Source: Blasia pusilla (Eukaryota). From it: a stretch of DNA of 64,000 bases. Each line of letters begins with the position of its first letter. Positions within the stretch are counted from its first letter, which is position 1. This document shows, one piece after another, positions 1-64,000 of the stretch. A program made the translations under genes and the position numbers. The notes beneath the pieces were generated by a model. That model saw only the letters and a list, made by a program, of their open reading frames with translations, made no database searches and was not told the origin of the DNA. The stretch spans positions 33,480,001-33,544,000 of the forward strand of contig CM114271.1 of assembly GCA_050084515.1 (NCBI GenBank), read 5' to 3'.

Positions 1-50
1 CATGGATAAGACTGACAAAAATCACAATCTAGAGGATTCATAGGGCAAAC

Positions 51-3000
51 CTGTAGTGTGAAAGGGGATGACGTATTTAGTGTACAATCTTCAGAGGGAT
101 TGATCACTTCATCTGGGCACGTAGTTCGCAAACAATGCACACGGGAGGTCCTGAATACCGCATTTGATGAATCATGTGGAGGTAACATAAAAAAACTATT
201 AATATGGAAAAGAAAGAAGCACTGCACCAGGGATGGACTCACTTATGAGAGAATATAAAAATTTCAAACTGCCAACGCCGAAATAATAGAAAGATACCCA
301 TCAAAGTATCTGAACAAGGTTCAGGCACGTATTATACATCACATCATAAGACATTCATGTCATATTCAGGCTGTCTATAGACTATTATCAATGGTGAAGT
401 ACAACTCACTCATCACTTAATGGTGAGTTGTAGTCCAATGGTGCTTGTAGTATTGAGCCAGATCCGACCTACAATGATTGATTAGAACAATCCCCTGTTT
501 AGATAACAGAAGAATTTAAAATTCCAGATTGTTCAACAGGGATGAAAATATGTGGTAGGACTGCAACTGAAATAAAACAAACAGGTTGAAGATCACGTGG
601 CACCAACTGATTTCACGATTATCAGTATCCTTAACTATCAGGACTAAGTACACCAGAGAAGTTGAAGATACATTACATAGAGAGTAAAGAAAAGTGAGAG
701 GAATAGTCGCTCTGCTTCAATGATATCTCCTGTGCCATTCAATCTCAAAAGTCCTTGACCATGCAATCCCAGGTTGGAATTAGACGAAATTACAGAACCC
801 TCCTGAACCAGCAAGGAAAGATACTGCATTAAGTCCAATCAAGGTCATGCTAAGTGCAGTCATATTTGTAAATGAAGAATCATGTGCTGCTTCCCATAAA
901 CATGCAGAGGATGAGAATACATGAACTTCCTGGAAACAGAATGCCAAACTTCTTCCAATCCATTTTTCTCAGGTGGGCCCGAGCCTTACAAGACGGCAGC
1001 TTTACAAGAGTATGGACAACTCATGAAACCACATGGTATTACCCAAAATTATCACTAGTCCCACATCCCATGACAAAAAGTTGTGGCCTGATGCCCTAAG
1101 ACTCTGTAACAGACTTCCAAAGGACTGAAAATTTGCAGAAAACACTCCAATAGGAAACTCAAATTAGATACTGTTAGTTTGGCTTCCTGAAGAACATACT
1201 CTTAATACAGCGATACTGCTGGCCTCCAGCTCTGAAGTGCCCGTCATCGAATCTGAGCCACCCTCAATCTGCAGAATTGAGTTCACCATATACAGCATTT
1301 TCACTTGAAGCTTCAGAGCACCATAGACCTACACACAATTAGGGGACATCCAGAAGTTAAAAGCAGGTAAAGGAGATGTTGTGCATCATTTTTTTACCTA
1401 GTACTACATGCTTAACTAGCACTTACCCGAGATCAGGTAAAAGTGAAAACAGTTCCACCTGATCCCACATTTCTTCAAAATGACGCTATGAGTACGATTG
1501 ACGAGGTTTCAAACTGCTGGTAACAGGTTAAATCCAACAGTGTTAACTTTGGACAAAAGTTGGTTTTGTAAAGAGAGAGAAGAATTACTTTCAGATAGCA
1601 TTACTTGAAAACCTGCTCAAAACTAGATTTTGATTCTCGGATAGAAAGAGACATGACAGGAGGATGTTCTCTCCACAGGATCCAGAATAAATAAATTACA
1701 AAACTTGTGGGCAATTTCTTTTGACAAGGTTCCAGTGGATTCTGTTACTCCTCAAAGCACCACAAAGTACTTAATGCAATTGCTAATGATTCTTCCTTTG
1801 CATCAAGTCTGAACATGAGATGAGGAACTTTGATAAACACATACCATAATAGTTCCGTCAGTCATTAGAACCTCTTCTGCCACCACCTCAAACTCTGAGC
1901 TCGAATAATGAGCCAAGCCAAAGCTTAGTAAGGCACCAGATGCAATTGTTAACTGTCCACGAACCTGAGGACTCCAAATGTATTCTGTTAATCAAACCGA
2001 ACAGGACATGACTGCCATCAACTCTCACTCAACCCAAATCTTATTACAAACAAATTCTGGCTGTTGCACTGAGCAAGTCATCACACTCAGTACAAAAAGC
2101 ACAACCCAACAGTGACAGCTAACCTGCATTCTGCTCCAAAGCAGTGGAACCAAGACTTTGGCTCGCCCTTCCACCTGTACATTTGCCCATAGTGGATGAT
2201 TGGGGAACTCCAGTAAAAGCGTCTCGGTTTGAGTAGACTGATTACTGTTGCTCACTGTCAAGCTCTGGGGAACAATGTCAAACAAAGTTCCTGCTGCACC
2301 AGAATTCTCCGGGCAGGCTATACTATGCCCTCCTGATTGATCATCATAATTCCAGAATTAGAAGCAAGCACCACAGTTCTATCTCTATTCTCCCATATTA
2401 TAATCTGGAAGGCTGCTTAAAACAGATGCTTGGCACTTGCAAAGTAACATAAGTGGAACAACCTGAGCTTTCCACATTCACGGAAAGGTGAAAACATGTG
2501 GTACAAAACAGTTCTGAGCATACATGAGAGTTGCCATAACAGAGAGTGTGAAACAACCTCGCGAAGATGTCTGGACTGCCTCATTCCTGTAAATTTCAGT
2601 CGCCATACGACCACCACCACCACCGGCCCGACCACTGCCTCCGTTAGCACTAATTAGGCCATTTCCCTTTCTGCAATGCACCAGGCATTGGTGAAATCTC
2701 ATAAATTTGTCCCACTACTACAAACCCTGTTTGAGAGCATCAACACCTTTAAGAGCTGAAATGCTGCTAGGGGTAGCTATGATCACTGAAACCCAAAGGA
2801 ATTAATCAATTCCCTAACTTGTGTCCACATCTACACTTCAATTTGGAAAGATGAACTTTGAAGTGTGATGCGCTGAGGTTCTCACAATTCTGTAGCCCTA
2901 ACAATAACACTTCCTCCAGAGCCACCTCCACCAAACTCCCCTCCAGAGCCTCCATCTGCATCGATAGTTCCATACAACTCCAGTACATCCAGTGCGGTGA

Positions 3001-3748
3001 GACTGAGTCGCCCTCCACCACCACCTCCATAGTCCTCTTTCTTGCTGGTGGACCCACCACGACTCCCAAAACTCCAAGGTCTCGAAAGAGAAGACCAGGC
3101 ATAGACATCCCCACCCCATACATCTTCCTGTAATTTCCCACCCTCTTCAACACAACAAGCTCCTCTGCCTCCATGGCCACCCCCTGCTCCATCAAACCCA
3201 ACCGGAATACCACTAGTCTGGGTTGGTGGACTTCCTCCCAATGCTCTGCCACTAAATGAGGAATTTTTAGCTCCACTGACATTCTGTGCTTTGATCACCA
3301 ACGTCCCACTAATAATTGAAGCATTTTCATTGAGGACAAGATTTCCAGCTAGTGCAATGGTGATGTTGCAGCCAGGAATCAGGCAGCCTAGAATCACATT
3401 AGGGAGTATTTCCAAGGATCCTTCACCAGCAATAATTGCATCTTCCTCCAGGAAAAACGTTTCATTGAGAGTGCAAACAGTTTTCAGAGACCCACTTCCC
3501 CGTAAGTCTGGTTCACAAGAAAGGGACTGATTCACAAGGTCTTGTGGTCGACACTGGGGATCATTGTCATTTAGGTCACACGGTCCGTCTTTTCTGGCAA
3601 ACAGAGAACCTGGGCTGAGTTGCGAGAAATGGTTCCACAACTCCAGAGAATCTTGGACAGGATTACAAGGTACAAGAGGAACAAGAGATAGGACCAAAAG
3701 TAGAAGTAATCTTGAAGAAGATCCACGCAAATAGTGGGGTGGACCCAT
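51..3748 (-). CDS. Large glycine-rich plant protein with N-terminal signal peptide (family of Arabidopsis At4g32920/At5g11700-type 'glycine-rich/ephrin receptor-like' uncharacterised proteins); 5' part only, gene continues beyond the left edge
   Basis: Manually spliced GT-AG exons that stay in frame: 2886-3748, 2558-2670, 2124-2332, 1845-1964, 1200-1328, 677-802, 410-468, 51-150. Hydrophobic leader RLLLLLVLSLVPLVPC; motifs GAGGGHGGRGACC, WGGDVYAWSSLSRPWSFGSRGG, GGGGSGGS, CPENSGAAGT, EFPNHPLWANV, SNSNLGLHGQGLLRLNG, PSEDCTLNTSSPFTLQ. Family assignment is from recall, not a search. Confidence 0.88.
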
Positions 3749-6700
3749 GTTGCAGCTCCACCCTCATAGTCAAAATTGCAGGGGATGCTCCCACAACTAT
3801 GTTCTGTCCCAACTAGCTCTCTCTACTCATCTCTCCACCTTAACTCACTCCCAAAAAAACTTTTTGAATCTCAAAACTTAACTACAACTCTCCACCAGAC
3901 ATCACCAAAATCATCCAGTTGGGGTAGCTCAAGGACAATGGCTTGTGAGGGATGCAGGACTCGCTATTGAAGTCTTCACACTCCTCCCCGAATGTGAAGT
4001 TTTTCTCTTAAGAAATTGCCATCAGTGATGGTTGCTGGTACAAGGAAGCCTATAAATGTGAGCAACGGCCGCCAAGGCAAGGATCCGAATTACTTTCAAC
4101 TGTAGCCACTCATCAATGTGCAAACCGAAATGATGACCACTTCTTACTGGCAGCTTCCATGTCATAGATACGTCAAAGAGGTTGCCCGTACAAAAGGCTT
4201 CTCCCTTGCAAATTCCACATGTCTCCTACAATTTCTGGGGACTAGAGTCATCGAATTCGCCCGTCCTGTTCCATACCTACGAAAAGAACTAAAGAGGGGT
4301 CAGTTCGGAAAAAACTTGAAAATTCATTCTCCCTTTACAGTCATTAGATGTCTACGCAATGATGGGGTAGTCTCGCAAGAGTTAGCACTTGGAGCACTGT
4401 GAGAAACACAGATTACAAGTACACATTCTAAGGCTACAAGCGATTCTAGAACCTCCACGGTTACAAGATGTACATTAGTTTAAGTCCAGAAGAAAAAGCA
4501 GCAGATGGAAGAACGACTGAGATCAAAGGTAGCCATCCTCAATTTCTTGAACAAAGTACCAAATTCGTTTAATCTCGGCGGCAGATCAGAAATGAAATTA
4601 ACCCTTCGGCCTGATTATGGCTGGAGGTATAAGTACGAAGTTTTGAAACTTGCGGGTGGAGGAAAATGCCGTAGTTCAAGAACCTAATTGCTTAAGCAGC
4701 GTAACCTTTTCGCGAGACCAAACGACGTGAGCCGAGGAAGTTCAATATGAAATCGAAGGTATGAAAGCCGAGTGAGGCAGATTCCTATGTCTATCTCACT
4801 AACACTATTCTGGGGATAGGAACGGTCACCAGATCAGTTGAACTTTCTTCCACATATTTTAGACGTGAATCAGGTTCCTTGGAACATTAAATAACGAAAG
4901 CTCAAAATCAGATAGAGCAGGAGAGTGAGACCACTTAACGCTCGCCTGTAATATCCAAATCAGAGCTACTCCAACAAACCCTAATTAAACTCTATTCCTA
5001 CCCAACTTTACTCTAAGATCAAGATACTCGAGATTTCTGATACCTTTCAATTTGGCAGGGCCATCATGTGAAAATAGGTTTTGGAATTAACGTCCGAATG
5101 CAACCACTCGCATGGGCGATCAGTGTTGTCTTGTACTTCCAACGCGTACAATTTTCAGCTTTCACCAGAACAAGATCCCAAATCACAAACGTTCGCCTTG
5201 GGCACCGAAGGCGATTATGGAATCATGGCAGCTGCCAAAATCTATCAAGAATGAAAAATTATACGCCTCGTTCACAAGACTCTAGCACTCCGCTTGGCCA
5301 GTCGAGATAGAATAGAGAGTCGGAATGCTCAAGGGTCGAGGCCCCGCGCGCTCGCTAACGCTGTGAAATCGAGAAAAATCTCCATTGGATAGGAATCAAG
5401 CAAAAATCGGAGGCGTAAGCAACAAATTCTCCACGGGCATGCAAAGGTTCCGTCTCCCTGGCAGGAGTCGCAGAAGATCTGAACTCATCAGAATGTCAAA
5501 AAATTACAGCACAGTTTCGTACCAAGAATCAGCAGACCTTAAGTGAAAATTGAACCGCTATCACACGTGAATCCGTTCACTTTGACTCCTGCCAAGACCC
5601 GAAAGACCTCAAGAGCCAGGATTAGCTGTGTCCACGAACACGGTCTTACAACTAGGCCCGAACGTACCGTATAAACTGAGCCGAAGCTAGCCTGGGCGTG
5701 ATGCACACATCGGAGACTTCGGAATTGATACTACGCGTTCTCGACCAAAAACTCCACTGATCGTTACGCTGTTTCGTCCCTTCAAGCCCAGCCCGACCGA
5801 GCCAGTCCGGACACCACCACCTCCGTCTAACGTATCACAACCTCTTGGTGATCCTACGACCACTGATCCCAAAATTCATCCTCGCATCACAATTTGCCCT
5901 CTCCCGAACGTTTCACCCACTCCTGATAGCAGGGGTACACCGATCCGCAACAAGCTCATGTCAGTCCGCAGTTCGTAGTTCGCTGCGGCAGCGCCTCCCG
6001 TCCAATTTCCCACTCACATGCTCTCTCTCCAGCGAAGACGGCGATGTGCTCCATTCACCATCTACTCTATCTAGAGTACACAGCCAAACTTCCCAGCGAC
6101 CCCACCAACGCCGAAGTCGTCAGCGAAGGGAACCCACAAGTAACTTAACGACGACACTTCCTCATCACCAACAACCCTCCTTCCTCTCTCCCTCCATCCA
6201 GATCCCACCACATTCAAAATTGTTACGGCACTCGCAGTAACTCTCTTTCTTCTGTCCTCCCCACTCCACTCCTTTCGTTCAACCCCCGCCAAAAACCCTA
6301 AAGCCGAGACTTACCCCACGGAGAATTGCGATACTGCATTACATCCTACCAACCACAGTGCAAGGGCTGCCTATGCATGCGTATCGGGCCCCAACCCAAC
6401 GGAAGCATCCGCCAGGTCGGACGGACGGAAGTATATGTTTGCATCCCTTACCATGCATGCGTATGTATGGTCGATTGTTGAGCTTCGTACTCGGGCCCCA
6501 ACCGGGACGCCCGCCGAACGGAGGGGGGGGAAACCATGTAGTTAAGCCGTGCCAGCGTATTCTCCCGGTCCCGGTACTAGACAGGTTGCACCAACAAGCT
6601 GGCTCTGACGCCAATCGGGGACTTCCGCGCGTTGGCTGGGAAGCTGAAATAAAATTTCGAAAATATTATGCATTTGTGGAATGGGCCCCGTACAGTGCCA

Positions 6701-9700
6701 CCTGGACTATACCATACGTGGCGCGGCGTAGTGGTGGCGTTAGATTGGCTACGAGAGCTTTGTGCGATCGTCGCATGTGGCCCTCGGCGGTTGGTTTGCC
6801 TGGACGCATGGCACGCTCCAATTCGCTGTCGACGCATCGATATGCTTGAACTGTCACGGCGTGACGGATCGAGTGTACTCACAAATACCATTCATAAAAC
6901 TCAGTCCCACGACAGGCGACGGCACTCTTGGCCAATAAACGGTAGGCATCACTGTTGGTAACTTCAAGCGATAATAATAAAACTCAAATCATAAAGAATA
7001 GACGAGGTAGAATTCGTCGAGAATAAAACTTTTACGATAAAATAAACTAAACACTCGTCACGCACATAAACCCAACCAAATGGTGGAACCAATTTTAATT
7101 AAAAGTAAATATAGTTAGAATAAAAAGGGATGGAAAAACTTATCAAAAGGAGAACTCAAGGAATCAATGAATGACGAGATCACAAACCCTCCTAGGGAGA
7201 ATAAAAAGGGAACCCTATAATCTGATTTCAGAAACTACCAAAATAACGTCAACAAGAATTTTGGAAACCTTTTTTTTTAAGAGGTTTCCAAGCGTGGCGT
7301 CAAAAGGAAGGCCTCTTAAGTGGGAAGGTAAAGAAAGCCATCTTACAAAATTTGGATAAATGATTTTTATAAATGGAAGTAGAAAGCCAGTATGTGGCCC
7401 TGGTTTTTAAAAATTTTGGATGAATGATTTTTATAAATGGAGGTAGAAAACCACTATGCGGCCCTGGTTTTGAGTTATATAACGGTGTTCGGAGGATTGG
7501 AAGACACAAATACACTCGGAAACTAACAAAATCGGGAGTAACACGGCACGCCGCATGTTTGGAGGCTCCACTTGAGACCTGGGAAATCCAAATATGAATC
7601 TATATATGAGAAGAAAGTAACTAACATATAGGTGGATAGTCTAGATAGCCTTAAGAAAATAACGAGAACTTGGAGGGGCGATAATAAGTAACATGTACAT
7701 AGTTTAGATGGCTAGGAACAACTTGTAGAGGCCAGTTCAGAGAACACGACAGTCGGAAGTAACACGACGTGGAAGTCTATTCTATTTCGTATTAACGAGA
7801 TAATTAATATTTTCACGGTGGAGTTCACATCCATTGACCCTGCAGAATAACTTGCATTCTGCAGGATCTGCACACAGAGTCGACTACCGTAGGGGCCATA
7901 ACAAGCAAAATAGTGGTATAATGGTGGTCTAAATTATAAGTTTCGAGTATGACTTATATCTCTTTTTTTTATCTATGATTATCATTTTTATCATCATACT
8001 CGTAAGAAATGCTCATAAGATGCATCTAAATTTTACAATCACAATGATTAAAAATATTATCATATTTATTTTTAATTCCATTTCTTATAATCCAAATATT
8101 TTGTACGTCACACAATTGTTTGAGTCTATTACTTTTGTATCTTGTTGAATTGATTTTTATGTTGGCATGTTATCATTTTCTTTTCATATTCTATCATGCA
8201 TTTTATGTATTTCCTAACTCATACCCTTCTTTTGAATTTTTTTTGTAATAAAATAGATATTTATGAAATAGAAGACAAGTGTGGATGGATAAGAAGAGAC
8301 TAGTATCTCATCGCCTCATATAAGCATCCCTTTTGGTGAAATGCGAGTGGGTGGTATGGTGTGGGCGGGCCAACCGGTGATGAGGCGTGCTCATATGCAA
8401 TTGAAGCTAAGCATTGTACATCTGTTTGAGACCATGAGGAAATAAAATGCAAGATTCTCATAAGCGGAATCGGAGAGAGGGAGGGATTCAATATGTGCAC
8501 ATATATGGGAGAAGGATAAGGATTCGAGATGTCTATGATGTAGTTGGATGAATTCTACCAACAATATCCCTCAACACTGAATTCCAATCACCATAGTGCT
8601 GGTCTGAAAAAATCACAATGGAGATGTCAAGCCATCGTAACGCCTCCGCTTAGAAATTTGCATGCCACATATTCTTTCCTTATGAAATTGTGGTGATCCA
8701 ATCAGAGTTGTTAACATCCACTTAAATTTTCCAACCTTCACCCTCTTGTCACACACACTACACTCTATCATTGAGTTTGGTGTTTATGATGTCCCTACAC
8801 TTGCCCTTCGCAAGCCTAGAGTCCTATAGTTTGCTGCACACATGACACACTTGAGTCAACCATCCATCCCATTTTCAAATCTTACAGACTTGCATATCGA
8901 TGTCAAGTCACTTACAAGTTACACTATCTTATTGAAGCTACGAGGAAGCAATTGTCTCTAAACGTGGCTTGGTATTACCTGTGCCCTTTGTCATTTGCAC
9001 TCCTTGAGTTGGTCCTAGCCCCAACCATTGGTTTTTTCCATACGTGTCTAGAGTGCTATTATCGAGTCCATAAAGGGCATGGCTACTTCCAAACCAATCT
9101 TGACTATTTGGCATCGCATGATAGGGTCCCTAGCTGTAATTAGAGAATCCATCTTGCACAAAATCTACACATGACACATATGTCATAGTAGTGCACATAC
9201 ACATTAGAGTATTCTTGGTCTCTTGCCAAAAATTGACGGGATAGCTTTTTCTGTTCATTCCCCTCAACTACTAAAATAAAACTCTCAATAAATCAATCAT
9301 TGGTGTCCGTATTGTGAAATGCATAAGCATATGAGACGGCGACTGGAGAAGCTAGCAAGTCCTTGTAATAGATCATACTAGTTCCATGGGTGTGAATGAA
9401 TGTCGTGTGTATAGTATGCCTAACTCAGATTTTCATTTGTCCATAAGCTTAATCATGGATCGCTCCAGACCCTCTCCAAGAGTACAGACTTCATTCGTGC
9501 TTGAGCATCTCCCCTTCTGATGTCGTAAGTGGTAGAAGTGATACTCATGAATATTGGGAGACTGACAACTCCCAAATGTTCTAGTTTGATTCCTAGCTCC
9601 CTCATCTAGATGATTCAGAGTTGATCAAGCACAGACCAAGTCTACCATGATTGCTAACATCCACAACTTCAACACCATACTAGTTTTAGAGCTCCTTTCA

Positions 9701-9849
9701 TACTTCGATAGGCTATGGTTGGATTGGATCCCGATCAAGAATGGTGGATTTCGCCCTCTACGTACACATATAGAGAAGAAGGCAAATCAATGGGGTTTTG
9801 TGACCTTCTAGACAGAGAGCTAAGGAAAACTTCCACTAGTCTTGTCAAC

Positions 9850-9851
<2 letters not shown>

Positions 9852-9899
<48 letters not shown>
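9852..9899 (+). repeat. (GA)24 microsatellite
   Basis: Uninterrupted GA dinucleotide run seen directly. Confidence 0.95.
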
Positions 9900-9901
<2 letters not shown>

Positions 9902-11401
9902 CAATGACTTATGGAGTGGTGATGCCTTTTCATTACACTCTTCAACATGCATATGATGAAAGCAAAAATAGTCTAATAGACAAGAAAACATTCATCACGG
10001 TAGTGAAGTTGACACGTAGAGAAGTGGGGGAGCGGAATGAGTGGTAACGGTGATTGGAAGGACGTATCCATGATAAATTTGAAAGTTTTTGGATATATTT
10101 CCCTTACGAGTGAGTCGCGCTAAAGACTAGACTCCACGATTAGGGTGTATAGATTCTTGGGAAAACTTCGAGAGCAAGTTAAAAAAAATGGATATAAAAT
10201 TTAAATTGAATCTTAGTGGCACAAATCGATCATGTAGAGTAATGAGGATGAAGAATATCACTAAGCAAAACTTGTCAAAAATGTGGAGTCACTTGCCATT
10301 ACATTAATATATATCTCTCTTTCTGTTAGTTTTCTACAAGTTAGTTTCTACAAGTTTTCTCCACTACTCTGCTCGCCATGTCAACATTTTCATTTCAATC
10401 TATTGGAGTTGGATTATGTCAAAGGATCTAGAGGTCTTCATCAAGAATAAGCTCTGGAGAAAGATAGTGTAGGAGCTCGATGTTGAAACTTGTTAGCTCC
10501 ATTTTTTACAAAATGAATTCAGCTCAATTACATAGGTTTACCATGAGGAAAAATTATCCACTTTCGAGCGCTTTATGAAGCTTTTAATGAAAGTGTTCCA
10601 ATTACATACTTATGCTTTCTGGACAAGTCTTCCAAGAGTGACAAAAATAACGTCTTTGGGCTCCAACCAAGATTGGAAAAATAACGTCTTTGAGAGTTGA
10701 GAGAGATGAGGCCCATGGATTGGAAGAGAGAGAGAGAGAGAGAGAGGTTCTTAACCTCTTCCATGACGCCCAGACTTGCAGGCTGAAGCCGCCCACTTCC
10801 TATCCTTCCCACCAATGTGATCAATCTCAATGCGCTCCAAACCCACTACATGGGAAATATAAATCCTCGTGCACAAACTATGCTTGGAGATTATCAAGCA
10901 GAATCTGACAACCGATGAAACAAAGCAAAGAAAAAGCTAAATGCCCTAAATGCCCACTCATGGCAAGTGCAGAGAAGAGAAGCACGTTTGCGACATGAAT
11001 GTAGGCTCAAACGAGGACGACGTTGAGCTAAGCGCGTGAATTCTTTATTAAAAAATGGAAGACATGGCCTTTAAGTCCAATACACTAAACCCATGCCGTT
11101 CCTCTAAAAACAACCTTACTGCCCTATACCCCAAATCTCTAATAATCCCTCCCTAAAGAATAAGATTACAAGGTTTACTTACTTAAGTAGTGTTTCATTA
11201 GCTTCCACTTATATAAGTTGCTCCTACTTTCATCCATTCACCCTATATCCAAAAATGTAGCATGTAACATATACTTCTAGAAAAAATAATACAAATATGG
11301 GTTTTTGTTCGAAGTCTAAAACCCTTCCGTGATTGCGAATTGGTATTGGAAATAAGTAATGGTTGCCACCCCGATCCTAATCCCCTCCCCTCTCTAAGTT
11401 T

Positions 11402-11549
11402 ACACTAGTCACTAATTGTGACTAAACCATCTTGTGAGTAATTGCTGAGTCAATTGATTGGTTCCACATTAACTTACTGTAATTCAAATGACTCTTAGAA
11501 ACACCAGTCACAAACATATGGGTTTAAAATGGCCTTTTTCCTACTAATG
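11402..11549 (-). mobile_element. Possible eroded terminus of a CACTA/EnSpm DNA transposon
   Basis: Minus strand reads CATTAGTAGGAAAAAGGCC (close to a CACTAGTAGxAAAA terminus); nearby short inverted subterminal-like motifs GTCACTAA/GTGACTAA. No partner end found. Confidence 0.25.
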
Positions 11550-12381
11550 ACACCATCTACAATAAAAACGGGCCGCGAGCTATAATACGCACAAATCCAC
11601 TCACTTGACATCTTAGAGTTACAACTCAAATGCATTCTTTGGGACGCACACCAAAAAAATGTAGCCAAAATATGTTAATAACAGCAAATACTGCAACTGA
11701 AGAGATGTTTGTAGAAGGGCGAGAGCATTTTCAAATAGGTGGATGTACAAACAAAGGAAAACAGTGCCATATAGGGACAAGCGGATAGGGAGAGCTAGAG
11801 TAATGATGACAACGGGGAAGAAGCAGTATTTCAAGATAATAGCATTTGCAAATAGGAGGATGTAGAGAGGAAGGAAAATGCTACCATATAGAGATAGGGA
11901 AAGTCGTGGCAATGATGATGGTAAGGAGGAAGCACTATTTTCAGGGAGAGGGAAAGTGACATAGGCACCAATGGGTCCTACATCAGAGCAAAGGCATGGT
12001 AAGAGGAGAGGAAGAGAGGAGAGAGGAGGAAGGAAGAGATGAGAGAGGAAACTACCTCCAACCCAAAGAGATACTTTTTTTTAAGAGAGTTTCTTGTGAT
12101 TTGAAGAGAGGAAGGTTTTTTTTGTGAACATTTTTGCAATTTTGTTCTATGTGCTTAGTCACTCCTACAAATTGGTTTTTCCTCTTCCATATTCTGGCAA
12201 CCCGTCTGAATCCGACGGGTTGCAACTTGCACAAAAAAAAAAAAATTTTGAAAAATCCTTGGGATCACAAATGTGGAACAAATTGTATTTTCCATCCAAG
12301 GTCTGAAAAAAATCCATCATCTTCCCTTAGCTGAATAGAGCTCAAGCTCATAGTGAACATTCTGGAAATTCAAAGTAAAAT

Positions 12382-12708
12382 CTAAGACCTCATTTTGCAT
12401 CCCACAAGTGGTTTGTTTAAAATAATTCGCACTTCTTTGAGGGATAAAATTGGTTGGTGGATTTCTACTCCTACCTCCGACTCTCTTAAAACTACAAGCA
12501 ACAAATAGTACATATTCTTACAAGGGAAATACATTTTCCCACTTGTCCCTCTTTTGACAAAGTCATCATAGGAAGATGAGCAAAAGCAACAGATATGTAC
12601 CACATACATCCATGTCACACTTGAATTCACACCAATGTTGTTCGTGACCCAATACATCCTTCCTATTCCATTGCCACTATGAACGTCTTTTGTAGCAATG
12701 ATTTCCAT
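12382..12708 (-). pseudogene. Degenerate SWIM-type zinc-finger fragment, probably transposon-derived
   Basis: ORF contains C-F-C-S-S-S-Y-D-D-F...GKMYFPCKNMYYLL...IHQPILS, resembling the SWIM CxC...CxH signature with the His lost; lies immediately left of element 1. Confidence 0.3.
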
Positions 12709-12783
12709 GTTGGCCTCCTGAGCTCATGCGATTCGCAATGCTCTCTCCACCATTGGCCTACACATTCTGTTTCTCTTCACCCG

Positions 12784-13303
12784 TCTCACGATTGTTAGGA
12801 TAGATGGGTGGGATCTAGCAGAGCATCTTCATGAGTAGTGGAAGACAGGCCTAGGAGGTTGAGGATGACGTATTGAGGCCCCGGGAAACTTGAGAGAGCA
12901 GGTTTTCCCTTCACTTCGGCTCATTTGGAGCCATATAGAGAAACTTACTATTTTGGGTAAGTTTCCATATTAGGGATGGTTGACTTTCCAATTTTGGAAG
13001 TGGCCCTTGACCCTCTACAGCAGGTCAAGAGCCAAGGAGGTGACCTACGAGCATAGGTTATCGTTGAGCGGGCTTGGGAGAGGCAAGGGGGTATATCTCC
13101 AAGAGAGAGAGAGAGAGAGCTTGAGAGCTCATTCTCTCTTTGTTGAACCTCTTGGCATAAGGCGGCGGAGCTATGGTCCCTTGCCTTGTGAGTGTAACCC
13201 AAGCCTCTCATTAGAAGAGTGGTTTTGGTTTGACATGAGAGAGAGTGCACACCTTTGAGAGCTATGGTGTGAGATGGTGTAGAGAGAGATTGGATCTTAC
13301 TTT
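12784..13303 (+). repeat. Terminal repeat A1 of element 1 (LTR-like)
   Basis: Direct repeat of 22187-22697; homologous in reverse complement to 25637-26149 and 30334-30845; TATA-like GTATAT at ~13091. Confidence 0.9.
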
Positions 13304-14826
13304 ACAAAGAGAGAATGAGAGAGCTTCATGGGGGATCTCGCTGGTCACTCGTTGTTTTTGCAGGTTGGGGACCGTTTTCCCCATTCAGCGGCTCATGGGA
13401 GTGCTCATCGGAGCAAGGGCTGCTTTGATTGTTCTTTGCATTTGCCGATTTTTCGTGTGGAAGAGTGGCGCGCGGAAGCGGTGCACAATTTTTAATAGGG
13501 ATTGATTGTGGGGGCGGGTTGCCCCATGCCAGTGCTCTCAAGAGCACCATGTAGCATGCTGATTAGTATTTTTACAGGTTTTACATTTTGGTTGGGAGAA
13601 ATCAGCACGGAAGCGCTGCCCAATTTTGTGTAGGAGAAAGAGATATTGAGCTTTACGACAATCCCTGTCAGTTTTTACTGGAATGTTTGATTCTAAATAT
13701 TTTTTGATATTGTTGTAGATCGTGGAGATGTGCACATTGTGAAATAAATAATGTGTAATTTAGAGCTACGAGTAAAAAGTTATGGTCAATCTTGCAAAAT
13801 TACCATTGCTAGGCAATTTTTAGGGTTAATTTGTTCAAACCCTAAACCAGCCGCCACCGTCATAGTCATCGTCAACGGTCCACCATCGATGGTCAACCAT
13901 CACCTTCAACGGTCCACTTTCTGTTATCCACCCTTTGGTTGCCATTTCCGCCATTACGGAGTGGAGGGTCTTCCAAAATGTTCGTTGATTCTCTGACTTG
14001 CGTCGCCACCACGTACTTTGTTTTGGCCGCCACTGTCATCGTAGTTTTGTCATCAACCACTGATGGCAGATGACCTCCGGTTATGGTGTTTGAGTTTTGA
14101 TTTCATGTTGCTATGTTGTGATTGGTTGCCGCTCAACAATGATCGAGAACCATGCCGTGACGTCCGTAGTTGCAACACGCCGCCAATTGCTGCGCCGTGC
14201 CGCTCTTGGCCGCACCACACCATCTCGATCGCGGAACCGCTCCTTCACTAAGGAGCAGAGCGTGTGAATTGCTGATTGAGGAGGGTATGCCGCCGAGTGC
14301 CACACCCCATTCCCGAGTGCGGTGTTGTTTGTAGCCGTTCCGTGCCGCACCGGACCGCTCGACCTGCACCGCACATCGAGGAGGTTGAGCAGCGTCAGTA
14401 CGAGAGGAGTATAACTTGCTGATTGGAAGAGTTGTCTTCACGACCAAGTTGGGGTTGAGATTTGTAGTTGCTGAGGAGAGACGTTGACATGTGTTCAGGT
14501 TACCCATTATGGTCCTTTACCCTGCACGTATGAGGGATTCTGGGATTTGGGTAGTTTATTTGGGGATATTGGGTTGTGTGGATGTTGAGAGCATTATTCA
14601 TGTATATGATTAGGGGACATAGACCTATGTGGGATGTCCAGAGTTCAGGGTAGGTGGTTGATGAGATGATAGCCTGTTCCATTTGTCGCACCACGCCGTG
14701 TGTTGCCGCACGTTACACATCTCGGGGAGGGAGAGTGTAGATCGAGTACCGCATGTTTGGGATGAGAGATTGAGGGATTACTCGCAAGGTTGAGAGTGAT
14801 TGGGTGAGAGAGGCATGAGAGTTATC

Positions 14827-17400
14827 ATGGCGTCCGTTCAGGACTTTGAGAGGCGAGGTGGTGAACTTGAGAGTAGCTCTAGAGGTTTTACGCGGAGTGG
14901 CGCGAGGTTCCGAGGGTCTCCACGTGAGGGACCATCTCGACCTCCTTTTGTGTCATCGTCAGACAAAAGGAGGGTGTAGAGGAGTTTGTGAGCACATCGC
15001 CACACATTGTGAGTGGTCTTACCATTTGGGCGTACGAGATGGATGACCGAGGTAGAGGACCACGTAGGTTTTCTGGTGTAGTAGGCACGATTTCAAAGCA
15101 GAGTTTAGGAGTTGGTGCGACTCCCAGCGGGCCAAGAACTCTAGAGAGTTCAACCTGTTTACAACATGGAATGGTATGTTCCAGCATTTAGAGGGGGCCC
15201 CATGGACGATAACCATGAGTTCTCCCATAGATATGCCTAGGAGATTCAGGCATGGCAACTCTACTATGACCCACACTATGTGTCATGGACAAAGCCGTTC
15301 CCAGATGAGGAGAAGGAGTCAGGAGAGGCTAAATCCTCTTACACTAGTGATGTTTTAGGAGGGGTCACTCACACTGGAGCAGTTGAACCATCTAGTCGGG
15401 ATCATCCCAGGTTCAACCCCGTGGTTGAGTTCTTCGCTGAGTTGAGCGCCAGCTACCAAGAGATACGAATAGAGAATTCGAAGTTGCAGAGCATCCACGA
15501 CTTCAAGAGGCGCCCGGATGAGAGTTTACGTGAGGCTTACACTCGCCTACGTCGGTTGATCAACGTCACTTAGGGGGTGACGGAGGCTCAGTCTATCCAG
15601 TCAAGGTATGCGATCCTGGACCGGACCCTGCAGATAAGGGTGCATGAGGGGGTGCTTCTTATGAACACCTCCCCTACGTTGAGAGATGTTTTTAGGACAG
15701 CCAAGAACATTGAGTGCAACATGGAGAAGGAGAGCGTAGCCACCATGGGTTTTGGGCGAGAGCAGTCACGATTGGCTGCACCACTTGAGCAGCAATGTGG
15801 ACTCCGAGATAGGTTGACTGTCGCAACACAAGCTCAGGGATGATACTGGGAGGACGTGCCACAGAGACCTGCATCTTCATATGCGGCTCAGCAACAACCG
15901 CCTACTATTATTTGTTGGTAATGTGGTGGAGCCTATCATCAGCGCAATTGCACTCGTCTCGATCATGGACGTGTGCCTCAACATGGAGGAGGAGATGGTG
16001 CTGCACCAGGAGGTTATCAGTGTGACTATTGTCAGAGGTATGGTCATACACACGCCAAGTGTTTCAGTTTACATCCTCAGTTACGTCCGGACTGAGGGCC
16101 AGAGAGTGCACCAAAGCGAGTAGCCAATCCGGGTGGGCTAGAGATTGTGCACGAGGTGGTCCCGTTGGGGGACGAGGAGGTGGAGTTGCCCGAAAAGGTG
16201 GTGGAGTTGCCCGTGGAGGAGGTAGAGTACCATCACCTAGACCCGCCGAAGGAGAAGCCGGACGTGAGGCTGGGATGGTTACTCAAATATAGCAGGTACA
16301 GGAGCACATTGCCGCTATGGCATTGAGGTTACCCAATGCCGGATCCGTGGCATCGACATCATATGCAGCAACTAGAGATATGGAGGATCTTGGTTGGATG
16401 TGCGGGGTTGCCTAGATGGAGGCCGCCATAGTTGTGAAGCATGGAGCAGCCGCAGAGTTGGATCCACAGCGAGGGGAAGCCAGAAAACATACTAGGCTTC
16501 CTCAGTCTTTCACGTTGTCCGAAGCAATGAGGACCCCATCGATGGATCCTCATCTAAGTTCCTGGAGAGTTGGTGATGTTGTTGGTGTGCAGGCACGAAG
16601 GGCGATGCGAGAAGCGAGTGCGATGACTCCTATTGTTGATGCTCAAGAGGGCCATGTCAAGCATATTGTTGGGGGCGACCACCGTTGTGTACCGCACTCC
16701 TTTATTTTCTGCTTTCGATGTTATAACGTTGGGGGGTACGCCCCCCGAGGCTTTTTGGCTGGCCGCTTCACTATGTGAGCGCGGAGTTGGAGTTCTTGCA
16801 TCACGTTAAGAGGTGATTGCAGAGCAGGTGATGGACCTGCCCTTGGAGCGGATGCTCGGGTCGTCCACGTCAGATTCATGGCAGGCTGCGGCTGCTAGGA
16901 TGGCACAGATGCCCGCTAGACCCGCGATAGAGCATGCCATGGCTTCTCCTGGTGTTGTGTTGCTGGACAACCAAGGAGAGGTCTTCCAGTTGGTGAGTCC
17001 CAAAGGTAGAGTTTTTGGTCTGCAGCGCGTCTTGTTGGATTCAGGAGCGCAACCCCTGATGTTGAGGAAAGCGTCATTCAAAGGATTGGGCTTGATGAGA
17101 GCCGATGTAGAGCATTGTCCATTCCGGATAGACATCCTTGGGTGGAGCGAGTACCATACAATATGTCATCCGGCATGAGGTCGTGGTGAGGATTCACCTG
17201 GGACATCCTACAGATGAGTCCGTGGTATGAGCCAAGGCGATAGTGACTGATGTAGAGTCCTACGACGTCTTGGTTGGTGGAGCATTGTTATACCCGATGG
17301 GGTTTTCCCCGGATTATAGGGAGGAGTCAATGTCCTACAGACCAGGATGGCAGTCAGGTGATGGGCGCCTTAGCTCATTACCCGTTCAATTCATAGGTGC
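14827..17400 (+). pseudogene. Element 1 Gag (two zinc knuckles) and aspartic protease, decayed
   Basis: ESLREAYTRLRRL Gag core; knuckles CW*CGGAYHQRNC (~15912) and CDYCQRYGHTHAKC (~16021); LLDSGAQP protease active-site motif; YDVLVG flap-region motif. Confidence 0.8.
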
Positions 17401-17755
17401 AGTGATCGAGCGACGGCCAGGAGAGGTGGCGACCTTAGCAACATTTAGCAGTACCATCACTTGGCCTAGTGATTTGATTGAGGGACATGTCCATGCAGAG
17501 GATACTTCCGTTCCTGACATTTCTATGGAGAGGAGTGTTATGATAGCCGCATCATTCCGTGGAGGAGAGGTGTCGTTGTGGGGCTCGATTGAGGAGCTTC
17601 GACGATTGGCAGATGGGCACGTGGAGACCGCGTGGAGCAAGATGTTTGCATCGGAGCGTGATGTGTGTGAGGAACCCAAGGTAGCAAGGAGTGCTACGAT
17701 GACACCCTTGGATACCACACCCATTGTGTGATGTATCCCGGAGGAGGATATTTGA

Positions 17756-18680
17756 GTATTAGATCTCTTTGGAGGGATTAGCACCGGGTTAGCTGTTGTT
17801 TTGCAGGCAAGAGTGCGAGTGCAGCAGTACCTGTATATGGAGAGTGATGATGTTGCAAGGCGCATCTCACTACGACATGTGGCGCAGTTATGCCTACGTT
17901 TTCCTGACTTATTGTCTGCGTCCGCGGTACATGGATACTTGAGTTTCCTACCTAGGGATATTTTGTTGCTAGGGGCGTAAGACTTAGAGCGGGTAGGAAC
18001 CATTGATTTGGTCATTGCCCATTGGCTATGTCAAGGCCAATCGAGTGTTGGACGAGGCAGCGGGTTGGATGACACTCGGTCGAGGTTGTTTTGGGAGATG
18101 TTGAGGGTCTTACGATAGTTGCACGAGCACCACTCTCATTCTCCAGCCTACATTCTGGAGAATGTACCGATCTTAGGAGACTCCAAGTCACAGGTGGTGA
18201 GAAGGTGCGTGCCTGGATCGGCCCAACAGTGTTCTTGGATACGGCAAGTGTAGGTTCTAGAGCCTATCGCCCGCGTCTATGGTGGACCAACTTGGTGCCC
18301 CATGCGGTGTTACGGAGGGCGTATGCGAGAATGGAGCACCCCTCCCATTTGTTAGTGGATTCCATTCTAGATCCGGGTCGTCCATTAAGGCAATGAGGCA
18401 CGATGATTGACCACCCTTAACTGTGGTCAATAGGGTAGGCAGCCGCGGGCAGCCTTGTCCACGTTTGTGAGTTTTCCTGCTTCCTATGCATGCAAGGAGG
18501 CCGGGCCTAGCTTGGATTGGGATGACCAGGTTCAGCGGTTGGTGGAGCCCAACGCCGACGAGAGAGAGCGAGCGATGGGATTTCCCACAGGAGTGACAAC
18601 AATATCGTTAGTGTTAAAGGCATCATGACGCCATGTCTTGGGTCAGGCGATGGACTTGAACTGCTTGACATGGATCCTCA
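17756..18680 (+). pseudogene. Element 1 C5 DNA cytosine methyltransferase domain (DNMT3-like), decayed
   Basis: Motif I VLDLFGGISTG; II YMESD; IV DLVIAHWLCQG (GWPCQ in other copies); VI YILENVP; VIII RPRLWWTN; IX ERERAMGF; X LGQAMDLN, in canonical order. Confidence 0.9.
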
Positions 18681-19019
18681 GCTTGGGAGTGGTTGAGCAG
18701 CGTCGTATGAGATCGCAAGAGATCACAGCGGTTGAGTTTGTGAGCCCCATGCCTATCGAGACGATGGATGCAGTGGTTGGGGGCGAGACTCGAGGAGATC
18801 TACATACTAGGGAAGATCAGGAGAGACATCCTTGGACTTCTTGGGATGTTTTGCACGTACGCCAAGAGATGATAGCCATAGCATTGAGCGTAGTTCTGGT
18901 ACTACACGTGGAGGAGATCAGAGTTTGTAGTTAGCTGCAGGAGAGCGGCCGAATATTTTTGTTCGAGACGGGGTTGCACCATAGCAACCACCGCCTCACG
19001 TCGGAGAGTCCTACCGTAG

Positions 19020-21870
19020 TCATGATGGAGACTTGGGAGCCAGATATGGGCCTTAAGTTGATAAGAGGAGAGCGGCGCCGGATACATCAGTTCCTCAAGA
19101 GTTATAAGAGTTGCTTTGCCTTTAGTATGGAGGATTTGGGTACAATGAAGGGACCGGGGATCCGCATTGAGTTGTCGAGTGATACGCCGATCTTCCGACG
19201 ACCCTACAGGTACAGTGACATGGAGAGGGCTATGATTTAGAGTAGGAGCCAGGACTTGGTCGGAGCAGGACTAGTGGAGATGTCGCATGGGGAGTATGCA
19301 CCTGCCACTATCATGCCCGCCAAGAAGGATGTGCATGGCAACTAGACGGACAGACGGATGTGTGGGGATGACCGACCTATCAATTGGTAGATGAAGCCCG
19401 ATAGGTATGCCATGCCCATCCCTGAGGAGATCTTTGATACGATTGGTCACGCAAAGGTCTTCAGTTCATTGGATTTGCGAGTCGGATACCATCAACTGCC
19501 TATCAGACTGGAGGACAGGCAGAAGACGGTATTTTGGGGCATCGATCCTCACATGAAGGATTGTTTGTACTAGTGGCGGTTCTTACCATTTGGGTTAAAG
19601 AACGCCCGGGCTGAGTTTCAAAGGGTCATGGATAAGATCTTGGCTGGTCTGGATTTTGCTAGGTATTATATTGATGACATCGTAGTCTTTAGCGCCACGG
19701 TTGAGGAGCATGAGCGACATCTAGAGGAGGTGTTTCGACGATTGCAATTACATGAGCTGAAGCTACATCCAGGCAAGTGCAAGTTCTTCTATGACCAAAT
19801 TGAGTACTTGGGTCATACGATATATCAAGGGGCCTTAGTGTTCAACAGAAGAAGGTAGAGGCTATCTCTCGCATTCCACGCCCTACAGATGTGAGCCGTG
19901 TTTGCGCATTCATGGGATTGGCAAACTTCTATCAACGGTACGTCAAGGGATTCAATTCGATTGCAAAGCCGCTACCCTTGCTGAACAAGGTGGATCATGA
20001 GTGGCATTGGGGGGATGAGCATGAGCGAGCATTTCACTTGCTCAAGGACAAGTTGACATCCGCGCCCATCTTGAGGAGACCAATCAGAGGGCGTCCTTTC
20101 TAGTTGCACATAGATTTGAGCATGTTGGGGCTTGGAGCGGTGCTCACCCAACATGATGAAGAGGGTAGAGAGTTCGTGGTGGCTTACGCTAGCCGCTCGA
20201 ACAACGATGTAGAGGTGAAGTACAACTCGTATGAGGGTGAGTGCTTGGCTGAAGTGTGGGCTGTCGCGCATTTCAGGTGTTACTTATTCAAAATCCATTT
20301 ACCATCATCAATGATCATCAACCACTGAAGTGGTTGATGGAGTCTGACAAGCTTATAGGGAAGCTTGCAAGATGGGCTCTGTTGTTGCAGGAGTATGATT
20401 TTCAGGTGATACATAGACCTAGGACGCTCAACCAGGATGCAGATGGGTTGAGTTGTAACCCATTCCCAAGTCTGCGAGATGCGACTGGAGCTCGATGGCA
20501 TGGAGAGAGTGATGATGAGTCAGTGCCCAAATGGCACGCGTCAGGCTATTTAGGCATGTTGGCTATGGAGGGCCAGAGTGTGGAGACTTTGATGGCGATG
20601 TCTAGTGGAGAGTCCTTGGATCCCTAGGCCACTGAGGAGACGATAGGTAGCTGAGATATTCATGATGATGGAGTAGTCTTGGAGTACCTTCGTACTCACA
20701 CCGTTGTGAGCACCGTGGGTGCTAGAGAGCGGGATCGGATCCTACAGCGGGCCAGACGGTTCCGTTGGGAGGGGACTCATGTTTTGAGGGTTTGGGAGGA
20801 TGGTAGAGTACGCGTAGTGCCGCATCTTTTGCAGAGAGCACAACTAGTGCAACATTCCCACGAGGAGTTGGGTCACTTTGGGGTGAAGCGGACGTACAAC
20901 TTGCTCTAGATTCAGTATTGGTGGCGAGGCATGTAGACTGACGTTCAGCATTTTGTTGCCACGTGCATGGTGTGTGATCCGGTCCGAGCATCGTTCAATG
21001 CTCCAACTCCATAATTGCATCCATTACCGATCATGGGCTTAGGGTAAAGATGGAGTTTGGATTTTGTAGGACCTTTGCCTCTAACAAAACATCATAGTTG
21101 TTATGTGTTGGTGATGGTCGAGCACTTCTCGAAGTGGATCGAGTTGGTCACATTTCCTGACAAAGCGACTGAGGGAGTAGTTTATGCCTTCCTTGATAGA
21201 TTTTTGAGTCATTATGGCGCACCGGCTGAGGTGTTGACAGACCAGGGTATCGAGTTTTGCGGTGAGTTCTAGGCCTTGTGCGATCGGGCGTTGATCAACC
21301 ACCGCACGACTTCACGAGATCATCCCGAGGCAGATGGATTAGCGGAGAGAGTTGTGCAGACGATGAAGAGGGCTGAGCTGTTTCGGAGAGTGATGCCCAT
21401 GACGTTCGAGAACTTGGCGATTGGGCAGCATCGGGATACGTCGAGGTATGCAACTATTCGGGGTGGTGGTTATCGACCAACTATCCGGAAGTTTCATCAG
21501 GGAGATTATCTCTACTTGCAGCAGACGGCACCGACGACGTTGGATGTGACTGTAGGGCGCACTATCATGAGAGTGCGTGACGTTTTTCCATCCAGTATTC
21601 TCTTGCTCGAGGGACGCGATGGTATGGTATGGTATGGAAGGACCATATGCGTAAATGTGCGCCATGTCACCTTCCTAACATTGATGGTACAGTAGATCCA
21701 AGCTCACAGTAGTTCTTGCAGGCTTGTGTTGTATGTTGTGTGGTTCTGTTGATGGTGCGGCCACAATGCTAGTCTGTGATGGATGTTCGAGAGGTTGGCA
21801 TATGGCATGTCTGACGCCACCTCTCACTAGGGTTCCTCGGGGACGATGGATGTGTCCCAGATGTACATAA
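19020..21870 (+). pseudogene. Element 1 RT - RNase H - integrase - PHD finger, decayed
   Basis: LDLRVGYHQL, PFGLKNA, YYIDDIVVFS (RT); VVAYASR, DHQPLKWL, NQDADGLS (RNase H); HEELGHFG, DFVGPLP, TDQG, DGLAERVVQT (integrase); CMLC...CDGC...WHMACL...WMCPRC (PHD). Confidence 0.92.
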
Positions 21871-22058
21871 AGGAGATATTAGGTAGGTTTCAATTCCGAC
21901 TTTTTATGTGACATGGATGATAGGAAGGCGACTAAGGATGGGGCCACATGAGCACCCAGCCTTTCCGCTCTTAGCGTCCTAGAGATGTATGTCATGGTAG
22001 GTAGGGATAGATAGCTATCTGGAGTTAGAGGGACCTAACCATCAGCTAGGGGGGAAAT

Positions 22059-22807
22059 TGGAGATATTTTGGTACTTCTCGCCTCTGTGTATGGATGCCA
22101 TGAGTTAGCATGGGATCGTGTGTGTTTGTGTGTGTGTTCGATGACAGCGATGTATATTGTGTAGCGATGTGTATGCACACGACAACTATCAAGATTGTTA
22201 GGATAGATCGATGGGGTCTAGCAGAGCTTCTGCACGAGTAGTGGAGGACACACTCAAGAGGTCGAGGATGACGTGTTGAGGCCTCGGGAAAACGGAGAGA
22301 GCATGTTTCCCCTTCGTTTCGGCTCATTTAGAGACATATAGAGAAACTTACTATTTCGGGTAAGTTTCTATATTGGGGATAGTTGACTTTCCACTTTGGG
22401 AAGTGGCCCTTGACTTGCTACATTAGGTCAAAAGCCAAGGAGGTGACCTGTGAGCATAGGTTACCGTTGAGAGGGCTTGGGAGAGGGAAGGGGGTATACC
22501 TCCAAGAGAGAGAGCTTGAGAGCTCATCCTCTCTTTGTTCAACCTCTTGTCATAAGGCGGCGGAGCTATGGTCCCTTGCCTTGTGAGTGTAACCCAAGCC
22601 TCTCATTAGGAAAGTGGGTTTGGTTTGACATGAGAGAGAGTGCATACCTTGAGAGCTATTGTGTGAGATGGTGTAGAGAGAGATTGGATCTTACTTTATT
22701 GGAGATGTTTTGGTACTTCTCCCCTCTGTGTATGGATGCCATGAGTTAGCATGGGATGTGTGTGTTTGTGTGTGTGTTGGATGATAGCGATGTGTATGTG
22801 CACGAAA
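22059..22807 (+). repeat. 3' repeat block B1-A2-B2 of element 1
   Basis: B1 22059-22184 and B2 22700-22807 are direct repeats (TGGAGAT.TTTTGGTACTTCTC...GATGTGTATG.GCACGA) flanking A2; preceded by the PPT AGGGGGGAAA. Confidence 0.9.
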
Positions 22808-25508
22808 AAACTCCTTGATACCTCACACCACTCCGTGTCACTCCATTATCACTTCTCGTACTACCGCGTTCTTCCGAACCCTGAAAGAACACCGTGATGA
22901 TTACCCTCTCTCACCCGCTCAAGCACTCTGACTCACCAAGAGTCTCCCACACTCCTCACTAGCTCACCTACGCTTATGCTAATCCCGTTATAATACACCC
23001 GGCCTCACGCACACTCAACACTCGGACTCACCATAAGCCTCCCACTAACTCACATAAACTATTGACACTCTCGAGTCATACACGCGACCCGTACTTGGCA
23101 ACCCACATATATACACCAACATGCTACACATGAAAGGAGTCTACACTCATCACCATCGCTACACCCATCTACCACTAGCAACTACCCAAGACCCAACACT
23201 CTTAGTCACACAAGATAAGTGCAGGAAAAGGGACTCAAATGGATAACCTAAACATGCCCGCCAACCTATGGCAACATCAACACTCACTCCTCCATGTGGT
23301 GCGGCAACCTATGCGGCACGGCACTCTCCTCGACCAACACGTCAAACCTCCCGTCAATAGATGCAGACTACCCATCGACATCAACACCAATGTCTCCACC
23401 ACTAATCCTCCATCACCAACTGTCGGCACGAATCACAATCTCACCCCAATCAAGGCTAAAAGTATCACATCCCTATATCCTGAGTCGTGGAACACCTCCC
23501 ACTCCCAACTCTGAAAACTCCAACACACACCCGCTCAACCATGTACATTTTTGACCAATTACCTGCTCAACCACGCTGATCCCAACCTCATAACCATAGC
23601 CCTATTAAGTTCGCCCTTCCAACTCCGTAACCAGCTTCATCGGGGCCTATGGTGACTCGACCCGACAACTTACCTACGCAGCAGCCTCCCTTCTTAGGTC
23701 CACGCTAGCCCAACTTTATGGATCATCCGAAGCCTTTCCTTCTCCTCCCGGCATGCCTCCCTATGAGGGTGCGACGTAGTCCAACTCACTCCCGTGCGCC
23801 TGACTTCACATCCACGACTCCAATTCAGCCCCGCACAACTCTCTCCTTCCCCAACTTCCGCCTTGACCTTATGAGTTCACATGGCTCGATAGACAGACCT
23901 CTTTGGTCTACGTCAAGGTCGGGGGAGTTTTTTCGTGACAACCGGTACATTTCCGGTCTCTACAAACCCGAGCGGCAATTTTTGAAGTTTTCTTCATTCC
24001 AGCTGGCTAAACAGGTACGAATGCAAAGGACACCCTCTCTGAACCTCCGGTTTTTGGCCGGTAAATGACGACGTGAATGGAAATTCTCAAATTCTTCCGG
24101 CCAGCTCAACACGTAACCCCGGTTCTCCCCGGACATTGATCTACGTCGTACTCAATGTGGGCACGCCGCCCTATGCGACGCGTCTCCCCTCTCTGCCAGC
24201 CCCATTTCCTTGGAGCCATAATGGCTCCTCCCGTACCTCCTTTGTTCCTAGAGCTCCGGGCTCCTTCCTTCCTCCGAATCTGGCCAAGCCCTCCCTCGCT
24301 TACCGCTCTCTCTAACATGCCCATCCTTGTACATACCTCAATGCACGCCTTCCTATGTGGAGGTCTCTCGTCCTCCTATTCCTCAGTTGTGCGTGGCTCC
24401 CTTGCCCGCCAGCTGATTCCGTTGCACGCAGCCTTGCTCCATAGCTGCCGTGCATGCAACCCTGACCTTAACCCCCGAAATATTTCATTACTTCTCCCGG
24501 TGTCTATCAGCATTGGTCCGCATCCCTATGCGAGACTCTACATCTCCTTGCGTGAACCCACGGCCCGCGTCCTTGCCCAACCGCTTAGACCTAAACCTCC
24601 CACATAAACTGCACAACCTAAATCTAGCCGACCTAGCCTCCTTTAACCTAGATGCCTTTACTTGATAGCCCCTCAAAGGCTACAAGCCCTCAATTGTGCT
24701 TCCCTCTCAACACTCTTGCTATGCGTCATTGTATCAACGCTCCAACACTTTGCGCTACACCCGAGTGCTCTTGCCCGACCCCCACTTTGCTGTTGTTCCT
24801 CGGCACCCGCACTAGCAAGATCTGAGAAAAACAAACAGCGCTTCCACGCCCAATATCCCAAACAAAAGAATTTTGAAAATATAAACGCCAACCCGCGTCT
24901 CCAGGGGCTAACGACCGAGGCAAATCGCTTGCCTACCTGCAAACAAGGAATTCCCACCTGGCCCTTCACATCTTTCTCTAAGCCTATTCCACCTCTAAAC
25001 TTGTTTATTGAGGGGGAGAATTTGACTATAAACCAACAGACATTGCCTAGTGCAAGATTAAGAGAGATCCTAGATTCTTTAGTTAAATCTATCAATCCAT
25101 GGTCAGGAGGAGTAGATATTAAGTTTATTGATACTAGTTATAACTCAAGTAAGATGTTAGAGCCATCCACTTCTAAATAGTGACTTTGTAGATCAAATAA
25201 AGTCACACATCTTGTTCATAGAATCATAAATAAGGGATTCCTTGTAATGCATCATGTATATATGATGACTTCCCTTCAAGAACAAGAACCAAGTTTTTTT
25301 AAGAAGCTACATGTAAGGTAAAATATATTGAAGCATTGGAGGAAGAGCTTAGTGCATTAAGACATCTACAGACTTGGGAATTGGTTGATATATATTCCGA
25401 TAAGGAAGCCATTGATTGTAGATGGATTTACAAAGTCAAGCGCAATCAACAAGGAAAAATGAATAAATACAAACCTAGATTAGTAGCCAAGGACTATGCT
25501 CAATTATA

Positions 25509-28500
25509 TGTTGTGCGCATACACATTGTTACACAACATACATCGTTGTCACCCAACACACACACAACCACGCACGATCCCATGCTAACTCATAGCATCC
25601 AAACAACGAGACAAAAAGTACTAAAATATCTCCAAGAAAGTAAGATCCAATCTCTCTCTACACCATCTCACACCATAGCTCTCAAAGGTGTGCACTCTCT
25701 CTCATGTCAAACCAAACCCACTCTCCTAATGAGAGGCTTGGGTTACACTCACAAGGCAAGGGACCATAGCTCCGCCGCCTCATGCCAAGAGGTTCAACAA
25801 AGAGAGAATGAGCTCTCAAGCTCTCTCTCCTTGAGGTATACCCCTCCCCTCACCCAAGCTCTCTCCATGGTAACCAATTCTCCCGAGTCACCTCCTTGAC
25901 TCTTGATCCAATGTAGGAGGTCAAGGGCCACTTACCAAAAATACAAAGTCGATCATATACTCAAAATGGTACTTACCTAAAATAGTGAGTTCCTCAATAT
26001 GGCTCCAAATGAGCCGAAACGAAGGGGAAACCTGCTCTCTCATGTTTCCCGAGGCCTCAGCAGATCATCCTCGACCTAATGAGCGTGTCAGCCACTACTC
26101 ACGAAGGCGCTCTACTAGATCTCACTGATCTATCCTAAAAGACGTGATAGTTGTCGTGCGCATACACATCGCTACACAACATACATCATTATCACCGAAC
26201 ACACACACAAACACGAACGATCCCATGCTCACTCATGGCATCCAAACAACGAGACAAGAAGTACTAAAATATCTCCACTTTCCCCCTTAGCTCGTGGTTA
26301 GGTCCCTCTAACTCTGTAGGATCCGATCCCGCTCTCTAGCATCTACGGTGCTCGCAACGTTGCCAGTACAAAGGTACTCCAAAACTACTCCATCATCATC
26401 AATATCTCGGCCACTTGTTATCTCCTCACTCGCCTCGGGATCCAAGGACTCTCCACTAGACCTCGCCATCAAAGTCTCCACACTCTGGCTCTCCATAGCC
26501 AACATGCCTAAATAGGCTGACACGTGCCATCTTGGCACCGACTCCTCATCACTCTCTCCATGCCATCGAGCTCCAGTCGCGTCTCATTGACTCGGGCATG
26601 GGTTACGACTCAACCCATCTGCATCCTGGTTGAGCGTCCCACTTCTATGTACCATCTGAAAATCATACTCGTGCAACAACAGAGCCCATCTCGCAAGCTT
26701 CTCTGTAAGCTTGTCGGACTCCATCAACCACTACAGTGGTTGATGATCAGCAATGATGGTTAAGGGATTGCCAAATAAGTAACACCTAAAATGTGCGACA
26801 GCCCACACCGCAGCCAAGCACTCACCCTCATACGAGCTATACTTCGCCTCTGCAACATTGTTTGAGCGGCTAGCGTAAGCCACCACGAACTCTCTACCCT
26901 CATCATCATGTTGGGTGAGCACCGCTCCAAGCCCCAACATGCTCCAATCTGTGTGCAACTCGAAAGGACGCCCCCTGATGGGTCTCCTCAAGGTGGGCGC
27001 GGATGTCAACTTGTCCTTGAGCAATTGAAATGCTCGCTCATGCTCATCCCCCAGTGCCACTCGTGATCCACCTTGGTCAGCAAGGTCAGTGGCTTTGCAA
27101 TCAAACTGAATCCCTCGACGTACCGCCGATAGAAGTTCGCCAATCCCATGAATGCGCAAACACGACTCATATCTATAGGGCGTGGAATGCGTGAGATGGC
27201 CTCTACCTTCATCTATTGAATACTAAGGCCCCCTGGGTATATCGTATGACCCAAGTACTCAATTTGGTTGTAGAAGAACTTGCACTTGCCTAGATGTAGC
27301 TTCAACCCATGTAATTGCAATCGTTGAAACACCTCCTCTAGATGTTGCACATGCTCCTCAGCCGTGGCGCTAAAGACTACGATGTCATCAATATAATACC
27401 TAGCAAAATCCAGACCAGCCAAGATCTTATCCATGATCCTCTGAAACTCAACCCGGGCGTTCTTTAACCCAAATGGTAAGAACCGCCATTGGTACAAACA
27501 ACCCTTTCCGTGAGGATCAATGCCCCAAAATACCGTCTTCTGCCTGTCCTCCAGTCTGATAGGCAGCTGATGGTATCCGGCTCGCGAATCCAATGAATTG
27601 AAAACCTTTGCATGACCAATTGCATCAAAGATCTCCTTTAGGGATGGGCATGGCATACCTATCGGACTTCGTCTGCCGATTGATAGGTCGGTAATCCCTA
27701 CACATCCGCCCGTCCGTCCAGTTGCCATGCACATCCATCTTGGCGGGCATGACAGTGGCAAATGCATACTCCCCATGCGACATCTCCACTAGTCCTACTC
27801 CGACCCAGTCCTGGCTCCTACTCTAAATCATAGCCCTCTCCATATCACTATACCTGTAGGGTTGTCGGAAGATCGGCGTATCACTCGACAACTCAATGCG
27901 GATCCACGGTCCCTTCACCGTACCCAAATCCTCCATACTAAAGGCAAAGCAGCTCCTATAACTCCTCAGGAACTGATGTATCCGGCGCCGCTCTCCTCTT
28001 GTCAACTTAGGGCCCATATCTGGCTCCCAAGTCTCCATCGTGACTACAATAGGACTCTTCGGCGCGTATATCCGTGGTTGCTATGGTGCAACCCCGTCTC
28101 GAACATCAACACTCGACCGCTCTCTTGCAACCAACCGCAAACTCTGATCTCCTCCACCTGCAGTGCCTGGAACCACGCTCGATGTTGTGGCTATCATCTC
28201 CTGGCGTACCTACAAAACATCCCAAGAAGTCCAAGGGTGTCTCTCTCGATCTCCCATGGTGTGGCGATCTCCTCGGGTCTCGCCCCCAGCCACTGCCTCC
28301 ACCGTCTCGGTAGGAATGGGGCTCACCAACGCAACTGCTGTGATCTATCGCGATCTCATACAACGCTGCTTAGCCACTCCCAAGCTGAAGATCCATGTGA
28401 AGCAGTTCAGGTCCATCGCCTGACCCAAGACATGGCATCGTGAAGCCTCTGATAATGACGGTACTCCCGTCACTCATGTGGGAAATCCCATCGCCCGCTC

Positions 28501-30845
28501 TCTCTCGTCGTCATTCGGCTCCACCAACCTCTGAACCTGGTCATCCCAAACCAAGCCAGGATCGGCCTCCTTGTATCCATAGGAAGCGGGAAAACTCACA
28601 AACGTGGGAAAGGCTACCCGCGGCTTGCCTACCCTGTTGACCATAGTCAAGTTTGGTCAATCATCGTTCCTCATTGCTTGTGAGCGATGACCTAGATCTA
28701 GAATGGAATCCACTAACAAATGGGAGGGGCGCTCCACTCTCGCAAACGCCCTCCGTAACACCGCATGGGGCACCAAGTTGGTCCTGCATAGACGCGGGCG
28801 ATTGGCTCTAGAACCTACACTCGCCACATCCAAGAACACTGCTGGGCCGATCTAGGCACGCACCTGATGATCACTCGTCACCACCCGTGACCTGGAGTCT
28901 CCTAAGATCGGCACATTCTCTAGAATGTAGGGTGGAGAACCATAGTGGTGCTCCTGCAACCGCCGTAAGACGCTCAACATCTCCCAAAACAACCTGGACC
29001 AAGTGTTAGCCAAGCCACTACCTTGTCCAACACTCGATTGGCCCTAACATGGCCAACCAGCAATGACCAAATCAATGGTGCCTAACCGGTCTAAGTCCTG
29101 CACCCCCAACAACGAAATATCCCTCGGTAGGGAACTCTGGTACCCCTGTACCGCGCACGCAGAAAATAAGTCAGGAAAACGTAGGCGTAACTTTGCCACA
29201 TGTCGTAGTGAGACACACCTCGCAACATCATCACTCTCCATATACAAATACTGCTGCACTCGCAATCCGCTCCACAATGACAATGCGGCTCCGCGATCGA
29301 GACGGTGCGGTGCGGCCACAAGCGGCACGGCGCGGAAATCGGTGGTGCGTTATGGCTACAGGCGTCACCGCACGATACTTGATCATTGTCGAGCGGCTAC
29401 CAATCACAACATAGCAACATGAAATCAAAACTCAAACACCATAACCGGAGGTCATCTACCATCACTGGTTGATGACGAAACTGCGATGACGGTGGTGGCC
29501 AAACCAAAGTACGTGGTGGTGGCACAAGTCGGAGAATCAATGGTGGTCGTGGAAGACCCTCCACTTCGTAATGGCGGCAATGGCAACCAAAGGGTGGACA
29601 ATGGCGAATGCAGCTCTGAGCAACGTTGTGCAACGACAACGGCCGACTGTGGCGGTGGTCGGTGGACCGTTGATGGTGATGGTTGACCGTTGATGGTGAC
29701 GATGAACCGTTGATGGTGACGGTTGACAGTTGACCGGTGATGGTGACTATGACGACGACGGCCGCCGCCGACGTGGCGGCTGGTTTAGGGTTTGAACAAT
29801 TTAACCCTAAAAATTGCCTAGCAATGGCAATTTTGCAAGATTGACCATAACTTTTTACTCGCAACTCCAAATTGTATACCGTTTGTTGCACAATGTTCAC
29901 AACTTCACGATCTACAATAAAGTTAAAAAATATTTGGAATTGGACATTCCAGTAAAAACTGACAAGGACTCTTATAAATCCCAATGTCTCTTTCTACTAC
30001 ACAAAATTTGGCAGCGCTTCCGCGCTAATTTCTCCCAACCAAAATGTAAAACCTGTAAAAATACAAATCAGCAAGCTACATGGTGCTCTTGAGAGCACCG
30101 GCATGGGGCAACCCGCCCCCATGATCAATCCCTATCAAAATTGGACAGCGCTTCCGCGGGCCATTCTTCCACACGAAAAATCAGCAAATGCAAAGAACAA
30201 TCAAAGCAACCCTTGCTCCGGTGAGCACTCCCATGAGCCGTTGAACAAGAAACACGGTCCCCAACCTGCAGAAACAACAAGTGACTAGCGAGCTCCCCCA
30301 TGAAGCTCTCTCACTCTCTCATTCTCTCTTTCTAAAGTAAGATCCAATCTCTCTCTACACCATCTCACACCATAGCTCTCAAAGGTGTGCATTCTCTCTC
30401 GTGTCAAACCAAACCCACTCTCCTAATGAGAGGCTTGGGTTACACTCACAAGGCAAGGGACCATAGCTCGCCGCCTCATGCCAAGAGGTTCAACAAAGAG
30501 AGAATGAGCTCTCAAGCTCTCTCTCCTTGAGGTATACCCCTCCCCTCACCCAAGCTCTCTCCATGGTAACTTATTCTCCCAAGTCACCTCCTTGATTCTT
30601 GACCCAATGTAGGAGGTCAAGGGCCACTTACCAAAAATATAAATTCGATCATATACTCAAAATGGTACTTACCTAAAATAGTGAGTTCCTCAATATGGCT
30701 CCAAATGAGCCGAAACGAAGGGGAAACCTGCTCTCTCATGTTTCCCGAGGCCTCAGCAGGTCATCCTCGACCTAATGAGCATGTCCGCCACTACTCACCA
30801 AGGCGCTCTACTACATCTCACCGATCTATTCTAAAAGACGTGACA
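25509..30845 (-). mobile_element. Element 2: internally deleted copy of the element 1 family with intact TG...CA ends and 4-bp TSD (TATA)
   Basis: A1 30334-30845 (starts TGTCACG); leader ~29270-30330; deletion removes gag, protease and DNMT motif I; DNMT remainder ~28390-29265; RT-RNase H ~26600-28040; deletion removes integrase and PHD at ~26315; PPT ~26279-26288; B1 26152-26277; A2 25637-26149; B2 25509-25634 (ends GCACAACA). TATA at 25505-25508 and 30846-30849. Confidence 0.93.
28390..29265 (-). pseudogene. Element 2 DNMT domain (motifs II-X), decayed
   Basis: YLYMESD, RDISLLG, DLVIAGWPC*G, YILENVP, RPRLCRTN, ERERAMGF, LGQAMDLN. Confidence 0.87.
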
Positions 30846-31773
30846 TATATTGCATCTATTATGATGAGATTTTTAGTTGTGTTGCAAAGATGATAATTAC
30901 GAGAATAGTGGTTATAGTTGCAGTGAGTAAGAAGTGGAGACTAGATCATATGGACGCCAATAATTCCTTCTTGAATGGAGATCTGCTTGAGGAGGTATAT
31001 ATGGCTCAACCGCCTAGATATAAGCAATGAGAATTTCCATTCTGCGTATGCAAGTTAAAGAAAGCTCTATATGGGCTCAAGGAAGCTCCAAGAGTTTGGT
31101 ATAACAAAATTATATAGTCCTACAAGAGTTTGGCTTTAGGATTTGTGATTATGATTCCTTTTTATATATCTTGATAGGATAAGGCCATACGATTATCATT
31201 ATGTTTTTTTTATTTAGGACCTCTTGATTATAGGGAGTAACAAGGATATGATATATCAAGTCAAACTAAAGTTACAAGAAAAAATTGATATGAAGGATTT
31301 AAGAGAACTCAATTACCTCCTTGGTGTTGAATTTATTAAGGTTGGAGAGAGCATAAGGTTATTAAAATGAAAATATGCTCATCACATGCTTTCAAAATAT
31401 GGTATGATTACTTGTAAGCCAATCTCTACACCGTTGGACCAGAGTGCAACGCTAAGAGTGGATGAAGGAGAGTTGCTTGCAAGCACATGGTTGGAAGTTT
31501 GATCTATCTGACTATAACTAGGCTAGACTTGAGTTAGACATTTGGCCTAGTGAGCCACTTCATGGAAGCATCTCGAAAATCTCACCTTCATGTTATTAGG
31601 AGGATAGTACGTTATGTGGAATTCCTTGTTTAGTCTGTGCTTCAATTTGAATCTTCTCCGAATTTACAATTACACGGATTCATAGATGTTGATTAGGCAA
31701 GAAGCGTTTATGATAGACACTCTACATCTAGTTATTACTTTACCTTGGGAAGTGAGTTGGGCTTTAAAAAACC

Positions 31774-34700
31774 AACATAGAGCGAGAGTATCCACAAACA
31801 CAAGTGTACCACAACTCGCCCTCCTAACTGGCAGTTAGGTCCCTCTAACTCCCAGGTAGTCCTATACATCTACTACATGCTATACACCTTTTTGGGTGCC
31901 CGAATCAGAAGGCCGGGTGCTAGGTTGCCCCATCGTTAGTCGCACATCTGTAATCCATATCATCGTATATGTTGTATGGACGTATGGATGTTGTTCCTAC
32001 TGGAAGGTGGGTTTGTCCATGATACGTGGAGTCAAACACATCATGTGCCAACCCCTAGAACACCGATCACACACCAACATACGGGCTGCGTTACCAGCAG
32101 ACCCACACAACATGCACCTCAAGCTAGCACGTATCATGGCTAAGCTTGGGTCAACAGTACCATCCACATTTGGAAGATGACATGGCGCACAATTACAACT
32201 CCATCACGACCCTCCAACATGAGAACTCCAGAAGCTAACATCTCGCGCACTCGTAAAATAGTGCGGCCTGCCGTCACATCCAACGTTGTCGGTGCAATCT
32301 GCTGCAAATAGACATAGTCCCCCACATGGAACCTACGAATCGATGGTCGATAACCTCCACCCCAAATGGTTGCATACCGCAAAGTATCCCTATGTTGAGC
32401 AATGGCAAGATTCTCAAAGGATGTTGGCATAACTCTCCGAAAGAGCTCTGCCCGCTGAGAACACATTCTCATCCACATCTCTAGGTCATCAAGTTTCACC
32501 ACCTCACTAGACTCCCGACCAATTGCTGCTGGCAAGTCTGGATCTCGGCCGTATAACAGAAAATAAGGTGAGAAGGAAGCCAAGGATGCTTGGCGACTGA
32601 ACCTATACCCCATGGCTAACCATGGCAATCGAATATCCGGTCTCCAAGATGCCCCTTCTGAGGCTATACTTGCGCAATGCCCTCTTCACTGTCTGAACCA
32701 CACGCTCAGCCAAACCATCCGCCTCTGGATGATCTCGAGACGTGGTCCGATGATCAATCAACGCCTTGTCACACAAGACCTGAAACTCACCCTGAAACTC
32801 TGTACCCTGGTCGGTCAACACTTCAGCTGATGCACCAAAATGACTAAGCACTCTATCAAGAAACGCATACGCCGTTCTCTCACTTGCCTTGTCCGGTAAT
32901 GCCGCCAACTCAATCCACTTGGAGAAGTGCTCCACCATCACCAACACATATTGATGATGTCGTACAGTCAACGGTAACGGTCCTGCAAAGTCCACACTCC
33001 AACGATAACCCAACCCCATAATAGGCAAGGGGTGTAATTGTGGTGTAGGGGCATTGAATGATGCCCTCATCCGGTCACAAACCATACAACGTGACACCAA
33101 TTGCTGCACCTGAGTATGCATGCCACGCCACCAATTCTGGCCAAGGAGTAAGCTATACGTACGCTTTATCCCAAAATGTCCCAACTCCTCATGGGCATGT
33201 CGCACAATGCGCTCTCTCTGAGCCAAATGTGGCACTACTTGTACTCTACCATCCTCCCACACGCGGAGAATATGTGTTCCCTCCAATCGATACCTCTTAG
33301 CACGTTGAAGAACACGGTCTCGCTCCTTGGCACTCACTATGCCTGGCACCCTACTGGTCCGTAGGAACTCCAACACCAACGCATCATCATGAATATCACG
33401 CTTATCTGTACCACCATCTCCAACCTTAGGATCTAAAGGCTGGCCATCTACCCTCTGACTAGAGTAAGATATCATGTGATCCTCCATACTAGAGTCCACC
33501 CCTAACCAACATAAAAAGGCGGATGCATGCCAACCTGGCACCATCTCCTCATCAACCTCGTCGTGCCATCTAGCCCCGATTGTATCCTCTTGGCTAGTAC
33601 ATGGGTTCCTACTCAACCCATCAAGCATCAAGGTTGGCAACTCCAGGTCTATGTACCACCCGGAAGTCATACTCTGTAAGATAAGCGCCCACCATGCAAG
33701 CTTCCTGTAAGCTTGTCGACTCCATCAACCACTTGAGCGGCTAGTGATCGAGTAACAAGGGTAAACGTGTGCCAAACAAGTAACATCTAAAGTGTGCCAC
33801 ACCCCACACTCTTGCCAAGCACTCTCCCTCATATGAATTATAGCGCGACTCCGCTGCATTATTCGAACGACTTGCATAGGCCACCACAAACTCCATGTGC
33901 TCATCATCATGTTATGTCAACACCGCTCCAAGTCCTAACCTACTCCAATCAGTGTGTAACTGAAATGGGCGCCCTCTGATAGGTCTCCTCAAGATAGGCG
34001 CCGCCACCAACTGGGCCTTAAGCTCCACAAAAGCTCTCTCCTGATCATCTCCCCAATGCCACTCTTGATCTGATTTCAGAAATTGGTTCAAAGGCTTTGC
34101 CATAGCACTAAATCCCTTCACATACCTCCGATAGTAGTTCGCCAATCCCATGAATGCTCGAACTCTACTCACATCTACCGGACGCGGAATAAGTGCAATA
34201 GCCTCCACCTTTGCTTGCTGAACTCCCAAACCACCTAGATAGATCACATGACCCAAGTACTCAACATCCTCATGGAAGAACTTACACTTTCCTAGATGCA
34301 AACGTAGACTATGAGCTTTCAACCGCTCAAACACCATCTGCAAATGTATATGATGCTCCTCCACCGTGTTACTGAACACCAAGATATCATCAATGTAACA
34401 CCAAACAAAATCCAACCCTACTAGGATCCTGTCCATCACTCTCTGAAACTTGGCAGGTGCATTCTTCAACCCAAAGGGCAAGAATTTCCACTCGTACAAA
34501 CAATCCTTGCCATGAGAGTTGACACCCCAAAATGATGTCTTGGCCTTGTCACTCTCCCAAATCGGCAATTGATGGTATCCTGCCCGAAGATCCAAAGTAT
34601 TGAAAATCTTTGCTTGTCTCACCACATCAAAGATCTCCTCAGGTGTAGGCATGGCATACCTATCGGCCTTGGTTTGCCGATTGATAGGACGGTAATCTTC

Positions 34701-37700
34701 ATACATTCGCCTATCCGTGTAGTTGCCATGCATATCCTTTTTAGCAGGCATGACAGTGGCTGATGCATACTCTCCATGCGACAACTCCACTAATCCAGCC
34801 TCCAAAAGGTCCAACGTCCTACTCTCAATCAGGTCCCTCTCCATATCATTATATCGGTAGGGACGACGGAAGATTGGCGTATCACTAGCCAAATCAATCC
34901 GTATACCGGGTCCAACCAGAGAACCTAACTCCTTCATGCTAAAGGCAAAACAACTCCTATAAGCACGTAGGAACTCTGTCAAGCGTCGTTTCTCACCTCC
35001 CGTAAGCTTGGGCCCAAGTAATGGCTCCCAAGTCTTCTCCACTGGCACACTAGAGGGAGAGGACGATGCCATTGGCTGCTACACAACCCCCTCACAAGAT
35101 GGTACACTCTTAGCTACACCATCATCTGAGCAAATAACTCCTCCACCAGTGGAACATTCTCCAGAATGTAAGGTGGAGCACGTGCTTGATGAACCTGAAG
35201 ATGTCGTAACACCCGTAACATCTCCCAAAACAATCGAGACCTAAGGTCGTGTAATCCCTCACCACGACCTGCACGTGTATGACCCTGACATGGCCATCCA
35301 GCAATCACCAAATCCACAAGACCAACCCTCTCAAGGTCCTGCGCCCCCAACAATGCAATGTGCGACGGCAAAGCACGTTGGTACCCACGAATAGCTGATG
35401 GCGGCAACAACTCAGGATATCTCCGCATCAACTGACCAATATGTCGGGATGAGACTCTCTGGGCCATCTCATCTCGCTCCACATACACGTATCTCTGCAC
35501 AGGAATACCGACCTACAACACTTCATCCAAACCAGTGCTAATCGCACCAAAGAGATCTAACACACAAATGCCCTCCAGCGCAGATACTGCCATACAATGG
35601 GTGTAGTATCCAAAGGGGATAACCCAACTGGACCAGAAGTAGGAGTCCGCCATGGGGTCTCCTCTTCCTCGTGAGGTATAACAGCCTCACACCAAGCCTC
35701 CTGCACTAGGCGATCACCCTCCTGCCGTAGTGCACCGCCTGAACTCCAAAGTGGCACATCCAATGATGAGGATGTCACGACTGCAAAAATAGGGACCTCC
35801 TCTACCTCCTCATGCGCAAGAGAATCCATAGCAGAAACATTACCCTCCAAACAGTCTCCTGGCCAAGTGACTACTCCACTAAAACCAGCCACAGATGCTA
35901 ACACTTTGTTGGGGAAGACCCTCTGGTCGAGCCCCAAAATAAATCTCACAGAACTTGGCTCATACGTCCATCCCGGACTGCCAACCAGGTCTATAAGACA
36001 CTGTCTCGATCCGATAATCCATCTGAAAACCCATCGGGTACAATCTGCTCCTCCAACTAGTACATCATACGACTCGGTGATGTGACTACCGTGAGATACT
36101 CCCAACCGGGAGCTATCATCACATGATCTGGTCTCAACATGCAGAAAACTTCTCCCGTGTCATGAATTGAGACCTATCATTGGCTCCTCCAAGTGATGTT
36201 TGAATCTGGAATGGGCAAGGCTCAAGCTCGACCTCCGAATACCCAAACCAATACATGCCACCTTTCCCAACATCAAGGTTGGGCACCGTGAGTCTAACAA
36301 GACTCTATCTGGTCTATACACCTGTCCTGTAGGACTCACCAATCGGAAGATCCTACTCCGGTTGTCCAACATACATACACCAGGTGTAAGCCTCTCACGA
36401 TCAATTGCTGGCCGGGCTGGTAATGCATCCATCTTCACCGCTGCTGCCTGGCAAGTAGCACTGGTACTCAATGCTACACCTGACATAGAGGGTCGCTCAA
36501 CCGCAACACCCTCATCCACCTCAACACATGTAGCAGTAACACCCCCACGTTCGCACAACGTGGCTGCTAGCTGAAATACAGGAGCTAAGTCAACTCCTAA
36601 AGCCATCAGCTCCGTGGCCGAAAACAATGGAGATCCCAACATTGAAGTTGCCATCCCCAATACTGCACTGGATGCTGTATCTGTGTCTACTACACGCGAT
36701 GTAGGATGTAGATGCCTCAGTCCCCACTGTCGGCTCAATAGGCTGCGTAGGAACCATGGATGGAGTCCTAAGCACCTCAGACAACAAGAATGAATGGGGA
36801 AGCCTAGCCTGCCTCCCAGCCTCACCCCTCAGTGGGTCCAACTCACAAAGAGCACCAAGTGGCTCTGACGCTCGAGTGGCTCCTCTCATAACTGCAGCTG
36901 ATGCCTCAACCTGTGATGCACTCGCCATATAAGAGAGATCATCCCCTCCATAAGAGGTGGAAGCCCCTGCTCCCGAACCTGATCTATGTTGGATATCAGC
37001 CATATGAGCCAACTTCTGCTCCAATTGCTCAATCGGCAACCATAGCGACGACTGTCGTAGTGGTAGGGGTAGCCACCGTAGGCTCTCCAACCACTGGTCC
37101 ACCTCTACCACCCCTACCACCTCTACCACGTCGGCCTCTCAGAGCTACTCCACCACGGCCGCGGCCTGATCTCAACTCTGGATGAAGATCAAAGCAACGC
37201 TCTCGAGGATGACCTGGTCTCCCGCAATGATCACACTAAGTTGGGGCTGATTGAGGCCCATCCTCCAAAGTTCGTCTCCCATCCTCTTGGGGACAAAACT
37301 TCCTAACATGATCACCTCCACATGTCCAACATAACTGTCCTTGCTACGGGGCAACAAATAAAGGCAATGGTCTCTGCGCAAGTGTCCCTCTAGGACCTGA
37401 CTGAGGTCGAGTGTACCCCCCACAACTCCCACTACTACTACCACCACCACTACTACGAGACTGTGAGGTGGGCTGGTGAACACGAGAAGTAGTAGTTGTA
37501 TCCCTACTAAATGCGGATGTCACCACTCTCTCCTTTACCATGTTAAGCTCAATCTTCTTAGATAGAGCAAACACATGGGTCAATGTGGATGAATCATCAC
37601 TCATAAGAGTAGCATCAGATACCCTACGGCGCAAATCTCTGTCCAAGATCCCATACCAAAACTGGACTGTCTGATCCTCAATCACACCCTGGGTAACTGA

Positions 37701-39205
37701 AATCAAACGTCGCATACGAGTGTATGCCTCACGAAGACTCTAACCAGTCTTTCGCTCAAATTCCTCAAGACTCCTCAACTTCTCCGTCTTCACTCCCTGA
37801 TAGTTCTTCTTCAACCTCTTGAAGAACTCTGCAACCGGGTTGAACGATGGTGGGGCACTAGTACCTCCACTAGTACCCCCACTAGAACCTCCACTGGTAC
37901 ACCCACTCCGGCTCGTACTCGTACCACTCAACGTCGGGCTGGCCGGCATAGTAGGAGCACTACTACCAATACCACCATGGGTGATAGACATATAGCCTGG
38001 AGACCAATATTGTCTCCATGCCTCAATCTCAGCAACATGGTCCTTCCTAAACTCATGGTAATCATCCATGGGTGGTCCTTCCAAGTGTTGAAACAACCCT
38101 TCCAAGCCAAGAAGGGTGTAAACAACGTGGCGTTCCGCAACATCTGCATATCACACCACGTATCAAACTCCTGCATGAAGTCCTCCAACTCAATGTTGCC
38201 CATTGCATCCGAGTATCGTCGTGGGCCCTTCATGGCCCCATATCCACCGTCCATGTCCCAAATCAATGGAGCTGCAACACTCGATAACAACGTAGAAGAC
38301 TCGGTGTTTGGAACACCCTCGTCCTCCTCTTCATCAACCGTCGGAAGTGGAAAAGGTAGCCGATACCTAAATCCACTTCGTGTGAAACCACCACTGTCCG
38401 CACCACGGTCCCCAACCAGACCACTCGACAGCTCCGTGATGACCAACGCCGATGCCGCACCACTACCAAATTACCACCACCAAATAACCAAGTGACGTCG
38501 ATGTCGCTATACTATTCTAGCTCTACTAGCTATGGGTGTAGGCAACCTAATTTGTCATCACCACAAGAAGCCTCCCACGGTCTACTCATCATCCCTCCAG
38601 CCTCACTACCGGTAGCACACAGGAGTAACACTACTCTCGAAATCAGCGTCAACCCTTACAATGGGCTCGCAAGCAAGAAGCACCGATGGAGGGGATCCAA
38701 ACACAGGAAGTCCAACGACAACCCTCCAATCGCAAATGGAAATCAAGATAACATAATCCACCAATCCTGTGTGGTGCCCCCTGAATCCACAAAACCCACC
38801 ACACAATTTTAACGCAATAGCTACTCCGCCGCGGGTCGATGACGTGCTAGTCGAACTCGCAGCACCTGAAAATATCACCTGCATGGAGAGGCTACCCCTT
38901 ACTATGCGCTAGAGGTACATCAACCAAAAACCTGAGATGCATAAAGTGCCTAACACATCTCCAAACAACACCAAATGAGCTACAACAGTGTGTACACTGG
39001 CATAGTTAAGAACTCAGCAGTTAAGCGTCCTCCAAGCAAAATAGCCCAAAGATGGGTGACCAGTTATGCAACACTCAAATCCCAAATCCTGCAAAAATTG
39101 TCTCACGCCCAAGCAAGCAAGCTTGCTTGCTTGCTCCTTGCTCCTTACTGCGCCTCTCACGCCCACTCGTCCCGAGCTACCACGAGTTGCCTCGAAGTTG
39201 CACCG
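31774..39205 (-). mobile_element. Element 3: decayed DNMT/PHD Gypsy-like element of a second family; body on the minus strand
   Basis: Leader ~38450-39205; gag ~36900-38446 with knuckles CWTCGGDHVRKFC and CDHCGRPGHPRERC; protease LLDSRCP ~36290; DNMT 35150-35563; 386-aa RT/RNase H ORF 33912-35072 (YIDD); integrase ORFs 32603-33670 and 32140-32628; PHD ~31980-32120; PPT-like ~31816-31826; B fragment 31774-31815. Confidence 0.92.
35150..35563 (-). pseudogene. Element 3 DNMT domain, motifs I-VI (motifs VIII-X deleted)
   Basis: VLDLFGAISTG, YVYVERD, DLVIAGWPCQG (intact catalytic PC), RSRLFWEMLRVL, YILENVP, then a direct jump to the pre-RT linker. Confidence 0.88.
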
Positions 39206-39610
39206 TAGTGGCTTGGTAGAGATGCGGTTTCATACATAGGGTTGGGGGTTACTCAGTTGGGGATGACTTTCCCAGTAGGGCCCGCTCTTAGGTTGGAGGA
39301 TATAAGGTGGAGTGCACTCAACCTAAGAGTCAATTTTTGAGTTGAGCCTGTTGCGTTGGGAGTTAGCCTTGGTAGTGAGTAGAGCTCTTGGCTATGGTGT
39401 TTCCCGCAAGCTTCGACCTAGATTCTCCCATCGTGGAGTGGGTTTGGCTCGATTGTATGTGATTCTATACGTGTTTTATGACAATAGGTCTTTCACGGAT
39501 TTCAGTTTTGGTACACTTGTGTTTGTGGATACTCTCGTCTATGTTATGTATGTTTGTGAGTATGGTATGTCAGCGATGTATGTTGTATGACGATGTGGAT
39601 TCGCACAACA
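39206..39610 (+). repeat. Partial A plus complete B terminal repeat of the element 3 family, in opposite orientation to the element body
   Basis: ~39509-39545 TGGTACACTTGTGTTTGTGGATACTCTCG.CTATGTT matches the reverse complement of 31774-31812; ends with the family terminus GCACAACA at 39610; TATA-like GATATAAG at ~39299. Confidence 0.75.
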
Positions 39611-40439
39611 CGCTAGAAGCTGTAGAATATTTTAGTTCATATAAATTTGCTTTGATGTGGCCATTAGGACTTCACGAACATCAAAATTTTAGTTCTAATA
39701 ACTAACCACACAATATTCCTCCTTAGGAAGATCAAGGCCAAATGAGACCTCAAGTTCTAATTAGGCTCCCTCAGGTTAGCCCATAGGACCCTTGATACCA
39801 CAATTGGATAACACGCTTTAGATAGAATTAGAGCTTAAGCTCCATTTTTGCAGAACTTAAGCGTATAACCTTCAACCTGCATTCGAATGTTGCCAAGATG
39901 AAGGCAACCTCTTTCTTCACTTTCCCAATATGTATGGACCATGCAAGGTAGGTTGCGATGACCTCATTTAATTCCATGCTTCAATTATCATACGTTGACA
40001 TATTCATCCCACAAAATTTTATTGGCGTGTCCCATGTTTGCGAGGACTTCATGATGTCGGATTTTCCAAGAGACGAACGCCCAATTGGAAGTGAGAATGT
40101 TTTTCTTATGAATCATAAAACAAACTCTTTTTTGGTTTGTTTATAGAAGATTTAGTACATTTGAGACAATATTTAAAATTAATTTAATAAATCTCAGGCC
40201 ATCGAACCCTTGAGATGTCAAGAAGAATTATCACGGGAAAATAAACTAATCTATTCTTAAACATTTTACCTTCCTACTCTGATCTTCGGTAGAAAAAAGA
40301 GACTCAATTTCTTGCAAAAGAAGATGAGTGGAACGAAGGAGTGGACTTGTTGTTGTGGGGAGGATTTGATTCAAATTTAATGAACTTGATTCCTAATTTT
40401 ACTTTGAAGCTCAAATTCAAGGAAATTAGAATCATTACG

Positions 40440-40560
40440 ACAGTCAGAAGCCCATAAATGTTTCAATTCACCATATCTATCGAAATTGGTGTTAAATTAT
40501 TTAGGTGTTAGAGATATTGATATGAGCTTGAGGGGGAGTATTGGACAATTATGCTTGTTT
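40440..40560 (+). mobile_element. Probable Copia 3' end (end of pol, PPT, start of 3' LTR)
   Basis: LGVRDIDMSLRG followed by the Copia-type PPT GCTTGAGGGGGAG and TATTGG (likely a mutated TGTTGG LTR start). Confidence 0.5.
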
Positions 40561-43500
40561 AACAATTTTCCGCAGGGGAGATCTGGTTTACAGAGAAACC
40601 ATCATAAGGATGAGTGGGTATTCCTTGTTCGATAGTGCAACTACTCAATGTATGAGGTGTATTCGCAATAGATATTGCTACAAAAGATTAATTGGGCGAC
40701 AAAAACTCTATAAGGGCCAATATATGTAGTGGACCAATGCCGATGATGGTAATATCCATTGGGATATCTTTGGGTGCTAGACCTTCTATAATAGTGCAAT
40801 GATGTATGCATGGTACATTAGGTGTATCTTAAACCTTAGAGGGGTTTAAGTTTTAAACCAAGGAGACCCATTAAACCTTAGAGGGGAACTCGGTTTTATC
40901 TAATGGTAACATAGTCACTTGGGAGTGCAAAGAGGTTCTATTTTTTTTGGTTCCTTTGGCGTGAGGTGTGTATGCGCCCATGCGTCCACCAAATGAAGTG
41001 CAAATGCCAATCATAGTACCTTCAAAAATATCAAATGACAACTCAAGCTAATTGTGGGTTGTGCTTGATAACGAGCATACGGTGGAAAGACTTCAAACCT
41101 ATGAGCGCATAAAAAAGTTAAAAAGGAGGGAATATGTCATGATAAAAAGAGCCTCAAACCTACGAAGAGTATTGTGCTGAGGTATGTGTAACACACATGT
41201 GAGAGTTAATGATAAAGTTAGTGTTTGAGGAAGCATACTAATGGAGGTTGTTATGTAAACTCATGAGAGGAAAAAAAGAACGAGCGTCATATTAATTCAA
41301 GGTAGGTTAGGGATTGAGTTGATAAAATTTCCATTGGATTGCGATAAAAAAGTGTAGCGTTCATGCAATGTGTTATGTTTGTCACTCTTCATCGCGACAC
41401 ATACTCTCCACTTTTTGCAAAGCATGTCTACTTCTAGGGACTTGTGTCATGACATACTTCCAACCATGAAGGGAGAAGTGTTCCATGTTGAAATATTTCT
41501 CCACTTGCAAGGGAAAGACAAAGGGTCCATCTCTCTCTCTCTCCCTTTTGTTGGAATCACATGTCCATCCTAAACACATCACAATCATCCACAAGAACGA
41601 AAGTTGTGGGGCCCCAAAGGAGGTCAAACACGAGAGGCCATAAGCAAATCAAAAAGTATTTTCCCATAATAATATCCACGAAGGGGAAAGATTTTAAAAC
41701 AAACAAATCACGAGAACGAATGAGAGCTAATGCTACCAAATAAAAACTATTAATGAAATTAAGACTTAGATGAAGGGGAGGATTAAAAAAAAATTGTGAT
41801 AAGAAATCGGAACTAATGCTACCAAATAAAGTAAAGCCAACAACATCCATGGCGAAAAACAAAAAAAGTTCTCTTCGAATATGTTCGAATAACTAGCAAC
41901 CAATGCCATTCCACCTTACAATTGTCAACCCCTTCTTTATTTAGTTCCATTTCCTTTGTTCTCGCCACATGCACCTCACGAGTCGTACTAATTCAGATGT
42001 TATAAATGAATCAATATATGGTTACTTCCCAACCTCTCTAGAACGACTCCAACAACTTGGTCAAATTGTTCCTGCATCAATACTAAAATAATAATAATAG
42101 AAAAATGAAAAGTAAGGAACAGGTGGCGAAAGCGAAGAACGGACTGTCCCTTGACGGGAAGGCTTGTTTCCAACTGCTCGATGAGCCTGCGGGCGAAGCA
42201 GCATCCACATCCACCTAACTACCTTCGCTTTTCAGGAGGTGGTGTTCCGCATGGGAACGATGGAGTTGGACAATTTGCAAGACCGGGAAGGAGAGTGCCT
42301 GTTGTACTAGTTCTGAAAGTAGACGTTGATTTGATGCTGAGACTTCCACGACTGAAGAAGAGCTAGTGCTTCGAATGAGCGTTTCGGGGAACGGTGGAGT
42401 TTATTTAATAACAATTTCTTGTTCCGCCGGATTTTTTTTAGGTGGCGGTTTGATCGGCGGATGGAGGCTGCTGAATTTGTGCAGGTTTGAACGGGGAGTT
42501 TTAATTTTACTTCCCAATCGATAGCTGTTTCTTCGATCTTGCTGGATGCGGAGCGCATTCGGATTTAATTGAGCCTTGGTGTCGAATGCGGGAGGCTACT
42601 TGCGATCGGTGGCGGTTCCATAGTTTTGAATTTTGTGTGGAAAGTTTTGTTTCTTGCCCTGTCGAGAGCCGGTGTTGTCTCAAATGCGGAAACTGGTTGA
42701 ATTGGTGTACACGAGAAAGCGAAACCGCTGTTGGACGAACTGCATAAGTGTTATCGAATCAGTAAAGTTCGGCAATTCTGTGTCAGTGAGAACGAAGCTG
42801 GTGCTGCATGAGTTTCGAAATTCAATGTGGCTCCGATGAGTGGAAGCACATCTATTCGTGTATGAATTCCATTACTTTAGTTAGGCTTGTGTCAGAAGAG
42901 TGGCTTTTTTCCCCTACTTGGTCTGCTTCTAAGATCTCGCTGAATGCTGGCTCTGGTTTGATATTGAGTGAGGACCTCGGTTGATGGTAAGATTTGCAGG
43001 ACTTCTTTTAAAATTCCCAAGTTAGTGAAGGCGAGAGAAATGGAGCTGGGCTGTCATTCGAAGTTGGCATTTCTGAATCTGGTGGAATCAGTTTCACAAG
43101 GAACGTGGTTAACCTCGTCTCCGCCGCTCGCTTGAACCGAGAGGCTGTCCTTGGATGTGAGTGCGGTCTTCGTCTCCGTCTCCGTCTTTGTATTTGTACT
43201 TCTTGCTAAACCCCTCGAAAGGAAATGCTTTGCTTCAGCGATGTGAATTTTGGAGTAGAAAACTCGGGATCTTAAAATATTTTTGATCGGAAACGTATTG
43301 TAATACATTTTCAAGTGAGAACTGCTTCTCTTCTGTGTTCTTCATCTATCTTCTGCTGATTCAAGTATGGTGAAAGAGTATATCCCCTGGTTAAGTTATA
43401 TGGACTCTGTACTCCTGACTGCAGATCGCTCTTCGGATTCTCTGTGGATTATTAGTAAACGATAGCTCTTGACGGAAGAACTGTTTTTGGCGAGTTCGGT

Positions 43501-44804
43501 TGTAAGTTTGATGCGCAGCACTTGACCCGTACGTCACATTTAATGACTATGCTGAATAAACTCCCTGGATAGCTGGAAGGATTAGGATATCATAGGTGAT
43601 CAGCAGAGTGCCACTCTCAAATTTTGGGGTGGGGCTTTCAATGTGGAAGCTCAATCCAAACTGGACCTGAGCTGCATTTTCTCGTGTGCGATACTATAGC
43701 AGTGTCATCCTCCAGCGCGTTCCCTTCTACGATGTGCCACCACGATGTGGCCATTGAAGCTTTAACGTGATAGACTTGGCCAGTGTTAAGCTCAATTGGG
43801 CTCTCGCATAGAGGATTTCTCTAATGGGTGGCGGGAGGTGGAGCTACTTTGCTTGCTCCAGCTCGGCGCGGATCATCCCTCGTAAATTTTCAAACTATTG
43901 CCAGAGTTCAATTCTGAGGCACGTGCACTTTGCCAGACAAGATTGTTCATTAGCTGGAAGTCAAAATGGTAAATTCTGTTTCCTAACCGCAGACTACATG
44001 ATTCGGAAAACTGGCGCACGTTGCTTGGATCCACTGTGAGGGCCCGAAAGATTGAAGTCTGCAAGACAGAAGCTGTCTCCTCTCAGAGTCCTCTGTAGCG
44101 GTTCTTCGAGCTTAATAATGACAACGTGATTATCTACCGATCTATTCAGTTTCGTATAACCAGCTGAAAAGAGCTTTTCATCTGCGAAGGAGTCCAACGC
44201 GGAGTCGCTTACCAGGATTATGGAGTTCTTAGAGGATGACGTGGATGACCTATTCTCAGGTAGTCAGTTAACTCATCCAAAGAAAGTCTTAATTGCTTCA
44301 TTTGGACTTGTGGCTGACTAAAGGTGAGGTGAAGCTAACGTCTAGAAATTATTTCTGACGGAAGGGAATTTCGATCCATGATTACCTACTGCATCGGGTG
44401 AATGGAAGTTCTTCCAAGAACCACAGATCTCATATACGGGCTGTTCGCTACCAGCGATTGAGGAATGAGGAACGATGGTAGAAAGTAGAGAGTATTGCTT
44501 CACTGCCGAAGTTGGTTTGTGGTCTTCTTGAATCAGCAAATATGTGACTATGAGAAATCAGAAAATAGAATAAAGGAATGAATAACTGACCATTCAGAAG
44601 ATTCTGGAATCTGAAAGAGAAGGAAGAACGACTCTATATTACAGTTATTGGAGTGAGCTTCAGTTCATGGACCTGGATGAGCAATGCAAGTTTCTGGGAT
44701 GGGCGTAGACATATTCTCCCTAAGAAGCAATGTGCCGTACACTAACAGTCTTAGATTATGATGGAGTGAATGAATGAAGAGAGGGTTATAAGCGATTAAC
44801 GGAC

Positions 44805-47800
44805 ATGTCTCTGATCCCAGACTCTGCAACCTTGGATAATGAATTGGGAGGTGACTACACCTATGAGGAAGTCGAGATGGATAGTGAAACTGAAGCAGAA
44901 GATGAGACACATTCCGAAGACCTTGATTCCACCATGCGTTCAATACAAAAGCTGACATTCCTGATTGGTAATGACTTCTTTCCTCAAAGTTTTTCAGTCC
45001 ATCATTTGGCACCTTGTCACATTTGTGTTAGACTTACAGCCACTTATACTTTCGAATCTTGTAGCATCAAATATCTCATTTCAACCAGGGCGAGTTATGT
45101 GGGATTTCATTTACACGAGGTACTTGGGTAGTAACAGAAAGGTTGATACTTGCACACGAACAAACATACATCCTTCCAAATAAAACTAACCAACCACCTG
45201 CGAGTGATGGGCTGCGCAGGCAAGAACAAGGGATTAGCAGCTGGTGTTACTACAAAAGTGAAAACCTATGGGGAGGTCATGGATGACTTCGTGCGTAATT
45301 TCTTGGTGGCAAATGGTTGCGTTAAGACTGTTGAGTGCTTCGAGGTCAGTTTGTTTTCACGCCCATCTCCATCCTTGCATCGGTAAAGTTATCCCAATTT
45401 GTCGTAGCTGATGTGTTCAACGAAGGTTCTGAGAACAGCGTTTGAACACGTGTGTTGATGACTACGTAGGTCGGTCATGCGGGTTTTATCTTATAGGAAT
45501 TATGGTGCGGAAGATATAAAAGGTCATGACTATAGAGTGGAGGGCTATCACTATATATAGATCAGGATCTGAGAACTTTCAAGAACCATTTGTTCATCTC
45601 CACAATTTGAAGCCGGGAAAACAGAATCTCAGTATAATACGATGACAGTTATAGCTAGATGAATTCCACGTTGATCTTCTTAGTCACTGCCCCACTTCAT
45701 GTTGCGCTTGAAGTTGTAATAGATTCACAAGAAAGGGGATACTTATTACTTTCTTTCATTAGTCTTGAGCCGTGCAGCAGATCAAAACTCTAGAGGCTAC
45801 TGTTATCTATAAAGTTTATGATGAATGGAGCAGAGCCGGGACATTGAATACTACCAGCTAAAAAATTATTTAAATACCAATCCTCTGGCCGATAACTCAA
45901 ACCAGATAGCTGTTAGATTCAAGATCATTTGCCTCATGTAGCGTTTTCTTCTTTTCTTTGTTTGATTAGTTCGAAGGAGATGTCAAAAGCTGCTGCATCG
46001 ATCAGATTAGTCTGTTGGACCAGGACGACCATGTTCCATGAACCGAGCTGTATCCGGTCACAGGTTGTGTGTCAAAGTATGATTCAATGTGAAGAATTTT
46101 TCACTACAAAGTATTACCTCGACATCTCTGGATGTCAACCGTGGAACTCCCCACCTCGTGCCTTTCAGAGGTGTTGCATGTGCAGGGGAAAAAACTTCAG
46201 AGGCGCTCGAGATTCCAGATTTCTCTCTTTGCTGTTCAAACTTCTAGGCTCATCCTCTGAGCCCCCTCTCACTTAGCTTCCGAAACTTTCTTCTCAACCA
46301 AGAAGAAGACTCAGAACTTGAGTCAGAGGGCTGAGGCAGAATCAAGGACGATTGTCGGTTAGACGTGTCGAAGTTAAAATCCTTTTTTGCATTAGTCTGA
46401 CCTGGTCACCTAAACTCGGGACTGAGACGGAATTCCCATTTTGAAGAAAGGTATCGGTTTGATGTGTCCAACAAAATTCGTCTTTCTATTAGGATAAACT
46501 AGTCCCCCCGACCATTGTGCATGGTCTTCCTTAACTTGAACACGAGAACCTCAAATTTATGTCTGGAAGGCTATCTTTCTTTCGCAGGGAGGTCTCAAAT
46601 TTGACAGCACTACTAATGTGTCTGAAAGTGTACTTACGCCGATTGGGTGGGGAATCTTTGCAGACAGAGTGGTACGACCTGAAAGAAAAGGGACGTCTCT
46701 TGGACTGCCATCTTGAGAAACCACCTGATGAGTATATCCGCTCGCTGCAAATTCAAGATACTCTTGTTAAAGTTCAAGACCAGCTGAAGCAAGCCAATCT
46801 TCTTGCCCAGTACCTTTCACCACTTCCTGCGTTATTTGGACTTTCTTGAGAACTGTGTGGTTGGCTGACTTCTTTGTACAAAGTAACGGCTCAATTATGA
46901 AACCAACCTTTCATACATGCTTTCTCGTAAACTTAGAACCTTTTCAGGCGACTTGTGAGAACTGTAGGGACGTAAGTCGAAACATGTAGTAATCTGGGAC
47001 AGCTCAATCGAACGTAGAATAAGTCAATTCCCCCTAATGGACGTTGGTTCAGATTGCAGTTGTAGACAAGAGATGACAGACAAGTTTCGAAAGGAGAGAA
47101 ACGTCCACCGTATGCATCATTGCCGCATAGCTCAAGAAAAGAACAAATTAATCAATGATATAAAGGTTGGATTCCGAACATTTCAACCTAAATCCTGTCT
47201 GTTGCATATCAATTATCAAGAGGTTTTGTTTTGTCGAATAAATGTAGGCGAAATCTATTACTGGGGTTCTAGCATGTATCTCGTTGAGCTTGCCTAGGTT
47301 GCTTGACTGTCTCACTTCCGGAGATGCCGTACATGTATCGACACGTGGAGTTTTTCAAAGTGGTCTAGGAGCAGCAATGTGTGGCATTGTAACAATTTTG
47401 AATCGATGGATATCATGTTCCTCGACAACAACTGCTTAATGGGGTTCCAATTAGGAAGTAACTGGGCAACAAACGTCTGAGTGACTCTCTGTGTACTAAC
47501 ACCAGAGAACCTGAGAGTTTTGTGGCGCGGTTGCTTCCAAATTGGAAACCAACCGAAGTGAAGGAAGAAGAAGGATGATGAAAATTACGGCAAGATTCAC
47601 AGCTTCAAACGAGCAATTCACACGTCAACATAGTACTTCTTGTCCTTCTTGGGTGGGTTGGTGGGTGCAGCTTCTACGCAAACATTTTTCCAGGTACGAA
47701 CCAATTATTCGGTCGCTGAAGAGGAAATATGAACTGGCAGTTCGCGCGAAGGCAATGATGACCCTTGAACGCGATAAACTCAAAGACTTGGTGAGATTCT

Positions 47801-50800
47801 GGCTTCCACGATGTTGTGACGATGGAACCATGCTCTTTCAGGTCGACCTGTAGTAGTAATCGGGGATCAGCATCACGCTTTTCTATATTTTCTATATGAG
47901 CACGCAGATGGAGTATGGTCATGGAAGAACTAGTACTCGTAATCTTATTTTCTCACATTGCTCATTCCATATCATTCCTGCCTACATATTGCAAGGGATG
48001 ATGCCTACTTTGGTCTTGTACTGGCGTTGTGGAGTAGTAAAGAGATCTCCAACAAGAATATGACTGCTTGACACACGAGCCTGTGACAGGTTGAAAAATC
48101 TGGTCAAATAAAACCAGACGACACGGAGTCAGTTCCCGAGGTAGAAAAAGTTGAAACGGTTCCCATGTATATGGGGAAGCCCGATCCTCTTGTCATGATC
48201 CGATCTGATCGCAGAACAATTATTGACAACACCCCGAAGCCTTCACCTGTTCATAAGTTCACGTTACGGAGGACATTTAGAGGCCATCCAATGTCTGTGA
48301 GCAAGTGAGTTTCGTTATATCGTTCAAACAATCAGTAGCTCACTTCCTAATAAGTCTGGTGACACTCTAAGCTGACCTTGATCGTCCTGCTCGCTGAACG
48401 AATCTAAAGAGCGTTCCCTTTTGTCTTGTTGTTGTCGGTAATCACAATGAAAGAAAACCGACTTTTTGTCACTTCGTGATGTAGCATTTGTACAGAGCGA
48501 AAAAACATTGATGCACCGCAGTAGCTACAACTCATTGAGAGACCAGAGTACAGACCTGGGCACTAGTGTGCAGGTTGCCTTTCCTTTCATCCTACAAAGA
48601 ACTCTACAGGAAAATCTTACTGAAGAAACTTCGACAGAGACCACTGTCAAAAACTGTGTTCTCTGCTTGCTCTTAGAGCGTTGATGATTGGGATTTACAA
48701 ACGTGCATGTTTCCCTAATGTATCCTGGTAGTGAAGACCTTTTTTGCGAGTAGATGTCAACTTCACAATGTAGTATGCAGACGTTGCGTGTTTCAGTAGA
48801 TTATTTACCTCATCAGCTCACTGGAACTACCAGGGTTGTTTCATAAATGGTACATGGGTCAAACTAAGGACAGTCCAAACGAGATTTTTTAGCAGATTTA
48901 AGCAAGTCATAACCTTATGGTTTTGGCTGGTACAGTGTTGTTGTTCACCCCAAGAAGCCGGTGGTAGTGACAGCGTCAGATGATGGTACATGGCGAATGT
49001 GGGGTTTACCAGCAGGCGATCTCATAATGACGGGAGATGGACATAAGGATTGGGTTGCAGGGCTTGGTTTCCATCCAAGGTGTACCCTTTCTCAAACGTG
49101 TTATTTGGTGATGAGACTTATCAATGAATGAGTGAGGAGATGTACAAAATTATCTAGTTGTATCATCACAAAACTAAACAGGAGAAAATGACTTCGCGAG
49201 CATCTATCTTCGTTGGTCAACCGTAGCCAAAGAAAAATATTCATGTTTGCAGTCACTTAGGTAGTTCAAACACTACTAGCCATGGAGTTGAAAAGATCAC
49301 GCATGGCACCCAGTTCACTCCTAATGATAGTAATAGCAAGAAGCACATGCTAAGGTGCTTAAATTCCTGTTTGAAGAATTCTAACGTGAGAGCCACTTTA
49401 TTTAATCTCTCTCTGATTCCTCCCTCAACTCTGGTTGCCAGTTTCTGTTTTAGCGCTCCTAAATTCCATAAAGAGACAGTCCTCGTGAGAGGATATTTCA
49501 GGATGTCACTTGCTCGGAGTAGGATGGTTATGTCTTTGGTGGATCGATAGGTCTGGCCACTACAATGTAAACACATATGTATTCCACTCCTTATATTAAG
49601 TCGGTCTCACATGACGCCCGACTTCTCTTGCTGTGGAAGAAGGAATTACCTACATTTTGTGGGAACTGAATCGTATGCATCTTAACGTCATGGTTTGTTC
49701 ATCCCTGAGCTCCAAATGCCTTCTTGGAGTCGATGTATATTTTAGATCTCTCTTTTGTCATCAACGATTTTGTTTCCAAATTTTCTACTAAGTTTGTACG
49801 ATTCTCTTAGCAGTCAGCTAAAGTGTAAATGACGAGAATGCGTATGGTGGCAGCGGGATGCAGTTGGCATCGTCATCTGGTGACTGTACAGTTAAAGTAT
49901 GGAGTTTCGAGAAAGCACGTTGCATTCACACTTTTTCTGATCACACTCAGGTCTGTCTCTACATTTGCTTCCAATGATGAGTTCTGTTTTTCCGGCCGAA
50001 AGTTTGGGTTTGGCATGTCTTTGGCCTTTCATCAGACAATTATGGAGAGCTTAAGGTCCAGATGCCTACAAACTAACGGGGTTTCTTGACCACATGTCTT
50101 GGCAACAATCTTCAGGGAAAGTAGAGAAAGAAAGAAACTAAACAGAAAGCCAAATGGTAATTTGGCGTCAGCAAGAAAAATCTTCATTCGGAGGACAAAT
50201 GAAAGCACAGAAGTTGTAGAGATTTTGAATGGATGTGGTGCAAATATAACAGTATATTCCTCTTGTTCGGATCAATTCAGGCAGTATGGGCGGTTGCATA
50301 TCACGACGGCGGAGAGGTTCTGGGAAGCTCTTCTCTAGATAATACAGCTCGTATCTGGGATCTTGCGAGGTATCTTTCGATTGAGGTTATTGCTCCTAGT
50401 TGTCATAGAGGAGATAAACCTTCAGGAGATCTTGTTGGAACTCGATACATTTCAGCCGAATGAGTTTTTCATAGTGGCTTTGAGATATGAAATGCGACAG
50501 ATTCACAACTGTGTCGAGAAAATTTCCAGGTTCTCTGTAAACCAAATTGACTCGGTTCTTAGTAAATGAAATACATTCAAACTTTCCCTGTCCAGAAGAT
50601 TATGAGAACTGGTGGTGACCTTGGAAGCTACTTCTACAGCAGAACAACCAAGTACTGTTGGGAAGAGTATTGGAGATTTTTTATGTAGAGCATTTTTTAT
50701 CTTGAGATTTCTTACCTAGAGCATAGAGTGGGGTTAAAGTTAGCTCCAGGAAGCATTGTGTAATGTTACAAGATCGTTTGGCTAAGAGTTTCTTCAGTAG

Positions 50801-52674
50801 CTTCCAGACGACCGATTGGTTATTCCACTTATTATTGTCAACGCGTGTCTTGAAACAGCATGAAGTGTCGAGGAACCTTGAGAGGCCATGTCGACTCGGT
50901 CAATTCAGTGGTTTGGCAGTCTTATAGCAGTATTCTCTGCACATCATCTAGTGATAAGACAGTGAGCTTATGGGACGCCAGGAACGCGTTGTGCGTTCAA
51001 ACATTCTATGGCCATGATGCTTCCTGCAACCACGCAACGTTTAATCCACGGGTACGTCTCTAATGATACGGAGTTTGACTCAACGAATGAGTGACTTTGC
51101 AAAAGTAGCTTGTGGGGACTAAATGTGAAGGCCTTTGGGATCGTAAATATAAGTTCCATTACAGTCAGGAAGAGTGGTCGTTCTTACTTTATTTAATTTG
51201 TCACGGAATTTCAGAAGAAGACCGATGGCCATGAAATTTGTGATAAAAAAGAAGAGAGGGATTGATTACTGACAGTGCAGACACTGTATCCGAAGGCGAA
51301 CGGACAACCAGAATCAAGCTCTCATCACAAGCCTCGTTTGGTTGCAGGGTAATATGATAGCCTCTGTGGATGCGGATGGAGTGCTGAAGCTTTGGGATGT
51401 GCGGCAGGTTATGGAACGGCACATGATCAATGTGGGACCTCACTCTGCAAATAAATGTTGTTTCGATGGGAGTGGATCATTGATTGCCATTGCGAGCAAC
51501 GACAGTCACATCAAGTGGTAGGTTGCAAACTTGCACTACGATGATTCAATAAGGTCTCTTTCTGATGATATGCCATCGAGATTATGATTTGACCACGCCA
51601 TATGGATGATGTTTCCAACATATCCATTTTTAACACAGTTGGTCAATCCATTCCTCGTTGGCGTCCCGTCTTGTTTTCTGGAGATTTTCCTGGATAAGAT
51701 ATGGGAAATTGAACCGACTAGTCCCTTGCTGCTAAGCTCGGACATATGATTAGACTCCTGACTCACTTCCCTGTTAAATGGCTCCCGTAGCTTGCACCTC
51801 TATCCAGGTTGTGGTGCTATGCTTACGGGTGAAATGAAGCTGTGAAATGTTCACATGCTCCCTTAGTGCTTCGTGCGTGGCACTGCTTTATTCAGGCGTT
51901 TTGTCTGTCTGTTGGAATTTGTGCAATTTGACCAATTATAGCATCTCTGCACTGTCTGCGGTAGCTAGTTGTGTAGTTGTGCCACCAGGTCGTGTTTCGA
52001 AAATGTACTGGGAGGAAAGGGTGTTGTACGAAGAAAAAACTTCAAACTACAGGCGCACCTTGTGGATGACCAAGGAAAGGGAGTCGGTAAAAAATTCTCT
52101 CTCTATTGACCTTGGTTCCGCGCAAGCGAAGGAAGCCATGGATTGCCCCCACTGACGCTCGAGCGGAATCACTCAGTGCCTCATGACCTCTCATACCACT
52201 CAACGGCATGACTCTCTCACGAGCAACCGTAAGCTATTCTGAAGGTGATGTACACCGGGAGTAGATCGTTCGATGTAACGGAAATCGTAGGTCCGGTATC
52301 TGCACAAAGCCCCAAAGCAGATCTACGCGGTCCTTACTAGTTGTCTTGTGACCCTAAGATTCTAGGATGCAATGAATGCGGTTCTCCCTTTTTCTGAGGA
52401 AAGAGTAGCGTAGTAGCATACGGGTCAAAGGTTTTTTTCACGGCAACCGCTGGGGTGAGGAGTCGTTATGTGCTCTCCAATCTACTGAGTTATCATTCAA
52501 GTCCGCTTATGCTAATGACTTGATTGTGATTGCAGTTTTCAAGTGGATGGAGAGGTAGTGCCCGTAAATGATCTTTGCGGTCACGAGGGATCTGTACAAG
52601 CATTGGGCTTTGATCCCCTGGGGAAGTTCCTGGTTTCAGGTGGTTCGGATGGTACTTTCAGAGTTTGGGCGTGA
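44805..52674 (+). CDS. SPAG16: Flagellar central-pair WD40 protein PF20 / sperm-associated antigen 16 homologue (568 aa)
   Basis: Twelve GT-AG exons splice to a 1707-nt open frame: 44805-44967, 45220-45344, 46664-46809, 47060-47165, 47671-47790, 48090-48304, 48936-49079, 49854-49950, 50281-50369, 50859-51051, 51348-51517, 52536-52674. Motifs [11 protein letters not shown]...[46 protein letters not shown], followed by seven WD40 repeats (e.g. [25 protein letters not shown]). Confidence 0.9.
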
Positions 52675-54811
52675 TGACTGGTAAGGACTTGAATACAGGA
52701 CCCAATTTGCCGTTTACCTGCAATTTGGGAATTAGATACGGTTTAAAAACTGGTCGGGGAACACCTGTTAACATGAAGGGATGTTAGTGGAGAGAACAGC
52801 GCTCATACCATGACTTCGCCTACTGGTAGCACTTCACCTTTGAAATGAAAAAACGTTCGAGTCAATGTTGCATCAGTCACGACACCAAGGAATGACCTGG
52901 CTAGCGCAGAGCTGTGTGTGATATAGATCCTTTTGACGCGGAAATGCCTCCGCGCTCACATCTAATATCTAGGAGGGCGGCCTCCAATAGCGCAAAGTCA
53001 GTGATATGTTTTCGGCTGTTGATTCTCAGATGAATACATCAGATCCTCTTCGGCATGAATCGGATCGATCAGTGGCGTACTACTGTGGCAGAATCATAAC
53101 TCATTAAACATCGGAACTGTTGCGGAATCAACACTTCTTTTTAGGGCACTAGAATCAACAAGTGGTGGCTGGATTGCCACGAGCGGATCTGGCACAACTC
53201 TGCAACCTAGAAAGAATTGGTAGGTTGACGGAAAGGTTTCGTTTATGTCAGCATGAAGCTTACTTGCGGTAGGTTAAATGAAGTAAAAGTCTTCAGTCAA
53301 CCTTTGCCTTATTTAAAACCCACCTTCGGTTAGTGTACATATATATTTGGAATGCGCATCAGATACTGTAAGATTATACATCTGTTTGGGCGAGAGGTTG
53401 AGGCGGCGTAGTGAGAGCCGACGCTTTTCGAGGCGTTGCGATTACAGTGCCGCTTGGAATGTAATATGATCCCAAGTATCGGATACGACCCACCAGGAGT
53501 ACGGTATGTGGAGATCCGCAACGCGGCACCTCAAGGAACTGGATTTCAAGAAATACTATTATATTGCTACTTCGGACAACATACAACGTGCCCCTGGGAT
53601 CTTATCAATGAGTGTGTAAAACATGCAACGAAATAGAAGGTCGTTATTTCTGTTTGCCTTGTGCCCCTCAAGCTCACCGTTTTGGAGAGGGTGAGTGGAA
53701 ACAGAGCTGTGTGGATTGTGTGCAAGGACGTACGAGAACAAGCAGGATCCGTTACGGTTTGCGAGTGTTAAAATCGCGTCTCTTTTTCTTCGCTGCATTC
53801 TTTCTTTCTTCCTTTTCTAAGGCGGGATCTTTTGGGGACGGGAGTCTGGCCATCGAACAAGCAGCAACCGGTACCAACGACGCATTGTGGGTAAGTTGGG
53901 GCTCGAGATCTGAGGCTTGTGAATCGCATGAAGGTGGTGGCGTCATGTTGGCCGGGTTGACTCCACGGTGCCTAGCATTCATGGCGGAGCGTCGTCGTGT
54001 TTCGATTCAAGCGGGCGATCACCGAGGCACTCTCCAGAGGTCAACGTCGCGAAGTTGAAAGCCGTGCGCGAACCTTGAAAAGCTTGAAGCCTGACCTACG
54101 GCTATCGATCCGGGCCGCACTCGAACTCCTTCGCCGTCAAACCACATTCTGATGGCCAATCATCCATTCGCCCCATCGTGAAAGCTCATAACGTCAATGT
54201 GTAGTCTGCAGCGCGGCTGCAAAGTTCAGGGTATTCTCAAAGCCGCAGCTTCAGAATACCGATCGGAAGGCTGGGCTTTTAGGCTTTTGGCATTCGAATG
54301 TAGCGCTCGGCGTGCACAATAAAAGTTTAGTCGCCACACTCACGGTCAAAACCTCACTTTTATAAAAACCTTTGCGCATGGCATAAAGGTTTAATCGTAC
54401 GTTCATTTCGGCTCAAAACGTACTTTTCGAGAGCATTCCACCATATTTCATTGCCAAATATCCTAATCAATAATCATATAGAGGCACACCTCATGAAGTG
54501 ATTTTCTTCTTACCACTCAACTCACCGCTGCACTCATACCCTTTACGACTCACGCGCACAGTCTTAACGATTGTGCCATTGTAGAAAGCTTCGAACCCGT
54601 AAATTTTTCTACAAATATTCCTATCAAGGTCGTTATGCACGATGTGCGATTGTAGAAAGCTTGGAAGCAAGAAATTTCTCCTTATATTCTTTACGAGGAA
54701 ACATGGAGGATGATGTGCAATTGTAAAACGTTTCAAACCGAGCGAAAAGAGAATCTTTTCTATTCTTGGAAGACTTGTATTATTTTAATATGTAACTAAG
54801 GGATCTCATTC

Positions 54812-54830
54812 ATATATATATATATATATA
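54812..54830. repeat. (AT)n microsatellite
   Basis: ATATATATATATATATATA seen directly. Confidence 0.8.
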
Positions 54831-57527
54831 CGAAAGAAAGTTGAGATGAGAAGAGCTTGGCAAGATATTGCCACGATGGAGGGTGGACAACCAAACCCAA
54901 ATAGTGAAAAAAATATTCAAATACTCCATTATTCTTATCTTCCAAAGGAACGCTGGTTGTTCTATTTAAGTTTCTTTACTTGGAAAATAAAGCATTTATT
55001 TTACTATCAGGTTTACTACGGAGAATTCTGATCAATTGTTCAAATTTATTTACTTATCATCCTAACACGTGTCCGAGGTTTCATTAATAGGTCACCAGAA
55101 TTTATTTAATTTCTATTAAAATAGAGGAGGGGAGAAAAAGATAAACTTCAACAAACAAAGGTTTCCAAATAAATAACCTCAAATGTTTTTATTTAAATTG
55201 GGGAGACACGGAGAAAAATCATTTTTCAATTAGGGAATTTCTCAATTAATGAGAGCAAAGACAAAAAGTGAAATTTCAACGTAATAGGAGGGAGGGAGAA
55301 AAATTAAATTTCATAAATACATGGATGGCTATAACAAAATAAATATCAAGGAAAAGAACATAAAAATATTTGAAAAGATGAAAGTAGATAGTTTCTTAAA
55401 TTTAATTTGAAATGGCATCCTAAGCAAGAAGTAATTTGGGCATCTGATGGAAAGGCTTTCCATATATATGATAGTTTTAGGATTGGTGAGCCAGCTTAAA
55501 ATAATTCTCTTTCTTTCAAGTTTTCTATTAGAATTAAAAGAGACTTGCACCTAATTGAGAGATTTTTGGCAACATAAAATCCCCATCCTTAAACTAATAC
55601 TACATATGTGGAATTTATTTTATATATATAGAGAAGAGACTCCACATTTATCGCTTTCATTTTTAATTTTGAATAAAAGTTAAAAGTTTTAATCAATTAT
55701 GGAAATCAAACAAAAACATTATCATGTATTTAAATGTGTGAAATAAGTTATCAAGGGAAGGAAATTCATATCAACATTCTTGAAAGTCATAATCAAGGTG
55801 AAAAGATGTAATTACACATTCCAACAAAAATTAGGCATCTCCATGCTTTAAGGGTCAACAAAGAGATAACGAGATCAATGCTCACTCTTCTTCGTATGTG
55901 CCATAATCATTCCCTTGAGTGGTATCAACACTTATCACCAATCTAATCCTAATCTACTAAACTAGATCAAGCGTTTTATTTATTACCCTAGAAAACAAAC
56001 CAAGGCCCTTAATACTCATCTAAAATGAAAATAAAGCGTACACGAATTAAAAAAAATTCTATACATACACGACGCCCATCTTCTCAACCTAAACATGCTA
56101 AGGTCCGCCTCCCCAAATTCATCACACATTGATATTCCTCTCTATAATAAATGATGTGAAAATTTTAATATGCATTTACATCATTACATGAGATATATCA
56201 TTGTCATCATCCACACATATCGTGGATGTGTGGATTTTTTATATTTTAAGTTAAATATAATTAATATATTAAAAATATCCCTCAAGCGTGGAAATTTGAA
56301 AAACACATTTAGTAGTGTACCAAAAAGTATGCACTCTTCCTCCAAATTATTGACAATGTCTCTCTAAATCCAAATATCCATTCGTAAATACGTAGAATTA
56401 TTTACACATGTTTCGTGCTAAGAGCATGAGTGCTATTTTGCTCCATTGTTGGTAACTTACTTGTAATGCTTCTAACTCCAACAAGTCAAGATACCTAGAT
56501 AAATATCCCATTTACATTGAGGAAACATCCATCATCCCCAAAAATCTAGTTATCTTGGAATAAATGTTAGCTTCTCATAGTTCATAAGTCGATTAAATGG
56601 TTGAAAATCAATCATGAGAGTGACAAGTTGTTAACAAATAACACTTCAAACAAAACATGGCCCACATTCCAACTAAGCATTTGTCATGCGCATACATATC
56701 GCTACACAACATACATCGATGGTCACATCCACACCACACAACACCAATCTTTTCCACACACGGGTGGATCCACATATGTACAAAAATCAACTCATACATA
56801 CACATGGAGATCACCCAACAAAAATAAAGAGTTGTAAAAATGGCACACCCGGCCTAAAACTCCACTCCTCAATCTACATCGACATCTCGAGCCTCATCCA
56901 CCCTGCGCTATCAAGGAATCCAGACGCTAGCACCTTGGTCCTATTTCACACACATACAAGAGAGGTGCTCCAACGGCCCAACATGAGAAAGATGGTTTGG
57001 GAAAGCCATCTTCCTCCCTTATATAGGGTTGCAAAGAGCCAAAAGGCTCTTCCCCTAAAAATAGCTATCCTCCTAGTAACCTACACGCACAGATTACCAC
57101 GAGCGGATGACCTGCTCAACAACTCACCCGGATGTGAAAGACATCAACATGAGAGTTGTTAGAAACGATGTTCCTCGCACAACAGACCTATCCTCAACCT
57201 CATTCGACACCGCGGTACAAAGTTACACTCAAGACAGTCTGCTGGCTTCTATGCCCTATCCACGATAGATCTCGGCCTATCGACTACTCAGATGTGACAA
57301 TCGTCATGCGCATACATATCCTTACACAACATACATCGTTGGTCACATCTACATCCACACCACATAACACCGATCTTCCCCACACACGGGTAGATCCATA
57401 CATGTACAGAAATCAACTCATACATATACATGGAGATCACCCAACCGTCCCCCTAGTCAGCAATTGGATCCCCCTAACTCCAGATAGAAAATGTCACATC
57501 TCCCTGACATGACCTACTACCCTACAT

Positions 57528-57665
57528 TTATCTCGGACACATCCATCGTCCCGTGGAAACTACATCAAGAGGGGGGGTCAGACATGACATATACCACCCT
57601 CGAGAACAACCATCACATACCAACATGGTGGTTGCACTCCTCGCAGATCCGCACAACATACACCT
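57528..57665 (-). pseudogene. PHD finger at the integrase C-terminus of element 4
   Basis: CMLCGSARSATTMLVCDGCSRGWYMSCLTPPLDVVSTGRWMCPR fits the C4HC3 PHD pattern (His replaced by Tyr, last Cys lost in this copy). Confidence 0.85.
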
Positions 57666-60600
57666 CAAGCCTGCAAGTACCACTACCAAGCTTGGATCCA
57701 CTATACCACCCACGTTCGGAAGATGACATGGTGCTCAATTGTGCACATGATCCTTCCAAACCATACCATCATGTCCCTCCAACATGAGGACTCCGTTCGA
57801 TAATACCTCGCGTGCACGTAGAATCGTGCGCCCTGCAGTGACATCTAGCGTCGTGGGTGCCACCTGATGTAAATACACGCAATCTCCAGGATGAAACCTC
57901 CTAATCCGTGGACGATAACCTCCTCCACGAACGTTCGTTTACCTCAATTTATCTGTATGCTGAGCAATAGCTAAGTTCTCAAAGGCCATAGGCATAACTC
58001 TACAAAAAATATCCGCCCTCTGAGAACATGCTTGTATCCATACATTTGGATCATCAAGATCTAACACCTCCGCCATGTCACATCAAGTAGTTGTAGGTAA
58101 ATCAGGCTCTCTCCCAAAGAGCAAAACGTATGGTGAAAACAACACCAAGCATGTCTGTCAACTAAAGCGATAACCCATAGCCAACCATGGCAATTGTAGG
58201 TCCCACTCCCTCAACTGTCCCTGCTGCAAGCCATGCTTGCGCAATCCTCTCTTCACTGTCTGTACTACTCTCTGCGCCAACCCATCTGCCTCAGGATGAT
58301 CTCTGGATGTGGTGAGGTGACCTATCACCGCCTGATCACAAAAGGCCTGAAACTCTCCTCTGAACTCGGTACCCTGGTCAGTCAACACCTCCGCCGGTGC
58401 ACCAAAATGACTAAGCACACGATCTAGAAATGCATAAGTTGTTCCCTTGCTTGCCTTTTTCGGTAGTGCCACCAACTCAATCCACTTGGAGAATGCTCCA
58501 TAATGACCAGCACGTACCTGTGATGAAGCCTCGTCAATGGAAAAGGTCTCGCGAAGTCTAAACTCCACCGATAACCTAAACCCATAATTGGAAAAGGATT
58601 TAATTTCCGAGTGGGAGCATTGAAGGATGCTTCCACATACATCTGACCACAAACATTTGTACCCCAGTATGCATGTTGCGCCACCAACACTGAACCTGGA
58701 GTACGCTTTACTCCAAAATGCCCCAATTCCTCATGGGCATGTGGCACTACTAGACGTGCTTGCTCGGAAGGATGAGGTACCACTCGTATCCTACCATCTC
58801 CCCATACCCCCAAAATGTGAGTCCCCTCCCATCTGAACCTCCTGGCTCTCTCTAAGATCAGATCCTGCTCTCTAGCACTCACTATGCTCACTATGACGCC
58901 AGTGCACAAGAACTCCACAAACTCCACATCGTCATGGATATCAGGACCACGTGTCGCCTTCTCACTGACCTCCGGATCCAAAGACTCATCATCCGACCCC
59001 ACCATTGGAGTCATCACCTACGGCTGACCTACCATAGTCAATCAACAAAGATAGGCAGATGCATGCCAACCGGGCACCACCTCCTCATCACTCTCTCCAT
59101 GCCACCGAGCTCCTATGTCGTCTCTCTAATTTGGACATAGGTTACGACTCAACCCATCCGCATCCTGGTTCAGCCGACCACGCTTGTGAACCACCTCAAA
59201 CTCATACTCTTGAAGTAATAGAGTCCACGTGGCAAGCTTTCCTGTAAACTTGTGGGACTCCATCAACCACCTCAACAGTTGATGATCAGTGATAAGTGTG
59301 AAAGGGTTGCCGAATAAGTAGCACCTCAAATGTGCCACGGCCCACACTGCAGCCAAGCACTCTCCTTCGTAGGATCTGTACTTTGCCTCCACAATGTTGT
59401 TTGATCGGCTCGCGTAAGCCACAACAAACTCCCTCTCCTCATCATCCCTTTGAGTAGGTACTGCTCCTAGATCCAACATGCCCCAATCCGTATGTAATTG
59501 GAATGGGCGACCCCTAACCGGTCTCTTTAAAATGAGTGAGGACGTCAACCTGTCCTTGAGCTCCTAAATGCTCGCCCCTGATCATCTCCCCACAACCAAA
59601 CCTGATCAAGTCCCGTCAATAAGGTCAAAGACTTCGCGATCGCACTCAAACCCTTGACATACCGTCGGTAGAAGTTTGCCAGTCCAAGAAACGCTTGGAC
59701 TCGACTCATGTCTGTAGGGCGTGGAATCTTAGCAATAGCCTCCACCTTTGTCAGTTGAACACCAAACCCACTCGGGTATATGGTATGTCCCAAGTACTCA
59801 ATCTGCTCTTAAAAGAATATGCACTTGCCTGGATGTAACTTCAGTCCATGTAATTGCAATCGCCGAAATACCTCTTCCAAGTGTCGCTCATGCTCCTCAA
59901 CCGTGGAACTGAAGATAAGAATATCATCTATGTAACATCGTACAAAATCCAAGCCAGCCAGAATCCTATCCATCTCTCTCTGAAACTCCGCAAGCGCGTT
60001 CTTCAAACCAAATGGTAAGAACCGCCACTAATACAAGAAATCTCTCCCGAACCAATCTATCCCCTAGAATGATGTCTTCTCCCTATCCTCCAACCTGATA
60101 GGATGCTAATGATAGCCAGCACGAAGATCTAAAGTACTAAAGATCTTTGCATGCCCTACCGCATCAAAGATCTCCTCAGGAGTAGGTATGGCGTATCGAT
60201 CTGACCTTGTCTGTTGGTTGATTGGACGGTAATCTCCACACATCCGCCTATCCGTCCAATTGCAATACATATCCTTCTTCACCCCCATGACTGTGGAAAA
60301 TGCATACTCCCCATGTGATAACTCCATAAATCCTGCCTCCAACAAGTCCTGCCTCCTGCTCTGAATCAAGGCTCGCTCCATATCAGAATACCTGTAGGGT
60401 CGATGAAAGATTGGCGTTTCACTAGCCGACTCAATCCGTATCCCAAGACCCTTCAGCGTATCCAAGTTTCTCATACTTAAGGCAAAACAACTAACGTGCC
60501 CTCTCAAACACCTATGAACTCGTCGTCGCTCTCCTCCTCTCAACTTGAGACCTATCACAGGCTCCCAAGTCTCCATCGTGATCTCACTCGGAGAGGATGC

Positions 60601-60889
60601 AACCTCCAACTTTGGTTGCTACGTAGCAACCGTAGCCACCTCCGCAACAACCACTCCACTTTGACCTCCTACACCATGCTTCACATCCAAAAAATGAACA
60701 TGTGTTGCTCTGGCTGCCTTTGCACTCTCTGCTCGAGCGACGTCCAAGAAAGTCCATGGGTGCCAATCTCTTCTTGTTTCGGCCCCAGCCAATGCATGTA
60801 CAGACCCTGTAGGCAATTGTCCAACTTATGGTCGTGATGGCATGGATGACACTTGCATTAGTTTTTTCTCAGCCATATCTAGGTTGACT

Positions 60890-61822
60890 ATCCATGTGAG
60901 ACAGTTGAGGTCCATCACCTGTCCCAACAACTGTCTTTGAGATGCCTTAGTCATACCTGGCACCACCGTAGTACCTGTAGAAAATCCCATGGCGCGCTCG
61001 CGCTCATTTGTTGTAGGCTCCTCCAATGCTTGGGTCACCTCATCCCAAATCATGTCTGGCCCTCCCTAATGAAAGGCATGGGATGCTAGGAAGCTCACCA
61101 GCGTAGGTAAGGTTTCCCTCAACTTCCCCACCCTATTGGCCATCGCCAACGATGGTCTATCATCCTGCGTCACCACTTAAGATCAACGCCTTGAGCCCAA
61201 AATAGCATCCACTATGAGATGTGGTGCTCTGTGGACTCCATCGTATGCTCGACTCAATACCTGTGATAGTATCAGGTTCGTCCACCACAGTCGTGGACGG
61301 TGGATGCGTGATCCAACTCTCACTGCATCTAAGAACACAACATGTCCCAACCAAGACCTCATCTGATGCACCCTCATCCTCACACGTGCACGAGTGTCTC
61401 CCAACAATAGCATGTTCTCCAAAATGTATGCCGAAGAACATGTTTGACTCTCTTGCAAATGTCGTACTACTCACAACATCTCCCAAAATATCCCTGACCT
61501 CAGATCGTGCAATCCAAACCCTCCGCCAACTAATGAATGACTGTGACATGGCCATCCAACAATCACCAAATGAATGGTGCCAACTCTATCCAGATCCTGC
61601 GCCCCCACCAAAGAGATGTCGGTGGGTAGTGTATGTTGATATCCCCATACTGTTGATAGCGGCAACAACTCATGATACCTTTGGACCAATCCTACCACGT
61701 GATGTAATGATACTCGCCGTGGGGTCTCTTCTCTCTCCACATAAAGTTACTTGATGCATCTGTATGCCCGCCTGCATTATCGCAGCCAATCCAGTGCTAA
61801 TCCCTCCAAAGAGATCTAACAC
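60890..61822 (-). pseudogene. Element 4 DNMT domain, motifs I-X present, decayed
   Basis: VLDLFGGISTGLAAIMQAG (in frame with the post-protease linker in ORF 61670-62110), TDISLVG, LVIVGWPCHS, YILENM, HRPRLWWTN, ERERAMGF, RQLLGQVMDLN. Confidence 0.9.
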
Positions 61823-64000
61823 CCTAACACTCCCCTCTGGACACTGCCACACAACGGGTGTGGTATCTAGTGGGGTCAGCGTCTCCACTCCAAGTGCCCG
61901 ATCGCAACTTGACTCTCGCTGCTCCGGGATAAAATCATAACTCCACGCATGCCTCACAAGGTTGTCGGTATTCCTCTCTAGCTCTCGAGTTGTACAACAC
62001 AATGGTGAAGAGGTCTCACCAACATGGGAAGAGACACCCGCCATGGCCTGTCTCTTCGTGGGACTATCCGCTACTGGAACATCCTCCGCATGTGCGTTCC
62101 CCTCCAACAACTTACTTGGTTAGCTAACACTACCTGTGAAAGCTACCAACGTAGTCACAGACTCGTCTCGTGATCGACCACTTCATCCCGCAAATGGCAT
62201 GGGTAATTGACTCATTCACCCGTCACCTGATTGCAACCATGGCCGATAAGCAAAAGTCTCCTCCCAGAAGTCAAGTATGAATCCTAGGGGATATAATACT
62301 AGATTCCCCACCAACACATCGTACGACTCAACTACTATTATGATCGCACGTGTGCGTACCATAGCACTATCCATCGCATGCTCTGGCTGAACTATCACAA
62401 CCATCTCCTCTCGAGTCATACACTGCGTGGGTGACTTGCCCCCAATTGAGGTCTGTATCTAGAAGGGACAAGGCTCAATGTCGGCCTTCCGTAACCCCAA
62501 CGCTAAACACGCCGTCTTCCCTAACATCAAGGGCTGCGCTTCCAAATCAAGTAGGACGCACTGCGGGTTGTATACTATCCCCATCGGACTAACCAAGCGA
62601 AATACTCCAGCTCGGTTATCCAGCAACACTACGCCATGTGTCACCATTGCTCTCTCTATAGCTAGTTGAGCTGGCATACCTGCCAACTTCTCCGCTGCCG
62701 CATGCCATGACTCTGTGGGGGACGTCCCGAGCACCTGCTTCGAGAGAAAGTCCACCACCTCCTCAACTAACTCTGAACAAGAGGCTTTCACCTCTCCACG
62801 CTCACACAACGTGGCAGCTAGCCGAAACACCTCACCTGGTCCAACTCCCAACGTCGCCAACTCTATGGCGGAAATAGCGAAGTCTGGCTCACTCTGGTGG
62901 CCACCTCCAACACTATGGTCGACACTAACTCCACTCGAACCGGCATAGGAGTTATCACTCCAACTCTTTGTGACGTTGACGTACCTGCCTTAGGTACTGC
63001 TGGTCGTCAAGGCACCATCAATGGTGTGTGTAGTGCCTCCGACAATGTGAATGATTGTGCAACCCTGGCCTGCCACCCAATCGGTCCCCTCCGATGGGTC
63101 AATCTCAACTCCACCTCTCGAAGGCTAAGTGCCTCTCGTAGCACCCTGAGTCACCACTACTGCCGCCTCAACGTGAGCTGCACTACACATACACCCCATA
63201 CAAGCGAGGTCCTCACCCGGGTTAGGGTAAGAGGTAGAAGCTAGAGCCACACTAGTTGCTCACGGCTCCGTGCCTTCCCGAAATTGCATCATCGTCATGA
63301 TAGCAATCCTCTTCTCCAACTCATCGATGCGTGAGAGAAGTGCCAAATTGGTGCTCCTACCCTGCTCCATCTCCTCTGGCTGGTGGTGGTCCTCTACCAC
63401 CACGTCCATGAATAACTCCCTGACCTCCTCCAAGACAACCGCCCCCTGGCCCTCGCCCTACCTTTGCACGTGCCTCTCGACAAAGTTCAAAACATCTATC
63501 CCTAGTGTGACCATATCTATGGCAATAGTCACACAAGTACTGTGGTGGGGCCATCCTCTGTGGCTCCTGAGCAATCGGAGGCGTTGGTGGTCCTCTCCCA
63601 TGTTGTGTGCAGTCTCTCTGCCTATGGGCCCCTCCACACGTCCAACAAGATAACATCGGTCCCTACTGGGCAACATATGTAGGTACGGGTCGTTGCCTCA
63701 TAGGCTCATGGTGACCCCCCTGCTCTCTCACCACACTGGCCCGCTCCCGTGGTACATGTGCTCGTTGGGGCACTTGTGGGATCACCGTCGCTCGTGGACC
63801 CGTCAACTCTCAAGAAAATCCAGCCGTCACTACGTGCTCCTGAATCATGTTGAGTTTAATATGCTCAGACAACTCAAAGACCACCTTCACTGTGGGCTTC
63901 GTTGTGTGAATCACTACCGAATCTCAAACTCTCCTCGGTAGTTCTCGATCTAGAATCCGTACCAATACTGGACTGAGCGCGCCTCAATCACTCCATACGT

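Follow-up and report, generated by a model that had tools for sequence, protein, structure and literature searches.

Four decayed copies of a probable Ty3/Gypsy-like retroelement lineage with a DNMT3-like methyltransferase domain

Organization and decay of the four copies

The window analysed here, a stretch of 64,000 nucleotides, very probably contains four dead copies (E1 to E4; Table 1), assignable to three families, from a lineage of Ty3/Gypsy-like retroelements whose coding region includes a DNMT3-type C5-cytosine methyltransferase (C5-MTase) and which is of the same kind as KnitGypsy-Dnmt3 of the green alga Klebsormidium nitens. By nucleotide identity, E1 and E2 form one family (85–89%), and E3 and E4 represent two more (about 66–74%). 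The parts follow each other in the order repeat A, Gag with a CCHC knuckle, protease (PR), methyltransferase (DNMT), a conserved stop codon, reverse transcriptase (RT), RNase H (RH), integrase (IN), a PHD finger, and repeats B, A and B. The Ty3/Gypsy order of PR, RT, RH and IN, together with the CCHC-bearing Gag, is thus present, with the DNMT inserted between PR and RT. Domains other than the DNMT were placed by Pfam searches of the read-through frames of E1 and E4. RVT_1, RT_RNaseH_2 and Integrase_H2C2 are typical of Gypsy elements, and the elements appear Gypsy-like in class from Pfam-level matches to these three models. Two relatives carry overlapping parts of this order within single intact open reading frames (ORFs), namely zf-CCHC, protease and DNMT in P0107 (Asp_protease_2 at 23.6 bits, just below the 24.3 cut-off) and DNMT, RT, RH, IN and PHD in P0118.

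Instead of two plain long terminal repeats (LTRs), E1, E2 and the 3′ end of E4 display repeats in the arrangement A-coding-B-A-B, with repeat A beginning with TCACG; approximately 1,400 DNA reads connect the end of A with the start of B (joint 13303 to 22057). Inspection of the elements by eye revealed no recognizable TG..CA ends, primer-binding site or target-site duplication, and Rfam searches at gathering scores gave no match anywhere in the window. The C-terminus of Pol is a PHD finger (PF00628) rather than a chromodomain, and no adenine methyltransferase was found in the Pfam scans of the E1 and E4 read-through frames.

Table 1. Features of the four element copies in the window
Feature	Position	Strand	Basis or remarks
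E1 terminal repeat A, 5′ copy	12786..13304	+	88.4% identity (459/519) to 22189-22698
E1 Gag CCHC zinc knuckle CDYCQRYGHTHAKC	16021..16062	+	pattern match in translation; relatives match Pfam zf-CCHC
E1 protease region, VLLDSGAQPLM at 17032	16810..17400	+	translation; Asp_protease_2 match in relative P0107
E1 DNMT3-like domain, stops and frameshifts, motif IV mutated to HWLCQ	17756..18700	+	PF00145, motifs
E1 in-frame TAG between DNMT and RT	18932..18934	+	context decayed (TAG CTG CAG), displaced by insertion
E1 reverse transcriptase (RVT_1)	19346..19822	+	Pfam 88 bits
E1 RNase H (RT_RNaseH_2 / RT_RNaseH), over two frames	20008..20396	+	Pfam 97 and 62.7 bits
E1 integrase (Integrase_H2C2 + rve)	20835..21326	+	Pfam 54.4 and 50.9 bits
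E1 C-terminal PHD finger	21730..21864	+	Pfam PHD 40.1 bits
E1 short repeat B, internal copy	22058..22161	+	93% identity (97/104) to 22699-22800
E1 terminal repeat A, 3′ copy	22189..22698	+	match to 5′ copy 12786..13304
E1 short repeat B, terminal copy	22699..22800	+	match to internal copy 22058..22161
E2, internally deleted E1-family copy	25509..30843	-	without gag-PR and part of IN
E2 repeats	A 30334-30843, B 26152-26277, A 25637-26147, B 25509-25634	-	A copies 96.7%, B copies 91% identical
E2 DNMT domain, one frame, 5 stops, motif I deleted	28330..29268	-	PF00145 32.3 bits
E2 conserved stop, TAG CAA CCA	28081..28083	-	
E3, second family, ends not defined	32020..38500	-	gag-PR about 36160-38500; RT-RH-IN 32679-35035
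E3 DNMT N-terminal half (motifs I-VI, GWPCQG intact), C-terminal half deleted	35151..35575	-	PF00145 32.6 bits
E3 conserved stop, TAG CAG CCA	35079..35081	-	
E4, third family, extends past window end	56683..64000	-	
E4 repeats	B 56683-56819, A 56820-57302, B 57303-57445	-	3′ end of element
E4 coding parts	PHD 57531-57662, RT-RH-IN 58249-60581, PR motif at 62554, CCHC 63492-63533	-	
E4 DNMT domain, motif I in protease-linker frame, remainder one frame off	60830..61880	-	PF00145 17.3 bits, below cut-off
E4 conserved stop, TAG CAA CCA	60619..60621	-	

None of the window copies is intact, and hence they do not demonstrate a working enzyme. Within the 313 codons of the E2 DNMT there are 5 in-frame stops, and motif I is missing; the E4 DNMT contains 9 stops over 349 codons of the motif-I frame as well as one frameshift past motif I; at least 2 frame changes are needed to read E1; and only the N-terminal half, ending at motif VI, is left in E3. 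Among the metagenome loci (54 of 80 examined), the DNMT has a whole frame in only 6 (L001, L003, L045, L046, L050 and L052), with L046 being the only locus with both long frames.

The methyltransferase domain

The sequence-only reading had recognized a C5-MTase domain with non-permuted motif order in all four copies, and this holds. Three-frame translations of the four stretches show motifs I, IV, VI, VIII, IX and X in this order (VLDLFGGISTGL, DLVIAGWPCQG, ILENV, RPRLWWTN, ERERAMGF and LGQAMD, respectively), and the PF00145 profile, run with stops read as X, exceeds its cut-off of 22 bits in three of the copies: E3 (35105-35620, minus strand; 32.6 bits, E 7e-8), E2 (28330-29328, minus; 32.3 bits) and E1 (17702-18748, plus; 26.4 bits). 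E4 (60830-61878, minus) reaches 17.3 bits, and intact relatives 31.8–45.5 bits. The placement proposed for the domain was likewise recovered, in that it follows the protease motif (VLLDSGAQ in E1) and precedes RVT_1 in all four copies, with motif I of E4 sharing the frame of the post-protease linker in translation.

The proposed affinity to DNMT3 is borne out by comparison with solved structures. A profile of 20 relatives ranks DNMT3A first in the PDB (E 1.8e-18, 69.7 bits), followed by DNMT3C (1.6e-16), DNMT3B (1.2e-15), tobacco DRM (1.4e-10, 43.7 bits), M.HhaI (3e-5, 26.1 bits), DNMT2 (4e-4) and DNMT1 (0.5, 12.1 bits). Aligned to DNMT3A by HMM, the profile covers motifs I, IV, VI and VIII in a first block and motifs IX and X in another, with the order unchanged, whereas DRM aligns only over motifs I–VI, at its own C-terminal end. 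For P0005, an intact relative modelled with AlphaFold (pLDDT 83.6), all 34 of the Foldseek matches listed (ranks 1–49) are DNMT3A, DNMT3B or DNMT3C, with TM-scores of about 0.8 on catalytic-domain chains. The domain thus appears to be DNMT3-like, a ranking of similarity against solved structures that comprise only animal DNMT3s and plant DRMs. Of the PWWP and ADD readers that precede the catalytic domain in animal DNMT3A/B, neither was matched in Pfam scans of E1, E4 and relatives, the sole reader being the far C-terminal PHD finger; the text of a 2025 survey describes many DNMT3s without companion domains (MBE 2025, PMC12344493).

No variation is seen across 41 diverse relatives at several residues, among them the motif IV catalytic Cys and the ENV Glu, and Pro-Cys of motif IV, Glu-Asn-Val of motif VI and Arg-x-Arg of motif VIII are invariant or >90% conserved in the sets of 20 and 41 relatives. 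In the window, GWPC is retained in E3 and E4, E1 has HWLC, and in E2 a stop directly follows the Cys. Conservation among the relatives also extends to motifs IX and X and to the region between motifs VIII and IX, where the DNA-recognition region of such enzymes lies.

The sequence-only reading had named between-family dN/dS as a check for purifying selection, and the DNMT values, 0.14–0.25 (6 pairs, 5 of them between families), are not near 1 and so do not refute that reading. The corresponding values for RT-RH-IN are 0.14–0.23, plus one of 0.45, and those within the E1–E2 family are 0.57 and 0.63. All these ratios are rough and biased low, equally for RT, because dS is saturated (1.1–2.0) and codon pairs were taken from protein-level matches. 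As far as such ratios can tell, purifying selection on the DNMT appears to have been equal to that on RT and IN. The equality of the between-family ratios, together with the invariant catalytic residues, argues against the domain being a non-functional fragment of a host DNMT3 that was taken up by one element family and passively carried. This alternative, to which we give very little credence, would fit the broken state of all four window copies and the outcome in yeast, where the Klebsormidium domain produced no methylation, a result its authors call inconclusive (PMC5890265, section 10). Yet the flanking RT and IN are no less broken in these copies, indicating that the decay postdates insertion, and 454 clusters at 50% identity with E<=1e-30 are found in chlorophytes, Closterium and bryophytes.

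A conserved stop codon between DNMT and RT

The description of the DNMT as lying inside Pol stands only in part: the domain is located between PR and RT, but, in this clade, as the C-terminal domain of a Gag-PR-DNMT frame that closes at a conserved, probably leaky stop. This in-frame stop divides Gag-PR-DNMT from RT-RH-IN-PHD and lies 14–22 codons ahead of an ETWEP/DDWP motif in 41 of the 44 junctions found by pattern, as it does in E4. L046 is the clearest instance, with frames of 1369 and 1047 codons, both in the same frame, divided by a single stop. Gene models of Marchantia and Calypogeia end at this codon. The stop contexts are TAG CAA CCA (E2, E4 and L001), TAG CAG CCA (E3), TAG CAG TTA (L045 and L046) and TAG CAA TCA (L050), so that CAR YYA follows the stop in each of these seven, whereas the context of E1 is decayed. 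L052 and four other loci have TAG followed by TAG or TAA.

Tobamoviral UAG CAA UUA and gammaretroviral gag-UAG-pol are known cases of readthrough. In type I systems, defined by the consensus UAG_CAR_YYA according to the text of PMC3542737, an in-frame UAG followed by CAR YYA separates an abundant upstream product from a rare fusion bearing the polymerase, a split that may have a counterpart in the elements described here. Unlike in the type I and gammaretroviral systems, the stop lies past protease and DNMT rather than past Gag, and hence both would belong to the abundant product. Judged by its context and conservation, the stop is probably a programmed readthrough site. A stop occupies the same codon in at least 7 sequence groups, the DNMTs of which are only 42–60% identical with saturated synonymous sites, which speaks against the unlikely, though by no means negligible, case that RT-IN is reached through splicing, reinitiation or a second transcript, or that non-autonomous lineages have inherited the stop as a defect. 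That case gains from several observations. The largest group (L003-like, 33 rows, many of them non-independent copies of one family) has CAA CCC, without the final A of the motif; Tyr takes the place of the stop at 2 of the 44 junctions; the sister lineages P0118 and P0184 have no stop at the junction and are single ORFs; the Marchantia gene models P0095 and P0100 continue into RT; and a joint present only in RNA (19145 to 20216) indicates that some processed or deleted transcripts exist. Nevertheless, the frame continues past the stop in every case, no ATG occurs shortly downstream, CAR is found right behind a stop in 6 of 7 groups (the seventh, L052, reads TAG TAG CCA), and four groups carry the full plant-virus motif, as given in the text of PMC3542737.

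Relatives, known elements and possible function

Homology searches returned only transposon-type sequences. The nearest named relatives are bryophyte sequences, from liverworts and mosses, and Marchantia, Calypogeia, Riccia, Sphagnum and Closterium have close relatives that bear the annotation of hypothetical protein. Scenedesmus and numerous environmental contigs show a second architecture, RT-RH-DNMT-IN. The two architectures separate in the tree at SH-aLRT 98: the DNMT-before-RT clade comprises the window copies together with Closterium and sequences from liverworts and mosses, and its sister clade has the DNMT between RNase H and integrase. E2 and E4 group with Calypogeia, Sphagnum and Marchantia in a clade of 16 rows (SH-aLRT 99). 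This is a large and old lineage, and the element type is widespread in mosses, liverworts and green algae.

In the host genome, the family has hundreds of copies, with a DNA read depth of about 1100–4000 on the element versus about 2.4 in unique flank. It is also transcribed on the sense strand: sense-strand reads map to the element in all 3 RNA runs, with none in the flank. In the run index, no RNA run was listed for the non-repeat stretch 36500-46000. The RNA reads are mostly 90–95% alike and therefore derive from other copies, which may or may not be intact. A host-like ORF is assigned to Streptophyta, and to no finer rank, in the Atlas; the embryophyte host of the sequence-only reading goes further than this assignment.

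These elements are not of a new kind. A DNMT-bearing Gypsy element, KnitGypsy-Dnmt3, was first described in 2018 in K. nitens (de Mendoza et al. 2018, PMC5890265), and it matches even in the DIRS-like A-coding-B-A-B repeats (Fig. 4c legend of that paper). According to its text, the two further share an intronless, non-permuted DNMT3-like domain in a Gypsy-type polyprotein and purifying selection on the DNMT (Ka/Ks < 0.2 there, 0.14–0.25 here). The K. nitens copies are described as few, silent and methylated (PMC5890265), in contrast to the hundreds of copies here, and the present host is another streptophyte, with liverworts and mosses providing the nearest named relatives of the elements. Neither a leaky-type stop nor a C-terminal PHD finger is mentioned in the text of PMC5890265, although its figure or supplements may have them. 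Kinship with KnitGypsy-Dnmt3 was judged by the published description of domains and repeat layout, and no K. nitens protein occurred among the named matches of the homology searches.

With K. nitens known here from description rather than sequence, and with repeated independent captures documented in the 2018 text, the window and bryophyte elements might have captured DNMT3 independently of the Klebsormidium element, by convergence. We regard this as improbable compared with a single streptophyte lineage: the very unusual A-coding-B-A-B layout is shared along with the Gypsy-type domains (PMC5890265, Fig. 4c legend), and the DNMT-before-RT clade places the charophyte Closterium beside the bryophyte clade.

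Retrotransposons of Symbiodinium, SymbioDIRS-Dnmt3 and SymbioLINE-Dnmt, also bear DNMTs (PMC5890265). As described in that text, SymbioDIRS-Dnmt3 resembles the present elements in its DNMT3-like domain, A-coding-B-A-B repeats and two domain orders, which parallel the two orders found here, and differs in having a tyrosine recombinase instead of a DDE integrase and a dinoflagellate host; its domains methylated CG de novo in yeast (PMC5890265). The EpiLTRs of Cymbomonas and Euglena, as presented in a 2026 preprint (bioRxiv 10.64898/2026.05.21.726589), likewise combine several epigenetic modules in one LTR element, namely a DNMT together with a chromatin reader. In the EpiLTRs, the DNMT groups as sister to DNMT4 and follows at the 3′ end of pol, and an adenine methyltransferase and a chromodomain are carried too, whereas the present elements have a DNMT3-like DNMT and a PHD finger as reader.

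Our literature search, which covered publications other than supplements and subscription journals, returned no paper that names a retrotransposon with a DNMT in any land plant, bryophytes included; in their text, PMC12344493 and the 2026 preprint (bioRxiv 10.64898/2026.05.21.726589) say only ‘streptophytes’, citing the 2018 paper. Within this scope, the relatives in bryophytes and Closterium, the RT-RH-DNMT-IN architecture, the conserved stop, the PHD end, and the abundance and transcription in the host were not found in print. It may be that these sequences already appear in the paper on the Marchantia genome and in the supplementary trees from 2018 and 2025.

The best PDB matches of the PHD finger are CHD4 PHD2, PHF12 and KDM5 PHD1, with DPF, BHC80, AIRE and ATXR5 also near. 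Most of these fingers read unmodified H3K4 in the H3 tail. Like chromoviruses, the elements have a putative histone-tail reader fused to the integrase C-terminus, presumably for the choice of integration sites, but the reader of chromoviruses is a chromodomain. Transposons of Chlamydomonas are known to carry PHD fingers as accessory domains, according to the text of PMC8557442.

We infer a scheme in which the polyprotein would be processed and the enzyme packaged. Most ribosomes would halt at the conserved UAG, yielding Gag-PR-DNMT, and a minority would read through in the UAG-CAR-YYA context, yielding the full polyprotein; the methyltransferase would then be produced in Gag-like amounts and carried along in the particle, where it could methylate the element's own cDNA or the new insertion, and the PHD finger would steer integration, as chromodomains do in chromoviruses. 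That DNA self-methylation is the selected function is a serious possibility, albeit one to which we would assign somewhat less than an even chance. CpG depletion is no stronger in the elements (observed/expected 0.60–0.76) than in non-repeat DNA (0.62–0.78), and it therefore provides no footprint of extra CG methylation and is uninformative as a measure. The same lack of extra depletion would suit a domain kept for another role, such as m5C modification of genomic RNA, tethering of the particle to DNA or chromatin, or methylation of host DNA to disturb silencing, and so would the negative yeast result for the isolated Klebsormidium domain (PMC5890265, section 10) and the location in the Gag-PR frame upstream of the stop, which would bring the domain into contact with packaged RNA. 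We consider such a role rather unlikely, given the fold and motifs of the DNA-methylating DNMT3 rather than of DNMT2 (E 1.8e-18 versus 4e-4), the conservation of the motifs and putative DNA-recognition stretch described above, and the activity of the related SymbioDIRS-Dnmt3 domains (PMC5890265).

DNA methylation is the main weapon of hosts against transposons, which makes it paradoxical that an element should itself supply a de novo methyltransferase. To our knowledge, such elements have been documented so far in one charophyte and in dinoflagellates. Taken jointly, the observations allow a tentative and, as a whole, doubtful scenario. A lineage with DNMT3 and an H3-tail PHD finger would predate the chlorophyte–streptophyte split, with one move of the DNMT within Pol, and would still be abundant and transcribed in land plants. 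In streptophytes, the leaky UAG would make Gag-PR-DNMT the major product, loading particles with many methyltransferases that mark the cDNA before or at integration, and the PHD finger would direct it to H3K4-unmethylated chromatin. The element would thereby write its own heterochromatin-like state and escape recognition as foreign, and it could add de novo methylation to bryophyte genomes. The conserved leaky-type stop provides a concrete, testable idea of the amount and destination of the enzyme, and the PHD finger suggests how insertion sites get chosen. Because Marchantia can be transformed and has methylome tools, the question becomes accessible to genetics in a model plant. Elements of this type are abundant and transcribed in a streptophyte and went unnoticed in the annotations of Marchantia, Sphagnum and other genomes, and, unless masked, these elements will inflate DNMT counts in bryophyte and algal genomes.

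DNMT3-like domains in decayed Gypsy-like elements

Self-comparison of the window revealed four decayed Gypsy-like retrotransposon copies (E1 to E4) belonging to three families. Pfam analysis of the read-through frames of E1 and E4, complemented by pattern matches, yielded the coding order Gag with a CCHC knuckle, protease (PR; VLLDSGAQ), C5-methyltransferase (DNMT), RVT_1, RNase H (RH), Integrase_H2C2 plus rve (IN), and a PHD finger, which bears out the position between protease and reverse transcriptase (RT) proposed in the sequence-only reading. In E1 and E4, the C-terminal PHD finger takes the place of a chromodomain. Three-frame translation of the four copies recovered the methyltransferase motifs of that reading in canonical order, namely VLDLFGGISTGL (I), DLVIAGWPCQG (IV), ILENV (VI), RPRLWWTN (VIII), ERERAMGF (IX), and LGQAMD (X), and when stops were read as X, 3 of the 4 domains exceeded the 22-bit cut-off of PF00145 (Pfam DNA_methylase), with E4 falling below it. 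By its motifs and profile scores, the domain is real, far beyond chance. Every copy is a pseudogene: the DNMT of E2 contains 5 in-frame stops in 313 codons and has lost motif I, that of E4 has 9 stops in a 349-codon frame and a frameshift past motif I, that of E1 requires at least 2 frame changes and has HWLCQ in place of motif IV, and that of E3 ends past motif VI because its C-terminal half is deleted.

Coordinates of elements and other features in the window, with the PF00145 scores of the DNMT domains
Feature	Position	Strand	PF00145 (bits)	Remark
E1	12786-22800	+	26.4	Delimited by window self-comparison
E2	25509-30843	-	32.3	Same family as E1 (85-89% nucleotide identity); gag-PR and part of the integrase region lost
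E3	about 32020-38500	-	32.6	About 66-74% nucleotide identity to other copies
E4	56683 to window end	-	17.3	About 66-74% nucleotide identity to other copies
Read-mapping interval	9000-22188			
Unique flank	9440-11199			
Second high-copy repeat	11640-12785			Just 5' of E1
RNA joint	19145-20216			RT-RNase H of E1; skips 1070 bases
Dinucleotide run	9843-9911			GA/TC; RERERE in one frame
Open frame	2882-3763	-		293 codons

The terminal repeats of E1, E2, and the 3' end of E4 are not plain LTRs but follow the order A-coding-B-A-B, in which repeat B (~100-140 nt) flanks the 3' copy of repeat A (roughly 500 nt) on both sides. The A-B junction is confirmed across family copies by ~1,400 reads of a Hi-C DNA run (90% likeness) in which the A end is joined to the B start. 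Identity between the two A copies is 88.4% for E1 and 96.7% for E2, and both insertions are therefore old. No TG..CA ends, primer-binding site, or target-site duplication was recognised at the window elements. The G+C content of E1 to E4 is 0.50-0.51, versus 0.42-0.43 in the surrounding DNA, and a strong GC skew tracks element orientation, being positive over E1 and negative over E2 to E4.

The suggestion that the domain reads most like DNMT3 held up in both profile and structure searches. A profile built from 20 relatives and run against all PDB sequences ranked DNMT3A first (E 1.8e-18, 69.7 bits), followed by DNMT3C (1.6e-16), DNMT3B (1.2e-15), tobacco DRM (1.4e-10), Arabidopsis DRM2 (3e-7), M.HhaI (3e-5), DNMT2 (4e-4), and DNMT1 (0.5). 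In the DNMT3A alignment, motifs I-VIII form a first stretch and IX-X a second, with the order kept. The AlphaFold model of P0005, an intact relative, has a mean pLDDT of 83.6 and a pTM of 0.80, with residues 1-328 confident and the C-terminal linker disordered; all 34 Foldseek matches listed for it against the PDB (ranks 1-49) are DNMT3A/B/C chains (best E 2.5e-19; TM ~0.8 normalised on catalytic-domain chains). "DNMT3-like" is used here as a call of similarity, not as a phylogenetic placement, and no PWWP or ADD domain was found accompanying the DNMT domain.

The 56-residue PHD finger of E1 matched PHD2 of CHD4 in the PDB (E 6e-17), as well as PHF12, PHD1 of KDM5A/B and Lid, DPF2, DPF3, KAT6A, BHC80, BAZ2A/B, AIRE, ATXR5, and UHRF1. 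Most of these fingers are readers of unmodified H3 tails (K4me0). In transposons of Chlamydomonas, the PHD finger is known as an accessory domain (PMC8557442).

Relatives, domain order, and constraint

The 313-residue read-through of the E2 DNMT matched 86 proteins of similar length and 32 longer ones, nearly all at 40-66% identity (29-39% for five weak matches). Named matches in both lists are bryophyte without exception, the remainder being metagenome or run-assembly proteins. Marchantia polymorpha contributes 4 matches to the list of 86 and 14 to that of 32, the other named holders being M. paleacea, Riccia sorocarpa, Calypogeia fissa, and the peat mosses Sphagnum troendelagicum, S. jensenii, S. 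tenellum, and S. fallax. The open frame at 2882-3763, through its nearest Atlas clusters, places the host among the streptophytes, and an embryophyte host is likely. When 1.84 billion cluster representatives were searched with a profile, 8199, 1809, and 454 matches reached E<=1e-3, E<=1e-10, and E<=1e-30, respectively, and exact look-up identified as holders of the DNMT a "pol" protein of the chlorophyte Scenedesmus sp. PABB004 and zygnematophyte proteins from Closterium sp. NIES-65 and NIES-53. Metagenome stretches encoding relatives numbered 286, of which 80 (L001-L080), mostly from two JGI contig-name series, were retained; almost all of them are decayed members of a small number of families, a pattern suggestive of plant or algal DNA in the metagenomes concerned.

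Proof that the DNMT shares a frame with its neighbours comes from intact relatives: P0107 carries zf-CCHC, protease, and DNMT within a single 1451-residue ORF, and P0118 carries DNMT, RT, RNase H, integrase, and PHD within one of 1512 residues. A second architecture, RT, RNase H, DNMT, integrase, PHD, is represented by P0145, P0147, P0153, and P0137. When RT and integrase were located by BLAST in 346 proteins matching the DNMT profile, RT preceded DNMT in 122 and followed it in 11, an integrase match only, after DNMT, was present in 35, 2 were ambiguous, and 176 had no RT or integrase match. A quick maximum-likelihood analysis, left unrooted, covered 73 DNMT domains with at least 250 profile positions each: every row with DNMT before RT (5), 35 of the 119 with RT before DNMT, and 33 of the 114 without RT. 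The last set includes E2 and E4; E1 and E3 were omitted as too broken. The resulting tree splits into two clades (SH-aLRT 98). The 33-row clade has DNMT before RT or no RT and unites the window copies, bryophytes, and Closterium, and the 40-row clade has RT before DNMT and includes Scenedesmus. E2 and E4 lie alongside Calypogeia, Sphagnum, and Marchantia in a 16-row clade (SH-aLRT 99). Because the two architectures share their terminal PHD finger, a single backbone with one relocation of the DNMT would be the simplest reading.

The sister group with DNMT between RNase H and integrase (P0145, P0147, P0153, P0137, and P0185, each a single ORF in the range of 2000-3400 residues) abounds in environmental assemblies and also occurs in Scenedesmus sp. 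PABB004. A Minisyncoccia bacterium MAG label on one of its copies is probably a binning error, and P0315 and P0319, of the same order, also list PF01585 (G-patch) among their precomputed domains.

A passively carried host fragment would be expected to evolve at a dN/dS near 1. Nei-Gojobori counts on codon pairs from frame-tolerant protein matches instead gave between-family values of 0.14, 0.25, 0.21, 0.19, and 0.22 for the DNMT and 0.14, 0.23, 0.16, 0.45, and 0.16 for RT-RH-IN in the same pairs, all of them rough, with saturated dS (1.1-2.0) and alignable codons only. Within the E1-E2 family, dN/dS was 0.57 and 0.63, as expected under post-insertion decay. In alignments of 20 and 41 diverse relatives, conservation is complete or almost so at the motif IV Cys, the Glu and Asn of ENV, the arginines of motif VIII, and Glu-Arg-Glu of motif IX. 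The passenger explanation is close to refuted, and, rough as the ratios are, the DNMT behaves like the adjoining essential enzymes.

A conserved stop and comparison with published elements

Metagenome locus L046 has two long open stretches in a single reading frame, Gag-PR-DNMT (976-5085, 1369 codons) and RT-RH-IN (5086-8229, 1047 codons), with one stop between them. A search of all loci and window copies for the ETWEP/DDWP motif, which opens the RT leader, located an in-frame stop 14-22 codons upstream at 41 of 44 junctions; of the other three, L024 and L051 have Tyr at that place and E1 has a stop 32 codons upstream in decayed context. E4, missed by the pattern, has a stop 16 codons upstream. 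Many of the 41 junctions are copies of one family, so the independent evidence amounts to about seven sequence groups, whose DNMTs are merely 42-60% identical. The stop context is TAG CAA CCA in E2, E4, and L001, TAG CAG CCA in E3, TAG CAG TTA in L045 and L046, TAG CAA TCA in L050, TAG or TAA CAA CCC in the large L003-like group, and TAG TAG/TAA variants in five loci. The gene models P0092, P0093, P0096, P0097, and P0101 of Marchantia and P0089 of Calypogeia terminate at this place. UAG_CAR_YYA is the type I readthrough consensus of tobamoviruses and other plant viruses (PMC3542737). We regard programmed readthrough as a moderately likely function of the conserved stop; Gag-PR-DNMT would then be made in abundance and the RT-IN fusion only rarely. 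The sister lineages P0118 and P0184 lack the stop, which is therefore not universal.

KnitGypsy-Dnmt3 of Klebsormidium nitens is described in PMC5890265 as a Gypsy element present in few copies, with intronless DNMT3-related domains within the Pol ORF, a DIRS-like repeat arrangement, and Ka/Ks < 0.2; activity was absent in a yeast test that its authors judged inconclusive. Set against this description, the window elements agree on every comparable feature and are classed here as the same kind. Later texts refer only to "streptophytes (Gypsy-DNMT3)" (preprint 10.64898/2026.05.21.726589) or "as previously reported in streptophytes" (PMC12344493). In searchable full text, which excludes supplements, figures, and subscription journals, we found no named DNMT-bearing retrotransposon of a bryophyte or any land plant, and no match to the Marchantia model gene identifiers. 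The window elements are a real, well-preserved example of a known, still poorly understood kind, to which our analysis adds a much wider distribution that includes land-plant genomes, a second architecture, a PHD reader, and a conserved stop of putatively leaky type, which would redefine which product bears the enzyme.

Copy number and transcription

Three RNA runs and one Hi-C DNA run, from one organism, were mapped at 90% likeness. DNA depth, summed over both orientations, was ~2-3 in the unique flank versus ~1100-4000 across E1 (~1170-1900 over its DNMT), which indicates several hundred copies at >=90% likeness, an estimate from uneven Hi-C depth with most reads fitting in part only. RNA reads covered the whole of E1 and were absent from the flank in all three runs, with the sense orientation favoured ~10:1. 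Merely 2-7 of about 2400-2700 RNA reads per run were at least 99% alike to E1, and the transcripts therefore come from other copies.

The RNA joint within E1 (ends TG..GG, 5 shared letters) was supported by 12, 23, and 11 reads in the three RNA runs and by only 2 DNA reads; possible sources are a deleted copy that is transcribed, non-canonical splicing, and template switching. The second high-copy repeat had a DNA depth of ~115-1000, versus ~2.4 farther upstream, and almost no RNA. Reads are apparently cut at the GA/TC run. The open frame is rich in Gly runs (GGGSGG-type) and resembles a host-gene exon, its nearest Atlas clusters being streptophyte proteins (scores 0.97 and 0.96).

Follow-up and report, generated by a model that had tools for sequence, protein, structure and literature searches.

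The stretch of DNA analysed here, referred to throughout as the window, comprises 64,000 nucleotides of the Blasia pusilla genome (GCA_050084515.1, contig CM114271.1, positions 33,480,001 to 33,544,000 of the forward strand) and harbours four related elements of 5-10 kb each. The elements carry split repeats, which are arranged in the order A1, internal part, B1, junction J, A2 and B2, with an A1 of 480-520 bp and a B1 of 128-140 bp. The left end of an inserted copy consists of A only and the right end of B-J-A-B, and thus the element lacks two whole direct long terminal repeats (LTRs) at its ends. Element 1 lies on the plus strand. Its A1 (12784-13303) forms the left end, in which the initial TG has decayed to TC, and contains, downstream of a TATA-like word, a putative self-primer (13128-13143) that would be the 5' end of the predicted RNA. 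This stretch is complementary at 16 of 16 positions to the primer-binding site (13304-13319), which adjoins A1 directly; the pairing is present in both the minimum-energy and the centroid predicted folds (z -3.9). A broken pol region (17756-21864), located by tblastn of database protein P0014, holds a methyltransferase, a reverse transcriptase (RT), an RNase H, an integrase and a PHD-like finger, in that order. It is followed by a purine tract with a run of G (22048-22056), which sits directly before B1, a position that is identical across all families. Repeat comparison delimited B1 (22057-22184, with GACA at its end), A2 (22187-22697) and B2 (22698-22807), the last of which is the right end and has the A2/B2 joint as its left boundary. 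Junction J (22181-22190) reads GACA, spacer AC (22185-22186) and TATC, a decayed TGTC. The flanks of element 1 display no target duplication (CCCG versus AAAC) and its A1 and A2 are 0.887 identical, which is low against a median of 0.948 (23 copies); on these two grounds the element may be a recombinant of two copies.

The other three elements have their coding parts on the minus strand. Element 2 (25509-30845) is an internally deleted copy with a perfect TATA duplication at both sides, and consists of A1 (30845-30334), B1 (about 26279-26152), spacer AC (26151-26150), A2 (26149-25637) and B2 (25636-25509). A short GACCGTTGA-type tandem repeat occupies 29645-29751 in its 5' leader and is found also in the leader of element 1; the stretch 27793-28443 (minus strand) is listed as an open frame of 216 residues, the translation of which nevertheless contains four stops. 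Element 4 (56682-64000), in which A1 starts 1,693 bases outside the window, is flanked by a perfect AATG duplication and comprises B1 (57445-57302), spacer AT (57301-57300), A2 (57299-56820) and B2 (56819-56682). Element 3 belongs to a third family and is rearranged within 31774-39610: its internal part (31774-38444, minus strand), with an RT frame (35078-33912), an integrase frame (33724-32603) and a 43-base stub of B1 (31816-31774), has at its 5' side a stretch (39336-39610) in the opposite, plus, orientation that comprises the 3' portion of A and a complete B, both of this third family. The CA end at 39610, which an earlier note on this DNA had taken for a real outer end, lies on the plus strand, opposite to the coding part of element 3, and is not the normal right end of that element. 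Copies are often found inside or against copies of the same lineage, for example at a B start or beside a purine tract (L006, L036, L155, L018). Six open frames within 1-12000, 22900-25400 and 40000-56000 of the window had no Pfam match.

The frames of these elements, which are broken, encode gag-like and protease-like portions, a cytosine methyltransferase, RT, RNase H, a PHD-like finger and a DDE integrase (PF17921 and PF00665) that carries an HHCC finger. The order of RT, RNase H and integrase is that of Ty3/Gypsy LTR retrotransposons, and the nearest solved relatives of the integrase, by alignment, are the Ty3 and foamy virus enzymes. The catalytic residues, among them the second D and the E (D755 and E790 in the first row of the alignment), are invariant in 19 aligned relatives; in the integrase at 32603-33724 (minus strand) these two residues are separated by 34 residues rather than 35, which leaves a gap of one residue in the alignment with the integrases of Ty3 and foamy virus. 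The methyltransferase lies ahead of RT in pol in all four elements (tblastn of P0014, PF00145) and its translation displays the PC and ENV motifs. The finger is of the PHD type (PF00628) in the nearest relatives and not a chromodomain (PF00385). The nearest named relatives of the RT among best hits are in liverworts, and then in a moss and charophyte algae; a Klebsormidium nitens protein is 47% identical to the RT frame found here. As judged by sequence, the lineage is one of Gypsy-type retrotransposons that carry a DNA methyltransferase.

The junction between B1 and A2 had been described in the earlier note as an att-like CA-nn-TG word conserved across families. The strings on which that description was based are indeed present at 22175-22193 (plus strand), 26161-26143 and 57311-57293 (both minus strand), as are those at the outer ends at 30845, 25509 and 56682. 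The word itself is not literally present in the three examples, which read CA-AC-TA, CA-AC-TA and CG-AT-TG and are decayed forms, but it holds genome-wide as GACA-nn-TGTC. Across the whole 390-Mb genome (26 contigs) the pattern TGYGCAYGACA-N(0-12)-TGTCAC has 1,476 exact matches, against about two expected from the base composition of the window, whereas the reversed pattern has none. Among the first 100 matches listed, 95 have a 2-nt spacer (AC 30, GT 25, GC 23, AT 11 and other 6, by hand count). Long and zero spacers were considered as true variants and discarded, as three of the five odd cases in these 100 are B ends followed by a chance TGTCAC; the other two are 1-nt indels. Similarly, 27 of 30 loci with a purine tract and B1, which were chosen without regard to J, run into J-A, the spacer being 2 nt in 26 and 1 nt in one. 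Thus spacer length does not vary at random, and the conservation of the junction across families holds for more than a thousand examples, from two to three families, in which the spacer is fixed at 2 nt. Conservation of the end of B was also noted earlier; the end is shared between families, but the common portion is about 36-40 nt in length and not the proposed 20 or so. The B ends of L230, L239, L248, L280 and L283 contain two or three tandem units ending in CACGACA, reminiscent of repeated enzyme-binding sites near transposon ends, and in families 1 and 2 a word of the GCGATGT type is repeated at the same place in the B end.

The spacer is a purine followed by a pyrimidine in 1,330 of the 1,476 matches, whereas the dinucleotides flanking inserted copies have this form in just 4/25 and 5/25, which indicates that the spacer is not derived from the flanks. 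J is, in addition, crossed by sense-strand RNA reads. The junction is thus a fixed, encoded and transcribed part of the element. With a GC spacer, J is a perfect 10-bp palindrome containing two symmetric CHG sites. Changes in the spacer are nearly all transitions, with A at position 1 in 0.31-0.68 and T at position 2 in 0.24-0.35 of the samples, compared with a mean CHG decay of 0.13-0.16 in the repeats; it should be emphasized that these samples were selected by an intact CA and TG, which favours changed spacers. Decay alone, starting from a GC spacer, was rejected as a full explanation: it accounts for position 2, but poorly for position 1 in families 1 and 2. As the letters at position 1 vary beyond mean CHG decay even in young copies, the length of the spacer seems to matter and its letters do not. 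In a tree of 56 of the 82 family-1/2 rows (the rest lacking the anchor) neither the spacer nor the A2/B2 joint carried signal (26 changes versus 26.0 when shuffled, and 14 versus 14.5), while a subfamily control did (3 changes versus 18.8); the tree is star-like and weak, and neither shows nor excludes inheritance.

The junction is not confined to Blasia. A J-like word occurs in 28 of 80 metagenome loci with a related pol (44-79% identical to the query protein; some loci counted twice), and its spacer is purine-pyrimidine in 26. Self-comparison, carried out for 52 of the 80, revealed B-A-B in 24 (about 18 distinct) and none in the other 28. The whole layout is present in six metagenome contigs, with a target duplication that, by eye, is perfect in three, has one mismatch in two and is lacking in one. 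Viral contigs gave 154 pattern matches and no relative of the element.

The outer ends of the element correspond to the two halves of J. In 25 copies in which both ends were located the 2-nt spacer is absent from the termini, and a 4-bp target duplication directly abuts the TG and the CA, being perfect in 19/25 and having at most one mismatch in 22/25; the remaining 3/25 have no duplication. Both the loss of the spacer at the outer ends and the coincidence of duplication-flanked termini with J, as the earlier note had it, are therefore borne out in this set. Perfect duplications of 3, 5 or 6 bp were found in 0/25, and none of 600 mismatched flank pairs was perfect. The set leaves out copies in which A1 was not located within about 11 kb (13/29 extended family-1 copies and 2/10 others). 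In all three one-mismatch duplications (L005, L023, L024) the mismatch falls on the fourth base, which adjoins the left TG, but these cases are too few to judge. TG..CA ends combined with 4-bp duplications are an integrase signature, and agree with the TG..CA termini and 4-6 bp duplications of Ty3/Gypsy elements. The view that J is a pair of abutted integrase-type ends, with which the outer termini coincide, is thus supported by the sequences of these copies.

The priming sites of the element are also recognizable. The 14-17 bases that follow A1 are complementary to a segment within A, at a distance of 28-29 bases from the TATA word (28 nt in 62 copies and 29 nt in 23). Of 82 family-1/2 A copies, 55 match the site exactly and 77 with at most two mismatches; of 27 family-4 copies, 21 match exactly and 25 with at most one mismatch. 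The primer/site pairs are family-specific, with no cross matches between families, and metagenome relatives provide two more pairs of other sequence (17 bp and 10-13 bp). Self-primer and site thus covary over four families, and in sequence terms this is the signature of Tf1-type self-priming. At the other side of the internal part, every family has a G-rich purine tract that abuts B1 exactly. Stranded RNA reads run in the sense direction across B1-J-A2 and thin out near the end of A2. At the predicted start these reads, which are fragmented and mostly only 85-95% like the copy used, displayed neither a start peak nor a rise in depth. The RNA index listed no holder of the stretch searched. After the A end, L190 (1521-1553) and L206 (1521-1581) carry an inverted copy, of 33 and 62 bases, respectively, of the self-primer plus 17-46 further upstream bases. 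These copies were not counted as evidence, as a copied long primer and a DNA-level fold-back would both yield them. L190 also contains, inside repeat A (about 945-1445), a 500-base piece that by eye reads like the methyltransferase region of the element.

The A2/B2 joint behaves differently from J. A pattern for A/B joints in families 1 and 2 has 1,105 matches genome-wide; among the first 100, 31 differ in length from a plain join (hand count) and 21 contain a single extra A. In 28 joints genome-wide, two of which probably represent one duplicated locus, a ladder of 2 to 23 primer-site bases precedes an intact B start, a feature that is partly built in, as the search pattern required it. Three of these 28 were checked as lying at A2/B2 and one more is a solo A-B, while the others could sit in deleted A1/B1. 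At L194 the whole 16-base primer site is kept, and at L104 a purine-tract remnant and filler are found, both in the A2 position behind a J; in about 20 family-4 joints examined no primer-site base was retained. The templated boundaries vary far less than the A2/B2 joint: a length change was found near the A1/internal boundary in 2/35, and the distance from the anchor to B1 is 24 in 69, 23 in eight and 26 in one of 78 copies. Several by-product forms accompany the standard layout. Left ends of the form flank-B-J-A-internal, which is expected of uncut cDNA, are present at L002 (whole B) and L212 (part of B). Copies of the form A1-internal-B1 without J account for 3/30 of the purine-tract-B1 loci, and 3/4 such copies followed up have a 4-bp duplication; they could arise through use of both junctions, from a one-repeat circle or by later recombination between B1 and B2. 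Solo A-B remnants occur at L191, L203 and L209. At L075 B-J-A continues into the internal leader, followed by six repeats of part of the leader and then B; at L089 B-J-A likewise runs into the leader, and L121 has a doubled 3' end, B-J-A-B-B-J-A-B. The copies are all old, with A1/A2 identities of 0.86-0.99.

The reading that we favour, with a probability of about 0.68, is that J serves as the integrase site of a Ty3/Gypsy-type retrotransposon with a circularly permuted LTR, the primer-side J being cut and the free cDNA ends joined. The RNA would start inside A1, 28-29 nt from the TATA word, and run through B1-J-A2. Its first 14-17 bases would pair with the site after A1 to prime the minus strand, as in Tf1, and the purine tract would prime the plus strand at the start of B. 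In LTR reverse transcription the two priming sites define the limits of the repeat. The positions of the primer site and purine tract, read by this established scheme, imply that the repeat should begin where B starts and run to the end of A, and that the integrase ends would be buried within it. Ordinary LTR-type reverse transcription would then produce a linear cDNA, (B-J-A)-internal-(B-J-A), the physical ends of which are not the integrase ends. In the left J, on the primer side, the integrase would nick both strands after CA, the spacer would be dropped, and both halves of J would be joined to the target with a 4-bp stagger. The joining of the free cDNA ends, the A end and the B start, would either precede insertion, yielding a circle, or follow it, as the sealing of a break in the chromosome. 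The inserted layout requires that the A end be joined to the B start, and a variable A2/B2 joint with remnants of the primer site or purine tract is thus to be expected. The joint would be made anew in each round, and the right J would be left inside for the next. The preference for the left J might reflect its becoming double-stranded first or its being nearer to a DNA end (about 130 versus 510 bp), which is a guess; a methyl mark is another candidate.

It could be argued that the A/B joint is formed not by host end joining but by reverse transcriptase jumping from the A end onto the B start within the particle, the integrase then acting on a nicked circle or a partial dimer. Terminal addition and jumping fit the single extra A in 21 of 100 joints and the intact B start of the ladder, and the extended J-A-internal leader-B form at L075 and the repeated B-J-A-B ends at L121 could be explained in the same way. 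The intact B start, however, is in part a product of the search pattern, and the filler and purine-tract remnant at L104, trimmed B starts, trimmed A ends and the apparent microhomology joins in metagenome relatives resemble repair joins. Jumping is unlikely to account for the joint.

Less likely still is that a closed circle is the obligatory intermediate and that its junctions are used without preference, as in IS3 and IS911. Such a route is consistent with CA..TG ends that abut across a short spacer of fixed length, which insertion removes, with the cleavage of 2-LTR circle junctions by foamy virus integrase (PMC1180852) and with the A1-internal-B1 copies with duplications, which fit a one-repeat circle. 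A circle with one junction, however, would yield only A-internal-B, with loss of J. To rebuild the layout, a circle would need two identical junctions, and random cutting would thus leave as many permuted A-B-J-A-internal-B copies as copies of the observed form. The permuted arrangement has three pattern matches genome-wide, all of which are chance TGTCA words in the flanks, compared with 580 for purine tract-B-J; it was found at 0/62 junction loci and at 0/32 primer-site-bearing A ends with a readable start. The earlier note had proposed that the junction is an integrase substrate used in the manner of an IS3 circle junction. The first part of this proposal is supported by the abutted ends, the DDE integrase and the identity of the outer ends with the halves of J. 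The second is not borne out in the form proposed, as the spacer is not host flank, J is encoded and present in RNA reads, and permuted copies number 0 against 580.

An explanation that we regard as similarly improbable assigns the choice of junction to the cytosine methyltransferase that the element encodes: the enzyme would mark one of the two and thereby determine the site of cutting, and the purine-pyrimidine spacer would be the methylation scar of a palindromic GACAGCTGTC. The two symmetric CHG sites in the GC-spacer J, the excess of transitions in the spacer over mean CHG decay and the retention of the methyltransferase (PF00145) in many relatives are consistent with this. However, methylation of CHG sites by the host after insertion would produce identical changes, the samples selected by CA and TG over-represent changed spacers, and PF00145 is unlisted in the Pfam lists of many close relatives. 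Far more doubtful is a route resembling that of Ngaro and PAT, in which split repeats drive strand jumps to a circle that is integrated by a tyrosine recombinase, with the DDE integrase as a passenger. The A1-B1-A2-B2 order is shared with those elements (PMC4157794, PMC6681497), but no tyrosine recombinase family was detected in 13 open frames of the window, in one copy over its first 3 kb (three forward frames) or among the Pfam families listed for 120 relatives, and the TG..CA ends, 4-bp duplications and invariant catalytic residues point to the DDE enzyme. Finally, although the region is old and nested and element 1 lacks a duplication, it is scarcely conceivable that post-insertion rearrangement of ordinary LTR elements, nesting of copies or faulty assembly generated more than a thousand junctions that, in two to three families, have a fixed spacer of 2 nt, as well as duplications that span the whole layout and the recurrence of that layout in unrelated assemblies.

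LTR retrotransposons and retroviruses integrate via the ends of linear cDNA; for retroviruses there has been debate over whether the integrase truly uses circle junctions as substrates. Here a natural and abundant lineage, with about 1,500 exact junctions in a 390-Mb genome and relatives in other hosts, seems to use an abutted junction as its normal site. A wider proposition, for and against which we see the case as evenly balanced, is that this old green-plant lineage, with matches in bryophytes and charophytes, may represent a third way of integrating: copying would be self-primed and of the LTR type, the integrase would ignore the cDNA ends and act like an insertion-sequence transposase on one of two identical pre-built internal junctions, and the true ends would be sealed by end joining, possibly after insertion. 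If this is correct, raggedness of the cDNA ends would not affect integration, the junction to be cut might be marked by the methyltransferase of the element, and the combination of self-priming, a permuted repeat and joined ends might likewise account for the split repeats seen in Ngaro and PAT. The favoured mechanism offers a testable account of how split direct repeats originate and are rebuilt, and J provides a defined short substrate with which to test internal cleavage by a retroelement integrase. With respect to annotation, programs that search for paired LTRs should miss such elements or misplace their bounds.

The closest known system is KnitGypsy-Dnmt3 of Klebsormidium nitens, which has Gypsy domains and a cytosine methyltransferase in pol, and for which a figure legend records DIRS-like repeats in the order A-coding-B-A-B (Fig. 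4 of de Mendoza et al. 2018, PMC5890265). Similar to the Blasia elements, its methyltransferase precedes RT and its repeats follow the same order; the main-text passages on this element give no ends, junction, target duplication, priming or mechanism. In the open-access literature searched the name KnitGypsy-Dnmt3 appears only in that paper, and in the relevant passage of a 2026 preprint (10.64898/2026.05.21.726589) streptophyte Gypsy-DNMT3 is named just in passing. Within the open-access literature, as distinct from Repbase reports, subscription papers and the KnitGypsy-Dnmt3 supplement, no mechanism for or account of J was found. The layout was thus already known, once, from that figure legend, while neither the junction nor the proposed insertion route was found described in the same literature.

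In the Tf1/sushi group and plant Tcn1 the sequence that follows the 5' repeat can pair with part of that repeat, just downstream of a TATA word, and no tRNA is needed (PMC4600332, PMC6317226). The Blasia elements likewise have a primer site complementary to their own predicted 5' RNA, but Tf1, sushi and Tcn1 elements possess two whole LTRs, the outer ends of which are the integrase ends, and mostly a chromodomain integrase, in contrast with the permuted repeat, internal ends and PHD-like finger (PF00628 in relatives) described here. Ngaro, PAT, TOC1, VIPER and TATE share the A1-coding-B1-A2-B2 order and leave solo A-B remnants (SIRE in trypanosomes; PMC4157794, PMC6681497), but utilize a tyrosine recombinase where the Blasia elements have a DDE integrase, TG..CA ends and 4-bp duplications. 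Troyka elements, which are also LTR retroelements with unusual ends, were considered and set aside; they have CG..CG ends, 3-bp duplications and two ordinary LTRs and are restricted to animals (PMC12440569), whereas the ends here are TG..CA and 0/25 duplications are perfect at 3 bp.

With respect to the cutting step, the IS3 family (IS2, IS911) has two ends that abut across a short spacer; a DDE enzyme cuts them after CA and joins both to the target, with loss of the spacer (PMC3299598). In that DNA-only pathway the junction is remade in each round, in IS2 by the transposase and with host DNA as the spacer (PMC3299598); here, in contrast, it is encoded, transcribed and reverse-transcribed and would be present twice in the predicted intermediate. 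Foamy virus integrase provides a precedent for internal cleavage of a palindromic LTR-LTR junction by a retroelement enzyme (PMC1180852). The foamy virus junction, however, is generated by the joining of true cDNA ends, whereas in the Blasia elements the joined cDNA ends (A/B) would not be the integrase site and J would be. Apart from the KnitGypsy lineage, each group compared has a defining trait that these elements lack. In the reading favoured here, the Blasia elements would combine the copying of a self-primed Gypsy element with a cutting step like that at an IS3 junction, and the repeat order of Ngaro and PAT without their recombinase.

Follow-up and report, generated by a model that had tools for sequence, protein, structure and literature searches.

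Architecture of the elements in the window

The window, a 64,000-nucleotide stretch of the genome of the liverwort Blasia pusilla, contains old, decayed members of the streptophyte Gypsy-DNMT3 retrotransposon family. Element 2 has the following features:

30846..30850, minus strand, 5' copy of the target-site duplication (TSD) ATATA; flank read directly, with own-pair versus mismatched-pair control
30334..30845, minus strand, repeat A1; alignment to A2, first bases TGTCACG
30494..30509, minus strand, candidate self-primer within A1 (A positions 337-352), complementary to the sequence directly after A1
30318..30331, minus strand, putative primer-binding site (PBS) AAAGAGAGAATGAG, 2 nt past the A1 end; complementarity to the A1 segment
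26278..30333, minus strand, internal region with gag/protease, DNMT and RT-RNaseH, all decayed; alignment to element 1, Pfam, tblastn
26278..26288, minus strand, polypurine tract (PPT) AAGGGGGAAAG, adjoining the first base of B1
26152..26277, minus strand, repeat B1, starting TGGAGAT and ending ...CGACA; alignment to B2
26143..26158, minus strand, B1/A2 junction CACGACA-AC-TATCACG, decayed from the palindrome CAyGACA-GC-TGTCAyG of the family
25637..26149, minus strand, repeat A2; alignment to A1
25633..25638, minus strand, A2/B2 joint: A end, one or two odd bases (CT), B start; read from the sequence
25509..25634, minus strand, repeat B2, ending ...GCACAACA; alignment to B1
25505..25509, minus strand, 3' TSD copy ATATA, whose first A doubles as the B2 terminus when B2 is taken to end in CA

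The order A1-internal-PPT-B1-A2-B2, which the preliminary description of this DNA had read from element 2, is confirmed by alignment: A1 (30845-30334) and A2 (26149-25637) are 96.7% identical (511 nt), and B1 (26277-26152) and B2 (25634-25509) are 91.3% identical (126 nt). TG opens A1 and CA closes B2 at the outer ends of the element. The flanks read ATATA/TG and, if the B end is taken as ...AAC, ...AAC/ATATA, which gives a 5-bp TSD; on the alternative reading, with B ending at CA, the TSD is the 4-bp TATA. The inspected flank contains no B 5' of A1. The RVT_1 domain is located at 27213-27788 (Pfam). Element 2 is without the integrase-PHD part as the result of a deletion with its joint at 26314 (alignment to element 1; tblastn), and RNA reads depart from element 2 at the same position and enter element-1-like sequence.

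The remaining copies of the family in the window are arranged as follows:

12784..13304, plus strand, element 1, repeat A1; alignment
13127-13143, plus strand, element 1, candidate self-primer segment in A1; complementarity to the PBS
13305-13319, plus strand, element 1, putative PBS directly after A1
13305..22056, plus strand, element 1, internal region, decayed DNMT-RT-RNaseH-integrase-PHD; Pfam, tblastn
22057..22826, plus strand, element 1, B1 22057-22184, AC, A2 22187-22698, B2 22699 to about 22826; alignment
31774..39335, minus strand, element 3, rearranged copy with integrase, RT-RNaseH and DNMT; Pfam, alignment
39336..39610, plus strand (opposite to element 3), partial A (positions 174-328) fused to a complete B, which ends ...GCACAACA
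56682..57445, minus strand, element 4, B1 57445-57302, AT, A2 57299-56820, B2 56819-56682; alignment
57446..64000, minus strand, element 4, internal region with rve, RNaseH, RT and DNMT remnants; Pfam, tblastn

Element 1 has the layout of element 2 (A1-internal-B1-A2-B2), as had been described, with the PPT AGGGGGGAA ending at 22056. It opens with TC rather than TG, and the end of its B2 is decayed. Within the window, the earlier claim of a TSD holds for element 2 only, and no TSD was found at the flanks of element 1. The B1-A2-B2 end of element 4 is built, as stated before, from repeats unlike those of elements 1 and 2, except for a likeness near the B end. The B pair of element 4 is 87-91% identical, and the PPT GGGGGACG lies directly upstream of B1. 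Element 4 runs past the end of the window, and its A1 would fall outside. Element 3 lacks its 5' end and retains just the first 42 nt of B1, which stops at 31774; the segment 39504-39545 is 95% identical, in inverted orientation, to this B1 stub. The window copies are dead, and every copy studied is decayed.

Split-repeat layout in the family

The A...B-A-B layout is a trait of the family and not a peculiarity of the window. The layout was sampled in 80 metagenome loci, which were retrieved using proteins of relatives. B-A-B follows pol in 22 independent loci from several assemblies, and A1 is also visible in ten of the 22. Neither B nor A-B is present upstream of A1 at any of the 17 visible 5' ends of metagenome loci, which extends the earlier observation that no B precedes A1 of element 2. 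The conventional LTR pair, B-A-int-B-A, occurs at none of 19 visible 5' ends (the 17 loci and elements 1 and 2). The forms that had been predicted, A-int-B-A-B, A-int-B and solo A-B, were all found. The A-int-B elements L002 and L010 carry perfect TSDs, and the TSD of the solo A-B in locus L060 matches at four of five positions; these two forms could equally have arisen from later recombination between B1 and B2 or between A1 and A2. Locus L009 ends in B-A without B2, and B2 of locus L046 is truncated; later damage is the only explanation that we offer for these ends. The A1/A2 and B1/B2 identities are alike within an element (for example 86.8/86.9, 90.7/92.3 and 90.7/93.0), which fits both pairs having been identical at insertion.

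Termini, target-site duplications and junctions

The termini of the family are TGTCAyG at the start of A and CAyGACA at the end of B. Tabulation of ends and TSDs among the copies, a check that had been proposed, shows that the A...B unit is flanked by TSDs. In the 14 elements with both ends defined, the own-flank 5-mers match on average at 3.71 of 5 positions and five are perfect, whereas mismatched flank pairs (n = 182) match on average at 1.71 of 5 positions and none is perfect. The TSD of the family is 5 bp long. It is poor, with at most three of five positions matching, in 6 of the 14 elements (L014, L016, L038, L064, L042 and L053).

The layout could be secondary: copies may have been rearranged by chance, a unit circle A-int-B may have recombined into a solo A-B that was already present, or the assembly may be wrong. 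Old, nested and rearranged copies do exist in the window, for example element 3. However, the same arrangement is found in three window copies, the 22 independent metagenome loci and the published Klebsormidium family; the TSDs enclose the whole A...B unit, and the A1/A2 and B1/B2 identities within elements are similar. A secondary origin is hardly credible, and we regard it as close to refuted.

The B/A boundary of the family is the palindrome CAyGACA-GC-TGTCAyG, the halves of which are the genomic termini. The length of the B1/A2 junction is invariant in all 23 loci listed, and its variants are mainly transitions from CAGCTG. We propose, from its sequence, that the B1/A2 junction of element 2 is an internal integrase site. 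The A2/B2 joint is exact in 9 of 17 independent loci (one subfamily). The other eight joints differ by -2 (twice, with AT microhomology), -3, +1 (twice), +4, +6 and one complex change, and the joint states are dispersed over the tree of the repeats. To judge by this spectrum, the A2/B2 joint looks like a DNA end-join.

Candidate priming sites and transcript

The segment 30494-30509 of element 2 is proposed to be a Tf1-type self-primer and the 5' end of the transcript. It provides a 14-nt exact complement with a duplex energy of -21.8 kcal/mol, and the corresponding duplex of element 1 has -23.8 kcal/mol; neither value was equalled in 200 shuffles. The TATA-like sequence GGGTATACC is positioned 28 nt 5' of the candidate self-primer segment in the A2 copy of element 2. 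Read in the sense of reverse transcription, A1 of element 2 is proposed to comprise the 3' part of U3, with the TATA-like box, followed by R and U5.

Pairing between a segment of A and the 18 nt that follow A1 is matched by none of 200 shuffles for L014, L016, L017, element 1 and element 2, and by at most 9 of 200 for L019, L034 and L047. The pairing is significant in 8 of the 18 cases tested and not significant in the other 10 (shuffle test). The paired sequences after A1 vary by subfamily (TAGTTTTTCTA, GTTCTTTGAG and CTCATTCTCTCTTT), and the pairing segment starts about 30 nt past a TATA[AT]A box in L014, L016 and L034. What the sequence shows for a proposed Tf1-type self-priming is the complementarity, with co-varying partners, and the distance from the TATA box. 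Since none of the 18 post-A1 sequences begins with TGG, the putative PBS of the family is not of the tRNA type. A G-rich run adjoins the start of B1 in 20 of the 23 loci listed and in elements 1, 2 and 4. The putative PBS after A1 and the G-run at the start of B1 agree with the earlier prediction of a cDNA with LTR = BA, and their positions would define the LTR of reverse transcription as B+A. The near-identity of A1 and A2 keeps RNA reads from placing the transcript start or the poly(A) site.

These sites bear on a scheme in which A-int-B-A-B is itself the linear cDNA, with primers at the B1/A2 junction: the minus strand would be primed on the A2 start and the plus strand from the B1 end, so that LTR = A·B, and neither the G-run nor the post-A1 complement would have a role. 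An A·B repeat has proper TG...CA ends, and just 2 nt separate CA and TG at the junction, as in LTR-PBS spacing. However, the B1 end is not purine-rich and the A2 start matches no tRNA-type TGG PBS. The scheme does not account for the conserved G-run precisely where B1 begins, for the co-varying complement precisely where A1 ends, or for the A2/B2 indels, and we did not succeed in working out on paper how it would give the product seen. We consider this scheme very unlikely.

Encoded domains and classification

The family has the domain order DNMT-RT-RNaseH-DDE integrase-PHD, and intact relatives have conserved the DDE-type integrase. Protein P0014 aligns collinearly with every window copy, and its DNMT region is matched in elements 1-4 (tblastn). 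The integrase noted earlier in elements 1, 3 and 4 is recovered as a tblastn match to P0014 residues 865-1273 in element 1, as Integrase_H2C2 and rve in element 3, which also contains RVT_1, RT_RNaseH and PF00145, and as Pfam rve in element 4. The statement that no recombinase is visible was likewise borne out: the tyrosine recombinase PF00589 was not detected in 79 six-frame ORFs of at least 75 aa, in 10 further 5'-region ORFs, or among the precomputed Pfam domains of 120 listed relatives. Homologs of the window RT include proteins of Klebsormidium, Closterium, Chara and Marchantia. The K. nitens proteins P0026 and P0041 are 47% and 40% identical to the window RT, and could be the published KnitGypsy-Dnmt3 copies.

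The family shares with Ty3/gypsy elements RT, RNase H and a C-terminal Gypsy-type DDE integrase, TG...CA inverted termini with a TSD in the range of 4-6 bp (5 bp, perfect in 5/14), and a PBS beside the 5' repeat (8/18 loci) and PPT beside the 3' repeat (20/23 listed loci). In place of two identical LTRs, one at each end, its genomic form is A...B-A-B. It has two characters of the Gypsy-DNMT3 (KnitGypsy-Dnmt3) group, a C5 cytosine methyltransferase domain in pol and DIRS-like A-coding-B-A-B repeats combined with Gypsy domains. PAT/Ngaro/TOC1-type elements of the DIRS order encode a tyrosine recombinase and are not known to generate a TSD. The window family resembles them in the split direct repeats A1-coding-B1-A2-B2, always so oriented, and in carrying a methyltransferase domain. 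It differs in having a DDE integrase (rve) where these elements have the recombinase, TG...CA ends and 5-bp TSDs.

In a DIRS- or Ngaro-like route, the internal B1-A2 would be the template on which a circular cDNA is closed, insertion would fall to a tyrosine recombinase of the host or one acting in trans, and the DDE integrase would be unused. The repeat layout is identical to that of PAT/Ngaro/TOC1-type elements and of SymbioDIRS-Dnmt3, drawn as 'A-coding region-B-A-B' (PMC5890265). However, the TSDs and the inverted ends are hallmarks of an integrase, the integrase is conserved in intact relatives, and the search for PF00589 was negative in all 89 5'-region ORFs and the 120 listed relatives. 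Such a route is highly improbable.

Proposed integration mechanism

We hold it to be somewhat probable that the window elements are decayed Gypsy-DNMT3 copies that were reverse-transcribed conventionally, that the integrase cut a palindrome inside the LTR, and that end-joining sealed the cDNA tips. The permuted LTR, suggested in the preliminary description, is supported by the PBS, PPT, B/A palindrome, 5-bp TSDs and A2/B2 indels taken together. The anatomy, TSDs, range of forms, joint heterogeneity and complementarity are read from the sequence, from which we infer every enzymatic step.

The TATA-driven transcript would begin within A, and its first 11-16 nt would fold back on the sequence adjoining the A1 end to prime the minus strand, as in Tf1. 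Plus-strand synthesis would start from the G-run polypurine tract, at the base with which B1 opens. Given these two priming points, the predicted cDNA is B·A-internal-B·A, with LTR = B + GC + A. The recognition ends of the integrase, TGTCAyG ... CAyGACA, would lie not at the tips but back to back inside the LTR, where they form the palindrome of the B/A boundary. The integrase would cut the palindrome of the left LTR after CA on both strands, producing a processed A1 start and B end, both of which would then be joined to target strands staggered by 5 bp. The original cDNA tips, the A2 end and the B start, would be end-joined before or after insertion to give A1-int-B1-A2-B2. Cutting of both LTR palindromes would yield A-int-B and solo A-B. 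The left LTR would become double-stranded long before the right one, and its site would be cut first.

Alternatively, the linear B·A-int-B·A could be ligated into a 2-LTR circle, which the integrase would open at one B/A boundary and insert. This circle shares its anatomy with the model of a cut in the left LTR, the A2/B2 indel spectrum is as expected for a circle junction, and integrase cleavage of circle junctions has a precedent, discussed below. However, the circle has two identical B/A palindromes, and a single cut should yield the mirror isomer A-B-A-int-B as often as A-int-B-A-B, whereas a double cut yields neither. A-B-A-int-B is present at none of the 19 visible 5' ends (17 loci and elements 1 and 2), against 25 B-A-B 3' ends (22 loci and window elements 1, 2 and 4). 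The absence of the mirror isomer argues against a symmetric 2-LTR circle, the part of the earlier permuted-LTR proposal that is not supported, and we consider the circle unlikely. In the model of a left-LTR cut, the earlier maturation of the left LTR would explain why the mirror isomer is missing.

The left-LTR cut may represent a third integration route for LTR retroelements, in which a DDE integrase makes an obligatory cut at a perfect palindrome in the middle of the LTR and the host end-joins the tips; we regard such a route as quite possible, though short of probable. If it exists, the A...B-A-B layout would result from circular permutation of the LTR relative to the att ends and would not be a signature of a tyrosine recombinase. 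The same logic might explain PAT/Ngaro/TOC1 elements and link the Gypsy with the DIRS elements.

Relation to known systems

Tf1 and Tf2 of fission yeast use self-primed reverse transcription, in which the 5' end of the transcript is complementary to the PBS and serves as the primer after cleavage by RNase H. The window family is similar in that its candidate transcript 5' end, about 30 nt past a TATA box, complements the sequence adjoining U5. The LTRs of Tf1 form an ordinary pair whose tips are the integrase ends, whereas the proposed integrase ends of the window family are internal to the LTR.

Foamy-virus and HIV-1 integrases cleave the palindromic LTR-LTR junction of 2-LTR circles (PMC1180852, PMC1905944). 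The likeness is that of a DDE integrase acting on an internal palindrome of two abutted ends, which in the window family is proposed. In these viruses the palindrome forms only after circularisation, as a side path, whereas in the window family it is present in every LTR and its cleavage would be obligatory.

DIRS-type repeats together with Gypsy domains are not new: this pairing was already stated for KnitGypsy-Dnmt3 of Klebsormidium in one sentence of a figure legend (de Mendoza et al. 2018, PMC5890265). As in the window family, the DNMT domain of KnitGypsy-Dnmt3 resides within a Gypsy-type pol; the window copies differ in coming from a liverwort and in being decayed. Section 9 and the figure legends of PMC5890265 contain no mention of a PBS, PPT, termini, TSD or integration mechanism. 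New here are the Tf1-like self-priming site, the PPT at B1, the identity of the B/A palindrome with the termini, the 5-bp TSDs and the A2/B2 indels. With this anatomy, what had been a single published line becomes a concrete hypothesis open to bench tests; it is built mainly on a self-primed PBS, a PPT at B, a 16-bp palindrome with the genomic termini as its halves, an end-joined A/B seam and the occurrence of just one of two possible isomers. The hypothesis bears on the use of internal rather than terminal ends by integrases and on a possible origin of the DIRS-type architecture.

Split direct repeats serve to class retroelements as tyrosine-recombinase elements of the DIRS order. The Gypsy-DNMT3 family shows that elements arranged in this way can possess a DDE integrase of working type and have TSDs. 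An LTR finder of the standard kind would take A1 and A2 for the pair, and its calls of the 3' end, the PPT and the TSD would be wrong.

Anatomy of the split-repeat elements in the window

The window contains four decayed copies of the retrotransposon family, in which the repeat pieces A and B are arranged as A1-internal-B1-A2-B2. Self-comparison of the window bore out the coordinates assigned to the split-repeat elements in the preliminary description.

Repeat pieces of the retrotransposon copies in the window
30845-30334, minus strand: A1 of element 2, 96.7% identity to A2
26277-26152, minus strand: B1 of element 2, 91.3% identity to B2
26149-25637, minus strand: A2 of element 2, 96.7% identity to A1
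25634-25509, minus strand: B2 of element 2, 91.3% identity to B1
12784 to ~22826, plus strand: element 1, with the layout of element 2
57445-56682, minus strand: B1-AT-A2-B2 of element 4, with largely different A and B sequences

In the sense orientation, A1 of element 2 starts with TGTCACG after the flanking sequence ATATA, and B1 is directly preceded by AAGGGGGAAAG. The boundary of B1 and A2 reads CGACA-AC-TATCACG, that of A2 and B2 reads ACTTT-CT-TGGAGAT, and B2 ends with GCACAACA next to the flanking TATAA. Element 1 opens with the dinucleotide TC, the end of its B2 is decayed, and no target-site duplication (TSD) was found at its ends. The 5' end of element 4 is positioned outside the window, and element 3 is a rearranged member of the family. 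Stop codons are abundant in all four copies; translation of the whole frame of element 1 contains 112 of them.

B1 of element 3 ends after 42 nt (31774-31816). A complete plus-strand B begins at 39504 with an inverted copy of this stub (95% identity), and the final half of an A lies before it (block 39336-39610). The arrangement appears to reflect an inversion, either inside one copy or between copies. The pieces are 76-86% identical to a moss-metagenome subfamily represented by loci L007 and L039. Two further repeats were detected. The 5' coding region of element 2 contains four copies of a unit of ~20 nt (GACCGTTGATGGTGA...), recorded as overlapping repeats of 40 nt (29645-29751), and a tandem duplication of ~64 nt with 89% identity is located outside the elements (7343-7471).

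Domain organization and family assignment

Pfam domains DNA_methylase, RVT_1, RT_RNaseH_2, Integrase_H2C2, and rve were identified in element 3, rve and RNase H in element 4, and RVT_1 in element 2, from which the integrase part is missing. All four copies are collinear with the intact 1516-aa relative P0014, which has the domain order DNMT-RT-RNaseH-integrase-PHD. Among the matches listed, the nearest reverse transcriptase relatives are from the liverworts Calypogeia (81% identity) and Marchantia (72-81%), and the remoter ones from Klebsormidium, Closterium, and Chara. The window elements belong to the streptophyte 'Gypsy-DNMT3' group.

The methyltransferase occupies two positions among relatives. 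It precedes the reverse transcriptase (DNMT-RT-RH-IN-PHD) in P0014, the Marchantia proteins, and all window copies, whereas the relative P0069 has the order RT-RH-DNMT-IN-PHD. The difference may reflect shuffling of domains or capture of the methyltransferase on a second occasion. The first order was found in all eight sources checked (seven loci and the window).

The Pfam domain Phage_integrase was absent from 79 six-frame open reading frames of at least 75 aa in the 5' regions of three window elements (1, 3, and 4) and two metagenome loci (L014 and L064), and from ten more in L016 and L039; the only domains identified there were an aspartyl protease and, as a weak match, a gag zinc finger. 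PF00589 was likewise absent from the precomputed Pfam lists of the 120 relatives listed.

Repeat layout among relatives

Metagenome contigs were scanned with nine intact relatives, which yielded 80 loci, and reference A and B pieces were mapped onto all of them. Loci with the same flanks (L015 and L016, L042 and L043, L065 and L066, L018 and L021) were counted once.

Repeat layouts in the metagenome loci
A...B-A-B, two sides visible: 10 independent loci
B-A-B straight after pol, 5' side beyond the contig or undetected: 11 independent loci
B-A-B, reverse strand of L066: 1 locus
A...B-A, contig edge at the end: 2 loci
B-A without B2 or with truncated B2: 2 loci (L009, L046)
B followed by unrelated flank: 12 loci
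Solo A-B: 1 locus (L060)

A1 is also visible in three of the 12 loci in which B is followed by flank (L002, L010, and L053). Neither B nor A-B was found upstream of A1 at any of 19 visible 5' ends (17 loci and elements 1 and 2). Together with the counts of the individual forms, this indicates that the forms predicted in the preliminary description are present and the conventional one is absent. Loci L027, L049, L069, and L076, with 28-42% identity to the query and either short LTRs of the usual kind or overlapping contig ends, were set aside as outside the family.

The split-repeat layout, which was the central observation of the preliminary description, is real and well described, and it is not new: both the family and its unusual repeat order are already known. 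A figure legend of de Mendoza et al. 2018 (PMC5890265) remarks on it for a Klebsormidium Gypsy-DNMT3 member, and in the accessible part of that paper this is a single remark without a mechanism. Our search, which covered that source in part, found no other literature on integrase elements with split repeats. The contribution of the present analysis is the anatomy, together with a testable mechanism in which the integration route is a proposal.

In two loci, a further copy is located close to the fetched one and points the other way. L066 has a B-A-B block (9279-9967, minus strand), and L060 has a solo A-B (6060-6526, minus strand; flanks AAAGT/AAAAT). These copies suggest clustered or nested insertion. 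In DNA sequencing run X1, the contig depths summed across A and B of element 2 (25587-26147) come to ~10 times those across the internal region (26335-29139); such depths do not measure copy number, and they may point to numerous solo A-B or LTR-only remnants in the host genome. Joints returning from B1 to B2 in the DNA contigs may represent A-B-A-B arrays or, equally, a cycle in the de Bruijn graph; they were left out of account.

Putative priming sites and the LTR of the reverse transcript

None of the 18 sequences following A1 starts with TGG, and thus there is no primer-binding site of the tRNA type. Instead, the 18 nt following A1 are complementary to a segment within A. The pairing was equalled in none of 200 shuffles for L014, L016, L017, and elements 1 and 2, and in at most nine of 200 for L019, L034, and L047; it was not significant in the other ten of the 18 copies tested, which are taken to be decayed. 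The paired sequences vary between subfamilies with the complementarity kept. The paired segment starts ~30 nt 3' of a TATA[AT]A box in L014, L016, and L034, and in element 2 the TATA-like sequence GGGTATACC is located 28 nt upstream of it. In the retrotransposon Tf1, the 5' end of the transcript primes minus-strand synthesis. The complementarity of a segment at the putative transcript 5' end to the sequence after A1 resembles this self-priming.

B1 is directly preceded by a G-rich purine run in 20 of the 23 loci listed and in elements 1, 2, and 4. According to the rules of reverse transcription, the positions of the pairing after A1 and of the G-rich run at B1 define an LTR composed of B, 2 nt, and A, which supports the earlier proposal of an LTR with the order BA.

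Element termini and the B1|A2 palindrome

The genomic termini, TGTCAyG at the start of A and CAyGACA at the end of B, are mutually inverted copies. The 5 nt before TG were compared with the 5 nt from the terminal A in 14 elements with both ends defined. Flanks of the same element matched on average at 3.71 of five positions, with perfect 5-bp duplications in element 2, L002, L010, L032, and L039, whereas mismatched flank pairs (n = 182) matched at 1.71 positions with no perfect pair. The flanks of L014, L016, L038, and L064 match at just three positions, and a TSD is absent from L042 and L053. The end of B always has A after ...GAC (14 elements), and eight of the 14 have A at position -5 of the 5' flank; therefore, the TSD is either 5 bp long with a preference for A as its first base, or 4 bp long beside a CA end.

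The same two ends meet at B1|A2, where they read CAyGACA-NN-TGTCAyG, with constant length in all 23 loci listed. The most frequent form of this junction, CATGACAGCTGTCATG, is perfectly palindromic over 16 bp. Most variants (AC, GT, AT; TA for TG) differ from it by transitions, which may originate from deamination at methylated CHG sites. A reading in which the variable 2 nt are made anew in each cycle was dropped, because GC, AC, GT, and AT, as well as the change from TG to TA at the start of A2, are all transitions from CAGCTG.

The A2|B2 seam and a proposed integration route

At the A2|B2 seam, the end of A (U5 end) is positioned against the start of B (U3 start), as expected for the junction of a 2-LTR circle or for end-joined cDNA tips. 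The seam is exact in nine of 17 independent loci of one subfamily; the remaining eight have changes of -2 (twice, with AT microhomology), -3, +1 (twice), +4, and +6, and one complex change. These states scatter over the tree of the remaining repeat sequence, indicating that sister copies differ at the seam. The repeat alignment contains further indel hot spots, but those are common to groups of copies. From these comparisons, we read the A2|B2 seam as probably formed anew at every insertion.

A 2-LTR circle opened at the B|A boundary of one LTR, the route of the preliminary description, would produce such a seam. However, since a ligated circle contains two identical palindromes, single cuts should generate A-int-B-A-B and A-B-A-int-B equally often. 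The latter was found at none of the 19 visible 5' ends, compared with 25 B-A-B 3' ends including those of the window. Its absence leads us to prefer an order in which cutting precedes joining. The left LTR would become double-stranded at the second strand transfer, well ahead of completion of the right LTR, and integrase would assemble first on the left palindrome, holding the start of A1 and the end of a small B fragment. Cutting after CA on both strands of the palindrome would create two ends, each with a recessed CA-3'OH and a 5' overhang of 2 nt, and such ends are the normal substrate of integrase strand transfer. The host would join the old cDNA tips. Additional cutting of the right palindrome would give A-int-B and A-B products.

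Expression of element 2 relatives

RNA reads from three runs with the same species label as the best-matching DNA datasets were compared with element 2, to which 1707, 1883, and 1740 reads aligned. Almost all are 90-95% identical to it, and only 7-18 reads per run reach at least 99%. The reads are strongly biased to one strand, which, if the libraries are stranded, means that they derive from element 2 relatives transcribed in the sense direction. At 26314 they switch to element-1-like sequence, indicating that the expressed relatives retain the integrase part. The RNA depth drops sharply beyond 25587-30822. Owing to the 97% identity between A1 and A2, the reads gave no placement of the transcript start or poly(A) site. 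In run X23, heterogeneous loose ends (agreement 0.51) are located exactly at 26147 and 26152, as expected for a start of A and an end of B that border many different genomic flanks.

A skip of 26842-27912 (1071 nt, minus-strand RNA) was present in 12, 23, and 9 reads of the three RNA runs and absent from all X1 DNA contigs. An intron was rejected: the skip lacks GT..AG ends at the allowed offsets, and its ends have 4 nt in common. These features indicate that it is probably a transcribed deletion derivative.
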